DNA of 63,744 nt, counting the filler, from Reclinomonas americana ATCC 50394 (lineage: Eukaryota): NCBI GenBank assembly GCA_048213135.1. It is 20 parts of 20 records of this genome, joined end to end, with 100 filler letters (N's around TTAATTAATTAA, not from the genome) between each part and the next. Parts side by side here need not be neighbours in the genome. Positions count along the whole stretch, not along the records: positions 13,680 to 15,157 come from AFZH01024429.1; positions 15,258 to 17,953 come from AFZH01024430.1; positions 18,054 to 21,000 come from AFZH01024431.1; 17 more parts are not named here. One strand, given 5' to 3'. A program made the translations under genes and the position numbers. Below are positions 1 through 63,744 of the stretch, one piece after another (positions within the stretch are counted from its first letter, which is position 1; each line of letters starts with the position of its first letter). Under the pieces are notes generated by a model. It searched no databases and had not been told where the DNA came from. It worked only from the letters and a program-made list of their open reading frames with translations.

Positions 1-37
1 CAGCAGTATCAGGACCAGATCGTCCTTTCACTGAGTG

Positions 38-716
38 GAAATGTGGCCATAGGTACATCACTAGTTGAAGTCATGTGGTCATCAGGGCAGGCATCTGAGT
101 GCATGGCTGTGTAGGGGACATTCACAGCACCTGCCATGTGTGCTCAGAGCAGCAAACACACACTCCAGTGTGGAGAAAAACGCGTTTGATCGCGCGTGCG
201 ACGCCAACGGCCATGGGCGGCGAGGGTCATATCAGGGTGAGCGCGCGGCACATCTGGCCACCGGGCCACGGAGGAGGACCATAATGGATAGGGGAGACAC
301 GCAGAGAGGGCTCTGCGACGGTGTCTGTGTGTCTGATTGGCTCAACGTCGAGCTGTCAGTCCCGATCAGTCGGCGTGGTGCCGGTGCCGGCTGCCTTCCT
401 GCTATGGCGCCGGCCTGCGGGGCACATTGGAGGAGAGCCATCATGTGTCACAGATCCACGAAGAGAGCGCTGCCAGCGTGGACAGAGGCAGAGTTTGAGG
501 TCACTCACTGAAATGTGGCCATAGGTACATGCATTTGAACAGATCGGCGACTTGTGTGCGATGGAGGCTGCATAGCTGTGGGAGGCGTCTTCCGCCACTC
601 CATACGTAGGCCAGGGCGTGGGGAACAACATGAGCCTTCAACCGCGGCTGCTGCTATCGTGGTTATCACGCTTTGCGTGTCGGAAGCGAGGCGGGGAAAT
701 GTGGCTATGGGTACAT
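38..716. repeat. Dispersed 21-nt repeat GAAATGTGGCCATAGGTACAT (3 copies here, 1 inverted copy in the next contig)
   Basis: Identical copies at 38-58 and 510-530, a 2-mismatch copy at 696-716, and a reverse-complement copy at 7302-7322. The minus strand reads MYLWPHF. Confidence 0.8.
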
Positions 717-3700
717 GATAGGGTATGCGATGGTGTTACATGCCGTCGTGCATCCAACGGTACACGGCCCATGCCCCTATGATATACTGCATGCATCCGC
801 TCGCAGGGGGGCAACGGACGTACGGTTGTCTGTGCAGACGCCTTGCATCGTCCGTATTGGAGTTGTCCAGCAGTGGCTCATTGTGATATGCAGCGAGGCA
901 GCAACATGGACAGTTGTGAGTTGTTGGATGGTCTTTGACGACACCGCGCGTATCGGAGAGACGCGCTCGAGGTCAAACACAGTAAACAGCCATTGCTTTA
1001 TTATCAAACACCCCACTTGTGCACTCTGTGGAGGTGTCATCATCGACATAGCGCACTGGTGCGTGTCTCACCAGCGTGTCTGCGCACGCGATGCCGTGTG
1101 GATCGTGGCATGCACGCGTGACGACGGCCGTTGTATGCCGTGCTGGCCCAGACGGCGGAGCAAGTGGATGTGTTCATCGTGTTGCAAGGTAAGGCCGTCA
1201 TCGACCAAGAACATCAGGCGAGCAAGTGTCTCATACCGCAAGCGAGCCAATGAGTGAGCACGTGGGAGCAGATAGCACCAATGATACGTGGTGCAAGAGA
1301 GAGACAGAGAGAGACAGAGAGACAGAGAGGATGGCCTCACAGGCGCACTTGAACTGAGTGACCGTACACACTCCACACCTCGCTAACACTCTCACTCTCA
1401 CCGACTGACTCACACCCTCACTGTCACTCACTGACTCAGCCTCTTTTTTGCACTCACTACTCACAGAATGCATCCCTCTGAGATGCATCCACGGCTCTCA
1501 ACCACCACGCAGCTCGTGCACAGTTGCGAGGCACATTAACTCTGGCAGATACGAGGAGGCAACAAGCGCTGACAGCTGACGTGGAAAGAGGGACTCCAGG
1601 CCGTACCTTCGCCCAGACCTTATCGCTACCAGATGCGCTTTCATGGCGTGCATCCATGGTCACGCTGATTATGCAATCGCCTTGCCATCACAGCCGCCGT
1701 TGGCTCTCAATGGTAGCATTATCTGCGGTGATTTTTGTCAGTGCACACTCCAAGCACCATGTTCCACCCCCCAGGCACTCACGCCACTCAGTTGAACTGA
1801 GCCAGAACAGTGAACCTCGCGCAGCTCACGTGCAGAGGAGAGAGTGAGAGCGCGTGTGTGTGTTTGTGTGTGTGTGTGTGTGTGCGTGTGAGAGGATGAG
1901 CGCGAAAGTTCCCAGAGGTGATCTGTGCCACGAGGACTTCACCGAATGTAAGGGCGATGCAGAGTAGGGCCACGACGAGTAAACGAAAGATCGAGAAGAC
2001 AGGACGCAGGGCAAGCAACAAACATGTTCAGTCTCAGCAGAGCAAACGAGTAACCCGAGTCACGAGGAGAGCGCACGACTGAGTGTATGACTGCGGAAGG
2101 CAAGTGTGACTGACTGAACGAGATGCGATGGATAGAGACAGTGAGTGATCCTGGTGGCGAACAGAACAGGTGCATGACATCAAGTAACCGGCTGCATGCA
2201 TGAAGCCAACCCAACAGTGTGCGCAACTGATGGGTCGATGGCTGACGACGGGTGCATGACGACCTACAGCACCACCATTGCGTCGGTGCAAAGGTACGGC
2301 GACTGCGAGCACATAGAGTGAGTTCGCAAATGAGGCGAAGACAGGTTGTACGACAGCAGCGTACTTGTGCACGCAGCTGACAGTGGCTTCCTGGCGAATG
2401 ACATGCGGATGCACGCGACACTGAGGCACATGGAGGAGTACTCAGCTGATCACGAGTTCGCTTCTCCTGGAGGCTCACTGCCAGAAAGCAGCCTCGGTCC
2501 ACGGCTACTAAGGCGGTTCGTAGGCAACACACAAACACACACACCTACCAACTGCGTGATGCGAGATGAGACGAATGAGTGACGGACTCCATCCATACAT
2601 CACCTCGTCGCACAAACCGCCTTCCGACTCCCACGCCGTGCCAGGAGCTGCACAGCCAACGGAAGGGCATCAAAGCTGTAGATCCACAAACAATGTCTGC
2701 ACAGCGTCTCATGCGCCTGACAGCACTCCATGCTCATCTGCTGCTCCAGAGCAATGTAGTGTGGCGCGAAAAGAGATGCAGTCAACAGCCCTCTCTCACG
2801 CAACAGCGCAGACGCTCATGTAATGTGAACCACCAACATCTGCATAGGTGCACACAGGGCGTGCAGAGCATGCAGCCTGTACACTTGCGTGTGAGCATGA
2901 TGCATCAACACACAAGTGATGATGCGTATGATTGAGTGCACGCGCGGATGCATACCGCTGTCGCCCACACTGCAGACTGCACGGTGCGTGTTCAGCGAAG
3001 TAAATAACTGCGAGAGTGCACACATGCACGGTGTACCGAGAGAGGGATCCGGAGAGCATCACACACCGGTCATGCAGGTAGCCGAGAAAGTGCAGAGTCT
3101 CCTGTGTCTCCACTCACGAGCCACAGTCGGGAGTGTGCGGGAGGTCGGTGACAGAGAGACCGGCTCAGCAACACCACGCAATGCAGATCATACGCCTTGT
3201 GTGTGTGATATGACCAACCAATACAAGTCGATCGACTGGTCGGAGTGACCGTGGAATGCTGGTGCACCTTTGCGCGAAGGAGACTCGTTCTTGGTCTTTC
3301 CTGAGTGGGTTCTGTGAGCCTACAGAGTGTACAACACCCTAGCATCACGAACGGACAGAAGAGACAGCGTGTAGCCCTTGCAGTGCATTCGGAAGCATGG
3401 GAGCCAGACTTGTCTCGGTTTTGAACGCCTTTCAGTCGCGTTCTGATGCTTTGCAGCTCGGATTTCCTGGCTGCGGTGGGTCCAGAGGTCTCCCGACGAG
3501 AACAGAGCTTCTGAGGGCTCTACAGTACACTTGGGTGGCTCTAGATGCCACATGATAAGTGGCACAGTGCGTGGGAGCGAATTCGTCACGTTTCACTCAT
3601 GCCAGTATTCATTGCAATATGAACACACCACTACACTCTCAACTGGCTCCTCACATACTCGGAGAAGCTGTGAGTGTGGCACAGAGAGTATACAAGATAG

Positions 3701-5469
3701 GATACTCTGACCTTCGGCGAGCTGCGTACCTCTCTGCATGTGTCTACCACCTCCACACAAGCAGGCAGCTGATTCAGCCATCTCGAAGAAGGGAGAGGAA
3801 GCGGTCGCCGTTGAGCAGCTCAATGCGATTGCGCAGGTGGAAGAGGAACTACTCGTCGACCACCTTGTTCAGCGACCTGTAAGAGAGGTAGTGTCAGTGA
3901 CTTTGGTGAGAGTGCACCTGTGAAAGAGGTGATCACTTGTACTCACACTCGCCCCCAGCCAATGGTTTTGCTTTTCGCTCCGCAGCATGCGAGTTGATCG
4001 CACAGAACGATCTGGAGTCACACAATGACGCTTCAGCCGTGCGTATCCATCAACTTGGTTCTCCTCGTAAAGCCGACCGCTGCAACGCCGCATCATGAGG
4101 CCTGTGGAACACCACCACCACCACCACCACCACCAGCAAGTCCGGCACGATAGCACAGCGGTGCCCACTGTTCCCTTTGTCGACGTAAGGGTGGCCCAGT
4201 GAGTCGAGTGAGAGCTGTATCTGTGCACAGAGACTCCCAAACACAGACTTGGCCATCACATGGCACGGAGTCTCATCTGGTGCACACAGGTTCGACACCA
4301 CGCGTACCAGGCCACTGGCGCGGCGGACGCAGCGTCATGTACGCTCCTTCGCTCAAACAACCCCAGCTCCAACATGGATTAACTGCAGTGTGTGTTCAAC
4401 GGAGGTGCGTGAGTGAATCAGCATGAGTGCATGCTCACACATAGCGGAAGTCGGCGAGCGAGATACCGACTCACAGCGGCGACAAAAAGCCGTCAGCCGA
4501 GCATCCACAGTCCCAGCCACCGAGCCGGTAGTGTCGCTGATGACCTACTGCAGGCAAGGCAATGCCTTGCATGAACATCCACTTCTCAACAGAGACAGCA
4601 GCCACAGCGGCGCACATGCTGATACGCACTCACCAGGTTGGAGAGCCAATACTCACAACTCCGCTGTTGAGACGAACATGGAGTAAGCAGCATTGCTGAT
4701 TCGCCCCAAGGTGGCGCAGCGTCTCACGTACCCTTGTGCGGCACCAGCTTCATCACACGTCGAGCAAGCCCATCAGGACATATCCGTGGCGCAGCCGACA
4801 TTGCTGTACTGCACCCAGCTCGTGCTCTGCTGCCATGGAGCAGGAATGACGTGTGCTACTGGCCATTCTCTGCGGCAGCGAGGTATTGAGTGCACCGTGG
4901 TCAGTCGTAATACTATAGGACCAAGCCAGCGACGCACCACTCACCACAGCATTCGCGATCAGCTGCAAGATCAGAGAGTGGCTCATAGCACAATGTCGAC
5001 GTCATGGTCGCACCTCCAGGAGGAGGCTCCCGAAGGCCTGGCACGCATGCATCCTCGGCGACAAGCACCAGTCGTGCGATCATCGCATTCACACTCGGCA
5101 TGGACACCCACACAGTGCGTACGCCGCTTTCACTCACACTAAACACACAATACAGGGACCGCCCAGGTGGTGTCGAGCATCACGACTGCAATCGTGAGAC
5201 TTGACTATGCACTGAACACATGAGGCGTGGTGAGTCACACATAGCTGCATGCCTCAACACCAGTGGGTACACTCACTTGGCACCTTCGCAGTGGTATGTG
5301 GATCGCAAGTCTCATTGCTTGAGTCTGATTGCGAGAGCACAGTGGCCAGACGCAGCACGCTGCAATGTCCTCGACAATGGCGTGCCTCGGCAGTCGGCGC
5401 AGGCAGTCACCACCTGGTGCAATAGGTAGAGTGAGTCGTGGCATCGTTGACGAAAACTCAACTCAGCTT

Positions 5470-5602
5470 CTCCCTCTCCCTCTCCCTCTCTCTCTCTCTC
5501 TCTCTTTTTCTCTCTCTCTCTCTCTCTCTCACTACTACTACTACTACTACGTACCTACCTACCTACCTACCTACCGTACCGTAACCGTACCGTAACCGTA
5601 CC
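5470..5602. repeat. (CT)n microsatellite degrading into pyrosequencing flow noise
   Basis: CT tract followed by TAC/TACC/GTAACC cycling. Similar contig ends at 5703-5880, 17798-17953, 18054-18133, 49357-49564 and 62221-62423. Confidence 0.9.
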
Positions 5603-5702
5603 NNNNNNNNNNNNNNNNNNNNNNNNNNNNNNNNNNNNNNNNNNNNTTAATTAATTAANNNNNNNNNNNNNNNNNNNNNNNNNNNNNNNNNNNNNNNNNN
5701 NN
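5603..5702. other. Artificial contig spacer (44 N + TTAATTAATTAA + 44 N); first of 19
   Basis: Same 100-nt design, with stops in all six frames, starts at 5603, 7360, 9392, 11296, 13580, 15158, 17954, 21001, 28228, 35316, 36677, 39329, 42299, 45482, 49565, 52584, 55626, 58376 and 62424. Confidence 0.99.
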
Positions 5703-5827
5703 CGGACGGACGACGTACCGACCCTACCGTACGGTCGGTACGTAAGTAAGGTAAGGTAGGTAGGTAGGTCGGTCGGCGACGTCGTCGTAACGTAACGTAA
5801 CTACACACTCTCCTCCTCCTCCTCCTC

Positions 5828-5879
<52 letters not shown>

Positions 5880-7459
5880 ACAGACACCCACGCACTCACA
5901 CACACACGTGGCGAACCTGCCTCTGATATCAGCAGTTTGCACACGTCAAAGACAAAGAAGAAGGAACTGCTCGTTTGCCTCTGGAATAAGGCAGTCGTCG
6001 CCTCCAGCATAGGGTGCTGCTCGACACTGCAGACGAGTGGCCACCACAGCCGGTTTGTAGGCCAAGGCTTTCCGCCAACTAAAGTAGAACAGCTCACGGC
6101 AACCAAGCCATCCACATAGCTGTGCGCCGACAAACTCGGGAGGCAGACCTGGGATTGCGGCAACAGTGCGGACTACTGTCATCGCAACCAAGTCGGCTGC
6201 AACAAGAGACCAGCCTCTGCGAGACCTGCAGCACTGCGATGCAAGTCCAGGACTGCTTCCCGATCGGCCACTGCTTCTGTGTCTCCCCTTCGCAATGAGT
6301 AAATCAAGTACACGCACACCCTCACACCCACCCACACACCCACACACACACACACAGCAAGCATTGCAATCACCTTTGCTGCGCACACTCTCCGGAAGCG
6401 CCTGAACCATGAGGTCATTTGGTCAGCTGAGTCACATGGCTTATAGCAAGCGCTGCTCCATTACACTCATTGAGCTCAGGTGTGAGCATTTGCACAATGG
6501 ATACAGACGCACCTCGTATGAATGAGGCACTTCATCGCACTCCACAGAGCGGTCAGCATCGGAGAGCGTACGGCTCGTGTGGTCTCTCCTGCCAGTCAGT
6601 GGTTGATGCTGGATGATACAAGGGTGGGAGTGGCACTCGTGCAGTCGTCCAGTGCGAGTCCTCACGACTATCAATCATCACAGTCAGATCACATTGCTGC
6701 ATCACGCACCCCCACCTCTCTCTCTCTATATATATAACACACACACACGCGCTCTCTCTCTCTCTCTCTCTCTGTCACCCACACACCCACACATCCACAC
6801 TCTCACACGCACACACACGCACACCAGCATCTCTATCCCAAGCCCTCGCAGGCTGAGTCCACACACGTGGTCGACTGAATCCCTGTTGTGGCGCTGACGT
6901 AGACAGTGGTGGTGGAGCTCCTCCCCTTCGTGCATGTCTCACCACCGTGAGCAGACTCGAAGAGCGCACGGAGTGCGCGACACTGCATCTGACACACAGT
7001 ACAACTGTGTGGTCGCCACTGTCAGACGCATCCACAGAGCTGTGACGCCACGCACGGAGTCAGGGACGATGTGCTTCCACGTAGACAGGCGCGCAGGCGC
7101 GCGGAGCGCGCCTGCAAGTCACCTTCTCTCGCCATAGAACGAAAACTTTGTAACGATTTGACCAGCGCAGTGTATCACGTTTTGCTCCGCCTACAGGCAT
7201 CTCCTTCAGATGCCGCCAGCACCACTCTCCTCCCCACACGACGGCGCACACGCCCATATATAGCATGGCCCATGGTGACACATAGGGGACTCTGCATCGT
7301 CATGTACCTGTGGCCACATTTTCCCTCATATAATCTGACAGACCGACCAGATAGTGCTCNNNNNNNNNNNNNNNNNNNNNNNNNNNNNNNNNNNNNNNNN
7401 NNNTTAATTAATTAANNNNNNNNNNNNNNNNNNNNNNNNNNNNNNNNNNNNNNNNNNNN

Positions 7460-7849
7460 GATGACGACGTGCAGCACCTCGTTGGACCAGGGGACCGTGA
7501 CACCCTGAGGCAGCGGCACGCCCCTCAGGAGCGTGTTGTAGACGATGCCCGTCACGATCATGTACGAGCTCGCGCAGACGAGGAGGATCGCGAGCCAGCG
7601 CGGCTCGGGATCGGTGCTGTCGCGGTTGCGGAGCGCCCAGATCGCGGCGATGGCGAGCACGATCGCGGCCAAGAGGTTCGACTCGATCGTGAAGAAGCTG
7701 AGGAAGTTCGCGGCGACGGTGGGAATGTGGCTGCCCCAGTCGGTGGTCGCCGTGAGCCCGTTCTCGATGGAACGGCTCAGCTGCGCGATGATCGCGGCCA
7801 GGGCGAGCGCGGATGCCGCGAGTCGGGCGTAGGGCCACCAGGTCGTCAT
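7460..7849 (-). CDS. Pr6Pr-family integral membrane protein (actinobacterial), 3' truncated
   Basis: ATG at 7849 with a GGAGG RBS. Motifs NFLSFFTIESN, IVTGIVYNTLLRG and WSNEVLHVV. Confidence 0.8.
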
Positions 7850-7954
7850 TGTTCGCCTCCGCCGGTCACTGTAGCGGAACCCGTGTGTAGACCGTCGTAC
7901 CGGTATATCGATAGTGTTCGAGCGGGGACGCGCACGATGCACGGCGGAGGGCGC

Positions 7955-9391
7955 ATGAGCGAGAGCGGGACCGGTAACAGCAGCGCAGAGGCTGCGACGC
8001 GAACGCGCCGATTCCGCGGAGGCGGGCTCAGCATCCAGTCGAAGCTGCTGATCATGCTCCTCGCGGTGAGCCTGGTCTCCTCGGTCGTCGTGGGAGCGAT
8101 CGGGTTCATCAACGGCCGGCAGTCCTTGCACGACGCGGCCGTCGATCAACTCATCACGATCCGCTCGATGAGAGCGGTCGAGATCACTGAGGCGATCGAT
8201 GACGTCAAGCGCGAAGCCTCCCTGCAGTCGCGGAACCTCAGCGCGCAGACGCTCTCGAACACGATGAACGCCGCGTGGGACGAACTGCAGCAGCAGGTGG
8301 TCACCGACGAGCAGTCCGCGCAGCTCGAGGCCTACTACGCCGACACCTTCATCCCGACGCTCGAGGCGCGCGCCGGAGAGGAGTACGGCACCGAGGCGTT
8401 CATCCCCGAGTCGAACGCCGGTCGCTACCTGCAGCTGCAGTACACGACGAAGAACGAGGACTTCGACGCCGACTTCGACGAGCTGCTCGTGACCAACGAC
8501 AGCGGCGACGGCACGAGCTACGCGGCTGGGGCCGAACGATACGGCGACTACTTCACACGGCTGGTGCAGCAGGCCGGCTACGAGGATGCGCTGCTGCTCA
8601 ACCTCGACGGTGACGTCGTCTTCTCCGCCTACAAGGGCATCGAACTGGGCACGAACGTGAACACCGGTCCGTATCGCGACACCGTCTTCGCGCAGACGTA
8701 CCGCGACACGATCGCGACCAATTCGGTCGATGCGATCGGCCTGACCGACTTCGAGCGCTGGATCCCCTCGCTGAACATCCCCACGATGTGGGTCATCTCC
8801 CCGGTCGGCAACGACAGCGGCATCACGGGCGCCATGGCGCTCCAGGTGCCGGTCGACACGATCAACGCCGTGATGACCGGCAGTGAGGGATGGAAGGCGC
8901 AGGGCCTCGGCGACACGGGCGAGGTGTACCTGGTGGGTCGCGACGACCTCATGCGCAGCACCTCCCGACGTCTGGTCGAAGATCCCGAGGACTACGTCAA
9001 GCGGCTCATCAGCGGAGGGATCGCGCCGACGATCGCCAACCGCATCGGCGAGGTCAAGGGAACCGTGCTGCTGCAGCCCGTGGACACCTTCGCGGTGTCC
9101 GAGGCGCAGGCCGGACGCAGCGGCACGGTCATCGGCCGCGACTACATCGGCGGCGACAGTGTCACCGCTTACGCGCCCCTGGAGATCGAAGGGCTCGACT
9201 GGGTCATCGTCGCGCGCATCGACACCGCAGAGGCGTTCGAGCCGGTCAACGACTTCACGCGCAACGTCCTGCTGTCGCTGCTCGGCATCATGCTCGGTGT
9301 CTCCCTGCTCTCGCTGCTCCTCGCCCAGGTGTTCACCCGTCCGATCCATCGACTGGTCGGTGCCGTGCACCGCGTTGCAGAGGGCGACCTC
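7955..9391 (+). CDS. Membrane sensor protein (TM-Cache-TM-HAMP), probable adenylate/guanylate cyclase of Rv2435c type, 3' truncated
   Basis: ATG at 7955 after GGAGG. SIQSKLL followed by a TM helix, the Cache-like GLGDTGEVYLVGRDDLMRS, a second TM, then HAMP start TRPIHRLVGAVHRVAEGDL. The catalytic domain lies beyond the contig end. Confidence 0.75.
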
Positions 9392-9491
9392 NNNNNNNNN
9401 NNNNNNNNNNNNNNNNNNNNNNNNNNNNNNNNNNNTTAATTAATTAANNNNNNNNNNNNNNNNNNNNNNNNNNNNNNNNNNNNNNNNNNNN

Positions 9492-10008
9492 CGAGCAGCA
9501 GCCCGGTGATGTCGGGTCCTTCGCTCGTGGACGAGTTCATGCCGATGAGCACGACGCCGAGGAAGGCGATCGGGGCCCCGATCACGAGGGGCTTCGGGAA
9601 GCCCTCGCGCAGGAACAGTCCGCTGAAGACGACGACCATGAGCGGCGCGAGGTTCACGACCATCGCGGCGGTGCCGGCATCGAGGGTGCGCTCGGCGGCG
9701 TTCAGCGCCAGGTTGTAGACGCAGAACCATCCGACGCCCCAGACCGCGATGGGCCACCAGTGGCGGCGCTCCGGGAGACGGATGCCGTGGCGCACGGCGA
9801 GGATCGTCAGCACGACCGTGCCCACGGCCATGCGCAGGAGGGCGAGCGCACCGGGGTCGTAGTGCGGTCCGGCGCCCCGGATGCCGATGAACGCGGACGC
9901 CCAGAGGACGACGGTCACGAGGGCCGCGAGGAGGACGAGTGGACCCTGCTTCTTGGGTGCGTCAGCGCTCGCGCGAACGCCGGCGTCGCCGGATGCTGCT
10001 TGTGGCAT
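9492..10008 (-). CDS. DMT/EamA family transporter, 3' truncated
   Basis: VVLWASAFIGIR, LALLRM, YNLALNAAERTLDAGTAAMVVNLAPL, LFLRE. Confidence 0.9.
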
Positions 10009-10171
10009 CCCCCGATCCTGACAGGGGCCTCCGACATCCGTCGATTGGCCTGACCGACAGCATCCGTCGCTTTCCCGCCACGCCGGGCTCGCCCCCACCC
10101 CGACCGCGGTAGCACGACATGAACTTCGTAGAGTTAGCGGGGTTTCCCTGTGGAGCTCCTGCTCGTCCGCG

Positions 10172-11295
10172 ATGATTCGCCGTGCGATGCAAGGTCGGAT
10201 GTACGGGCGGCGGTTGATCGACCAAGCGCACGCCAGAAGCGCAACAAAGCAGCATCGTCGTAAGAACGGCCTATGGTGCGGAGGTACTCCCCCGTACGGC
10301 TACCGAGCCGAGGCAGGGAGACTCGTTCCCAATCCCGCCGAGGTCGAACGCATCCACGAGGTCGTGCGTCGCATGCTCGATGCCATGCACAGCATCGTGA
10401 CGGACTGGAACAACCGCGGCATCCAGACTCGAAAGGGCAATCACTGGCGCCAGGCGAACCTTCGGTCAATCGTGCTCAACCGGGTGATGCTCGGGGACAC
10501 GGTTCTCGGAACTCAAGCACAGTGGGAACCGATCATCGACCAGCGGACGTTCGACCGCATGAACACATTCCTCACGGACCCGAATCGCAGGTGATCCACT
10601 CTCCCGGAGCTAAGGGTGGAAAGTACAGCAAGGGTGGCGGGCTCACCGTGTGCGGAGCGTGTGGCAAGAATCTGATCACTCACATCCGGTCGGAGCCGTC
10701 AAGCAAGACGGTGACACTGGCCTGTCTCGCGCGCGTGCATGGTCCGGACCCCAGAGAACTCCCGCGTTCTACGGACTCGCGGCGGCATCGAGCGCTGGGA
10801 GGACACTGGCCGCGTGTCGATCGTGCACGACGCTCTGGAAGAAGTCGTCTGGGAAGCGTTGATCGGCAAGTTGACGCGACTCCGAGGTTCATGCAGCGCA
10901 TATCAGAGCAAGACCCTGAAACTGATGATCGTCTCGACGCACTCGAACAGGAGCGGCGCGACCTTCGAGCGCAGAAGGAACGCGGCCAGAGGGCATACGT
11001 GCTCGGAATCATGGATGAGCGCGACTCCCTTGCTGAAGTTCAGCGCATTGACGCGTTCCTGGATGCGCTCGGCAAGGAGCATGACTCTCTGCTCCGTCTC
11101 CCAATCTCGCTCGCAGACTTCGACCCGGAACAGGGGATCAACAGGCGTTCCTGGACAGCCGATCGACGTCGCGCAGCGCTCGAGGGGTTCATCAAGCACG
11201 TCGAGGTCAGCAGCTATCCAGAGGGCATGCCTCGGACCCGTCGCCGCCTCAAGAACGAATCCAAGCAGGAGTACCTCGATGACAAGTGGAAGATC
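10172..11295 (+). pseudogene. Decayed large serine recombinase (recombinase + Zn-ribbon + coiled coil); catalytic N-terminus missing
   Basis: Contains GLWCGGTPPYGY, WNNRGIQTRKGNHW, WEPIIDQRTF, VCGACG, a coiled coil and RRAALEGFIKHVEV. The motifs are spread over three frames, with shifts near 10590, 10750 and 10870. Confidence 0.8.
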
Positions 11296-11395
11296 NNNNN
11301 NNNNNNNNNNNNNNNNNNNNNNNNNNNNNNNNNNNNNNNTTAATTAATTAANNNNNNNNNNNNNNNNNNNNNNNNNNNNNNNNNNNNNNNNNNNN

Positions 11396-11852
11396 GAGCG
11401 CCGGTGTCGGTGAACCCGCGTTCTCGAGTCAGTCGCCAAAAAAGGTTGTCCTCGGACGGTAGCTCCGCGCCGTACTGGTCCCACATCTCTCGGTGGATCC
11501 CCGGTGTAAGCGCGGCAGTCTTTATCGCCTTCTGTCGAGCATCCGAGCTCGGATGATTGAGGATCTGAACCGCCAAGTCGGTCACGTTGACGGTGCGCTC
11601 GTTACCGGTGCCGTTATCTTCCATGAGCCCGAACTTCAGTAGCGCCGACAGCTGCTGAGCTGCGGGCCCGTTCAGACTTGCGTAACCCCATAGGCCCGGT
11701 AGGACTGAAGTCGAGACGGCGTACTGCCTCTCCTTCGCGTAAACCTGCCCGACTCGTTGGACGGCCTTCGCCAGGTCGATGGACGGGTACGCGGGACTCC
11801 GGCCCTTGGGCCTCTTAGTAGGGGGCGCCACGGGGGCGGTGACATCGGTCAT
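11396..11852 (-). CDS. Conserved hypothetical protein, probable winged-helix (RSPAYP...WGY...SALLKFGL), 3' truncated
   Basis: ATG at 11852 with an AAGGAGG RBS; clean ORF running to the contig edge. Confidence 0.7.
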
Positions 11853-11971
11853 GAGAGACCTCCTTGATGTCAGTGTAGAGCATCTAGCCAGCCTGTAGTG
11901 GACATGTTCAAAAATTAGTAGCGCCATGCGAACACAAGCCCTGTTTTGTGCTGTACACTGGAGGTACAAAC

Positions 11972-12003
11972 AGAAACGCCTCGGCTGGAGCCGAGGCGCT
12001 TCT
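11972..12003. terminator. GC-rich hairpin; intrinsic terminator, better on the minus strand
   Basis: CGCCTCGGC-TGGA-GCCGAGGCG. On the minus strand it is followed by TTTCTGTTTG. Confidence 0.65.
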
Positions 12004-12011
12004 TAAACAGA

Positions 12012-12081
12012 GGGGTACGCAGGTTCGCCGGGTAGGTCTCCAAAACTGGCCGCGACGGGTTCAACTCCCGTGTACTCCACC
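12012..12081 (+). tRNA. tRNA-Trp(CCA)-like element with a reduced D-arm
   Basis: Acceptor stem GGGGTAC/GTACTCC followed by ACC; T-arm ACGGG-TTCAACT-CCCGT; anticodon loop CTCCAAA in the stem GGTAGGT/ACTGGCC. Only about 12 nt lie where the D-arm should be. Confidence 0.6.
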
Positions 12082-12239
12082 CTTATTGTAACAAGCTCGA
12101 CCCCTTGGCGCATCAGTCCGTGATGCGAGCACGTCGCGAGCCCTGGAATGTCACACGCGATCCTGCATTGGACACCTCAACACAGGCACCGAGCATCGGT
12201 TCGCCGAGTTACGGTCGTCGCTCCACTATCCTGACCGTC

Positions 12240-13364
12240 GTGGGTGACGATGAAACCAAGTGGTATGACCGAGCGCTGGCGTCTAGCGTGGTGGGCGGCC
12301 TCACAGTAGCGGCCTTGGTATGGCTCGTGCCTTTGGTGATCTCTGAAGCTACCAAGGCGAAGGTCCCGATCTTCGTGTACCTCGTCGTCGCGGGCGGCGC
12401 CTTAGTGATCGGCTCGCTGGCGATACCTGTATGGCGACGCACCACATGGGGGAACCTCTGGAGAATACTCAAGTGGCTCACCGCGATCCGGCCCGTCACT
12501 ACAGCAGGGCGGGATGCACTCAGAGATGCAGGCTACGCAAGACATGAGAAAGAGGTTGCCGATGCTCGGAAGCGAGCCAAGCAGCCCCGCTGGAGCGTCA
12601 GCGCCAAGGACCGCATCTTCGGCGACATGGCTCTCCATTGGCTGACGAATCACGGCTACGCCGCTTTCGACGTGCGGCTGACAGCGCACCCTAACGAATT
12701 TGCCTGTGATGGAGAGGTCTTCTTTCGCGGTTCGTTTGGAAGCGCCACGGTCGGCGCTTCCGTCGGCAAACTCTTCCGCGGCGCGCCAACGGAGAAGGGC
12801 GCCCTCGACGGAGTCACCTTCGTGGTCAGCTGGTTCGACGAGGATGGCAACTCGTACGAGACCACCGTCTTTATGCCCCCGGAGGAGATCCGAAGCGGTC
12901 GCGACAGCGCCAGCGAGGAGGCACGCAGCGAAGGATGGAAGGAGGGATACGCTCAAGCCAAAGAGCACTATGAACGGGCTATTGAAGAAGAGGCGAAGAG
13001 CAACCTTCCCAAGCTTGTCCCCCCGGCTCCGAGGTGGCATCTCGAGGAAACGGGCGGGGTCGTCGTGCTCGATGGTGGTCCGATCGAACTCACGCTGACG
13101 AATGCAATTCCTGAGAGCATCGCGCTCGGCGTGCGCATCGATGGTGTCAACAACGTTCGAGTAACCGACGCGGGCTACTGGAGCGATCTGTCCGGCAAGG
13201 TGTCAGTCACGTTCGCAGCTGAACTCAGTCGGGACGGGGTTTACGAGGGATCTATGCTGCGGCTGTCCTACACCGACTATTCCGGCGAGGAGCGGTACAT
13301 GTCCTTGTATCTCGAAGCGTTCGATACCTACGACGGCGCATCGAGTCCTGAGGTCTCCTTATAG
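12240..13364 (+). CDS. Hypothetical 2-TM membrane protein with two repeated beta-rich domains
   Basis: Probable leaderless GTG at 12240 just after TATCCT. Two N-terminal hydrophobic helices, then an internal repeat PRW...LTN...A..VR...G...S[WY].D..G. Confidence 0.7.
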   Translation: MGDDETKWYDRALASSVVGGLTVAALVWLVPLVISEATKAKVPIFVYLVVAGGALVIGSLAIPVWRRTTWGNLWRILKWLTAIRPVTTAGRDALRDAGYARHEKEVADARKRAKQPRWSVSAKDRIFGDMALHWLTNHGYAAFDVRLTAHPNEFACDGEVFFRGSFGSATVGASVGKLFRGAPTEKGALDGVTFVVSWFDEDGNSYETTVFMPPEEIRSGRDSASEEARSEGWKEGYAQAKEHYERAIEEEAKSNLPKLVPPAPRWHLEETGGVVVLDGGPIELTLTNAIPESIALGVRIDGVNNVRVTDAGYWSDLSGKVSVTFAAELSRDGVYEGSMLRLSYTDYSGEERYMSLYLEAFDTYDGASSPEVSL

Positions 13365-13579
13365 GCCGCGCGTCGGACGCTCGTCGAGTACCACCGCCTG
13401 CCCTTGGGTGAGGCGATGCCGGCCGAATTGAGGTCGTCTGCGATCGCCTGAAGCGTTAGACCTCTGGCCCGCATGGCAGCGATCTGGTCAGCGACTTCGG
13501 CAGGGACGGCGCTTTGCGGACCGGGAACGGCGCCGCGCTCACGCTTGGCGACGGCAAGAGCGGCTTGGGTACGTTCGCC
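13328..13579 (-). CDS. Serine recombinase/resolvase, C-terminal part (5' truncated)
   Basis: Hand translation: GERTQAALAVAKRERG...MRARGLTLQAIADDLNSAGIASPKGRRWYSTSVRR, ending in TAG at 13328-13330. Not in the ORF track. Confidence 0.85.
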   Translation of the reverse strand, partial: GERTQAALAVAKRERGAVPGPQSAVPAEVADQIAAMRARGLTLQAIADDLNSAGIASPKGRRWYSTSVRRAAYKETSGLDAPS

Positions 13580-14154
13580 NNNNNNNNNNNNNNNNNNNNN
13601 NNNNNNNNNNNNNNNNNNNNNNNTTAATTAATTAANNNNNNNNNNNNNNNNNNNNNNNNNNNNNNNNNNNNNNNNNNNNTCACCTTGCAACTGTCTGCTT
13701 GTGCCGCCACACAAGTAGGCAGTCGGAGGTCGGAGTGCGCTGTAACAAGCGCACGTTGCGTTGTTCGCGGTAGCGTGTAAGTCTGGTGGTGAAGAGCGTG
13801 CGGCCCACCGGCTTCGGGCGGACGTTGTCGCCGACTTAACGCAACACCGACCCCACTGTGCTCGGGTACCTCGTACTGCCACCACAGTCGAGGGAACCTG
13901 TGCACGGCGCGGGGCAATGTCGAGATCGACCGAGGCTGCAGCACTTTCATGGCGGTGGAGTCTGCAGCTCTCGACTTGCGCCTTTCAGTGAGACATCCGG
14001 CAAAGCACTCGTATTGTGTAGCCGGTTTCGCGGATCCGGAGTTTTCCTCTTTATCTCATCGTCATCTGTCTCCTGCCCGCGGGCACAACACGAGTGTAAA
14101 CCCTTTCTTATGGACGAAGGACGAGCAAATGATTGATTGCTGACGTGACCCAGC

Positions 14155-15257
14155 ATGTCCGAGTCTGCTGTCTTCAACTGTGCAGTGTGTAACCGCCGCA
14201 CCATTGTACTCCGCGGCGGGCTGTCACTTGCGAACGCCCGGGCCATCGGTGTCGATGCGGATGCCGCAGGGCACTGGGTGAAAGCAACCATCATTGAATT
14301 GGCATTGATGGACGACATTGCTCCCGCTGAAGACGCGACTGTACATCATGTGAGGGACTTTCGGGCAGCGGTGTTATACCAACAACAGTTCCGCGACGCA
14401 GCGAGCCGCAACGCAGAGTCGCGCGTTGTCTGGTGTTCGCACTGCTACAACACCTTCATGTCGAAAGTCGACTCGATACGCGAGTGCTCCGCTGGCAACT
14501 GCTCAGTGCTTGTGGCCCCTGCGACAGCTCCGCCCACCCGCCCCCGAGAGTCGTCGAACGGAAAGAGTCGCAGGAGACAGATTGCTGCAGATCGCGGTCG
14601 ACCTTGCGAGCATGACGACGACCGCTGTTTCCGTGCGTTATTGTGTGCGTGCCCCGTCAAATTTAAAGTTGTTGATGTACTCATCGCTCCTTGCTATGAT
14701 GCAGAGACTAATGCGCACACTGCGACGAATGACGCTGGTCGCCTTCTCGTATTCTGCTCCAAGCAGTGTCTGGACTATCACAATCGTCCTCAGCCACCAC
14801 CGCCTCCAGCCCATCCGGCCATTCCAGCAGAGCGGTCGACGACAGCCTTTCGCGCTTCGTTTGCCAAGAAGTTCTCGCCGGAACAAATTCGCCGATTCGT
14901 GCAAACAGCCGGGAACGCGTGTGCTGAGTTCTCGAAGAGTTGTGATCGTGAGATCGTCCGGCTCTCTGACAGTTGCGCTCCAAGACACTATTTGTCCAGA
15001 CGACGCGCGCGCGCGTCTCACACTTGTGTTGTCGATGCAGATCAGAAACCTGGAGACGAGGAAAGGATTGAGTGTCTTCAGGAGATGCTCAAAGCCAGCA
15101 ACGTGCGTTGGCGCGCGGCGTAAACGCATATTGTGTCGTCCGTCTCTCTCTCTCTCTNNNNNNNNNNNNNNNNNNNNNNNNNNNNNNNNNNNNNNNNNNN
15201 NTTAATTAATTAANNNNNNNNNNNNNNNNNNNNNNNNNNNNNNNNNNNNNNNNNNNN

Positions 15258-15289
<32 letters not shown>

Positions 15290-17796
15290 CTCTCACTCAC
15301 TCTCGCTCTCTCACTCTCTCGCTCCCTTGCTCTCGGTCGCGCTCGCTCTCCACCTTCTGCAGCTGTCGACCTTGACTCTGCCGGCCCCACGCTCACCGCA
15401 GCTTATGCGTACCGGGCCGCGTGCAGGTCACACGTGCTCAATTGTACGAAGCTTTTGGATCTCCGGAGCCCAAGCGCGGTCGGAAACGATTATCGATACA
15501 TGATCGTGGCCACCGTATGGTGCAAGCGGCATTGGACCCCGCTGCAGCTGCTGCGGAAGCCGACGCGCGCGCGTCGGACATCGGCGCAATGGCTGTAGTT
15601 CAGCTGTTCCGCGCGGAAGAACGAGAACGGAAACAGAAGGAACGCGCGCTGACCAGCAACCACCGCCTCAAGACCGAGATGCGGCAACTCAAGCGCGACG
15701 CCAATCTCGTCGTCAGGGAGTACAATGCGGTGATAGACGCTGTGCGCAAGAGCGATTACAGGGTCCTCAATGCGCACCAGCTCGCTTTAACTCCTTCAGA
15801 AGGTGAGCGACGACACCACTGTTTTCTTGATCGCCGTGCACCTCACAGTGTTTTGTGTTGTCCATGTTCTTCTTGCTCAGGCGCATTCTTCAAGTGCCAC
15901 ATGGGGCTCAGCGACGCGAAATACAGCAACTTCAGGGGTACGAAACTCGTCGGCGGGCCGTTCCCACCACTCAATCTTATCAAGACGCATGAGAAGGCGA
16001 CAATTGCGAAGATCGGAAGGATAGTGGATGCGACGCTTCCCATTCACCGCTACCAGGTGAAGGGAGAAAGTAGGACGGTCACAGTCGGACATATCCGGCT
16101 CGCGTACCTGCACAGTGGCGGTGTTGCGCCTCCTGTCGGTGGCGATGCTGCAGAGCAAGCGCCCGCTGGGGTGAACGCCGGAGCGGAGTTGCGCAGGTGT
16201 TCGTGGAATCGTTTGTGCGTGTGTTTGTTGCTGACTGCTTGAGTGTGATGATCGCTGCGGTTGTGTGTGATGTAGCCGTGGCGCAGCAGGTGGCAAGTCT
16301 GTTGTTTTCGGGAAGCACCATGTCACCGTCGGCGTGAAAGCTCCGTCACAGAAAGAGCTTCAGGTTCGCGCTGTAGCGGACGTGGAGACTCGATTTTCGC
16401 CGCAGAGAAGCCTGATTCTCCCACTGTGGAGAGTGGAGAACTTTAAACCCCACGTGTCGAACTGTTTAATTCTCCGTGTGACGTCAGATGCCGCTGTGAT
16501 TGCACCGTTGAAGACCAGCGCGATGGCCGGTGAACACGCCATGGACGGCATTTTGCGGATGATGGGTGTGACTTGCCTGGGCGCAGTGACGTACACGCAA
16601 GGAACGGTACACAGTCCATTCCATCTCCCTCTTCTGGCTGTCTATCTGATGAAAGGGGAGTTGTTTGAGTACATTCACGCTGTGAACGGCGTCCTTCCGT
16701 GGCGACTGTGGTTGCAGACATGGCAGAACTCTTGGCTCCGAGCACCGGAGTTCATCAGAAATCTGTACTCTCGTAGTGTGCGTCTGTTTGTGAACGGCGA
16801 CTTGAAGCAACTGATGGCGATGCTGGGAAAGCGACACTGTGTATTCTGCCCGTACTGCCTTGCCCTCCACGTTTTGCGCTTCACGGACCGATCCGGTGGT
16901 GTTGCATTTCACTTCTTCAACCACTTTCGTCGACATCAGTTTGACATACGTGAGGCATTTCGGAGGCCGCATGTGTATCTTGCAGCAGAGTGCTTCGACT
17001 TTGAGCTCGATCTGACGGAGGGTGCTGGTGACCATGTGCTGAAGGAGAAAGACGGTGAACTGGACGAACATTTTCTGAAGTGGGCTGCGTCTTTGCGGGG
17101 TCAACCAGTTGCAGTGACTGCGGGGCGCAACTCGCGTCTTAAAAACGCACAGGAGGCGCTCTATGACGTGAGCCACCCTGCCACTCCAGCCACGACCTTC
17201 TGGTCTTCTTTACGGACCCCCGTCGCCCTCTGTCATGACGATGCGCGTCAGGCTTTCAGTGATGCTAAACTCGAGCTGCACCACTTTGTTCCGGACGTCC
17301 TTCATCTCGATTTGCGAGTGGCGGAGCACGTGCTGGCGGAGGCCGCCAAGCTGTGCGCTGCTCGTCTAGATCTGTTCCGGTCGGAAGAGGCCACCACGCG
17401 GGGAGGTGGACGGGATGCAGTTTGCAAGTACGTCGACTACTTGAACGAGAGATTTCACAATCTGTGTGGAATGCGCCAGTTGGAGTTGCGCGCGACGCCT
17501 TGTGATTGCATGTAGTGTAAGCGCGCTGATGTGTGCTCACTCCCAATTGTTGCGTGAACAGATTTGAGGTCACTGCACCTGCATCAACTGCCGCATCGTC
17601 GTATTCTCGTTGTCCGATCACGGAGGTGAATTTCAGCTCGCTTGCAAGTCACGCACTGCCCAATATGTTGCACAGCAGCAAAGAAGCGGAATTGAAGGTT
17701 CGTCGACTGAAAGATATATCTGCGCTGATAGTGCTAGCCGTGGTAGTTGAGTACACACCTGCTCGGAATACTGGCGCAGAATCGGCCCTGGCCGGG

Positions 17797-17853
<57 letters not shown>

Positions 17854-18089
17854 TACGTACGACGACGACGTGTAGTGTACGTACCGTACGACGTCCGTCC
17901 GTCGGTACCGTACGACGACGACGACCGTACGTTACGAACGACCGACGACGCGANNNNNNNNNNNNNNNNNNNNNNNNNNNNNNNNNNNNNNNNNNNNTTA
18001 ATTAATTAANNNNNNNNNNNNNNNNNNNNNNNNNNNNNNNNNNNNNNNNNNNNACGGACGACGGACGTACGTACGTAGACGACGTAGAC

Positions 18090-18135
<46 letters not shown>

Positions 18136-19583
18136 CTGAGACAGGCGATATTTGTGTTGGTTCGCACACTTTGCTCGCGCATTCTCCTCATAAGCGTGCT
18201 GTGGTGCGCAGACGTTTCTCGAGACAGCTTTTAGTCTCGTGCCAAGCGTGCATACTCTATGCGACGTGACGCTCCGAGGCATCAAATTGATGCGCTCCCT
18301 CCAGGAAACAGCTCGCCACCGTGTTCATGAGCCGTGGACGGAGGATTCGCGACAGGAGGAGCTGGGCATGCTGGACGAGTTTATCAGGCTGCGGGAGACC
18401 TTCTACGAAATCGTCTTTAATGGCGACGTTGAGGATGTGAGGCCAGTCGAATGGATCACAGCAAGCGTTCATATCTTGTGCGTAGCAAGCGAGGATTATC
18501 GCACTTGTTCTCTGTAACCGTGTATTGTGCACTCATATTGTCTCCCCGTGTGCCACATGGCGCACCGCGGCCGCGTGCACTGGTGGTGCAGTTGGGACCA
18601 CTTGCCTCAATTCGCAGTTGATGTGGAGCACGCATTCGCCGTGATCAACTGCGCCCAGTACGGCATCGAAGCGCGGCTGCAGTACTTGCGCCCAGTCGTC
18701 AAACGCGCCCCACATCAAGCTCTCTCCAAGCCGCTGGAGAAAGATTCGGAGGTAGTGCAAGCTGTTTTACATCGGCTCCAAGACGAGCGGTATCGCACGC
18801 TCCACCCATTGTTCTTTCGTGCCTGGCACGGTATGGCAACTGCATCGCAGTGGATTGTCTGCAGCGCTGCTATTGCTGACCTTCTGCGCGTGCAACCGCA
18901 TTCGTGAATTCAGCGGAGGACCGCAAGGTGGTGCTGCGAAGCGTGAAGAGTGGCATGAAGCTGCCAGTCCGCGAACGATCAGTGGGGCTTGCTGCCGGGT
19001 ATCCAGATTCGCAGGCACTGGCAGTCCACGAGCACGATGGCGAACTGCCAGACGGAATGGAAGACCCGGATGGCAATCGCATGATTCTGCCGGTGTTGGA
19101 GAATGCAGTCGTCGCTGACTTTGCTCTTGGTGATGAAGCCGGTGCCGGCGAGGCTGCAGCTGGCAAGAAGCGTGGTGAGAGGACACACTTGCGTGTAATT
19201 GCGCGTGGTTGCTGTCAACTCATTCACGCTTCCTCCTTGCCGTAGGCGGGTTCTCCAATAGTGCGGCGTATTACGTGCTGACCAGTCAGACAATCGCAGC
19301 AAGTAGCGACAGACCGATGAGAGTCGATCGGTATGTCAAGCGCGAAGAGACTATGGCCAGGAACAGGCAGCTGCAGCGCGAAGCAAACCAGGCGGGAGCG
19401 CAGCAACTCGTACTCGCGATCTCTGAACAGGAAGAGGACATCGCAGAAATGGATCTGCTTCAAGAGATGGCGGACGATGCTGATGCGCTCGACGGCGAGG
19501 AATACGGGGAGGGACAGGAGGAAGAGGAAGAAGAGGGAGAGGATGAGGGAGAGGGAGAGGGGAGCATGGCAGTCGATGATTGA
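14155..19583 (+). CDS. RAG1/Transib-like DDE transposase, about 1330 codons, 10 predicted exons spanning three contigs
   Basis: Exons 14155-14947, 15041-15102, 15427-15802, 15881-16196, 16276-17478, 17562-17697, 18212-18477, 18592-18830, 18914-19174, 19246-19583. All introns are GT-AG with consistent phases; total 3990 nt. Motifs: LTPSEGAFFKCHMGLSDAKY..PFPPLNLIK, RVTSD, VNGDLK, FCPYC, PDVLHLDL, ITASVHIFWDHLP, QYGIEARLQYLR. Confidence 0.8.
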
Positions 19584-19643
19584 AGTTTGAATTTCTGCAT
19601 TGATTTCTTGCTTTCGAAAGCAGTACACTACGCCAACGCTGTT

Positions 19644-20667
19644 TCAGTGGTAACGACCGTCGAAATCGCTGAACATTCCCTGGCGCAGCTGGAACTTCGC
19701 AGTGAAGCTGCGCATTCGCGGGTTGTAGATGAACTCAATGTCTTCGTCGAGGTTGATGGCAGCGAACGCGCAGCCGACCAGTCGGCCGTATGCGAACCAC
19801 TTGTCGCCGAAGATGCGCGCAAGAGCAGGGCTAAGGGGGCTAAAGCACGCACACAGGCCACCAACGCCCTCGGTCCACTGGTCGAGGGGAAGCAGCGCAG
19901 CAAACAGGGAGTTCACGGCGCCACGGCTAGTCAACTTGATGGTGACAAATGCAGACTTCGGAGCATACCGCTGGCCAAGACAGCGACGCAAGCACATGAG
20001 GAAGCGCTTGCGAAGCTGGTTCGCCATGTCTGTGGCGTCTGCCCGGTGGAGGCTCTGTGCACACACGAGGCATAGGTTAATTGTGAGGTCACTACCGGTG
20101 TAATCTTCGTGCGTGCGTTCGTCGAGCGCACCAACTCGCGCTCCAGGGCCGCATTCCGCGCCTTTAAAGCCTCCAGCGCTGCTTGCGACGCAGCGTAGCC
20201 AGTGGCTATGTTCGCAAGAACGTGGGAGAGTGACGAGACACATTGGCCGTTGGCGACGCTCGGCTGCGCCGCTGCACTTGCTGAAGAGGCAGACGCATGG
20301 GAAGGACCGCGCTCCGCTGCAGGCCCGTTGGGTTGCTGAGGAGCGCTAGTCACGGCGGCGCCGACGCCAGGAACAGCAGGCTGTGAGAGTGGAGTGATTA
20401 TCATCTAAAATGCACTGGGGTGCATTTGCACACATGCACGATTAATCATCTCACACACACCTTGGCCGCGGCGGTGGGCGCGACGGGAGTAGCTGCTGCT
20501 TTCTGTGACTTCACAGTCGCGGCAGGAGCGCGGCGCGGCGCAGCAGCCGCGGCAACAGCTCGCTTCTTGGCGCGCTCACTGCGACGAGCCGCGAAGAGAC
20601 GCGCACGCGCAGCTTCCCGCGCGGCGTTGGCTCTCAGGGCACTGGCACGCTTAGAGGTGAGGATCAT
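19644..20667 (-). CDS. Unknown protein of about 300 aa (basic Ala/Arg N-terminus, coiled coil, globular C-terminus), convergent with the transposase
   Basis: Predicted exons 20667-20461, 20404-20096 and 20054-19644 (GT-AG, phase 0). Its stop lies 60 nt from the transposase stop. Confidence 0.6.
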
Positions 20668-20850
20668 TGTGCTCTCGGAGAAGTGGGGACGCGAGTGGAT
20701 GAGCGGAAGAGTCCGTTGTCTGTCAGTGCTCAGTCGGCCGCATTGAAAAAATTGGAGGACAGACTCTTTTAACTGTCGGCGGTCGGCTGAATTCGACGAC
20801 AAAGCGTTGTTAAGGGGGGGCACGCAGTCAGAACAAGGCTCGCCAGAGGC

Positions 20851-20930
20851 CACGGTACCCCAAGCAAATAATGAGAAAGAGTGCAGTACCCCACGAGGAT
20901 GAAATTTCGGTTCAACGCGCGCACAGAGTG
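20851..20930 (-). mobile_element. Candidate right terminus of the RAG1/Transib-like element
   Basis: Read inward it begins CACTCTG (heptamer-like), then CGAAATTTCA and two TGGGGTAC repeats, and it abuts microsatellite DNA. No matching left TIR or TSD was found. Confidence 0.25.
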
Positions 20931-20943
20931 AGAGACCGAGAGG

Positions 20944-21000
<57 letters not shown>

Positions 21001-21100
21001 NNNNNNNNNNNNNNNNNNNNNNNNNNNNNNNNNNNNNNNNNNNNTTAATTAATTAANNNNNNNNNNNNNNNNNNNNNNNNNNNNNNNNNNNNNNNNNNNN

Positions 21101-24100
21101 CCCACAATCGTGTACGAGAACGTCTGCGCCGAGTTGCCGTCTGTGGTGGACAGAGTACCCACCACGACATCGGCAGTGGTCGGCGGCGTGTACGTCGTCG
21201 CCGACAGTGCAATATCCGACGGAGGGACGTTGGCTGTGGATCATTCGCAACGCTTCATAAGTCGCCAAACGCAACAACAACTCAATCAAAACTCTCTCGG
21301 TCGTACCTTCGTCAATGATAAGCGTCTTGTCAAAGAACAGCGACCCACTGCCGTTGTCTGTCGATCGCACAATGACCACAAGTCCGCTGCCCGTCTGTCC
21401 AGCCGCGGTGATGCGCAGCTGGTCGCCAGAGATGTTGAACAAGGCCGCATTCGTCCCGCCCACAATCGAGTACGTGTAAGTCTGGCACGAGTTCGCATCC
21501 GTTGTCGATAGCACACCAACAACCATATTTGCGGTGGCCGGCAACGCGTACTGTGTTGCCGACAACGTGATATCCGTGGGCGTGACATTGGCTGCCAGGA
21601 TAGTCGATGAGTGACCAGGCACATGCACAACACAGATCTACAGCACACACCTTCGTTGATCGTGAATATCTTGTCGAAGAACAGCGATCCACTGCCGTTG
21701 TCAGTTGATCGCACAATCACCACCAAGCCAGTTCCATTCTGACCGGCTGTCGTGATGCGCAGCTGCGTGCCAGAGATGTTGAACAGCGCCGCATTCGCTC
21801 CGCCCACAATCGTGTACGTGAATGTTTGACACGAATTGGCGTCTACCGTTGATAGATCTCCCACAACAAGGTTGGCTGCCGTCGGCGGCAAGTACGTCAC
21901 AGCCGAGAGCACAATATCAATTGGTGCAATGTTGACTGGTCAATATTGAAGAACGTAGCAGTGAGTGAAGAAAGCGAGAACAACGAGATCCATGACGTCC
22001 CAGACCTTCGTTGATCGTGAATGTCTTCTCGAAGTACAGTGATCCACTGCCACTGTCCGTCGATCGCACAATCACCACCAAGCCAGTTCCATTCTGGCCG
22101 GCCGTCGTGATGCGCAGCTGCGTGCCAGAGATGTTGAACAGCGCCGCATCGGCACCACCCACAATCGTGTACGTGTACGTCTGAGCCGAGTTGGCATCGG
22201 TTGTCGTCAGACTGCCAATCACGAGATTAGCAGTGGTTGGCGGCGTGTACGTCGTCGCCGACAGTGCAATGTCCGTCGGTGCGACATTCACTAAACAAAA
22301 GAAAACGGGCGAATGAGAAGACACATCTGAGAATGCGCTGCTCTAAGAAAGTACGAACCTTCGTTGACGGTGAATGTTTTGTCAAAGAACAGAGGTGATG
22401 CACCATTGTCTGTCGATCGCACAATCACCACCAAGCCAGTTCCATTCTGTCCGGCCGTGGTGATGCGCAGCTGTGTGCCAGAGATGTTGAACATGGCCGC
22501 ATTGGCTCCGCCCACAATCGTGTACGTGTACGTCTGAGCCGAGTTGGCATCGGTTGTCGTCAGACTGCCAATCACGAGATTGGCAGTGGTTGGCGGCGTG
22601 TACGTCGTCGCCGACAGAGCAATGTCAGTCGGTGCAACATTCACTGATCGATGGAAGAAAGCAAAGGAGTGAGAACATCAGGTGGTATGGAGAACTTGCC
22701 ATATAGGAGGACAGACAAACCTTCGTTGATTGTAAATGTCTTGTCGAAGAACAGTGGCGATGCACTGTTGTCAGTCGATCGCACAATTACCACCAAGCCA
22801 GTTCCATTCTGCCCGGCCGTGGTGATGCGCAGCTGTGTGCCAGAGATGTTGAACATGGTCGCATTGGCTCCGCCCACAATTGTGTACGTGTACGTCTGAG
22901 CCGAGTTGGCATCGGTTGTCGACAAAGCGCCGACCACGACATTGGCGGTGGTCGGTGGTGTGTATGTCGTTGCTGACAGCGCAATATCCGTCGGTGCAAC
23001 ATTCACTGATCGATGGAAGAAGGCAAATGAGTGAGAACATCAGGTGTAATGAAGAACTCGCCATCTGGGAGCACACAGACAGACCCTCGTTGATTGTGAA
23101 TGTCTTGTCGAAGAACAGCGATCCACTGCCACTGTCAGTCGATCGCACAGTCACAGCCAAGCCAGTTCCATTTTGTCCGGCCGTCGTGATGCGCAGCTGA
23201 GCGCCCGAGATGTTGAACATGGCCGCGTTCGCGCCGCCCACAATCGTGTACGTGAATGTCTGAGCCGAGTTGGCATCGGTGGTGGACAGAGCGCCGACCA
23301 CGACATTGGCGGTGGTCGGTGGTGTGTATGTCGTCGCCGACAGTGCAATGTCCGTCGGGGGAACGTTGGCTACAAATGTACGACAAACGATGAGGCCTCT
23401 TTGAACGGTGTGACAACTCGTGAGACTACCATGACCGTACCTTCATCAATGACAAGCGTCTTGTCAAAGAACAGCGACCCGCTGCCACTGTCGGTGGTGC
23501 GCACAATAACCACAAGTCCATTGCCTGTCTGTCCGGCCGCAGTAATGCGCAGCTGGTCGCCCGATATGTTGAACACGGCAGCGTTCGCCCCGCCCACAAT
23601 CGTGTACGTGTACGTCTGGCACGAGTTGGCATCGGTTGTCGAGAGCAATCCGACGACAAAGTTGGCCGTTGACGGTGGTGCATACGTAATCGATGTCAGC
23701 GCAATGTCCGTCGGCGCCACATTCACTGCACGATGAATGCGATTAATTAAGAACGGTAGGTACAGTGGTAATCAAGAAACCGGCAACGGACCCTCATTGA
23801 TCGTGAATGTTTTGTCGAAGAATAGCGACCCACTGCCGCTGTCTGTCGATCGTACAGTCACCACCAAGCCGGTTCCATTCTGCCCAGCTGTCGTGATGCG
23901 CAGCTGAGCGCCAGAGATGTTGAACATGGCCGCATTCGCCCCTCCCACAATCGTGTACGTGAACGACTGCGCCGAGTTGGCATCGGTTGTCGACAGGTTA
24001 CCAATCACGAGGTTGGCGGTGGTCGGTGGCGTGTACGTCGTCGCTGACAGTGCGATGTCCGTCGGTGCGACATTGACTGGACAGAAGGAAACGAGTGAAT

Positions 24101-27100
24101 GGCAAACCACATCTGAGAACACGCTGCTTCAAGATAATACGAACCTTCGTTGATCGTAAATGTCTTGTCGAAGAACAGAGGTGATGCACCGCTATCCGTC
24201 GACCGCACAATTACAAGCAGACCGGTTCCATTCTGTCCGGCCGTCGTGATGCGCAGTTGCGAGCCAGAGATGTTGAACATGGCCGCATTAGCTCCACCGA
24301 CAATCGTGTACGTGAATGTCTGAGAGGAGTTGGCATCAGTCGTCGACAGAGTGCCCACCACGACATTGGCAGTGGTCGGTGGCGCATACGTCGTCGCCGA
24401 CAGTGCGATGTCCGAAGGAGGAAGATTGACTACCCATCGTCAAGAGCGGTGTAAGCTTTGTTGATGCAACAGGAACAACAACGCGTGAAACCAATTGCCA
24501 TACCTTCGTCAATGACAAGGGTCTTGTCAAAGAACAACGACCCACTGCCACTGTCGGTGGTGCGCACAATAACCACCAGTCCGCTGCCCGTCTGCCCGGC
24601 CGCAGTGATGCGCAGCTGGTCGCCAGAGATATTGAACAAGGCCGCATTGGCTCCGCCCACAATCGTGTACGTGTACGTCTGACACGAATTGGCATCGGTT
24701 GTCGACAGGTTTCCCACAACCATGTTGGCAGTCGTCGGCAACGTATACGCCGCAATCGATATCGTGATGTCCGTGGGCGTGACATTGGCTGCAATCGTGT
24801 GTCGATGAGCGGACAAGCGTAAGAACACAACCATGGTCTACAAGTACACACCTTCGTAGACTGTGAAGGTCTTATCAAAGAACAGCGATCCACTGCCGCT
24901 GTCGGTTGATCGCACAATTACCACCAAGCCAGTTCCATTCTGGCCGGCTGTTGTGATGCGCAGCTGCGCGCCAGATATGTTGAACATGGCCGCATTCGCT
25001 CCACCCACAATCGTGTACGTGTAAGTCTGACACGAATTGCCATCCGTGGTTGACAGAGTGCCCACCACGACATTGGCAGTGGTCGGCGGCGCATACGTCA
25101 CCGACGAAAGCACAACGTCCGTCGGCGCAAGGTTCGCTGCACACGACACGCACGTGAGACATATGATGAGTAAAGTCACTTGCATATTGCTTGTGGCAAC
25201 ACACCTTCGTTGATTGTGAATGTCTTGTCGAAGAACAGCGATCCACTGCCGCTGTCAGTCGATCGCACGGTCACTTGATACCCATCACCGATGACACCCG
25301 CTGTTGTGATGCGCAGTTGCGTGCCAGAGATATTGAACATGGCCGCATTCGCTCCACCCACAATCGAGTATGTGAATGTCTGCGCCGAGTTGGCATCGGT
25401 CGTTGACAGGCTACCAATCACGAGGTTGGCAGTGGTTGGTGGCGTGTACGTCGTCGCCGACAGTGCAATGTCCGTCGGTGCGACATTCACTGAACAACAG
25501 AAACCGGGCGAATGAGAAACCGCATCTGAGAACACGCTGCTTCAAGATAATACGTACCTTCGTTGATCGTAAATGTCTTGTCGAAGAACAGAGGTGATGC
25601 ACCGCTGTCCGTCGACCGCACAATCACCACCAAGCCAGTTCCATTCTGACCGGCTGTCGTGATGCGCAGCTGGGCGCCAGAGATGTTGAACATGGAAGCA
25701 TTCGCTCCGCCAACAATCGAGTATGTGAACGACTGGCCCGGGTTGGCGTCTGTCGTGGACAAACTGCCGACCACGACATTGGCAGTGGTCGGCGGCGTGT
25801 ACGTCGTCGCCGACAGCGCAATGTCCGTCGGCGCCACATTCACTGCCACACAACGCATGAGACCAACAAGCACGAACAAGCATGTGCAACGTCATTCAAA
25901 AGACCTTCGTCGACCGTAAATGTTTTGTCGAAGAACAACGTTCCGACGCCGTTGTCCGTCGATCGCACAATCACCACCAATCCACTGCCTGCCTGCCCGG
26001 CTGAGGTGAACCGCAGCTGCGCGCCAGAGATGTTGAACATGGCCGCATTCGCTCCGCCAACAATCGTGTATGTGAACGACTGCGCCGAGTTGGCGTCTGT
26101 TGTCGACAGATTGCCAATCACGAGATTGGCGGTGGTCGGCGGTGTGTACGTTGTCGACGACAGTGCAATATCCGTCGGTGCGACATTCACTGCACCGCAG
26201 CGCATGAGAACTACCATCGCCTGGCAGCGAAGAAACGAAGCACAACAGACCTTCGTTGATCGTGAACGTCTTGTCGAAGAACAACGGCGGTGCACCACTA
26301 TCCGTCGATCGCACAGTCACCACCAAGCCGGTTCCATTCTGACCGGCTGTCGTGATGCGAAGTTGCGCGCCAGAGATGTTGAACATGGCCGCATTCGCTC
26401 CGCCAACAATCGTGTACGTAAATGACTGGCCCGGGTTGGCGTCTGTCGTGGACAGACTGCCGACAACAAGGTTGGCAGTGGTCGGTGGTGTGTAGGTCGT
26501 CGCCGACAGAGCGATATCCGTCGGGGATACATTCACTATCATCCGACGCATGAGACCAACAGGAACAACAAGAAGGTACCACGAAGCACAACAAACCTTG
26601 GTCGATCGTAAATGTCTTGTCGAAGAAAAGTGATCCGCTGCCGCTGTCAGTCGTCCGCACAGTCACCACCAGTCCACTGCTTGTCTGCCCGGCTGAGGTG
26701 AATCGCAGCTGCGCGCCAGAGGTGTTGAACATGGCCGCATTCGCCCCTCCCACAATCGTGTACGTGAACGTCTGCGCCGAGTTGGCATCGGTGGTCGACA
26801 GGTTACCAATCACGAGATTAGCGGTGGTAGGCGGCGTGTACGTTGTCGCCGACAGTGCAATATCCGTTGGTGCAACATTCACTGCGACGAGGCACATGAG
26901 AGCTACGATCGCTAGCGGGCACAAAAACAAAGCAACAAGCAACTGACCTTCGTTGATCGTGAATGTCTTGTCGAAGAACAGCGATCCACTGCCACTGTCA
27001 GTCGATCGCACAATCACCACTAAGCCAGTTCCATTCTGCCCGGCTGTCGTGATGCGCAGCTGCGCGCCAGAGATGTTGAACATGGCCGCATTCGCCCCTC

Positions 27101-28227
27101 CCACAACCGAGTATGTGAATGTCTGCGCCGAGTTGCCGTCTGTGGTGGACAGTGTGCCGACCACGACATTGGCAGTGGTCGGCGGCGTGTACGTTGTCGC
27201 CGACAGTGCAATATCAGACGGAGGGACGTTGGCTGTGGATTATTCGCAACAATTAACCAGTCGCCGAACGCAACAACCCAATGAAATTTTGCTGCCGTAC
27301 CTTCATCGATCGTGAACGTCTTGTCAAAAAACAGCGACCCGCTGCCACTGTCGGTGGTGCGAACGATAACCACCAGTCCACTGCCCGTCTGCCCTGCCGC
27401 AGTGATGCGCAGCTGGTTGCCAGAGATGTTGAACACGGCCGCATTCGCTCCGCCCACAACCGAGTACGTGTACGTCTGACACGAATTCGTGTCAGTCGTT
27501 GACAGCGAACCAACGACCATATTAGCTGTGGACGGCGGCGAGTAAGCGGGCATCGACAGCGTGATGTCCGTGGGCGCGATATTGGCTGCAATTGCAAGTC
27601 GATGAGTGCCCAAGCAGATACACGGCCAAAGGTCTACAAGCACGCACTTTCGTTGATCGTGAACGTCTTGTCGAAGAACAGCGATCCACTGCCGCTGTCA
27701 GTCGTCCGCACAATCACAACCAAGCCGGTTCCATTCTGCCCGGCTGTTGTGATGCGCAGCTGCGCGCCAGAGATGTTGAACATGGCCGCGTCGGCTCCGC
27801 CCACAATCGTGTATGTGAATGTCTGCGCCGAGTTGGCATCGGTCGTTGACAGAGTGCCGACAACAAGGTTGGCGTGGTCGGCGGCGTATACGTCGTCGAC
27901 GACAGCGCAATGTCCGACGGCGCCACATTCACTGCAGCGTAACGCATGAGACCAACAGGCACGACAAGCTGGTAAAACGTTATACAGACCTTCGTTGATT
28001 GTGAATGTCTTATCAAAGAACAGCGATCCACTGCCGTTGTCAGTCGAACGCACAATCACCACCAAGCCTGTTCCATTCTGACCGGCCGTCGTGATGCGCA
28101 ATTGTGCACCAGAGATGTTAAACATGGCCGCATTCGCTCCGCCCACGATTGTGTACGTGAACGACTGGCCCGAGTTGGCATCGGTCGTGGAGAGACTGCC
28201 AATTACGAGGTTTGCAGTTGAAGGAGG
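21101..28227 (-). CDS. Internal part of a giant surface protein with 21 cadherin-like repeats, one per exon
   Basis: 285-nt exons start (low coordinate) at 21307, 21651, 22006, 22359, 22721, 23085, 23441, 23792, 24145, 24504, 24852, 25205, 25558, 25905, 26251, 26597, 26948 and 27301. The exon at 27648 is 284 nt. Partial exons are 21101-21233 and 27990-28227. There are 20 GT-AG phase-1 introns of about 58-79 nt. Consensus NVAPTDIALS..VG.L.TTDAN...YTIVGG..A.FNISG.QLR...VIVRSTD.G....FDKTFTINE. Confidence 0.9.
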
Positions 28228-28327
28228 NNNNNNNNNNNNNNNNNNNNNNNNNNNNNNNNNNNNNNNNNNNNTTAATTAATTAANNNNNNNNNNNNNNNNN
28301 NNNNNNNNNNNNNNNNNNNNNNNNNNN

Positions 28328-31300
28328 ACCACTGTCTTGCCGATGACAAACCGCCAGATGGTGCCTTTGGATGCAGACGGTGCATGCTTCGCGTCGATCG
28401 GACCTGCGGAGAGTTGAGGAAATCCGACATCAGACGAGCAAGCTCTCGTTGCTGTTGCAATCTTCCGCGCTGCTCCTCAAGGTACTGTTTCCGCATATCA
28501 CGGCGAGCTTTTTGACCAGGGAAAATAGGCCCGCCGGTTGCTTGACGAGGCAATAGACTGTTGCGTTGCCGCGACTGCACCGAGGTCGCAATCGACCAAG
28601 GCGTGCACGCGCCATTATCGCTGGAAGCAAGTAGCAGCTGTGCACCTGCAGCCGCCGCAGATACGGGAGTTGCAGCACCGGCGGCGTATCGACCGCGTTT
28701 CCAAGGCGAAAACTGAGCGCCAGCCAACAGATTGTTGTAGATTACACGAGTGCGACTTATCGCAAACTGCGGCAGACTATCGAGTTAAATGAATAATGCC
28801 ACACACTGTCAACAGCAGCAATGAACGCGCTGCGCACCGTTCCAACATCAGGAGCCTGTGTCTTGCACAAGCCACACACATTGGAGAAGTGGTGCTCGGC
28901 CGGCAACGTGGTCAGCATCCGGCAATGCCCAGGACCAATCAAATCCAGCAGCGCAGCGACTTGCTCGCCGCCAAGGTGGTAAGACTGTCGCAACACTGTT
29001 TCCAGCCGCTTCATGCGCGTCAAGGCTGTTTTCAACGCAGTCATTGACTGCAATAACACAAGTCAATCAGCCAGTGATATCACTCCAACACCAGATTTCT
29101 CCGTCGCTGCGACGACAGCAATTAATCGCACACCTTGCTGCAGGGTCCTCGATACGCACCCTGAGAAGAGTGCACTGGTGATCGATTTTTAACGCCGTTG
29201 CGGAAATAGTTGTTCTCCTTCACTGTGATGTCGGCGAGGTTCACGATCGGCGCCGACGCCGTCTCCTGCAAATGATGATCAAGTGCCATGCACCACGAGC
29301 AAGTCAACTAAAATTGTTGCAAAGATGCAAGTGACTGCAACATACCAGTCGCGCCATAATGTCGCTGAATGACAATGAGGCGATGTATTCTGGCGTGCAG
29401 TCCTCACGGGCGTCACTCGAATTTGATCTTGTGGAAGAAGACTGTTTACATGGAGTGAAAAAATAGACTATAAGAACCACTTAATCTACTCAGTCGCTGT
29501 GCACACACGGCACGTGCAAGCGTGACTGTACTATACTATACTATAGTGCGCAACTGCACAATGGCGAACGCCCATAGTAGACAGCAGCGTGTACAACGAA
29601 TCCAAATGCCTGAGAACTGGATGCATGTGCTCGTCGTCGCCTACAGTGCAGGTGTTCTGATCGAACACAGTGACGAGGCGGAGTGCCTGGTTGGCAGGAT
29701 CCACAACCAGGCAAGACCCAGAGGAAAGGGCGAACACAGAGATCGGGAGACGGCCGAACCGGGCTGTCCAGCGACCGGGTCCATCGTAGTACGCGAACTT
29801 GGTTGGGCGACCAGCGACAAAGTTCGGTGTTGTGAATCCATAGTGCTCATCCGCTTCGTCAAACAACAATATGACAGAGCGGAGAGAACCGTCAGCACCT
29901 GGTACCCGACACATCAGTCAGTCTGATGAGAAACGTTGTTGCAGTACATGCTGTGCGCACAACGTCGACTCACCTGCCACGAAGACAGTCTTGGTGGCCA
30001 TTAAATTCTGTGCGTCAAACTGCGCAGCAAGAATTTTCTGTCGTGCCGAACCAGGTTCCACCGAAAGGCTGCACGGTTCGAAGTCGAGAAGGGCAACCTT
30101 CACCGCGAGTCGGTGCTCGTTGTGCGCACCCGACACCAGATCGTCGAGATGGCAAATCGCTTTCACGACTTCCGGATTCTTATCATGGGGCTCTGCAAAG
30201 ATCCATTGACCGCGGCGAGGGTCACTCGCCACCTCGTGCAAACCGCGGGCACCATCGACGTTGCAGCCGTTTCGACCAATAACGTAGGAAACGAGAAAGC
30301 CGTGGGCCTTGATGTAGCCCCCGCGGCCGTTACGGTCACACCAGACCACAAGCGGTGTTTGGAGCCGCACACACGCCACGACATGTTGCTCCAAGTAAAC
30401 ACCAGATTCCAGCACTTGTGTGTACAAATTCAACAGTTAGCAGCAATCCATGCACTGGTTCTAACAACTGCCACCACGACTACTCACCGTAGGGTGACTT
30501 CGGAAGTGCTGGCTCAAACGGGCGGAACCCAGCAAACGTGGCCAAGCCGGTGACGCGAAATGAATGCGTCGCTTCGGCTTCTTCATTCGCCAAGCCGTCC
30601 GAACACAATTTCTTGATGGCATCAGCACGTTGCTGCAGAAGATCGCAGAATCCGCTGCCACGAAGTTGTTTAACGTCAAGCTGAAACTGGGACTCACTCA
30701 TGGCAGAGCGCATGTGCGTCGCACGCTCTAGCCACGGTTGGGACGGAGTTCCAAGGAAAGAGAGTTGCATGGTGTGGCAGTGGGGTACTGGCAAATTACT
30801 CGTCCGTTGTTCCCAGCCAGAGTAATCAAACTTGCAGTGATCTTCCCACTTCGTTGACGGATTGAGTCCGCGCATCATGATCTGCGTGCACACAAGGAGA
30901 GTGAGCACGTTGTGTGGCAAGGGAAATGATCTCAGTGAACGTACCACAGGCACCGCTGCAGGAGTCTTTCCGTCGTCGTGTGCAGGCTGAACAACGAATG
31001 CGAGGCACTTGTCGTGGAAGGCAAACGCCGTATGCGTGACCAACTGCGAGAGGTCCGATACGCGAAACAGCGTCTCAACTCTCTGGTCGCGGACTTGCAG
31101 CGTCTTGACACAGAAGGTCTGCTTGCCGCCACCTCCAGACATGTTCGTTGTGACAATGCGAATCCGTCCGCAGTCGACGAGGCTGATCAACGACTGTAGG
31201 ACAGAACACAGGGCATGCGCATTAGCGAAGTGTAGTCCGTAGTGCACGCGGAGCATCCATCGCGATGATGTCATGTTAACGAACCCGTGTGTCCGACACT

Positions 31301-34300
31301 GACACAAAGCTGAGACTGGCAAAGCAAGCGCTTGCGTTGTCGCCGTCTGCCATGCGGATGGGAGCCACCGGTACCGGCGTCGCATCCGCCGCTTCCCGCG
31401 TACCGGCAAACAGCGACACATGGGGTGGCGAATGCGCAGACACCATCAGCACGCAAGTCTTGCAAGCGACCAACAGTGAGCCGTCAAACCACGGAACGAC
31501 TCCGACAGCACCAGGCGGGATGGGCTTCTGGGGCGAATTGCCGTCCCAAGCGCTCTTACGGTTGACCGCATCATACCAACGCACAGTGTGGACGGCAGGA
31601 ACCACTGTTGTAACGACCGACGCACAATATTCGAGATACTGTGCGGACGGATGGCAAGAACTGTCAGCAAACATGCTTGCTGTGCTACAGACCTACAGCA
31701 AACGCTGCATTCCACAGAAAAATCGATCACCTCTTGCATTGCCGGGCAACACAGTTGAAGAACGTGCTGTGGGCTCATCACGTCCCGGTTCTGAATTGCG
31801 TCGTGTGAAACCACGGTTTTCAGGCGCGTGAGCAGGTGCTCGAGATGCCGCATGTGCGTGTGAAGATCAGGGTCATCGCGCTTTTTGACGCTAGCGCTGT
31901 TGAGGTCCGGTGGGTGGCGGATGTGGTAGGCGCTCCGAATAACATCGCCGCTGAACATGATGCCATCAATCAGGATGTACCAGTTCTGCAACGACTGATT
32001 GGCGTTCTTGCACCAGTGTGGAATATCAACAATGCAGCCAGTTTCTCGTAGTGCCAACATCGTAGGCGCCATGCCGTCTGGCACTAACTTGTAAGATCCG
32101 ATACAAAACACGCACAGCAGCACACTTTGCAGTTGCAGAACTCACCAACAAAGTCAGCAAACTCCGGTGACTCCACCGGCCCCTGCATGACATGATGCGT
32201 CGCGTCCGCGTCAGCGACCAGTACCAGTATGTGAACTCGAATGCAGTCGCACTGGTCACGAATGCACCGATCGCACTTCCGGAGGTGCGATTCTGGTGAC
32301 TTGTGACCGAGAAGCGTGCAAGCATCGCACACCTTGGATTCGCGCAAGCAATCTGCGTAATGTGATGGTGTAAGCAAAGAGACAGCCACCTTGAATGCTT
32401 GCAGCATCACCAGCGTTGTCCAATCACCGTTGCACACAGATATCTGACACGCGGTTGGAACGATTTCCAGGTAGCCGGTGGTTAGATTCAGTTGCGTTGC
32501 GTGAGTTCGCTTGTCACGGTGAGCCGCGGTCGACAGGCAGTGCATGCAGACGCCAAGGCAGTTGACGACAGATTTCACCGTGTCGGAGACCTGCACGGAC
32601 ACGAGCACAACTTAAATACGATGATCACACTTGAAGTCGTGTGCAGTAACACAAAAGTGCGTACCACCGCCGAACTGACGGTCTTCGGTCGAAGACCAGT
32701 GGCCACTGGCAAAGATACACGACCGTCCAGTGTGCACAGGTGCGACTCGCAGACACTGTGGACGACGATCGCTCCAAGTTCCCCTTCGAGCTCCTCAGTG
32801 TGGTTGCCGTCGATGAGCTGTGCGAGGCGTCGTACTGTTCCGTCAGTCACTTCTGCACCCATCGCACCGATCATCTGCATGCACCATCGCCACATTTGAG
32901 TGAGCAGGCATGTAAAGAGAATACGACGTCCACTGCGATTCACACACCGTTCCGTCGTGCAGCGTGATCACAGATGGCTTGAGTGCTTTCTCATCGAAGA
33001 AACAAGTCGCGAAAACAGCGATAACGCCACCGTCGAATCGCACAGTCGAGGACAGTGCAAACTCCATTGCGCGCTTCAGAAAATGCCAAAGAACCATAGG
33101 GGCGACACCATTAATAACGCGGAAAGCCCACAAGTCACTGAACACAGTCTCGCGAGAAAACGAGCCCATATTCATACGCGGAGCAGGTGGACCAAGAGCG
33201 ACATCCTGTTGTGCTCGTTTTGCGAGGGGAACACCGCCTATGTTGTTGGCACCGATCACATATCTCATCGCTGTGATCAGTGAAACCAAGAATAAGCACA
33301 CTAACACGCACACTGCCTCATGATCAGGTAGGGCAACGCTGACATACCAGGACCAGCAAGAATCTCCGCGAGTCGCGGACCGCCGAGAGAATACACTTGC
33401 TGCAGAAGGGCTACCACCTCAGGATAGTGGGCAGCATAGCACGGTCGATGCTCGATTTGCGCCAGCGTCAGCAGAAGCCACTGGAACGAAACATGATTCG
33501 TGGAGAAGCCGCCAGTACGCGCCATGTCCATGAGCCACACAATTTGGAGCGTGTCACTCATGAATTGTTCGCCAGGAAACGCAGCGGCGAAGCGTGCACA
33601 GAGTGCTTGAAATTCCTACTCATCAGCAGCATGCGTACACCCTGTGTTAAAATAGTATGCCTTCGACACAAACAAAACAGGCAGACAGCATCTGCTTACC
33701 TGAAAAAATCCAAGGACCTTTGTTTTGCATGCGTCGAAATCGAATTCTGCGTGGCTCGCACTCTCGGCCTCGTCACTTGCACGGACTGCAGGTCCAGGAA
33801 TGAGTGAGGAGAAAGAACCCTTGTGAAAGATAACACATGCCGCATATCGAGAAGACTTCGGTTGTACCACAATCTCACAAACCTCTTTCTTGTATTATCG
33901 ACGAGCTCACACGTTGTGACGAGTAATGCAGGCTAACGACGTCTCTGAGGGCACTCTTTCTTCACGTGACGATGCAATAAACTAGAAAGTTTCACCGGAG
34001 GGCGCTCGTAACCAGCAGGAGCGGCAGCTCGACCAAATTTCGCGGGACAGAAGCTCCCAGCAGGCAGGGGAATGATCTTTCGACATACCTCGCAACGGGC
34101 GTGCGTGTACACCTTCTTTCCCTCACGGTCTCTCTGTGGAATAACTAACACCACATCCTCACCGACTGCAGCCTCGGCTAAGACGGAAGCGGCGTAGTGC
34201 TCAGTCGCGGTTGACGGCTGATGGTCGTGTCGTCTGCGTTCGTGGTAAAGTGAGAAACACACACGCACACACACACACGCATACACACGCACACACACAC
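28328..34300 (-). CDS. Multi-exon P-element/THAP9-type DDE transposase with an NHL-like beta-propeller insertion; ends not defined
   Basis: CFFDEKALKP (D 32993-32995), LVADADATH (D 32210-32212), VDIPHWCKN (D-x2-H, 32016-32027), NRDVMSPQHVLQL, NHL-like blades (ADGDNASACF; YDGPGRWTARF..LVVDPANQALRLV), MLTTLPAEHHFS (E 28895-28897). N-terminal CEVC..LHRHVKKEC Zn finger at about 33950-34100. Further upstream exons up to 35315 are possible. Confidence 0.65.
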
Positions 34301-35478
34301 ACGCAAGCACGTACAAACACACATATACAGAGAGAGAGAGAGAATCGTCGCACGAAACAGCAACCGCATTTCATGCTTTGTTTCCCAGTCCCGGTCATGC
34401 TTGTCGTGACTCCCGGAAAATGAGTCCTCCATACCGCGACTCCGTCGTCTGGAGGGAGTTTTGGAATTCGATTGTCTCTCTGCGATAGCTGCGGCAGCCG
34501 CATCGACCCTGGAGGACGAAGAGGATCCAGAGCCAGAGGCGGACCCCGAGGAGTTCGACTGCGACGAATTCCCCGTGTTTCGGCGTTTCTCCTGCTGCCC
34601 ATCTTCATCGCCGTCTCCTTCGCGAACGCGCTTGCCAATGGAGCCACCACCAGCTCCACCACGATAAGACAGTACGGTGTTGACATTGCGCTCGCGTGGA
34701 ACAGCAGTGCAGACCACTGTTCTGATTTGAGTGCGACTGAACCACAGACGCAAATGAGCCACCACTCACCGATAAGGTACAGCACCGATCTCTGTGCCTG
34801 CTGTAGGAGGTCACTTTGCCAGGTAGGTCGCCACGGTACAAGGTCATAGTCATACTGTTGGTCTGCGTGCTCCGCCCTGCATGGGAGGTCGGAGACGAGG
34901 AATGCAGCAGTGAGAAATGTCCACCGCAAAATGTGCGGAGAATTAACACTGTGCTATGTGCATGTGCTTGTGTGCTTGAGTGCATGCGTGTGTGTGCTGT
35001 GTGTTGTGCGTGTGTGTGCGTGCGTGCAGTTGCAGTGGTTGCTGAACAAGTTTGGCGCAAACGCAACATCTCCGCTGGCTGTTCCGACCGGGAGAGAAGA
35101 TGCACACTCCACTCCTCGTCTGCTTGGAGAACAGGGAAACTTGCGCGATCTCCACAGTCGGGCGAGGCCAGCTGCTCTAGCACGTGAGTCTTGAACAGCA
35201 TCGGTGTCGATTGCTCAGCGAGGGTGACTCTTGTCCACAGGCCAGTGGGTTTGTAGGTACCGTTGACGATGCTTTCCTCCACATCCTTGGACACAAGACG
35301 GTACTTGATGGCACCNNNNNNNNNNNNNNNNNNNNNNNNNNNNNNNNNNNNNNNNNNNNTTAATTAATTAANNNNNNNNNNNNNNNNNNNNNNNNNNNNN
35401 NNNNNNNNNNNNNNNGTTAGCCCTCTCTCTTTCTCTCGCTGTGTGTGCACTGTGGTTATTGACTCGCGCGTCGCACAG

Positions 35479-36676
35479 GCACACCAACCATCAGCGCATT
35501 GACGCCGCTGTGGGTGCCTGCCACATCCAACTCGTTCCCAGTGCAACTGGATGGGTCAAACTTGGAGGAGTCACAGTACCTGCAAGTGCGTGTGGATTCA
35601 TCAGCTGTGCCGACGTGGCGAGTGTCGACATCGCGTCTGGAGTTCCTCGCCCCGGCGCGGTCTGTCGGAGGCATAGCCACTGTCGATGTCACATACAATG
35701 GCGTGGACTACTCAGCGACCACGTCGCTGACATATTTGGGTGAGTTCACACACATGCACACACACACTCTCTCACACGCACTCGCACTCTATCATGATGT
35801 GCGTGTCTGGCTGATGGTGCGCTTGCTTGTTGTGTAGCTGCCTCCACGTTGACGGCGGTTGAGCCTGCTGTGGGGCCAGTGGGAACTGTCCGCGTGCGTG
35901 GCACAAATTTCCCCGCGGCATCCTTCGGTACCAAGTGCACGTTTGACAACTGGGAGGCGACGCCAGTATCGATCTCGAGCAGCGAACTCATCTGCAACAC
36001 CACTTCATCGACCAGCAGTTTTTCGACTGTCGGCGTCAACGTGGCCGGCAACTCCATGACACAGCAACGTGGTGGATTCGCGCGGCGTCGTGCGCCATTC
36101 GTGTCGCGGGCGTACCAGACGATGCAGTCGTGGTCAGGAGGGCGTGGTAATGTTGTGCTTTCTGGCGGCGAGTTTCGTAGTGACGGAATAGCTTGTCAGT
36201 ACGGTGCAAGCGGCCGCGGCAGCGCTGCGTTTGTGTCTTCGGTGGTAGCGGTGTGCTCGCCGCCTGAATCAAACGTGCCAGTGTCAGAGACAGTGCGGCT
36301 GTCGACGAACAGCGGCTACAACGTGACGGAGACAGCGGTTCGTGTTCGTAACGTGGACCTGCCGACGACGGTGCAGAATGTAACGCTGCCGGAGGTTGGT
36401 GGATCGACAGTCTCTTTGCAAGTGACGACCGGCAGCGCGAATTCTTTGGCCTACGCATTCGGTGACCGCGACGTGTGGTGTCAGATCGATGGCAGTACGT
36501 TTGTGCGCGGGCGGAGCATGCTGCCGCACAGCAACTTGATTCAGTGCACAGTTCCACGACTGACTGCTGGTAGTCACGGTCTCGCGCTTGCCAGCAGAGC
36601 ATTTACGCAGATGTCGACGGCGGTGGTGTCATTGCAGATCCTGTCCACCAACGTCACCGACCCAGGCACTGTAGCT
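35479..36676 (+). CDS. IPT/TIG-repeat cell-surface protein, internal fragment (exons 35479-35739 and 35838-36676)
   Basis: PTISALTP..LDGSNL..VDVTYNGVDY; TAVEPAVGP..VRGTNF..CTFD..SSSELIC; phase-1 GT-AG intron at 35740-35837. Confidence 0.8.
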
Positions 36677-36776
36677 NNNNNNNNNNNNNNNNNNNNNNNN
36701 NNNNNNNNNNNNNNNNNNNNTTAATTAATTAANNNNNNNNNNNNNNNNNNNNNNNNNNNNNNNNNNNNNNNNNNNN

Positions 36777-39328
36777 ATGCATCGGGCGGTGAAGGAATTA
36801 CTCTGCAAACTGGTGGGTCGGCGACACTCCCGTGGCCAGCTGGTGCTGCCAAGGCGCAGGTGGTGTGCTGGTTTGGGCGTTCCGTCGTGAACCGCGGATG
36901 GGTTGTTGACAGCGGTGGAGTGGTGTGTGACTCTGGAGTCGGTGGCCTTGGTGCTGGATACACGGCGGTTGAGGTGCAGTGGACGAATGATGCATGGGGT
37001 ATGGAGTCATTGTTGACTGGGAGTGCAAGCGTTCATGTTGTTGAGGCGCTCGTGGTCAGAGATTCTCCGTTTGTTGGTGGCGTTCTGTGCCGTGAATGTC
37101 GTGTTTCTGAGGCAAGTGGACAGTATAGGCGGCGTCGGCAGGTTGTGCTCGTCGGCGGGCAGTCGCTGCGCAGTGAGTCAGGAGGGTTTGGCCAGCCGGT
37201 TTTGTGTGTCTATGGCGGACGGGTGGCAACCGCGAGTGCAGAGGTGTCGTCGGTGATGCGGGCTTGCCTGCTTCCTGGCATAGACGATGAGACAAGCCGT
37301 GCTACAGACAGTAATGTCGGCGGCAGCGTTGCACTTGGACTGGCTGAGGGGACTGGCGATCGGGACGGTGGGTGGCAAGCAGAAGCGCGGTGGACAAGCG
37401 TGTGGTTGACTGTGTCTGAGCGTGTGAGGCTCTCTGACTGGAAGCTGGTAAATTTCGGGAGCGGCCATATTCGTTTGGAGCTGCAGAGCGTGAATGATGA
37501 TGTCATGTACGGGCGTGTTCGTTGCGTGTTCGGTGGACAGACGGAGGTTGACGCGGCAGTTGTTGAGCGACGACTGGGGACTGTGGTGCTGCAGTGTGAG
37601 GCACCACTGATTAAGGAGAATCGGGCGTTGACGTTTAGCACCGTAGGCGGTGATGTTGATGAGTTTATCGGCGACGGTGTGTACATGGCCAACTGGCAAG
37701 TGAATGTGACTGGAATTGTTGGGGGCAGCGGCGAAGCTGGCGGTCAAGTTGTGAGCGGCGACGGTGTTGTGTGCGCTGTCGGATCGCAGATTGTGCCTCT
37801 GTGGCAGAGTGCTCTGCTATCTCAGGATTACAGTGTTTTGGTGGACGGTGTGGCCGATGCTGTTTCGCGACTGGGTGTGGGTGCAGGTTTCCGTGTTGTC
37901 GAAGTTGACGTCTGGGGAACTGGGGTATCGTTGCTTGCGTTGGAATGTCACGAAGAGGCGCTTGTGTTCCAGGTGCATCCAGATCGGCTGACGTCGAGCT
38001 CCGGAGTCCGTACGCCGGTGACTGTAGTGGGTGTGAACTTTGCGAGGATTGAGAGCGAGGCTGCGGCACAGCAAGCCAGTTTCATGTGTCGGTACGGTGG
38101 AACCGGATCGGGCGGCGAGTCGCGAGGTCGATGGGTATCGAGCACCACGGCGGTGTGTAACGAGGGACCCGCTGTGCGTGAGTGCGACGAAACGGCCGAG
38201 GGGAAGTCGTCTATTGTTGGTGTGGAGGTCAGTAGCGACGGGTGGATGTGGAGCACCAGTAGGATAGGTACACGGTTGCAGCGTGCGTGCGGCATGGCAG
38301 AGGGACTGACCATCGGCTCTGGAAGCGCGTTGACTGGTAGTCGTGGAGAGCGCATTCGTCTGGATTTCCGACGACAGTTGCAGTCGTGGGAAGCGTGGTG
38401 GTGTGTTGCTGGTGGCAAGACACTGATTTCCAGTGAGGTGGTTGACGGATCGGTCGAGTGCGTGCTCCCAGAGCTTGCGGCAGGAGTGTATCACGTGGGC
38501 CTGTCGGCGTACAGTCGTAGTGTTCTGAATGGTGACGACGCAGGCTATGTCGCTGTTGTTGTGAGCGCGAGCACGAACGTCACAAGTGTGTTGCCGAGTG
38601 TTGTGACGCAGTCGTCGGGTGCGTTGCTGTATGCGACTGTGGACGGAATTACGGCGCTTGACGTTGAGTCGAGTCGGCGACATGTGTTTGTGGGTGCGAG
38701 TGCTGTTGTCGTCGGTGACGTCGTGTTGGGCAGTGGTTTCTTCGGCGGCAACGGAGTGAGTGGTGGCGGCTTGTTGCGTGCTGGTGCATCGGTGCTTCAA
38801 GTACACTTGCCGGCGGCTGTGAGCGACGGGTTTGCGACTGTGGAGGTCGGTATGGTGGAAAGCAGTAGCGGACGTGTGACGAGCAACGGTGTGCAAGTGG
38901 AAGTTCGAGAAGCGGCTGCAGTCAGCGGGTTGCTGCCAGAGCGAGGTAGTAGCACTGGTGGGACGCTTGTGAGCATTATGGGACGAGGACATCACGGTAG
39001 TGACGATGGGCGAGCTTCATGTGTGTTTGGCGGACGCCGTGGAAGCAACGACTACGGTGCAGTGTTGTCGTCGAGATTTAGTGTGTGTGTGAGTCCTGCG
39101 CGTGTGACTGGCGGCAAGGGTGAAGTTGGCCTGCATGACGGATCTCGTGGTGAGGGTGGTTGGGGGACGGCGCCTGGCGCGGTGTTTGTTTGGGAGGATG
39201 TTGCTGCAGGCGCATATCCGCCTGCGCAGTATCTGAGTGCTGTTGGCGGTCAGGACTTGCGGATTGCAGTGACTGTGGGGGGTGAACAAGTCGTCGGCTC
39301 GGTCGTAGGCAAGTGTCGTTTTGGTGGC
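36777..39328 (+). CDS. IPT/TIG-repeat cell-surface protein, internal fragment (open through the whole contig; probably the same gene as the previous fragment)
   Basis: About 850 codons without a stop. Repeats include QVHPDR..VTVVGVNF..CRYG..VSSTTAVC..VEVSSDG and LLPERGSSTGGTLVSIMG..CVFG..CVSP. Confidence 0.8.
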
Positions 39329-39428
39329 NNNNNNNNNNNNNNNNNNNNNNNNNNNNNNNNNNNNNNNNNNNNTTAATTAATTAANNNNNNNNNNNNNNNN
39401 NNNNNNNNNNNNNNNNNNNNNNNNNNNN

Positions 39429-39488
39429 GCGAAGGGGGTGGAGTTGCGCCAGTCCTATACCCGGGTCGGCAAGCTCGCGCTGACCTGA
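39429..39488 (+). pseudogene. IS5-family transposase remnant
   Basis: AKGVELRQSYTRVGKLAL followed by a premature TGA. LRQSY.RVGK is an internal IS5 transposase motif. Confidence 0.55.
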
Positions 39489-39541
39489 ACCGATATGCCT
39501 GCTCCGAACCGACACCGTTTCACGAAGCTCGAAAGGACGAA

Positions 39542-39778
39542 ATGGCGGCCGAGATTCGTCTGCAGATTGAGCAGTCGAAGGCGACACTAGAAGAACATGT
39601 CGGCCGCCTTTACGAGCGTACCCGGCCGGCGGACGGCCCCGGGGCGCTCGCCCCTTCAAGGCGAAATCGAATACTTGCTCGCTCGAAGGATCGGACGCAC
39701 GGCATGGCCGCGATCATCGGGCTGGAAGCCTGGTCACAGGGCGCGCAGTTGTTGTTCGTTACGGAAACGCCGGGCTGA
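39542..39778 (+). CDS. Hypothetical protein (78 aa)
   Basis: ATG preceded by AAGGA; fills the intergenic gap. Confidence 0.4.
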   Translation: MAAEIRLQIEQSKATLEEHVGRLYERTRPADGPGALAPSRRNRILARSKDRTHGMAAIIGLEAWSQGAQLLFVTETPG

Positions 39779-39843
39779 CCCATTCACGAAGGATCCTTGG
39801 AGGTCACAGACAGTGACCTCGCGCCGGGCTCCGATTTCACTTC

Positions 39844-40962
39844 TTACAAGATGCCCCAGGCGCGATAGCTCCGCCTCCCCGTCATCTCGCGAACACCAAG
39901 CTCCGTGATCAGATTGAGCGCACCTCGCGGCGTCACACCCGCCACTTTCGCGACCATGGCGGCCGAAACGATCGGCCGTGACAGAATCAACTCGATTGCG
40001 GCCGGAAGGCTGCTGGTCGAGCGGCGGCCGCGGAGCTTGCGCTCCATAAGCTGGCGAGCCTGATCGAGCCGGGCGATCTCCTTCATGCCCGCCTCCGCCG
40101 CGAGGCACATCGCATCGAGGAAGGCGAGCAATCGCTTAGTCCGATCGCGAGAACGCCGCCTCTCGCGAGATACGGCTTTCAGCCCGACGTTGAGCGCAGG
40201 CAAATGCGAAACGACCTTGCCCCGGGCCCGTAGAACGCCAGCGGTGAGTTGTCCCCCGAGCCAGTGCAGCCGCTGCAGCGGCTGCATGATCTCCCAAGCG
40301 TCAAACAGAACCGCAGCCGACAGCACCGGTGACAGAGCAGCTGCATCCCTTCGCACATCGTGCCATCGGGACAGCCGGTCCTGTTCGTCCCACTCTGCAT
40401 CGCGAATGACGAGCTCGCCCACGACGAGCGATGACTTCTCGGGAACGGTAGCCGGCGCCGGCGTGTTGATCCCGTCCAGAACGCGCCGCGAGCGTTCGAG
40501 CATCGCATCAATGTGTGCGAGCTCGCGAGAAAGCGGATCATCGTCTTCATCAGGAGGTGCCTCGCCCTCCCCTCCCCTCTCATCAGCAACACCTGGTGCT
40601 TTCGGCGAGGTGATGCGCTCGGCACCCGTCAGAGCCGACATGCCGGCTTCGGAAACCGCCCACCCGGGCTCCGCGCCAACGATGCGACGTCGCGCGCGAA
40701 GGATGCCATGGCCGATGACCAGTTCATGGGTTGGCGATCGGATATCCATATGGGCGTCATGAAAGACCAGGTCCTCGATGTGGAGGAGCTCGCCCGATAT
40801 CCACATGCTGGCGGCCGCATCGAGGAAATGCCCGCGCTCCGCGAACCCCTCCCCGACCGGGCTTCGACGCACGATTTCATCGAGCCGGGCTAGTTGGTCC
40901 TCAGCCCGCGCCACGGCAGGAAGCAGAGCCTGAAGCGGCAGTTCGCCGATTTCATAAATCAT
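39844..40962 (-). CDS. RHE_PE00001-family protein (Fic-like N-terminus, DUF1612, C-terminal HTH) of rhizobial plasmids
   Basis: AEDQLARLDE, EDLVFHDAHMDIRSPTHEL, LGVREMTGRRSYRAWGIL. Confidence 0.85.
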   Translation of the reverse strand: MIYEIGELPLQALLPAVARAEDQLARLDEIVRRSPVGEGFAERGHFLDAAASMWISGELLHIEDLVFHDAHMDIRSPTHELVIGHGILRARRRIVGAEPGWAVSEAGMSALTGAERITSPKAPGVADERGGEGEAPPDEDDDPLSRELAHIDAMLERSRRVLDGINTPAPATVPEKSSLVVGELVIRDAEWDEQDRLSRWHDVRRDAAALSPVLSAAVLFDAWEIMQPLQRLHWLGGQLTAGVLRARGKVVSHLPALNVGLKAVSRERRRSRDRTKRLLAFLDAMCLAAEAGMKEIARLDQARQLMERKLRGRRSTSSLPAAIELILSRPIVSAAMVAKVAGVTPRGALNLITELGVREMTGRRSYRAWGIL

Positions 40963-41245
40963 TGTAAACGCGCCGCTTCGCTATCGATACAGAAGCTAAA
41001 ACAACTTTCATTTCCGTCACATCGATATCTTTCCTTCGTACTCGTGATGGGTAGAGCTCGCTGGCCCTCCGGATTGAACAGAGCTATCTCGGGCGTGCCT
41101 CAGATCGACGAGAAGCCCCGATTTCATTGGGTTTTCGAGTGGCCAACCCGCCGGAAATAACACCTAGAGACGTTTACAAACGATCGGTTATCCGTATCTT
41201 CTGCATTTGGAAAATCGCCGCTCGGCGTTCTCTCAGGCGCTCCAA

Positions 41246-42202
41246 ATGGCTCGCGACACCCAAAATCGAGCTTCCCGTCGACCGCAGGGCCGCCTGATCG
41301 GCTATGCACGGGTGTCGACCGACGAGCAGACGACAGAAGCGCAGGAGATCGAACTGCGCCCGGCCGGCTGCGATCTCATCGTCCAGGAGCACGGTTCTGG
41401 CGCATCGCGTGCTCGGCCAGCCCTGACGAAGCTACTGCGGGAGATCGGCGCCGGCGACACGCTCATTGTCGTTCGGCTCGACCGCCTGGCGCGCTCCGTC
41501 AGCCATCTGCTCGACGTGATCGAGGATCTGACGGAGAAGGGCGCCCATTTTCGTTCGCTGCGCGATCCGATCGATACGACGACGCCGCAGGGCATGTTCT
41601 CGCTGCAGGTCCTCGGCGCCGTGGCGCAGCTCGAGCGCGCGCTGATCTCCGAGCGGACCAAGGCCGGCATCAAGGCCGCGAAGGCCAAGGGCCGGCTTTC
41701 CGGCAATCCTGGCATTCGCGAGCGCCGACCAGAGATGCTGGCGAAGATGACCGCGGCGCAAAAGGCAGCCTATGGCGATCGCGTTCAGGCGACGGCGAGC
41801 CAATGGCTGCCGACGGTCAGGCGCATGCGGCCGGATCATAACTGGGACGACGTCGCCCGCGTGCTGAAGCAACGCGGCTTCGACTGGACTCCCGAGCGCC
41901 TGCGCCGCGCCGTCAAATGGCTGGTCAGCGAGCACACGGCCGACCGGACCCTCCTGCGGAAATCTCCTCCGCGCCTCCCGGAGGATCGCCTGGTCACGCT
42001 GGTGGCCGGCATCCACGTATCGAACCCCACCCTGACGCTCCGCGAGATCGCAACCCAGCTCGAACGGCTGCACGAGCGGACGCCGCGCGGCGGCTCGAAA
42101 TGGTCGCCCTCCTCCGTGAAGAACCTGATCGACCGCGCCCGTCGTTCCGGCTTGATCGCCGGTGACGGCAACGCTCCCACAGCCGGCGTAGCTCAGGGGT
42201 AG
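41246..42202 (+). CDS. Serine recombinase (resolvase/invertase) with extended C-terminus
   Basis: LIGYARVSTDEQ, VVRLDRLARS, AQLERALISERTKAG, C-terminal TPRGGSKWSPSSV. Confidence 0.92.
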   Translation: MARDTQNRASRRPQGRLIGYARVSTDEQTTEAQEIELRPAGCDLIVQEHGSGASRARPALTKLLREIGAGDTLIVVRLDRLARSVSHLLDVIEDLTEKGAHFRSLRDPIDTTTPQGMFSLQVLGAVAQLERALISERTKAGIKAAKAKGRLSGNPGIRERRPEMLAKMTAAQKAAYGDRVQATASQWLPTVRRMRPDHNWDDVARVLKQRGFDWTPERLRRAVKWLVSEHTADRTLLRKSPPRLPEDRLVTLVAGIHVSNPTLTLREIATQLERLHERTPRGGSKWSPSSVKNLIDRARRSGLIAGDGNAPTAGVAQG

Positions 42203-42213
42203 GCTGGTCCTCA

Positions 42214-43452
42214 TCACGACCGCGGCTTCTGCAGGCTCTTCAGCAGCGACGCCGAGGCCTGGATGCGGGGTTTCTCGTCCGAAGAGCCGTCCTCGGCCNN
42301 NNNNNNNNNNNNNNNNNNNNNNNNNNNNNNNNNNNNNNNNNNTTAATTAATTAANNNNNNNNNNNNNNNNNNNNNNNNNNNNNNNNNNNNNNNNNNNNCG
42401 TGCTGCTCACCCATGACCTCGCGCGCTTCACGCCAGGCGCTCGGGCTGATGCCGAGCGACGGCCGGGCCAGCTCCGCTGCCGCCAGGAAATCGCGCCAGT
42501 GTCGGATTTCGCCGCCTTGCGCCAGATCCCGCAAGTTCGGGCAGGCATCGAGGACGATGCCAAGAGGCAGTTCCCGCTTCGGCAGGCTCCGCACGTTGTC
42601 GGTTTCCGCAACGATGGCGGCCGCTTCTTCACTTTCCGAAAAGCCGTGTTCAGATTCAGATAGGGGATCTGGATTTGAATTCTGTATGTGGCGCCCAAAA
42701 TGGGACTCATTGCCATCCGGATTCTGAGCTTTCATAAAGGATTCCAGCACGTCACGGATCTGCGTGCAGAGATCTTGCAGATCGGTGCAGATAGCCTCCA
42801 CGAGCTGCCTGGGAGCCGTGCGGGGCAACCGGCCGATGATCGCCTGGTAGGTCTGCTGGACCCGGCCCCAATTGCCCGGAACACGCTCCTCGATGCCAGC
42901 GTCAATCATCTTGACGATGTCCCGGCGCAGCAGCGTGAGCCGTTCCTTCGCGACACGAAAAGCCTTCTTCTCGGCGTGAACGGCCTCCGCCAGGTCTTTG
43001 ATCTCGTCGGCGCGTGCGACGATCGGCGCGAGGTCGAACCCGTAGGCCTGCTCGATCTCCCCTCCCCTCCCCTTCCTGGCGAAGCGCTTGCCGTTCGGGC
43101 TATCCCGGCGAACGATCAGACCGCAATCGACGAGCACCGCGATGTGCCGCCGCAGCGTCGTCGCCGGCATGCCGTTGGCCCGGGCCATCAATTGCTCGTT
43201 CGACGGCCAAACGACGAGCTCGGCGTCGCCCGTGAGCGCGGTTTCCGGATGGAACGTCAGCAGTGCGTTGAGGATCGCAAGCGAGCGATCCGTCGCGCCG
43301 AGGAGCTCCCTCGCCACACGGATGTCCTGGAAGACCTGCCACTTGTGCACGACGGCATCGGGCTTCGCGGCCTTTGCCGTCATCTGAGTTGAAATCTGGC
43401 CGAGCGTCATCGGCCGCCGCCCAAAGGGCGTCGTTGTGATGTGCGAGAACAC
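42214..43452 (-). CDS. repC: Plasmid replication initiator RepC (interrupted by a gap)
   Basis: GTG at 43452; TTPFGRRPMTL, VWPSNEQL, RRDSPNGKRFARK, AYGFDLAP. Probable C-terminus (ASASLLKSLQKPRS*) at 42214-42298 on the preceding contig. Confidence 0.95.
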
Positions 43453-43519
43453 GTTCCTTTACCTTTTGTTAGGCAAAAGAATCCGGCTCGCCAAAACGGC
43501 ACTGCGTTCGACGTGACTC

Positions 43520-43548
43520 TTGACAGCGATTCGCGGAAGTGTGATTCT
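43520..43548 (+). promoter_or_regulatory. ctRNA promoter
   Basis: TTGACA-17 nt-GATTCT, matching the conserved repABC ctRNA promoter. Confidence 0.85.
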
Positions 43549-43554
43549 CAGGCT

Positions 43555-43606
43555 GCTTACACGAGAGAAGGGCTTCCGGAATTCGTTTCGGGGGCCTTTT
43601 TCTTTT
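43555..43606 (+). ncRNA. repABC counter-transcribed RNA (ctRNA)
   Basis: Antisense in the repB-repC intergenic region, after the promoter; hairpin followed by a T-tract. Confidence 0.85.
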
Positions 43607-43611
43607 GCGGG

Positions 43612-44604
43612 TTACACCTGCGTTTTCTCCTGCTGAAGAAACTCTCCATAGAGGGCGTCGAGACGTTCAGCGAGGAATCGCCCGAAACGGGCGGAATCCT
43701 TCGACTTGAACGCGACGGAAAATGTCTTCCCGGTGTCGACCAATTCGGCCGCTAAGGCTTTGTCAGCCGGCTGCCATTTAGCTTTCGCCGGTTTATCGGG
43801 GCTGGCGCGCCGCGGCTTGTCCGCCTTCTTCAATTCTCCGAAGAGCATCTCAAATCGCACTTCGGAGGTCGCCGCCAAAAAAACCGTAGTTTGGCAGACC
43901 TGCGAGAGCGTCGAACGATTTGAAGGCTTCTCGTAAAGCTGCGCAAACTCCAGCCAGCGGTCACGACCAATCGATTTGGCCGGGCCAATGAGCAGGAGTA
44001 GATCCTCTTCAATGCGCCCCGACACCGAGAGCATTCTCGTCAGCATTGGAGCGTCGACCGACAGGGCAGTTTGGACTGTCCCACGATCATGGCCGCGCCC
44101 GATCAGACGCTGAGCGAAAAGCGCACGCTCAATAAAAGTAAGATTCTCGCGAGCGGAGTTTTCTTGGCCCTGCGCGATAACATGCTCTTCGTCAGAGACA
44201 TTCCGGACAACCGCTTTGACCTTTCGGCCAAGCTGCCGCGCTGCTCGCAGCCGCCGATGTCCAAACACCGTTTGGTAGCGCCCGCTGTCGTTCGGATGCG
44301 GGCGAACGAGAATCGGCGTGTCCTGCCCTCGCTCTCTGATGCCGCTTACGAGCTCTTCGAACGCGACATCGTCTTGCGTCAGGCGATCGGAGACAAAAGA
44401 ATCTTCGATTCGATCCGGATCGATCTCTTGAACGACCTCACCGTCGATCGACGCCTCGGCCTGCGCGGCCTTTGCCGCGAGCTCGTTGATCGAGGCCAAC
44501 ATATTCTTGCTGGCACCGCGGGAGGCGTAGCCAGGTGCGGCCGCCCTATCCGATTGGCTTGTATCGACTTCCTTGATTGCCCGGAAAATATCACGGCGCG
44601 CCAT
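43612..44604 (-). CDS. repB: Plasmid partitioning protein RepB (ParB family)
   Basis: GQDTPILVRPHP, FGHRRLRA, QGQENSARENLTFIERA. Confidence 0.95.
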   Translation of the reverse strand: MARRDIFRAIKEVDTSQSDRAAAPGYASRGASKNMLASINELAAKAAQAEASIDGEVVQEIDPDRIEDSFVSDRLTQDDVAFEELVSGIRERGQDTPILVRPHPNDSGRYQTVFGHRRLRAARQLGRKVKAVVRNVSDEEHVIAQGQENSARENLTFIERALFAQRLIGRGHDRGTVQTALSVDAPMLTRMLSVSGRIEEDLLLLIGPAKSIGRDRWLEFAQLYEKPSNRSTLSQVCQTTVFLAATSEVRFEMLFGELKKADKPRRASPDKPAKAKWQPADKALAAELVDTGKTFSVAFKSKDSARFGRFLAERLDALYGEFLQQEKTQV

Positions 44605-44682
44605 ATTGGCACCTCCGAAATGCATTTAAGGTTCTGAGTTTCAATGAGAAAAGCTCGATCTGTACGGCTGACAATTCCGTCA

Positions 44683-45448
44683 TCAGCGTGCCCGTCCCCA
44701 GCTTGTTTCGATGAGAGAAATCACTTCGGAATTAACAGCGTCGAGAGATTCCCGGGCTCGGTCATAGGTCGCCGGCGTGAACGCCGAGCGTTCGACCTCG
44801 TAGAGGGATTGTTTGGTCAGGCCCGCGTCGGAGATTGCCGTGGATTTGACCATAGGGTTCTTCAGCATCTGTCGGGCAAACATGAGTTGCATGAGCCCCA
44901 CCATCTCCTGCTGGGGTACGTCCCCGGGCTCAAAGCGCGTGACGAGATAACGAAACCAGTCGAGCGAGACTTTCGCACCGGCGTTCTCGATGCTCTTCAG
45001 AATATCGCCGAGCATGAGCAGGAACTGACCCATGGACATGATATCGAGCATTTGCGGGTGCACAGTGATGAGAACCGACGTCGCAGCAGCTAGAGCAGTT
45101 AGGGTGAGGTACCCGAGTTGTGGGGGGCAATCGACCACCACGACGTCGTACTGATCATCGACTTCTTCCAGCGCCGCCCCCACACGCGTAAAGAACGTGC
45201 GGCCAGCAGTCGGATCCTTTGCCCGCATCGCGATCGGCGTTTCGTACTCGTATTCCTGGAGTTCCAAGTTCGCCGGCACAATGTCGAGGGCAGGGAAGTT
45301 CGTTTTCTGAATGACCTCTGTTAGCGGCTTGCGCTCGCTGTCGTAGCGCAAGGATTCATAGAAGGAGAGATTTTGGTCGATCTCCGGCTGAATCCCGAAA
45401 AGGCGTTAGCGAGGCCTGGGGATCGAGATCGACGGCGAGTACCCGATA
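44683..45448 (-). CDS. repA: Plasmid partitioning ATPase RepA (ParA family), 5' truncated
   Basis: VVDCPPQLGYLT, TVHPQMLDIMSM, KSTAISDAGLTKQSLYE; upstream of repB and repC. Confidence 0.95.
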
Positions 45449-45481
45449 CGTATAACGTTCGTATAGCATACATTATACGAA
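45449..45481. other. 454 paired-end (loxP-containing) linker remnant
   Basis: CGTATAACGTTCGTATAGCATACATTATACGAA at a contig end; it cuts repA off mid-gene. Confidence 0.9.
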
Positions 45482-45581
45482 NNNNNNNNNNNNNNNNNNN
45501 NNNNNNNNNNNNNNNNNNNNNNNNNTTAATTAATTAANNNNNNNNNNNNNNNNNNNNNNNNNNNNNNNNNNNNNNNNNNNN

Positions 45582-45624
<43 letters not shown>

Positions 45625-47248
45625 AGAGAAGGAGAGAAGGAGAGGGAAGGGAAAGAGAAGGGAGAGGGACAACTGGAGAATGTAAGGGACAGGAGAATGA
45701 GAATGAAGAGTGGTGTGGGAGAGTGTGAGTGGAAGGAAACAGGAGCAGTGAGACAAAGAGAGAGTGAACAAGAGAGAATGCGAGATAGGGAGAGAGAAGG
45801 AGAGAAAGAAGAGAGAGAGGGAGGGACAAGTAGAGATGTGAGTGAAGATATGGAGGGGAAGGAGGAGAATGAGAATGGAGAGTGGTGTGGGAGAGTGTGA
45901 GAGGAAGAAAACAGGAGAAGTGAGAGACAAAGAGCGAGGGAGAGAGAAGGAGAGAAAGAAGAGAAGTGTGGGAGTGTTTGCGAGGAACGTGCAGGGAGAA
46001 GGAATACGAGGAGTGCTCTGTGTGTGAGAGAGAGAGAGAAAGAGAGTGGGACATGCGAGTGAAGAGAAGAAGGAGGAGAACAGAGAGACCTCTGAAGAGA
46101 AAGAGGAGAAGAACAAGAAGAAGAACCTTTGCATTGTCATCATCACATCATCAATCACACCTTCATCTCATTGTACTTGTGTAGACGATCAATGTGCGCA
46201 TCCACTCGGAGCTTGACATCAGCACTGTGAGGAGAGAGAGAGAGCAGAGAGAAAAGACAACACAAGTCACTTTTGACTTGAGACTTTCTTTTCACGGAAC
46301 AAGAGTCTGTGCGCGCAACAGTTGTGCCTCTGCTTGTCTGCACTCTTGATTAGAGAGACGGATGGCCTCCATCAGTGAGGCGCAGTCGGTCATCGCTCTC
46401 GAGAGTGAAAGCAGGGGTTTGTGAGGACAAACACGAACGTGACGTCATGGATTGAAACTTCAGCGGAATGCAAGCACAGCACCGACAGTGCATGATGGTG
46501 TACGCGGTCTGGAAGCGGGCGAGCAGTGAGACGGGAGCGCAGGGATTTCCGATTGAATTACATAGATCCCGATTTTGAGACTTCGATAGGTGCAGTTGTC
46601 TGTGCGTGCAGCATGTCACAGTACAGCATAGTACCAGCCACATGGCTCACGTGCACGAGAAGAAGCCCGGAGACACGAACCGACCCAGAGAATGCTTTCT
46701 CGCAGACCACGATGCAAAGCTTCTTCACCAATTCCACATCTATGGGACCAAGTCGAGCTCGAGGACAAGATGACTCTTGTGACCTCTCCTTTCGGTTCGC
46801 TTCTGTTGGATTCCTCTCTTCGGAGAGCAAGCTACCTGGTCGGTACTCTATTGTGGTGATCGTGGGGGGGCAGGGGCAGCTTTCTTGCGCTCGAAGCCTC
46901 GAATCCGAACAACTTGCAATTGCGACCGAAAACTGCGATCGATATCTTTCCTGTGCTGTGCATCGTCTCCATTGCCGGCACGAATGCAAAGTGCTCTACT
47001 AATAGAAGCATTGTGCTCCATGGTGCCTGTCGACGTCCACGGCAACTGCGAAGACAAAACCGAACATGACGAAAAAATGACATCTCCAACTCGCTTCCCT
47101 TTGCCACTGCTGCCTTTCTTACGGATCCCTCCACACAATGCACTCACCTTACAACTGCAGATGCCACACCCTTCACCACCGCACACATTGCATTTCGTCC
47201 TCCCACTTACCTCACCTTCCTTTTCGTTGTGTTGACAGAGACAAAGGC

Positions 47249-58814: not shown

Positions 58815-61122
58815 TCACTTCCCCTGCTTACGGCTTCGGCGCCGCGGCCGGTTGGGCCGCTGAAGGTTGGGTGCTGCTGAAGGTTGGGTGCTGCGGGAGA
58901 CCCCCGACCCGGAAGCTGATCCAGATCCCGACCCGCCACTGGCAGACAATGTCTGAGCCTGACGCCCGGAGCTCGAGGCTTCGGCCAGTGGAGCATCGCC
59001 ATCGTCATCCTCATCAGCTGCCTCTCCATCGACTTCCCACGGGTCAAAATTGTCGCGGTACTTGAGCCACGCCTTCGGTCCGCGTTGCATTTCCTTGTCC
59101 GTAAGCAGGCACGACTCCAGCAGGTTGACGATGTGCTCGTGGTCGATGTGAATTCCGATGAACACCAGCTGCAAACACATGATGCATAGTGAATACACAG
59201 CACGATCGACGAGGCCACAACTGAGAGTACGTGCGATACTGTACCTCTTGGCGTCGATCGCCCACTGTCGGATCATCAGCGAGGAAGTCTGCTCTGATCT
59301 GACGCAGTGCGTCTTCAACCGCTGCCGCATGTACCGCAGCGAGTTCTCCGGCGACACCATGTACATGACCAGCTTCAGATCCGTCATGAACTCCTCCAGC
59401 ACCGAGGAGTTCAGGCCACTTCTCCTCCGGAACAGTTGCAAACCACGGCCCGCCGCTGTTGAATCGGAACACGTTGCCTGCCTGACTCCACTCGCCTATC
59501 ACGTCATTCCGTGACGCGAGCCAGAAGAACCCCTGTCAATTGCAAGCAGTTAGTTATGCAAGAAGGGAAGAAAGTCTTTTCGCGCTAAAGCAAGCGGACA
59601 AGTCAGACCTTGGAGCGGACAATGCCTGCGTCGCAGAGCTCAAACGATTGCAGCAGCCTCCAGAGGCGACCAGGGTGAAAGGGGCGCCGCGCCTTGAAAA
59701 CGACGCTGCTAATGCCGTACTCCTCGGTCTCGGGGACATGCTGACCACGTATTTCACGAAGCCAACCGCTGTGGTTCGCCGCTCGGTCGAAGTCGAAAGA
59801 CCGAGTGTTTAGAATCTCTCTGACAGGCACGTTCGAGAAACTGGATCGCAGAATGCGAGCTTCAGGATTCAAGCGCCTGCAGAGGGCCTCCAGCCGATCC
59901 AGATGCTCCGGGTCTGTCACCAAATCGCATTTGTTGACGACGATCACGTTGGCAAATTCGATCTGGTCCAGGAGCAAGTCCACGATGGTTCTCTCATCTT
60001 CTTCTTCCGTTCCCTGAGTTACGAAGTACTCTGAGAAACACCGAACTGCGAGATATAACCGTGAATCAACCCTTACCCCGGTACCGGCACCACCTCCGTA
60101 GCGCTGGCCAACAGTTTCATCTGAGGCCAGGTCGTCTGGGAAATTAGCTGCATCAACAACAGTGATCATTGTATCCAACCGAGCAATGTCCCGCAGTTGC
60201 TGGGGTACACCGTCGCGTAGCGCCGTGGAGGATCCAGATCCTCCAGCGGAATGCGACATCTGCAGATCCGGAAGAGGAGCATCGAACGTGAAGGTTTCGG
60301 CTACTGGAAGAGGCTCTGCGATGCCAGTACTTTCGATGACGATGTAGTCGAACAACGGATGACCTTGATCAGCACCCTCTCGAGCAAGTTTGGCCAGTTC
60401 CACGAGAAGATCCTAATCGGAGCACGAGAGGGTTGGGAATAGTGTTAGTTACAGAGAAGAAAAACAACAGACAAGCGCCAACAAGCTTTGAGAGTCTTGA
60501 CTGCCGATCCTGCACACTACGTATACGCTGGATCGGGGACAGAGGCTATCGCCAACATGCACAAACAAGTCACATGATCAAGATCTCAAGCAATTGTCCT
60601 CACCTCACGCAGAGTACAGCAGATGCATCCGTTTTGCATCTCCACCATCTTCTCTTCAGCACGTCGGAACGCAGCATCGCCACTCTTGACTAAAGCCGCA
60701 TCAATATTCACTGCCAGTGAACAACAAGAGAGGTTGTAAGCGACCCAGTACTGGAAACAGCGCAGCATGTTCATCTGGAAGCACTTGAAGTACTTGCCTT
60801 CACTCATGTCGTTGACAATGAGAGCGATTCGAAGGCCCTCACGATTGCGGAGAATGTGCTGCAGCAGTGTTGTCTGGATGAAAACGAACACGCAACATGT
60901 GTTACTCATCATATGTGTGTGCATGACGTCGACGGCGAAATGTTGCAGGGAAGACGCACTCACCTTGCCTGCACCGAGGAAGCCGGAGAGCACTGAGACG
61001 GGGATCTGATGGCGTTGACCAGCACGTTCATCAACACCAGCCGCGGTCGATGACGGTACCGGTGATGCATCCATTGCGACGGGGCAATCTTCATCAGTGA
61101 CGCGACCTCCTGCAGAATCCAT
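58815..61122 (-). CDS. COG0523/CobW-family zinc metallochaperone GTPase (YciC/ZigA-like), 7 exons
   Basis: Exons 61122-60964, 60873-60798, 60710-60604, 60412-60077, 60013-59609, 59532-59245, 59168-58815. SGFLGAGKTT, GCICC, ESTG, NKCD, ETEEYGISS, RPFHP, RSKGFFWLA, GDRRQELVFIG. Confidence 0.95.
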
Positions 61123-61504
61123 GATGATCTCTGCAGCAGTTGCATGAGGTACGTTGCAAGCAAGCCATCGTGATGCACAATTAAGCTCAAAACACCATGT
61201 GAGAGAGATATTTAGAATGAGATAGGGGCGTTTACACGTGCGAGAGGAGTAGTGAGTGATCATGAGTGAGAGAGAGAGAGTACATGCATGTGTGAGTGAG
61301 AGAGGTGAAGGAGTGCGTGTGAGAGTGTATGTGAGTTAAGATTTAGAGTCAAAGACTTCTGCAGCACTCTAAGCTCTGCAGATCTGCGCTTGCATGGCCT
61401 CTCTCATGATCATGACCCCTCCTGGCCTCTATCACACGCATGCGCAACGATTGCAGCTTGAAGACAGGAGTGTGTTCTCCAACACACTGCAGCGTTGTCG
61501 GATC

Positions 61505-61953
61505 AGGAGACTATGACAAATTATTGACTTCTGGATCGTCCAGCAACGTCCACAAGTGTCGACAATGTGTGTCCGAAGAATCATGCAAATGCATGCGCAT
61601 GCATATGCATTGCAACAGTTTCAACAGTGAACGATCAGAGTCAACACAATGACGGGAGTTCACTCTCAACAGGAAAGAAAGTGTAAAACGAGAGGAGTGC
61701 GTGAAGACTCGCATTCTCATTCGCATTTACGCAGCGCAGCGCTGCGGATATTCGAATTCCTTCCAACAGTGGAAATCCGGATTGTCGGTGGTGATTTGAC
61801 GAGCGCAGCGATGCAGCCAACGAGGAGACTATCAGACATTTGACTTCTGGATCGTCCAGCAACGTCCACAAGTGTCCACATGCATCATCAATGTGTGTCC
61901 GAAGACATTGCAGCAGTTGCCGGTGGTGATTTGACGAGCGCAGCGATGCAGCC
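61505..61953 (+). repeat. Local tandem duplication upstream of the ZIP gene
   Basis: Block A at 61505-61579 matches 61823-61905; block B at 61786-61818 equals 61921-61953. Confidence 0.85.
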
Positions 61954-62216
61954 TACGGATTTCAAGATCCTCTGCACTGTCGTCTTTCTTGTCACATCTG
62001 CAGTATTCGGCAGCATTCCGTTCCTTTTGAAGAAAAGGCGATCAGCCAAGGCGGCCGCGGCAGTGGCCTCCTCGAACTCTTCGCGATCGCGATCGACCAG
62101 GGCAGCAGGAGCAACTGCAGCAGTAGTACTTGCTGCTGCAGATGCTGCTACGGATCATGGTAACCGAGACAGCGATGTCGAGGCCTCAAGTCGCGTAGAC
62201 ACTGGTTACCAGCAGG
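61946..62216 (+). CDS. Probable ZIP (Zrt/Irt) metal transporter, first exon
   Basis: MQPTDFKILCTVVFLVTSAVFGSIPFLL resembles ZIP TM1 (KI..F......G..P); donor GTGCGT at 62217. Only TM1 is visible. Confidence 0.55.
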
Positions 62217-62308
<92 letters not shown>

Positions 62309-62523
62309 TAGTAGTAGTAGGTAGGAGGAGGAGAGAGAGAGAGAGTAGAGAGAGAGAGAGGAGGTAGGTAGGTAGGGTAGGGTTACGGTTACGGTTACGG
62401 TTACGGTTCGGTTCGGTTACGGTNNNNNNNNNNNNNNNNNNNNNNNNNNNNNNNNNNNNNNNNNNNNTTAATTAATTAANNNNNNNNNNNNNNNNNNNNN
62501 NNNNNNNNNNNNNNNNNNNNNNN

Positions 62524-63744
62524 CGGTCTATCGAAAGGTAGTGGCAACGCAGTGATAGAGACACCGCTATCCATGGGTGGGCTGGGAGTTCAATCCCTGG
62601 CCGACCGTCGCGCACCTCTCCTCATCTCGTCGGCACACAAACTCCTCACGAGCACGCGCAACCTCGTCAGAAACGTTGCACACAGAGTGAAGACAGACAC
62701 GATGGAGAAATTTGCACTCTTGCCCGACAACGCTGTCCCTCCCACCAATCACCTGTTCAAGAGAGAAGTCGTGCAGAACCACAAGGAGCTGCACCGCCAG
62801 CAGGTAGACGTCAATGCTCCCCCCCGCTTCTTTGACTTTCCCTTTGTCGTGAGAGAAGACGGTACCTTTGTGTTCAATGGTCAGCAGCCAGGAAAGACAG
62901 ACAAGGCAGAGAACATCATCGCCACCGCAGCCACACTAGCAGCGAAGCACAGATTCAGCGTAGACTCCTACACTGATCCAGTCACCCAGAAGATCACCAC
63001 GATTGGCCGTCTCCCCGATAACACGCATTATTGGAATGTGGTGAATGAAGTGTTTTTCCTTTCTGACTGTCTTTCCGTTCACTGAGAAGTTTCTGAAGTC
63101 TGTCAACAAGTTTCAAGGAAAACAGAAGTCCGAGAAGTGGACCGAAGAGGTGGCAACAGAAGACGGAGACATACGCCCGAGAAAGTCAGGTCGCTTTGCT
63201 TTCACTTACCGTCACGGTGCTGGTGCACACGACTGCTTGAAAATCGGTCGTGGTCTGTACCCGAAGCAACAGTCTTTCGCCTTGAAACTGCGCACCAACT
63301 CCCTCTATCTCAACGCTACACGCGCGAAGAATAGCCAGAACTATACCCATCAGATGGCTAGCTGCAAAGTGTGTAACAAGGGACAGGAAGAGACAGTGGC
63401 GCACCTCTTGTGCTGGTGTGAGGCACAGAAAGACAATGTGACGAGTCGGCACAACAGAGTGGCAACGATCTTGCACGAGGAACTCAGAGACTCAAGTGTA
63501 CACAGCGAGGCAGTCTTCTACACCGAGAAAGTACCGCAGAATTTGTTGCCAGCAGGAGAAGGCCAGTTGGCACAGTTGAAACCAGACATTGTGGCTGTTA
63601 CTCGAGCAGGTCCAGGTGTCGATGCACAGGTGACGAAGGTGCTGATTGTGGAGCTCACTGTGGCGTACCCGAAGGACGAGGAAGCGCTGCAGAAGGCGTA
63701 CGACCGCAAGTTGGTGAAGTATGCCGAGCTGGTGGAGAAGATCT
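62524..63744 (+). mobile_element. Non-LTR retrotransposon of the RLE (R2/NeSL-like) type, C-terminal part
   Basis: Post-RT PLSMGGLGV. After a frame change near 63050-63086: LRTNSL, CKVC..ETVAHLLCWC, RHNRVA, LKPDIV, IVELTV, RKLVKY (PD-(D/E)xK endonuclease). Confidence 0.9.

Follow-up and report, generated by a model that had tools for sequence, protein, structure and literature searches.

The closest described systems are RAG1, the RAG1-like proteins and the Transib transposases, together with the CMC superfamily (CACTA/EnSpm, Mirage, Chapaev) and the allied Plavaka/ESTA/Lanisha. The transposases from which RAG1, the antibody-gene recombinase, arose have their catalytic and zinc-binding residues in a typical order. 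The mouse RAG1 residue chain is given as D600-108-D708-19-C727xxC730-207-H937x4H942-20-E962 (PMC4914335), and the nonamer-binding-domain motif as GRPR/K (PMC10462144). For Transib, the triads D125/D224/E435 (HzTransib) and D232/D340/E553 (Nozomi) are reported, with D1-D2 spacings of 99 and 108, respectively; the same source describes genuine Transib transposases without any InterPro domain match (10.64898/2026.08.26.747230). The distance from the second Asp to the Glu is put at 206-214 aa in Transib and 253 aa in RAG1 (PMC1131882). A C(2)C/H(3-4)H chain is described as defining the entire CACTA-Mirage-Chapaev-Transib (CMCT) clade (PMC12730594). RAG-like elements in protists have already been published, with one clear case (Aureococcus) and fragments (PMC9435367).

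The locus analysed here is from Reclinomonas americana ATCC 50394 (assembly GCA_048213135.1). It lies in a window of 63,744 nt, by which we mean the whole stretch of DNA that was analysed; the window is made up of 20 contigs with 100-nt N/TTAATTAATTAA linkers between them. The gene spans contigs 6-8 (13680-15157, 15258-17953 and 18054-21000; AFZH01024429.1, AFZH01024430.1 and AFZH01024431.1, in that order), and the available flanks comprise 475 nt upstream (13680-14154) and 1417 nt downstream (19584-21000). Long ORFs follow each other on the same strand at 14149-19583 (324, 288, 414, 159, 107, 129, 121 and 134 aa when counted from one stop to the next). In our model they are joined at GT..YAG sites into nine exons, separated by eight introns, with a total of 4116 nt or 1371 aa. 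The features are as follows:

14155..15102, + strand: exon 1, 316 codons; contains the start codon and encodes a Cys-rich N-terminus (CxxC at residues 9 and 94, Cx4C at 111, Cx3C at 201); its ORF is 14149-15123
15103..15426, + strand: intron 1, phase 0, donor GTGCGT, acceptor CAG; contains the contig join 15158-15257 with (CT)n on both sides
15427..15802, + strand: exon 2, with the basic motif KRGRKR at 15472-15489 (residues 332-337)
15803-15880, + strand: intron 2, 78 nt, in frame and without a stop
15881..16196, + strand: exon 3, from the ORF and the splice model
16276..17511, + strand: exon 4, about 411 codons, candidate catalytic core
16487-16489, + strand: first Asp (D618), in exon 4
16799-16801, + strand: second Asp (D722), within G-D-L-K, in exon 4
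16847-16858, + strand: CPYC (C738/C741), within H-C-V-F-C-P-Y-C, in exon 4
17294-17305, + strand: D-V-L-H, in exon 4
17562..17697, + strand: exon 5, 45 codons; lacks coding periodicity and is the exon of which we are least sure
17698..18211, + strand: intron 5, phase 0; contains the contig join 17954-18053 with (GA)n and ACG-rich repeats symmetrically on both sides
18212..18477, + strand: exon 6, with the first His of H-x4-H (H1091, 18470-18472) at its end
18478..18591, + strand: intron 6, 114 nt; shares its donor, GTGCGT, with intron 1; its removal creates H-I-F-W-D-H
18592..18830, + strand: exon 7, with the second His (H1096) at 18599-18601
18668-18670, + strand: candidate catalytic Glu (E1119), within Q-Y-G-I-E, in exon 7
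18914..19174, + strand: exon 8, from the ORF and the splice model
19246..19583, + strand: exon 9, with the TGA stop; acidic at its end, where 27 of the last 60 residues are D/E
19644..21000, - strand: convergent neighbour ORFs; about 60 nt separate their stop from that of the gene

The consecutive long ORFs, the single and terminal stop of the spliced frame (the other two frames have 46 and 47) and the GC1>GC3>GC2 periodicity in eight of the nine exons, all but exon 5, demonstrate that this intron-containing eukaryotic gene is real. Exon 5 can be skipped by 38 other frame-keeping GT..AG pairs, and the length of the protein is about 1330-1371 aa. The original prediction had joined ORFs on three contigs into a single frame via GT-AG introns and had placed both assembly gaps in microsatellite-bearing introns with the same repeat type on each side. 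Our model agrees with this in both respects, and all the motif positions listed there are right (D at 16487, D of GDLK at 16799, CPYC, DVLH, H-x4-H across 18477|18592 and E at 18668). The predicted frame of 3990 nt, in contrast to the present 4116 nt, could not be reproduced by any of the splice alternatives around exon 5. H-x4-H, formed by the removal of intron 18478-18591, had been proposed as support for the gene model. The motif is present solely with the 18477|18592 splice, which is one of 23 frame-keeping GT..AG pairs for this intron; thus it is no proof that this splice is used.

Contigs 6-8 are taken to be adjacent from their order in the file, the repeats that match across the joins and the frame that continues through them, and both linkers inside the gene are intronic. 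Like repeat types are also found at the joins of contig pairs 1/2 and 15/16 of the window, and bacterial contigs are interleaved elsewhere in it. Possibly, the gene model is an assembly artefact, either because contigs 6-8 are not neighbours or because exons are hidden in the gaps. The indirect evidence for adjacency, the interleaved bacterial contigs and the numerous alternative splices at exon 5 and intron 6 would fit this interpretation. Yet we consider it very improbable: the repeat types agree across each join, as they do in the two other contig pairs, and strand, order and composition run on without a break over the three contigs. Furthermore, D, D and CxxC on contig 7 are followed by HxxxxH and E on contig 8, which is the expected order.

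The residues of interest form the chain D618-104-D722-16-C738xxC741-350-H1091x4H1096-23-E1119. The landmarks thus occur in the same order as in mouse RAG1, ProtoRAG BbeRAG1L and Aureococcus AanRAG1L. An acidic triad D, D, E is present in order, and its D1-D2 distance of 104 aa fits RAG1 (108) and Transib (99 and 108), by sequence position only. The putative zinc-site ligands also have RAG1-like positions, with CxxC 16 aa past D722 (19 in RAG1) and H-x4-H, common to both proteins, 23 aa before E1119 (20 in RAG1). Transib, too, has a C(2)C/H(4)H zinc pair, here putative, and a long insertion ahead of the Glu. In contrast, the distance from CxxC to HxxxxH is 350 aa here and 207 in RAG1. The D2-E distance lies outside the RAG1/Transib range, Transib having 206-214 aa: it is 397 aa if exon 5 is included, and the longest model that skips this exon has about 354 aa. 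The protein is about twice as long as Transib and has a Cys-rich N-terminus of 316 aa. The basic motif KRGRKR, 286 aa before D618, had been compared with the RAG1 AT-hook in the original prediction; it lacks the Pro of the GRP core and is not GRP(R/K). No RING or NZD domain was recognised in the N-terminus.

How far such a chain can be trusted was assessed by shuffling the protein. With RAG1-like spacing tolerances the bare chain was found in 359 of 5000 shuffles and is therefore, taken alone, compatible with chance. A strict pattern, which adds hydrophobic runs before both Asp, D-x-K, and an aliphatic residue plus Pro after H-x4-H, was found in 0 of 20000 shuffles; this pattern was drawn up after seeing the sequence.

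Searches for relatives by sequence and profile remained blank. No exon had a Pfam match, even at E<=10, in a library containing PF12940 (RAG1) and not the newer PF26100. For exon 1 neither the Pfam nor the PDB search gave anything above noise, and it belongs to no known family. In phmmer searches of the PDB with the whole of exon 4, two sub-pieces of it and exon 7, no RAG1, RAG1L or Transib chain appeared at E<=10. Among 1.84 billion representatives phmmer found no relative at E<=0.001, Transib included, and word-index searches gave no homologue for exon 4. In these searches no sequence or profile similarity to RAG1 or RAG1L was detected. AlphaFold, run on single sequences as there were no relatives to align, produced unusable models (pLDDT 35.2 for 411 aa and 33.0 for 166 aa), and Foldseek with the 411-aa low-confidence model gave no match at E<=0.001. 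The empty Pfam result is not decisive, since some true Transib transposases are without InterPro domains; Nozomi shares with this protein the lack of any InterPro or Pfam match. Moreover, only 4 of 84 ORFs of this organism had a Pfam match. Most of its ORFs are without a family, and orphan status is therefore nothing special to this gene.

Neighbours of exon 4 were also sought with an independent language-model search. Out of 30 neighbours, with scores of 0.92-0.94, ten belonged to RAG1_RNase_H/ZnC2/ZnH2 clusters, 19 were unnamed and one was DUF1280; RAG1 was the only named family among the close neighbours. By the calibration of the tool the match is weak (recognition 1914, below 2300; shared features 156-164, below 170). 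Exons 2-3 gave no usable match.

These data could also be explained by an unrelated, lineage-specific protein in which the motif chain and the RAG1 neighbours are coincidental. All sequence and profile methods were blank, the loose chain also arises in shuffles, the language-model match falls in the band which the tool labels 'chance or distant relative' and exons 2-3 have none, both AlphaFold models were uninformative, and the D2-to-E insert is far longer than in known members. On the other hand, ten of the eleven named neighbours were RAG1, a family that had been predicted beforehand from the motifs, and this is not expected by chance. The local context at each landmark fits too, as captured by the strict, post hoc pattern. 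We regard coincidence as a serious explanation, but as less probable than kinship of some kind. On balance, and with modest confidence, this is one spliced nuclear gene, and the central ~500 residues of its product most likely form a DDE transposase core, probably with an RNase-H-type fold, that has diverged strongly from others of the CMCT clade, to which Transib and RAG1 belong.

Within this clade the position of the protein is less certain. The protein has the C(2)C/H(3-4)H arrangement, and as this is common to the whole clade, the label 'RAG1/Transib' is narrower than the evidence permits. The original prediction of a RAG1/Transib-like recombinase therefore stands in part: the gene is intact and multi-exonic, the acidic triad and the C2/H2 ligands are in order and the language-model neighbours are RAG1, but searches by profile, pairwise comparison and structure gave no match to RAG1, ProtoRAG or Transib. 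Its caveat that the gene might belong to the Chapaev/CMC group was appropriate. A CMC-type core (Chapaev, EnSpm/CACTA, Mirage, or Plavaka/ESTA/Lanisha), which would be a sub-case of the explanation preferred here, agrees with the reported occurrence of C(2)C and H(3-4)H in all these lineages (PMC12730594). It would also suit the Cys-rich N-terminus, Chapaev likewise having an N-terminal zinc-finger-like region, and it is compatible with the DUF1280 and unnamed neighbours. However, the named neighbours are RAG1 and include no EnSpm-type or other CMC families, none of the Pfam transposase families, EnSpm-type included, had a match, and the H(4)H and D1-D2 spacings correspond to those of RAG1 and Transib. 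A CMC-type core thus appears rather unlikely. The Transib/RAG1 side of the clade is somewhat favoured, and kinship to RAG1/Transib, as judged from the residue chain and the language-model neighbours, is plausible.

If the gene belonged to a mobile element, terminal repeats might be expected around it. No inverted repeat of at least 9 nt links 13680-14154 with 19584-21000, whereas 187 of 200 shuffles had at least one; this refers to the short available flanks, beyond which ends could lie further out. The longest inverted repeats of the region are linkers and microsatellites, and CACAGTG occurs at chance frequency (19 observed, 17.2 expected). Within these flanks we found neither the RSS-like CAC-heptamer terminal repeats and 5-bp target-site duplication of a Transib element nor the 5'-CA..TG-3' termini and 2-5 bp target-site duplications of CMC elements, and no element ends could be identified. 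The 63.7-kb window contains no second copy. No Pfam match at E<=1, and thus none to RAG2/kelch, was found for the three ORFs of the convergent neighbour or for two upstream ORFs (1.4 kb available), and the neighbour had no PDB match and no homologue.

Could this gene nevertheless encode the transposase of an autonomous transposon that is still active, with ends outside or at the edges of the short contigs? The frame is intact, none of the candidate catalytic and zinc residues is missing, the flanks are short, and a protist is known to carry active RAG-like elements (PMC9435367). Yet the unlinked flanks, the chance frequency of CACAGTG, the lack of a second copy in the window, the eight introns, the convergent stop 60 nt away and the lack of a RAG2/kelch match in the three ORFs of the neighbour all argue against an active element, and we consider it unlikely. 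At this locus the gene looks resident, intron-bearing and single, is packed against its neighbour and does not resemble a mobile copy; we infer from this that the transposase has more probably been domesticated or immobilised. AanRAG1L of the pelagophyte Aureococcus provides a precedent for a protist host, but it is encoded by a single exon, unlike the gene described here (PMC9435367). With rather low confidence we suggest a more specific scenario, namely a deep, previously unsampled RAG1/Transib-type branch that became a fixed, intron-bearing gene of its host, a poorly sampled protist. This would be an independent, non-animal domestication of an enzyme in which the zinc-stapled insertion domain is enlarged and the Cys-rich N-terminal module is new.

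If the kinship is true, the gene would encode a very divergent, apparently immobile RAG1/Transib/CMC-type nuclease in a lineage of eukaryotes that has hardly any relatives in the databases. It would then bear on the age and spread of this recombinase clade and on the frequency of host capture. If the kinship fails, the lesson is one of caution, as, for a protein of this size, about 7% of shuffles contain the bare chain D..D..CxxC..HxxxxH..E by chance.

A possible mechanism can be outlined by analogy. DNA nicking and transesterification would depend on two Mg2+ ions held by D618, D722 and E1119. A single Zn2+, shared by C738/C741 and H1091/H1096, would staple the large domain inserted between D722 and E1119, and the basic stretch and the N-terminal Cys-rich region would add DNA binding.

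The candidate gene lies on contigs 6 (13680-15157), 7 (15258-17953) and 8 (18054-21000) as a series of plus-strand open reading frames from 14149 to 19583, which measure 324, 288, 414, 159, 107, 129, 121 and 134 codons from stop to stop. Joined at GT..YAG splice sites, they give the following nine exons.

Exons of the candidate gene
14155-15102, plus strand, exon 1
15427-15802, plus strand, exon 2
15881-16196, plus strand, exon 3
16276-17511, plus strand, exon 4, candidate catalytic core
17562-17697, plus strand, exon 5
18212-18477, plus strand, exon 6
18592-18830, plus strand, exon 7
18914-19174, plus strand, exon 8
19246-19583, plus strand, exon 9

The join comprises 4116 nt or 1371 codons with a single terminal stop; the remaining frames contain 46 and 47 stops. 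Five of the eight intron donors start with GTG, the acceptors are all CAG or TAG, and GC content by codon position follows the order GC1>GC3>GC2 in eight of the nine exons. As originally described, both contig linkers sit inside introns with the same repeats on either side: (CT)n at the first linker, (GA)n and ACG-rich repeats in mirror order at the second. The candidate gene is real, and contigs 6, 7 and 8 are very probably neighbours.

The 3990-nt frame of the original prediction was not reproduced, the model presented here giving 4116 nt. Exon 5 has no coding periodicity and can be skipped with the frame kept by 38 alternative GT..AG pairs, but the resulting lengths range from 3765 to 3987 nt and never reach 3990. 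Intron 2 is stop-free and in frame. Intron 6 has 23 GT..AG pairs that keep the frame, of which only 18477|18592, the splice chosen in the original prediction, gives the sequence H-I-F-W-D-H. The donor of this pair, GTGCGT, is the best-looking of the choices and identical to the donor of intron 1. The H-x4-H motif had also been taken as support for the gene model; since one of 23 frame-keeping choices yields it, it is no independent proof of the splice. An artefact of the gene model is considered unlikely.

All motif coordinates in the original prediction were correct. In the protein they form the chain D618 -104 aa- D722 (in G-D-L-K) -16 aa- C738-x2-C741, followed by D887-x2-H890 and by H1091-x4-H1096 -23 aa- E1119, where D618, D722 and E1119 are the candidate acidic triad and C738/C741 with H1091/H1096 the candidate zinc ligands. 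H734 and C735 immediately precede the cysteine pair.

Landmark spacings (aa) in the candidate protein, mouse RAG1 and the Transib transposases HzTransib and Nozomi. D1 and D2 are the first and second acidic residues. Mouse RAG1 positions are from PMC4914335, HzTransib and Nozomi triads from 10.64898/2026.08.26.747230.
D1 to D2: candidate 104; mouse RAG1 108 (D600, D708); HzTransib 99 (D125, D224); Nozomi 108 (D232, D340)
D2 to CxxC: candidate 16; mouse RAG1 19 (C727/C730)
CxxC to HxxxxH: candidate 350; mouse RAG1 207 (H937/H942)
HxxxxH to E: candidate 23; mouse RAG1 20 (E962)
D2 to E: candidate 397; mouse RAG1 254; HzTransib 211 (E435); Nozomi 213 (E553)

Four of the five spacings are close to those of RAG1. 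The fifth is the insert separating the cysteines from the histidines, 350 aa long where RAG1 has 207. The D2-E distance is given by Kapitonov and Jurka as 206-214 aa in Transib and 253 aa in RAG1 (PMC1131882, in its section 7). In the candidate it is 397 aa, dropping to about 354 when exon 5 is omitted.

When the protein was shuffled 5000 times, 359 of the shuffles satisfied a loose regular expression that allowed RAG1-like tolerances; without the Cys-rich exon 1 the count was 99 of 5000. The loose motif chain by itself proves little. A stricter pattern, which adds hydrophobic runs before both Asp residues, D-x-K, and an aliphatic residue and Pro after the second His, was matched by none of 20000 shuffles, a count that is not a clean probability as the pattern was written post hoc. 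The local sequence of RAG1 near the landmarks probably agrees with that of the candidate at several positions; this agreement is not counted as evidence here.

The sequence-based searches were blank. No exon matched Pfam at E<=1 or E<=10, with models that included the whole-core PF12940 and not the newer PF26100, and the NCBIfam scan gave nothing relevant. The phmmer searches of all PDB chains (E<=10) used exon 4 whole, two segments of it and exon 7, and found no chain of RAG1, RAG1L (RAG1-like) or Transib; a PDB sequence search with exon 1 and the neighbouring ORF gave no relevant match. There were no matches among 1.84 billion cluster representatives (phmmer, E<=0.001) and none in the word-index homologue searches ('longer' and 'near'). 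Metagenome contigs, scanned with exons 4 and 7, and viral contigs and prokaryote genome contigs, searched by locus scans, contained no relative. Two single-sequence AlphaFold runs, made without relatives for the alignment, had a mean pLDDT of 35 and 33, and Foldseek on the first of these low-confidence models returned noise; the models speak neither for nor against an RNase H fold.

The blanks of the sequence searches reduce the claim to membership, but they still leave room for distant kinship, as Nozomi and the genes of this organism illustrate. According to a 2026 preprint (10.64898/2026.08.26.747230), Nozomi and its homologues, which are bona fide Transib transposases, have no InterProScan match, yet they reach 100% in HHpred against HzTransib, BbeRAG1L (the ProtoRAG RAG1L) and RAG1. 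Database coverage of this organism's genes is generally poor: Pfam matched just 4 of 84 long ORFs on its contigs, and the convergent neighbour is an orphan as well.

The sole positive computed result came from the language-model search. The 30 neighbours of exon 4, with scores of 0.92-0.94, comprised 10 RAG1 clusters with members carrying RAG1_RNase_H, RAG1_ZnC2 and RAG1_ZnH2, 19 unnamed clusters, one of them mostly Basidiomycota, and one DUF1280 cluster. By the calibration of the search, a recognition value of 1914 (<2300) and 156-164 shared features (<170) fall into the band 'chance hits or distant relatives'. From motifs alone, however, the original prediction had pointed to this very family and these three domains for exon 4, and such agreement is not expected from a random neighbour list. 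Exons 2-3, which would correspond to the nonamer-binding and pre-RNase-H part, yielded no usable match. That the motif chain and the RAG1 neighbours are a coincidence, for which the shuffle counts of the loose pattern and the calibration band speak and against which the agreement with the predicted domains speaks, appears to us the less probable reading.

The original prediction named the Chapaev/CMC group as an alternative, and this caveat was well placed. Plavaka, ESTA and Lanisha have been grouped with CACTA, Mirage, Chapaev and Transib as the 'CMCT clade' (PMC12730594). As the motif chain is common to this clade, it supports the clade as a whole and not RAG1/Transib specifically. The Transib/RAG1 side is suggested by the H(4)H motif, by the spacings from D1 to D2 and from D2 to the Cys pair, and by the named neighbours; the 316-aa Cys-rich N-terminal region points to the CMC side. 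N-terminal zinc-finger domains occur in Chapaev transposases and were not detected in Transib (10.64898/2026.01.24.700457). On balance the Transib/RAG1 side is slightly favoured.

The original observation was largely right; its reading as RAG1/Transib is plausible without being proven, and the wider reading of a DDE core of CMCT type is to be preferred. We consider such a core slightly more probable than not; the Transib/RAG1 side takes the larger share of that probability but is by itself less likely than not.

A RAG1-type gene in a protist is not new in kind, since Tao et al. (PMC9435367) described a RAG-like transposon that is active in Aureococcus, a unicellular alga, a report repeated in PMC10462144. 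RAG1L fragments were found in other 'primitive eukaryotes' as well (PMC9435367), and their hosts may overlap with the lineage of this organism. If the kinship is true, the novelty would lie in how far the protein has diverged, in its enlarged insert and N-terminal module, and in a setting that resembles that of a host gene.

Judged on short flanks, the candidate appears to be a resident gene rather than a recognisable mobile element. No inverted repeat of at least 9 nt links the 475-nt upstream and the 1417-nt downstream flank, whereas one or more such repeats turned up in 187 of 200 shuffles. Among the inverted repeats listed for the region, the 25 longest consist entirely of linkers and microsatellites. 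RSS-like heptamers occur at chance frequency (19 observed, 17.2 expected), and the search for a second copy within the window gave self-matches only. The gene has eight introns. A convergent set of ORFs (19644-21000, minus strand) ends in a stop some 60 nt away from that of the candidate gene; the set shows no kelch/RAG2 signal and no Pfam, PDB or homologue match.

The 63,744 bases of the window consist of 20 contigs of 1.2-7.1 kb each with 100-nt N...TTAATTAATTAA...N linkers between them, and the contigs are a mixture. Those at 53-59% GC have intron-like structure. Those at 61-66% GC (7460-13579, 39429-45481, 52684-58375) are plainly bacterial by gene content (RepC, RepB/ParB, a ParA-like ATPase, a resolvase, DUF1612+HTH_13, alkaline phosphatase, a metallo-beta-lactamase fold, EamA and a Cache domain), and the repC stretch shares 87% identity with a Bosea sp. 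plasmid. Besides the eukaryote, the assembly thus contains an alphaproteobacterial companion or contaminant. Like short repeats also flank the joins of contigs 1/2 (5578-5727; ACCGTA-type) and 15/16 (49540-49690; GTAGAG/GA-type). This suggests that scaffolds broke at microsatellites throughout the assembly, and file order therefore seems to approximate scaffold order at these breaks.

Scanning the window with Rfam and for tRNAs gave no matches. The only clearly conserved pieces found on the eukaryote side are a nucleoside diphosphate kinase exon and a CobW/HypB/UreG-type GTPase domain split over two ORFs (47686-48255, 59606-61335). The 389-aa ORFs at 47898-49064 and 50023-51189 were considered as duplicates and rejected, being mutually unrelated. 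On two adjoining contigs (35798-39328), long plus-strand ORFs encode IPT/TIG domains (E 2.6e-12 and 1.3e-7), ORFs of contig 9 have a weak beta-trefoil (PLH30-type) match, and GC and AT skew are strong near 36-39 kb and 48-50 kb. At the end of contig 14 (45452-45481), adjoining the ParA-like gene of this repABC-type contig, there is what we take to be a loxP-like site: one arm, the spacer GCATACAT and the beginning of a second arm, truncated by the contig end. It may be of engineered or P1-type origin.

Follow-up and report, generated by a model that had tools for sequence, protein, structure and literature searches.

A predicted spliced gene of no known family, tail to tail with a transposase-like gene in Reclinomonas americana

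Introduction

Does the gene that stands tail to tail with a transposase-like gene in Reclinomonas americana belong with it to one mobile element, or is it simply a gene next door? The question arises from the position of this gene, which we call the partner gene. In ProtoRAG and in vertebrates, RAG1 and RAG2 or their counterparts are convergently arranged (PMC9435367), and the available part of PMC10462144 describes the same layout. The partner gene occupies the place that RAG2 would have in such a pair. The initial annotation of this DNA proposed a two-gene, RAG1-like transposon whose second protein is not related to RAG2, that is, an independent capture of a partner.

If the pair is one unit, RAG1-type transposases can take accessory subunits other than RAG2, and this would inform the question of how RAG2 was acquired, and why. 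It would then represent a partner capture independent of that of RAG2, the second in the lineage from which V(D)J recombination arose. On present evidence, the partner is an uncharacterised, lineage-restricted protein encoded beside a transposase-like gene. The analysis that leads to this answer is described below.

Make-up of the window

The window, that is, the whole stretch of DNA analysed, has 63,744 bases and consists of 20 segments of 1.2-7.1 kb each, which are joined by identical artificial spacers of the form N44-TTAATTAATTAA-N44. Bacterial segments are among them. Their GC content is 64-66%, and they encode repABC-type plasmid proteins (RepC, RepB/ParB and ParA) together with a resolvase, an alkaline phosphatase and a protein with the metallo-beta-lactamase fold. 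Other segments look eukaryotic; their introns are short and of the GT-AG type, and they contain microsatellites. The window strings together unrelated contigs, some of them bacterial, and a gene or element that crosses a spacer has to be inferred. Rfam and tRNA scans of the whole window found nothing. Two ORFs of 389 aa (47898-49064 and 50023-51189) were considered as a possible repeat and rejected, as they are unrelated (35 of 389 residues identical).

The partner gene lies on the contig at 18054-21000, which is 2,947 bp long. The spacer before this contig (17954-18053, again N44-TTAATTAATTAA-N44) has ACG-rich low-complexity sequence beside (GA)n at the contig ends on both of its sides. The spacer that closes the contig stands at 21001-21100, where the contig runs out in (GT)n at a distance of 333 nt upstream from the partner gene's ATG.

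The transposase-like gene, which we call the neighbour, is stitched across three segments, 13680-15157, 15258-17953 and 18054-21000, and the partner gene shares its contig with only the last four exons of it. Identical low-complexity sequence flanks both junctions of these segments, (TC)n at one and the ACG-rich sequence beside (GA)n at the other; such a match on both sides is found at only 4 of the 19 junctions of the window. These matching ends make it plausible that the three segments adjoin one another on a single scaffold that was broken in microsatellites. The initial annotation had placed a transposase gene next to the partner gene. As to position, this holds for the last four exons, which are on the same contig, whereas the gene as a whole is stitched over three contigs.

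Structure of the partner gene

The partner gene is predicted to have three exons and 300 codons on the minus strand. All exons are in phase 0, and both introns are of the GT-AG type. Exon 1 (20461-20667) has 69 codons and begins at a putative start ATG at 20667. It is rich in Ala, Arg and Lys (27, 11 and 6, that is, 44 of 69 residues), its pI is 12, and it is not conserved in the relatives of the protein. Intron 1 (20381-20460) has 80 nt, runs from GTGTGT to CACAG and contains in-frame stops. Exon 2 (20096-20380; 95 codons) encodes a low-complexity Ala/Ser/Pro linker followed by some three heptads that resemble a coiled coil, YAASQAALEALKARNAALERELV, in which the best register sets L, L, N, L and L at the a/d positions. 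Intron 2 (20055-20095), from GTAGTG to CACAG, joins exon 2 to exon 3 in frame; with 41 nt it is unusually short compared to the other five modelled introns (71-83 nt). Exon 3 (19644-20054) has 136 codons and the TGA stop, and encodes the conserved C-terminal domain, which is of a predicted alpha/beta type and belongs to an unnamed family. The first two exons, like the intron of 41 nt, were predicted from the open reading frames and splice-site logic.

The two convergent stop codons, of which that of the neighbour is at 19581-19583, are separated by a gap of 60 nt (19584-19643). The gap contains a perfect palindrome of 14 nt, TGCTTTCGAAAGCA, at 19609-19622. The GC3 of both genes is 0.59-0.74, which is similar to the 0.54-0.67 of other eukaryote-like ORFs in the window.

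The gene model agrees with the initial annotation, which had described a minus-strand gene of three exons ending 60 nt from the stop of the neighbour. The strand, the number of exons and the gap of this predicted gene are as it stated. It had also described a basic Ala/Arg-rich N-terminus, a low-complexity linker, a coiled coil and a C-terminal domain of about 135 aa, and the composition, the heptads and the domain modelled by AF2 bear this out.

Relatives and fold of the partner protein

A full HMMER pass with the 136 aa of exon 3 against 1,835,955,588 representatives gave three matches at E <= 0.001. These are P0001 (153 aa, E = 2.9e-9), P0002 (307 aa, E = 1.1e-5) and P0003 (104 aa, E = 6.0e-5). 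All three come from metagenome or run assemblies and are unnamed, being called 'hypothetical protein' or having no name. Their 90% clusters are small (2, 1 and 1 members), each being found on 1 to 3 contigs. The contigs that carry P0001/P0004 measure 13.2 kb and 6.5 kb. The relatives are 27-31% identical to the partner; a pairwise comparison with P0002 gave 30% identity over 125 residues. In P0002, which is encoded on a 2.4-kb contig, the domain is at residues 173-297 and thus C-terminal as in the partner, and a heptad-like stretch likewise stands ahead of it. The N-terminal halves of the two proteins are not alignable, and the part encoded by exon 2 has no sequence similarity to P0002. Loci that encode relatives were sought with alignment A1 in metagenome, genome and viral contigs, and none was confirmed among 90, 65 and 32 pattern matches, respectively.

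The family alignment has 18 invariant columns, among them LFA..LPL..W and F.LRQ. Pfam gave no match for any of the three exons of the partner, nor for the relatives, and the PDB sequences gave none with the single sequence or with the A2 profile (0 hits). In the ESM Atlas, P0001 led only to unnamed bacterial clusters, at 0.90-0.91.

AF2, run on exon 3 with an alignment of five sequences, produced a single alpha/beta domain of 3 helices and 7 strands, and the best model had a pLDDT of 80.5 and a pTM of 0.75. Because the five models disagree (pLDDT 39.5 to 80.5), the alpha/beta fold is provisional. Foldseek of this domain model found no match in PDB or BFVD at E <= 0.001. In an exhaustive VIA-align search of 48,161 chains, small archaeal-virus proteins scored best, with a Z of 5.0, which is below the noise guide of 7-8.

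RAG2 consists of a six-bladed kelch-type beta-propeller of roughly 350 aa and a C-terminal PHD finger with Cys/His zinc ligands. The partner has neither. Pfam detected no Kelch or PHD domain in its three exons, its only folded part is 136 aa long, the remainder being of low complexity, and none of the 18 invariant columns is a Cys or a His. Thus the view that the partner is not RAG2-like, already taken in the initial annotation, is confirmed. Kelch, PHD and RAG2 domains were also sought across the window, in 96 of the 215 stop-to-stop ORFs of at least 110 aa, a set that left out ORFs already scanned and some overlapping frames, and in 34 further ORFs; none was found.

Judged from its sequence, the partner is a real, spliced gene, in a predicted model, and encodes a protein with a conserved domain of about 130 aa that belongs to no known family.

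Nature of the neighbour

The 3' part of the neighbour lies on the contig of the partner gene, on the plus strand at 18194-19583. It consists of an open frame at 18194-18513, whose 5' limit is provisional, and of exons at 18592-18830, 18914-19174 and 19246-19583. Introns of 78, 83 and 71 nt, all of the GT-AG type, separate these exons, and the 385 codons have a single terminal stop and encode an acidic tail. The central part, on the preceding contig (15258-17953), lies on the plus strand at 15376-17512. It consists of 15376-16196 and 16276-17512, separated by a GT-AG intron of 79 nt, and has 686 open codons. The introns of the neighbour contain long microsatellites.

Several motifs in the neighbour resemble those of a DDE transposase. 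The ORF at 16271-17512 contains the candidate catalytic residues D73 and D177, and the motif CVFCPYC at 190-196. D73 and D177 are 104 residues apart; for RAG1, the available part of PMC1131882 gives residues 603 and 711, which are 108 apart. The motif forms a double C(2)C, CVFC at 190 and CPYC at 193, 13-19 residues past D177. Directly after it stand the His pairs HFFNH at 214 and HFRRH at 218 (span 214-222). According to the available part of PMC12730594, a C(2)C pair after the second D, followed by His pairs, is a hallmark of the CMCT clade. The candidate for the third catalytic residue is the E in ..FAVDVEH.., where DVE is at 117-119 of the exons on contig 18054-21000. In the same exons, an H-x2-C at 93-96, 23 residues before D-V-E-H, may be the equivalent of the clade motif. 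The candidate D73 and D177 and the candidate E are on different contigs, and the candidate triad was read from the sequence.

In the ESM Atlas, the nearest named clusters of the neighbour were those of RAG1 (RAG1_RNase_H, RAG1_ZnC2 and RAG1_ZnH2), with a score of 0.93, in a comparison that gives feature neighbours and not an alignment and in which a first hit of 0.9 is seen for 4-10 in every 100 shuffled proteins. Transposase_21 and Plavaka clusters came next, and nine of the ten best named matches share a family. The calibration values were low; that is, the recognition value was 1904, below the mark of 2300, and 154 features were shared, below the 170 typical of true members.

These low values are in keeping with an alternative in which the neighbour has nothing to do with transposases. 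The two genes would then be unrelated, lineage-specific and convergent by accident, and the resemblance to RAG1 would be a matter of chance. The level reached by shuffled proteins also favours this alternative, and so do the profile and sequence searches. Pfam, with its RAG1 models, assigned no transposase family to the neighbour, which was searched as 16 ORFs or pieces; 7 ORFs gave nothing at E <= 1, and 6 pieces nothing at E <= 10. In phmmer searches of the PDB with four ORFs of the neighbour, no RAG1 or Transib chain appeared at E <= 10, and the best E values, 0.12-4.5, belonged to unrelated proteins. The AF2 model of the transposase-like ORF, made without an alignment, had a pLDDT of 34 and is useless for judging whether the DDE candidates sit on an RNase H fold. 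However, the families that lead the Atlas list, RAG1 and then Transposase_21 and Plavaka, are not random ones. The initial annotation made the same call independently from motifs, and the position of the C(2)C pair after the second Asp, with the His pairs behind it, is the published hallmark of the clade (available part of PMC12730594). We regard a chance resemblance as unlikely.

Homologues of the ORF at 16271-17512 were sought in a search of 5.8 billion clusters, in the near, longer and shorter length classes, and in metagenome, genome and viral contig collections; none was found, and tblastn against plasmids also found none. These searches relied on a word index, which is probably blind also to relatives as distant as those of the partner, with their 27-31% identity. 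The negative results for the neighbour therefore say little about whether the two genes occur together elsewhere.

Taken together, it is fairly probable that the neighbour is a transposase of the CMCT clade. A specific relation to RAG1 or Transib we rate lower than membership of this clade, and treat as a lead read from motifs and feature neighbours. As to the claim that the neighbour is RAG1-like, the RAG1 clusters of the Atlas and the order D..D-C(2)C speak for it, and the empty results of Pfam, phmmer against the PDB and the three homology searches speak against it.

Search for a two-gene transposon

The proposal of the initial annotation requires a more definite statement. It would mean that one cut-and-paste transposon carries both genes, a very divergent RAG1/Transib-like transposase and an unrelated, captured accessory protein that replaces RAG2, for example a dimeric DNA- or chromatin-binding cofactor. 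Several observations favour it. The two genes are convergent, 60 nt apart and on one contig. The Atlas leads to RAG1 clusters, with nine of the ten best named matches in one family at 0.93, and the motif order D..D-C(2)C with its D-D distance of 104 residues is close to that of RAG1 (108; available part of PMC1131882). Moreover, CMCT elements are known to carry captured extra genes, such as TET/JBP, as the available part of PMC12730594 reports.

An element of the RAGL or ProtoRAG type would be expected to have TIRs with RSS-like CAC ends around both genes, a TSD of 5 bp and several or polymorphic copies. Such ends and copies were not found in the window. Inverted repeats within 13680-21000 were only those of spacers and microsatellites; since the contig of the partner gene stops 333 nt upstream of the ATG, the ends of an element may lie outside this stretch. 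A short-word comparison between the sequence upstream of the first ORF and that upstream of the partner gene revealed no shared sequence, and neither 5'-CA..TG-3' termini nor a TSD of 2-5 bp was identified. Heptamers of the RSS/Transib type (CACWRTG) are at chance level, with 54 observed and 51.7 expected. The end element of 13 bp of AanRAGL was matched only by CA-repeat look-alikes with two or three mismatches. Within the window there is no second copy of any part of the three contigs or of any ORF. A search of the literature for Transib elements with accessory ORFs in protists found nothing relevant.

Besides the TIRs, TSD, second copy and co-occurring copy that were not found, the low-copy appearance of the partner family stands against a two-gene transposon. 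The transposase identity of the neighbour is unproven, given the negative results with Pfam, the PDB and the homology searches. In addition, both genes have several host-like introns, some of them filled with microsatellites, in contrast to the published single-exon RAGL genes of protists (PMC9435367). On the evidence of this fragment, a two-gene transposon with a captured partner is the less likely reading; the tests run gave it no support, and we consider it distinctly unlikely. Its strongest form would be that a very divergent protist transposase of the RAG1/Transib clade recruited, independently of RAG2, an unrelated and convergently encoded protein, a coiled-coil dimer whose alpha/beta domain has not been seen before, and that the pair moves, or once moved, together; this we rate slightly lower again.

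A third alternative, that the pair is a domesticated and immobile module in which the coiled-coil protein works jointly with a host protein derived from a transposase and the two are co-regulated through overlapping 3' ends, with no transposon ends, would fit the intact modelled stretches (686 and 385 open codons in the neighbour, 300 codons in the partner), the host-like introns and GC3, the TIRs not found and the palindrome within the gap, but it is very improbable, as nothing found links the two genes functionally, no homologue of the neighbour was found that would show conservation under selection, and such a palindrome is expected by chance a few times per 64 kb (a rough estimate).

The preferred explanation

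The best explanation, to which we give roughly an even chance, is that the partner is an ordinary, lineage-restricted host gene that merely lies beside a transposase-derived gene. That is, the partner would be an ordinary nuclear gene of an intron-bearing protist and would encode a protein of 300 aa from a very sparsely distributed, unnamed family. Its N-terminus would be disordered and basic, and its short, leucine-zipper-like coiled coil would probably serve dimerisation. The conserved alpha/beta domain of about 130 aa at the C-terminus probably binds a ligand or a partner. The neighbour would be a long multi-intron gene whose probable origin is a DDE transposase of the CACTA/Mirage/Chapaev/Transib clade, to which RAG1 is related. 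The tail-to-tail adjacency at 60 nt would reflect close gene packing only, and the partner would be neither a subunit nor the cargo of a mobile element.

The distribution of the partner family agrees with this explanation. Three matches in 1.84 billion representatives, in 90% clusters of 2, 1 and 1 members, form a low-copy pattern and not that of a proliferating element, although small clusters say little about copy number. P0002, with its 307 aa, has the same architecture as the partner. No homologue of the neighbour appeared among the 5.8 billion clusters or in the three contig collections, but with a word index this says little about co-occurrence. Neither TIRs nor a dispersed repeat nor a second copy was found in the window, and its heptamers are at chance, although the true ends of an element may lie beyond the 2.9-kb contig. 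Finally, the short GT-AG introns of both genes, those of the neighbour being filled with microsatellites, and the host-like GC3 fit a long residence in the host genome.

Two observations on the layout of the locus do not favour the host-gene explanation. With a gap of 60 nt between the two stops, a transposon end downstream of the neighbour would have to either fit inside the gap or lie beyond the partner gene. A neighbour that is still mobile would therefore probably carry the partner within its element. The convergent layout is also that of ProtoRAG and the vertebrate RAG1-RAG2 pair (PMC9435367).

Comparison with known systems

The likeness of the partner to RAG2 and RAG2L, as found in vertebrates, ProtoRAG and other RAGL elements, is one of position only; that is, a second gene is convergent with a RAG1-like gene and close to it. 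The partner differs in that it has no kelch propeller and no PHD finger. Its 300 aa comprise a single alpha/beta domain of 136 aa, in the provisional model, after a half that is predicted to be disordered and to contain the coiled coil. No similarity in sequence or fold between the partner and RAG2 or RAG2L was found.

Published RAGL elements have the structure TSD-TIR-RAG1L-RAG2L-TIR-TSD, with recognisable RAG1L and RAG2L genes (PMC9435367). Protists can host such elements, as shown by AanRAGL of Aureococcus anophagefferens, whose genes are single-exon and co-directional (PMC9435367). The locus studied here resembles RAGL transposons in having two genes side by side. It differs from them in that no TIR, TSD or RAG2L was found, Pfam gives no RAG1 match and there are several introns.

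The CMCT clade of DDE transposons comprises EnSpm/CACTA, Mirage, Chapaev, Transib, Plavaka, ESTA as well as Lanisha, according to the available parts of PMC12730594 and PMC1131882. The neighbour has no significant sequence match to any member and no 5'-CA..TG-3' termini or TSD of 2-5 bp. Its His pair stands right after the C(2)C pair instead of near the candidate E, and an H-x2-C is found near that E. The neighbour is alike to the members of the clade in its candidate D, D and E residues, in the C(2)C pair shortly behind the second D, in candidate His pairs after that and in the long distance from D to the candidate E.

Contig structure and flanking features

The window was made up of 20 short contigs, of which the joints were spacers of the form N44-TTAATTAATTAA-N44, as at 5603-5702, 15158-15257, 17954-18053 and 21001-21100. 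Features that cross a spacer do not represent contiguous DNA. Contigs of bacterial origin were mixed with intron-bearing, eukaryote-like contigs. An ACCGTA / ACG-rich satellite of the same kind was observed on either strand at the ends of several eukaryote-like contigs (5563-5602, 5703-5742, 17914-17953, 18054-18090 and 62384-62423), and it seems that the assembly frequently broke at this satellite.

The contig preceding the core of the transposase-like gene carried a plus-strand ORF of 324 codons (14149-15120) with several CxxC pairs (CAVC, CSHC and FCSKQC..H), and searches of Pfam and PDB with this ORF returned no match. It may represent a zinc-finger exon from the N-terminal part of the transposase-like gene, or else a gene in its own right. 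The stop codons of the transposase-like gene and its convergent partner are separated by 60 nt, and midway between them we found a perfect 14-nt palindrome, TGCTTTCGAAAGCA (19609-19622), which could be a 3'-end signal common to both genes or could have arisen by chance.

Two other regions contained candidate genes for surface proteins. The first was a long minus-strand array (21101-28227) with a unit of about 350 nt, in which each unit encoded one module of about 95 aa (NVAPTDIALSATTYTPPTTAN...FDKTFTINEG) and short non-coding stretches lay between the units. In Pfam this array gave only sub-threshold matches, to Cadherin and beta-trefoil; it has the appearance of a giant surface protein built from repeated domains. 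The second consisted of two plus-strand ORFs with IPT/TIG domains, at 36779-39328 (850 aa) and 35798-36676 (293 aa). Their reading frames run open to the contig ends, and they are probably pieces of a single large surface protein divided between two contigs.

The bacterial contigs carried a resolvase (41168-42199), repABC-type plasmid genes (42400-45405), an alkaline phosphatase (53238-55031) and a protein of metallo-beta-lactamase fold (57076-58185). One of them, which is plasmid-like, terminated in ATAACGTTCGTATAGCATACATTATACGAA (45452-45481). Sites of the loxP type serve in some paired-end library linkers, and given the resemblance that we presume between ATAACGTTCGTATAGCATACATTATACGAA and such a site, its presence at the contig end may be a library artefact.

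Follow-up and report, generated by a model that had tools for sequence, protein, structure and literature searches.

A tandem array of predicted cadherin-fold repeats on symmetric exons: homology to bacterial adhesin repeats and a subtype shared with euglenids

Introduction

Acidic residues in the conserved motifs of the cadherin domain junction, named XEX, DXD and DXNDN, bind Ca2+ between the domains. To our knowledge, animal cadherin genes are not generally organised with one exon per extracellular cadherin (EC) domain. In animal extracellular proteins, phase 1-1 genes of the 'one exon, one module' kind are the pattern of exon shuffling. Cadherins have also been described in the oomycetes Pythium ultimum and Phytophthora, and the part of that report considered here describes them as keeping the LDRE and DxND calcium motifs and as passing Pfam (PMC2926784).

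Here we describe an array of cadherin-like repeats on one contig of the window, that is, the whole stretch of 63,744 nucleotides of DNA that was analysed. The window was joined from unrelated contigs, some of which are bacterial. The observations are probably best explained together by a spliced eukaryotic gene, a cadherin-fold subtype shared with euglenids, homology to bacterial repeats and an old amplification of exons with their introns.

Organisation of the array

The contig at 21101-28227 is flanked by linkers (N44-TTAATTAATTAA-N44) at 21001-21100 and 28228-28327, and therefore the adjoining DNA in the window is not its genomic context. Tandem Repeats Finder returned one array at 21324-28218 with a period of 353, 19.6 copies, 71% matches and a score of 4328. 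The coding strand is the minus strand. The contig consists of the repeat array alone, with 21 exons and 20 introns and no signal peptide, anchor or further domain seen, and both of its ends are assembly breaks. Since the array runs to both contig ends, 21 repeats are a lower bound. Three exon types were distinguished: A, B (NSCQTYTY, AAGQTGSG) and C (NVPPSD). The features are, in coding order:

21101..28227, minus strand, whole contig, apparently an internal piece of one gene, both ends cut by linkers
27990..28227, minus, exon 1, 238 nt, type A, 5' part lost at the contig end
27932..27989, minus, intron 1, 58 nt, GT-AG, CTCAT 15 nt from the 3' end, family 1/5/6/7
27648..27931, minus, exon 2, 284 nt, 1-nt deletion giving an internal frameshift, donor A/GT
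27586..27647, minus, intron 2, 62 nt, family 2/10/19
27301..27585, minus, exon 3, 285 nt, type B (NSCQTYTY, AAGQTGSG)
27233..27300, minus, intron 3, 68 nt, 75% identical to intron 20, without CTYAY
26948..27232, minus, exon 4, 285 nt, type C (NVPPSD)
26882..26947, minus, intron 4, 66 nt, sole intron leaving the frame open if retained
26597..26881, minus, exon 5, 285 nt, type A
26536..26596, minus, intron 5, 61 nt, family 1/5/6/7
26251..26535, minus, exon 6, 285 nt, type A
26190..26250, minus, intron 6, 61 nt, family 1/5/6/7
25905..26189, minus, exon 7, 285 nt, type A
25843..25904, minus, intron 7, 62 nt, family 1/5/6/7
25558..25842, minus, exon 8, 285 nt, type A
25490..25557, minus, intron 8, 68 nt, family 8/12/17
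25205..25489, minus, exon 9, 285 nt, type A
25137..25204, minus, intron 9, 68 nt
24852..25136, minus, exon 10, 285 nt, type A
24789..24851, minus, intron 10, 63 nt, family 2/10/19
24504..24788, minus, exon 11, 285 nt, type B
24430..24503, minus, intron 11, 74 nt
24145..24429, minus, exon 12, 285 nt, type C
24077..24144, minus, intron 12, 68 nt, family 8/12/17
23792..24076, minus, exon 13, 285 nt, type A, query domain and structure-model domain
23726..23791, minus, intron 13, 66 nt
23441..23725, minus, exon 14, 285 nt, type B
23370..23440, minus, intron 14, 71 nt
23085..23369, minus, exon 15, 285 nt, type C
23006..23084, minus, intron 15, 79 nt, 85% identical to intron 16
22721..23005, minus, exon 16, 285 nt, type A
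22644..22720, minus, intron 16, 77 nt, 85% identical to intron 15
22359..22643, minus, exon 17, 285 nt, type A, closest exon pair with exon 18
22291..22358, minus, intron 17, 68 nt, family 8/12/17
22006..22290, minus, exon 18, 285 nt, type A, closest pair with exon 17 (dS 0.26)
21936..22005, minus, intron 18, 70 nt
21651..21935, minus, exon 19, 285 nt, type A
21592..21650, minus, intron 19, 59 nt, family 2/10/19
21307..21591, minus, exon 20, 285 nt, type B
21234..21306, minus, intron 20, 73 nt, 75% identical to intron 3
21101..21233, minus, exon 21, 133 nt, start of a type C domain (NVPPSD), truncated at the contig end

The exon map agrees with the preliminary description of this DNA: 18 exons are exactly 285 nt long, one has 284 nt and two are truncated. 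The introns measure 58-79 nt, and exon size is constant while intron size differs. As had also been claimed, all 20 introns are in phase 1 and lie at the domain boundary, where ...FTINE meets (V/A)N(V)APTD in the inter-domain linker. Each 285-nt exon is symmetric, starting with the two last bases of a codon and ending with one first base. The last exon base is G at 19/20 introns and A at the remaining one. One other intron-bearing gene was examined in the window; its donor is GTGAGG and its intron is longer, at about 190 nt.

The contig thus encodes at least 21 consecutive 95-residue repeats in tandem, as in a cadherin-type array, which would be extracellular. The consensus of the 18 whole domains, with a mean column identity of 88%, is NVAPTDIALSATTYTPPTTANxVVGxLSTTDANSAQTFTYTIVGGANAAMFNISGxQLRITTAGQNGTGLVVIVRSTDSGSGSLFFDKTFTINE and contains the motif quoted earlier (N.APTDI.LS...VRSTD.G...KTFTI).

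Introns and coding constraint

All 20 spacers between the exons begin with GT and end with AG, yet these dinucleotides make up only 7.3% (GT) and 3.3% (AG) of the contig. In 17 of the 20, a CTYAY branch motif lies 15-31 nt before the 3' end; 500 shuffles gave 3.25 on average and 9 at most. The T content is 36% in the introns and 21% in the exons, and retention of 19 of the 20 introns would break the frame by a shift or a stop, intron 4 being the exception. Excess secondary structure was not found in the 20 introns (mean z +0.37). From these sequence features, the introns look like conventional spliceosomal introns.

The window includes bacterial contigs (repABC plasmid genes at 39429-45481, GC-rich contigs at 52684-58375) and the contig under study is made of repeats alone, as might be expected if it were a bacterial contaminant or a mis-assembly and its 'introns' were chance spacers. 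This is very unlikely given the splice-site pairs, the branch motifs and the frame-breaking spacers described above. In addition, the GC content of the contig (0.55) is like that of the microsatellite-bearing contigs and below that of the bacterial contigs (0.59-0.66), and the copies are 70-90% identical and have not collapsed. The codon-position pattern is likewise restricted to the 285-nt blocks: differences between copies amount to 0.16, 0.08 and 0.40 per site at codon positions 1, 2 and 3, respectively.

Over 153 exon pairs, dN/dS had a median of 0.146 and a maximum of 0.278, and dS a median of 0.82 and a minimum of 0.26. We conclude that the exon copies are old and under strong purifying selection. 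The deletion in exon 2, relative to exon 13, falls within a short run of C (GACCA-CGCC) and reflects either decay or an error of the assembly. Together with the donor A/GT of the same exon, it would fit a dead array whose exons are no longer expressed as a single protein. We regard such decay as quite improbable, since 18/19 complete exons hold exactly 285 nt and an open frame, all splice-site pairs are intact, dN/dS is low in every pair and the lone deletion may be an assembly error. The array rather appears to belong to a real nuclear gene of a microbial eukaryote, of which the contig shows an internal part, with splicing read from the sequence.

Duplication of exons with their introns

The introns fall into families by identity: 8/12/17 (76-84%), 15/16 (85%), 2/10/19 (71-76%), 3/20 (75%) and 1/5/6/7 (69-76%), compared with a mean of 61% over all intron pairs. 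Exons of types B and C occur as a pair four times, at exons 3-4, 11-12, 14-15 and 20-21. The shared intron families therefore indicate that exon and intron were duplicated together, at times as two-exon blocks. Amplification as exon-plus-intron units, as proposed in the preliminary description, is supported: all 20 introns agree in position and phase, and intron families show 71-85% identity.

The array may have grown by repeated tandem duplication of such units, two-exon B-C blocks included. This growth would have taken place long ago, and purifying selection on the copies has been strong since. As all exons are symmetric (phase 1-1), the reading frame would survive unequal crossing-over or the skipping of an exon.

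Fold and calcium residues of the repeat

The AlphaFold2 model of the exon 13 domain has seven strands, a pLDDT of 93.6 and a pTM of 0.84. When it was compared with 48,161 chains by VIA-align, the best 50 entries were all cadherin-superfamily EC domains (Z 11.1-9.2, rmsd 2.1-3.0 A, 88-94 of 94 residues aligned). Among the Foldseek matches listed, all were cadherins or protocadherins, with a best E of 1.5e-3 and a TMq of 0.54-0.74. The cadherin-like identity that had been assigned to the repeat is thus borne out by the predicted structure: the model of the 95-residue repeat is a seven-strand beta-sandwich of EC topology.

Pfam Cadherin (PF00028) was not passed by three single domains, one of which reached 13.2 bits (E 0.12) against a cutoff of 28.8 and two of which were unmatched. 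A 313-aa two-domain open frame had no Pfam Cadherin match either, and two domains had no match in NCBIfam. Ten columns are acidic in at least 60% of 77 bacterial domains (D/E). Four of these are kept in the window repeat (6, 31, 83 and 92) and six are lost (2, 16, 33, 50, 68 and 70), including the Glu of XEX and the D.E pair. The acidic Ca2+ motifs of the domain junction (XEX, DXD, LDRE, DXNDN) are thus not conserved in the window repeat. This loss of residues suggests that Ca2+ binding has been lost. Some bacterial repeats also lack some of the acidic residues, e.g. that of Alishewanella with 54% identity.

In a secreted or surface protein, the array may serve as a long stalk or spacer that is glycosylated and probably independent of Ca2+. 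The domain type and the hydrophobic N-terminus of the Eutreptiella homologue, seen by eye, point to an extracellular location.

Relatives in bacteria

A search with the repeat query at E<=1e-3 gave 608 matching proteins of 166-2000 aa, and 7463 representative proteins matched at the same threshold. Identity to the first query domain was 29-51% for the best 120 of the 608, none of which was seen without PF00028. All 30 organism-named rows among these 120 are bacteria. The bacterial relatives number in the thousands and belong to several phyla. Single bacterial domains scored 74-86 bits against the window HMM, with up to 54% identity and single-domain E values of about 1e-22. In the protein set the best bacterial domain had at most 80 bits, and the best bacterial genome match, in Alishewanella, had 85.5 bits and 54% identity over residues 1-92.

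Alignment of the eukaryote-type with the bacterial-type profile by hhalign gave a probability of 99.9 and an E of 2.1e-32 over 91 columns. The bacterial-type profile matched 98 solved sequences at E<=1, and the 60 listed all belong to the cadherin superfamily (CELSR1 6.6e-23), whereas the eukaryote-type profile matched no solved cadherin by sequence. The bacterial type therefore sits between the two. On this evidence, the repeat is homologous to the cadherin-like repeats that bacterial surface adhesins carry in tandem. The earlier view that it is closer to these than to metazoan EC domains held on both sides: bacterial domains were reached at 74-86 bits, up to 54% identity and an hhalign E of 2e-32, and neither Pfam Cadherin nor a solved metazoan cadherin was reached by sequence. 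The uninterrupted ORF of a prokaryotic gene was not found in the contig, which has 20 GT-AG introns and lies between gene termini that are off the contig.

A subtype shared with euglenids

The nearest relatives of the repeat are two single-exon ORFs, P0121 and P0122, with 74% and 65% identity. Against the window HMM, the top-scoring single domain had 147 bits in P0121, 140 in P0122, 98 in P0260 and 86 in P0318. In P0121 and P0122, which each encode one domain, the sequence gives way to unrelated residues exactly at ...FTIND-G and before (A)N(V/A)APT, so that they seem to have the same exon limits as the window repeats. The P0260 cluster includes the transcript-derived proteins UniRef100_A0A7S4CZF8 of Eutreptiella gymnastica and EP00670_P004976 of E. 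braarudii. P0318 is the transcript-derived EP00668_P002443 of Euglena longa. Of the ten proteins looked up, these two were in euglenid-named clusters, the sole named eukaryote relatives seen.

In an alignment of 103 domains, the eukaryote subtype is marked by deletions of 3 aa and 2 aa and by Y(T)PP(S/T)xAN in place of xEN. Among 244 proteins scanned, the YTPPSTAN-type motif was found in P0122 and in the euglenid cluster (P0260, P0318 and members), and P0273 and P0331 had one isolated match apiece. The domain consensus of the window carries the motif as well.

The preliminary description had asked for a phylogeny, and two unrooted trees were made. With 103 rows, the eukaryote type (26 rows) was separated from bacteria (77 rows) with an SH-aLRT of 99. 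With 32 rows and a mixture model, 14 rows were separated from 18 with a support of 100/99 and a branch length of 0.52. No bacterial row fell inside the eukaryote group. These comparisons indicate that the window repeat belongs to a eukaryote-specific subtype common to Eutreptiella and Euglena longa proteins. By tblastn, the window domains were about 43-47% identical to the Eutreptiella protein, and P0260, P0318 and the cluster members, C-terminal region included, had no match elsewhere in the window. As host of the gene, a euglenid or a close relative is somewhat more likely than not; the mixture of unrelated contigs in the window, the donor and intron length of the other gene examined and the limited identity to the Eutreptiella protein count against a firm assignment.

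Origin of the repeat

The best matches were not holozoan or oomycete cadherins, the outcome that would have spoken against a bacterial source in the preliminary description: the named rows were bacterial (30/30 among the best 120 of 608), and the cluster look-up gave two euglenid-named clusters among ten proteins and none named for holozoans or oomycetes. The named relatives, i.e. the 30 named rows of the best 120 and the 10 clusters looked up, included no oomycete protein.

A recent transfer of a bacterial adhesin repeat straight into this genome, followed by gain of a boundary intron and amplification, could account for the nearest named long relatives of the first search, which are all bacterial, for the Alishewanella genome match over residues 1-92 and for the 20/20 introns of the same position and phase, as expected from one intron gain and then duplication. 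This reading is disfavoured and appears improbable, since Eutreptiella and Euglena longa share the deletions, the lost acidic columns and the YTPPSTAN motif, the eukaryote group is free of bacterial rows with a support of 100/99, and the array copies already differ (median dS 0.82). An acquisition private to this genome therefore does not hold, as transcripts of Eutreptiella and Euglena longa and the two single-exon ORFs carry the derived subtype too.

Since neither tree is rooted and each of the two groups excludes the other, transfer from bacteria is read from the distribution and is not itself a result. The same property of the trees would allow vertical descent from an ancient eukaryotic cadherin-like domain, or bacterial repeats derived from eukaryotes, with database composition misleading the searches. 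The fold shared with metazoan EC domains and the cadherins described outside animals, in oomycetes (PMC2926784, as far as the part considered goes), are in line with this. However, the eukaryote-type profile reaches none of the solved metazoan cadherins and the bacterial-type 98, Pfam Cadherin fails on the window domain, the bacterial relatives occur in thousands in several phyla, and the named eukaryote relatives seen are euglenids only (2/10 clusters looked up). We consider an origin without transfer unlikely.

A bacterial origin of the domain type is plausible from its distribution, and we lean towards its entry from bacteria into the euglenid line before the split of Eutreptiales and Euglenales. 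From the proposal of a bacteria-derived domain, the homology to bacteria stands; the direction is suggested by the distribution around an unrooted tree, and the event would be old. A transfer from bacteria, if true, predates the divergence of the euglenids.

Comparison with known systems

The EC domains of metazoan cadherins and protocadherins (PCDH15, CDH23, clustered protocadherins) have the same predicted fold as the window repeat (Z 9.2-11.1, 88-94 residues) and likewise form tandem extracellular arrays, a location that is probable for the window repeats. They differ in sequence, with 8-22% identity in structural alignments and no sequence-level match, and their inter-domain Ca2+-ligand positions are mostly not acidic in the window repeat. 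The oomycete cadherins, as presented in the part of PMC2926784 considered here, resemble the window repeat in being cadherin-type repeats of a protist outside the animal line and in belonging to multi-domain proteins. In contrast to them, the window repeat is without the LDRE and DxND motifs and fails Pfam.

With the phase 1-1 module genes of animals, the array has in common symmetric exons that each encode one presumably extracellular beta-sandwich, which lets duplication or skipping proceed in frame. It differs in belonging to a protist, in its very short introns (58-79 nt) and in its homogeneity, built by tandem duplication, whereas the animal genes are mosaics of shuffled modules.

The adhesin repeats of bacteria ('cadherin domain-containing protein' of Rhodopirellula/Planctomycetota, T9SS-sorted proteins of Bacteroidota, RTX-type repeat proteins, Paenibacillus, Alishewanella) show whole-domain homology to the window repeat, with 40-54% identity. 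Both are arranged head to tail in many copies and share the blocks APTDI.LS, FNISG and VR.TD.G. The bacterial repeats, however, have 97-100 aa and lie in uninterrupted ORFs, whereas those of the window have 95 aa with apparent spliceosomal introns between them. Bacterial repeat proteins pass PF00028 (1e-76 to 1e-83 per protein), which the window repeat fails, and keep the acidic columns (E16 99%, D50 92%, E70 96%), of which the window repeat has lost 6/10 besides its two deletions.

The large euglenid proteins share with the window repeat the derived subtype, both deletions, the motif and the side of the tree, and carry their domains in tandem at the N-terminus. They have 9 and 8 HMM domains, strongly diverged (average 54 and 45 bits), compared with at least 21 copies of 88% mean column identity in the window. 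Beyond the repeats they extend for more than 1000 aa, including Big_5. Their architecture appears to comprise a putative N-terminal signal, the repeats and a Cys-rich, Big_5-containing C-terminal region.

Structure of the array

The array lies on one small contig (window 21101-28227, coding strand minus), bordered on each side by a spacer of 100 bases with the composition N44 + TTAATTAATTAA + N44 (21001-21100 and 28228-28327). Identical artificial spacers, 19 altogether, divide the window (1-63744) into 20 contigs of 1.2-7.1 kb. The window is thus made up of unconnected assembly pieces: what lies next to the array here does not show its surroundings in the genome, and adjacency across a spacer is meaningless. 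Many of the eukaryote-like contigs have a run of (GT)n, (GA)n or (CT)n at an end, for example at 20947-21000, 45582-21, 49679-738 and 62221-306, and the assembly therefore seems to break at dinucleotide microsatellites.

Tandem Repeats Finder reported a single array at 21324-28218 with a period of 353, 19.6 copies, 71% matches and a score of 4328. To map the exons, boundaries were anchored on the conserved VR(S/T)TD codons and each was checked, which gave 21 exons. Both ends of the array are contig ends, and the termini of the gene are absent from the contig.

Exons of the array, numbered along the coding strand
Exon 1, 27990-28227, minus strand: 238 nt, cut by the contig end
Exon 2, minus strand: 284 nt, one base missing relative to exon 13, in GACCA-CGCC
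Exons 3-20, minus strand: each exactly 285 nt by the boundary check
Exon 21, 21101-21233, minus strand: 133 nt, cut by the contig end

In exon 2 a normal domain is still read in the shifted frame downstream of the missing base. The 20 introns have lengths of 58-79 nt and all run from GT to AG; the last exon base is G at 19 of them and A at one. Phase 1 applies on both sides, so that each exon starts with the last two bases of one codon and ends with the first base of another. The preliminary description, which had seen one cadherin-like domain per symmetric 285-nt exon, was correct in every count.

The 18 whole exons were 70-90% identical in nucleotides (mean 78%), with 0.16, 0.08 and 0.40 differences per site at codon positions 1, 2 and 3. 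When their 153 pairs were analysed by the Nei-Gojobori method, the median dS was 0.82, the minimum being 0.26 (exons 17 and 18), and dN/dS had a median of 0.146 and a maximum of 0.278. The stretches between the exons varied in length and had a mean pairwise identity of 61%. They were rich in T (36%, versus 21% in the exons), with a GC content of 0.43-0.57. A CTYAY motif was present 15-31 nt from the 3' end in 17 of the 20 introns, whereas 500 shuffles gave 3.25 on average and at most 9. Retention of any intron except intron 4 would shift the frame or introduce a stop. From these sequence features we strongly infer that the 20 introns are spliced.

We also considered whether they are nonconventional or intermediate introns of the euglenid kind. 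This was rejected, since all borders are GT-AG and the introns folded no better than mononucleotide shuffles (mean z +0.37), so that nothing points to structured nonconventional introns as in euglenids. For Euglena gracilis, intron lengths of 52, 157 and 230 nt are among those given (PMC6221363).

Growth of the array

Several introns are homologous to each other. Introns 8, 12 and 17 are 76-84% identical, 15 and 16 are 85% identical, and 2, 10 and 19 are 71-76% identical; 3 and 20 (75%) and 1, 5, 6 and 7 (69-76%) form further families. The domains fall into three types, of which type A is the majority. Type B carries NSCQTYTY, AAGQTGSG and usually KTL(V/I)IDE, and type C starts with N(V/L)PP(S/T)D. 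A B-C pair occurs four times, in exons 3-4, 11-12, 14-15 and 20-21, separated by 6, 1 and 4 exons of type A. Around the first and last of these pairs, the introns before and after are related as well (2 to 19 and 3 to 20). The intron families and the recurring pairs argue that the unit of duplication was an exon together with its intron, sometimes as a two-exon block, and the proposed amplification by exon duplication is thus upheld, with the intron as part of the unit. Adjacent exons were not systematically the most alike. Since synonymous divergence is deep, most of the growth is old.

The repeat has a cadherin fold

Sequence models did not identify the domain. Pfam Cadherin, with a cutoff of 28.8 bits, scored one of three domains at 13.2 bits (E 0.12) and matched neither the other two nor a 313-aa open frame with two domains that spans intron 4. 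NCBIfam had no match to the repeat domain. When the PDB was searched by sequence with a profile of the 18 whole domains, no solved structure was reached apart from a chance-level match to VP4 (E 0.91).

The predicted model of the domain (pLDDT 93.6, pTM 0.84) has seven strands. Compared with 48,161 chains, its 50 best entries were all EC domains of cadherins or protocadherins, with Z 11.1-9.2, rmsd 2.1-3.0 A and 88-94 of 94 residues aligned. Every match listed by Foldseek was likewise a cadherin or protocadherin, with a best E of only 1.5e-3. In the ESM Atlas the nearest clusters were cadherin-domain clusters, bacterial where taxa are recorded. The cadherin-like nature that had been read from the sequence is therefore confirmed at the level of the fold, on a predicted model. 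Weak Pfam matches to Beta-tre_PLH30 (E 0.017-0.00074, below cutoff) were rejected as noise because the fold search was unambiguous.

Bacterial and euglenid relatives

A profile search of 1.84 billion representatives with the window domains gave 7463 matches at E<=1e-3 and 745 at E<=1e-30. In a separate search, 608 proteins of 166-2000 aa matched at E<=1e-3; the best 120 of these were 29-51% identical to one window domain, and none of them was seen without PF00028. All 30 matches with an organism name were bacterial and included Rhodopirellula and other Planctomycetota, Bacteroidota with T9SS tails, Chloroflexota, Anaerocolumna, Microvirga and Moorena. Prokaryote genomes, when scanned, yielded 12 loci, the best in Alishewanella longhuensis (54% identity), and a scan of metagenomes for close relatives found five loci, all at most 48% identical. 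The likeness to bacterial adhesin repeats that had been noticed at first sight was borne out by these searches.

Four proteins outscored all bacteria in the set scored with the window HMM, each by a single domain. P0121, an ORF of 141 aa, reached 147 bits and is 74% identical; P0122, an ORF of 116 aa, reached 140 bits and is 65% identical. P0260 (98 bits) belongs to a cluster of Eutreptiella gymnastica and E. braarudii transcriptome proteins, and P0318 (86 bits) is a Euglena longa transcript protein. Among the bacteria of the locally scored set, a Paenibacillus cadherin-domain protein came first (80 bits), and the Alishewanella repeat had 85.5 bits in a later scoring. A cluster look-up of ten proteins placed two in euglenid clusters and one with a Paenibacillus member; two had function names only and five were nameless.

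P0260 and P0318 are orthologues and share 43% identity across about 2050 residues. The HMM found nine diverged domains in P0260 and eight in P0318, followed by a long region that matches only Pfam Big_5. By tblastn, the window domains are at most about 43-47% identical to the Eutreptiella protein, and no piece of the rest of the euglenid architecture was found in the window. The P0260 cluster's representative, recorded on a 575,665-base contig, is a gap-free ORF of 2199 aa and 99.95% identical to the transcript-derived proteins. If this contig is genomic, the Eutreptiella repeat region would have no introns, unlike the window gene.

P0121 and P0122 each contain one domain, bounded after ...FTIND-G and before the N(A/V)APT start, and unrelated, intron-like residues begin exactly at the positions of the window splice sites. 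This suggests that at least two other organisms may have the same structure of one exon per domain. In a literature search on euglenid cadherins and Euglena cadherin-like proteins, none of the papers was on this subject by its title and the start of its abstract.

A eukaryote subtype with few calcium residues

We aligned 103 domains: 18 from the window, P0121 and P0122, six euglenid and 77 bacterial. The euglenid rows are those 6 of 17 matches that cover the model end to end, and the bacterial rows are the best full-length domain of the 45 top proteins and every sixth of the remaining 192. The window, P0121/P0122 and euglenid domains have in common a 3-residue and a 2-residue deletion and the motif Y(T)PP(S/T)xAN, where bacteria have xEN. 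The motif appears in the window consensus; among 244 proteins scanned, it was present in P0122 and the euglenid cluster, and two bacterial-type proteins had one isolated match apiece.

In the bacterial set, ten columns are at least 60% Asp/Glu. The window domains keep four and have lost six, including a Glu that is 99% conserved in bacteria and a D.E pair (79% and 96%). In cadherins such acidic residues bind Ca2+ between domains, and the calcium motifs are named XEX, DXD and DXNDN. LDRE and DxND are quoted as cadherin calcium motifs in PMC2926784. The loss of these columns suggests that the eukaryote subtype would bind little or no calcium, and part of the acidic set is missing from some bacterial repeats as well. 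The Alishewanella longhuensis repeat (L006:501-788), for example, is without the conserved Glu of the xEN motif and without the D.E pair, which places partial acidic loss within bacteria too. It also has an SGSG insertion before the last strands.

Origin of the subtype

In a quick unrooted LG+G4 tree of the 103 rows, 26 eukaryote-type rows were split from the 77 bacterial rows with an SH-aLRT of 99. The same split (100/99, branch 0.52) was obtained under a mixture model with 32 rows, also unrooted, comprising 6 of the 18 window domains, P0121 and P0122, six euglenid and 18 named bacterial domains. In both trees neither group nests in the other. They show a single origin of the eukaryote subtype but set no direction.

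The reach of the profiles bears indirectly on the direction. A profile of ten bacterial domains matched 98 solved sequences at E<=1, among them CELSR1 (6.6e-23) and Pcdhb8 (1.9e-12), and the best 60 of the 98 were all of the cadherin superfamily. A profile of ten eukaryote-type domains reached no solved cadherin in the PDB by sequence, only CFAP161 (E 0.4). The two profiles matched each other at E 2.1e-32. On this evidence the bacterial type is central and the eukaryote type is a derived offshoot. Combined with the wide distribution in bacteria and the narrow one in eukaryotes, this favours an old transfer from a bacterium to a euglenid as the more likely history, which we put at slightly better than an even chance and which is not proven. 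Of the earlier proposal of a possibly bacteria-derived domain, the nearness to bacterial repeats stands; it has to be revised in its timing and exclusiveness, since the subtype is common to euglenids and the copies are old.

Other contigs of the window

The array contig, with a GC content of 0.55, matches the contigs bearing microsatellites and introns (0.53-0.58) and lies below those with bacterial genes (0.59-0.66). As the named eukaryote relatives of the repeat are all euglenids, our best guess for the host is a euglenid or a relative. Rfam had no match within the window. The following features were seen on other contigs.

Features elsewhere in the window
7460-9391 (GC 0.66): whole contig open (675 codons, both strands); the plus-strand frame matches dCache_1 just under the Pfam cutoff (39.6 vs 45 bits)
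35798-39328, plus strand, two contigs: long open frames rich in G/V/S, in which IPT/TIG domains were found (E 3.5e-12 and 9e-8), with a strong positive GC skew of 0.23-0.26; these may encode another large surface protein with repeats
39429-45481, two contigs: plasmid genes from bacteria (DUF1612/HTH_13, resolvase, RepC, RepB, ParA-like ATPase); over the RepC part, identity is 87% to a Bosea plasmid and about 81% to plasmids of Bradyrhizobium; the probable source is a contaminant or culture associate from the Rhizobiales
52684-58375, two contigs (GC 0.65-0.66): long uninterrupted ORFs of bacterial-type families (alkaline phosphatase, class I methyltransferase, GreA/Rnk-like factor, metallo-beta-lactamase-fold protein); likely also bacterial
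59031-61011, minus strand: CobW/ZigA-like GTPase gene with several in-frame, intron-like insertions

One insertion of the CobW/ZigA-like gene, the only other window intron inspected, has a GTGAGG donor and a length of about 190 nt. The best relatives of this gene are about 50% identical, and those with names are bacterial ZigA proteins (Chloroflexota). By sequence it may be another bacterial-like gene in a eukaryote genome.

Possible function and comparison with known systems

The domain type, the tandem design and the N-terminus of the Eutreptiella homologue, hydrophobic by eye, suggest that the array protein would be secreted or surface-exposed, with the array as a long stalk or spacer. Because of the strict 1-1 phase, neither the skipping of exons nor unequal crossing-over would disturb the frame. 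This is a property of the gene and not evidence of its use.

Taken together, a bacterial adhesin repeat might have been captured by an early euglenid and turned into a calcium-independent block; in this organism a linker intron would have been gained, and exon and intron multiplied into a giant array whose symmetric exons would serve, by skipping or unequal recombination, to fix or change how long a cell-surface stalk is. We regard this complete sequence of events as unlikely. If true, a protist would have built, from a bacterial part, a counterpart of those modular extracellular proteins of animals that vary in length. Bacterial origin and length variation, if both were established, would make the gene a useful model for the fitting of foreign modules to eukaryotic gene structure.

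Cadherin-type repeats are usually treated as an invention of animals and choanoflagellates with bacterial look-alikes. The repeats described here are a third, previously unannotated group, missed by Pfam Cadherin and with only a Big_5 match in the euglenid members. The group occurs in euglenid-type protists and has dropped most calcium-ligand residues; its only ties to animal cadherins are the bacterial repeats and the fold. Its components are of known kinds, namely cadherin-like repeats and symmetric-exon modular genes. The array is a clean and datable case of domain amplification by exon and intron in a protist, where each symmetric exon carries a single module, a design normally tied to the extracellular proteins of animals.
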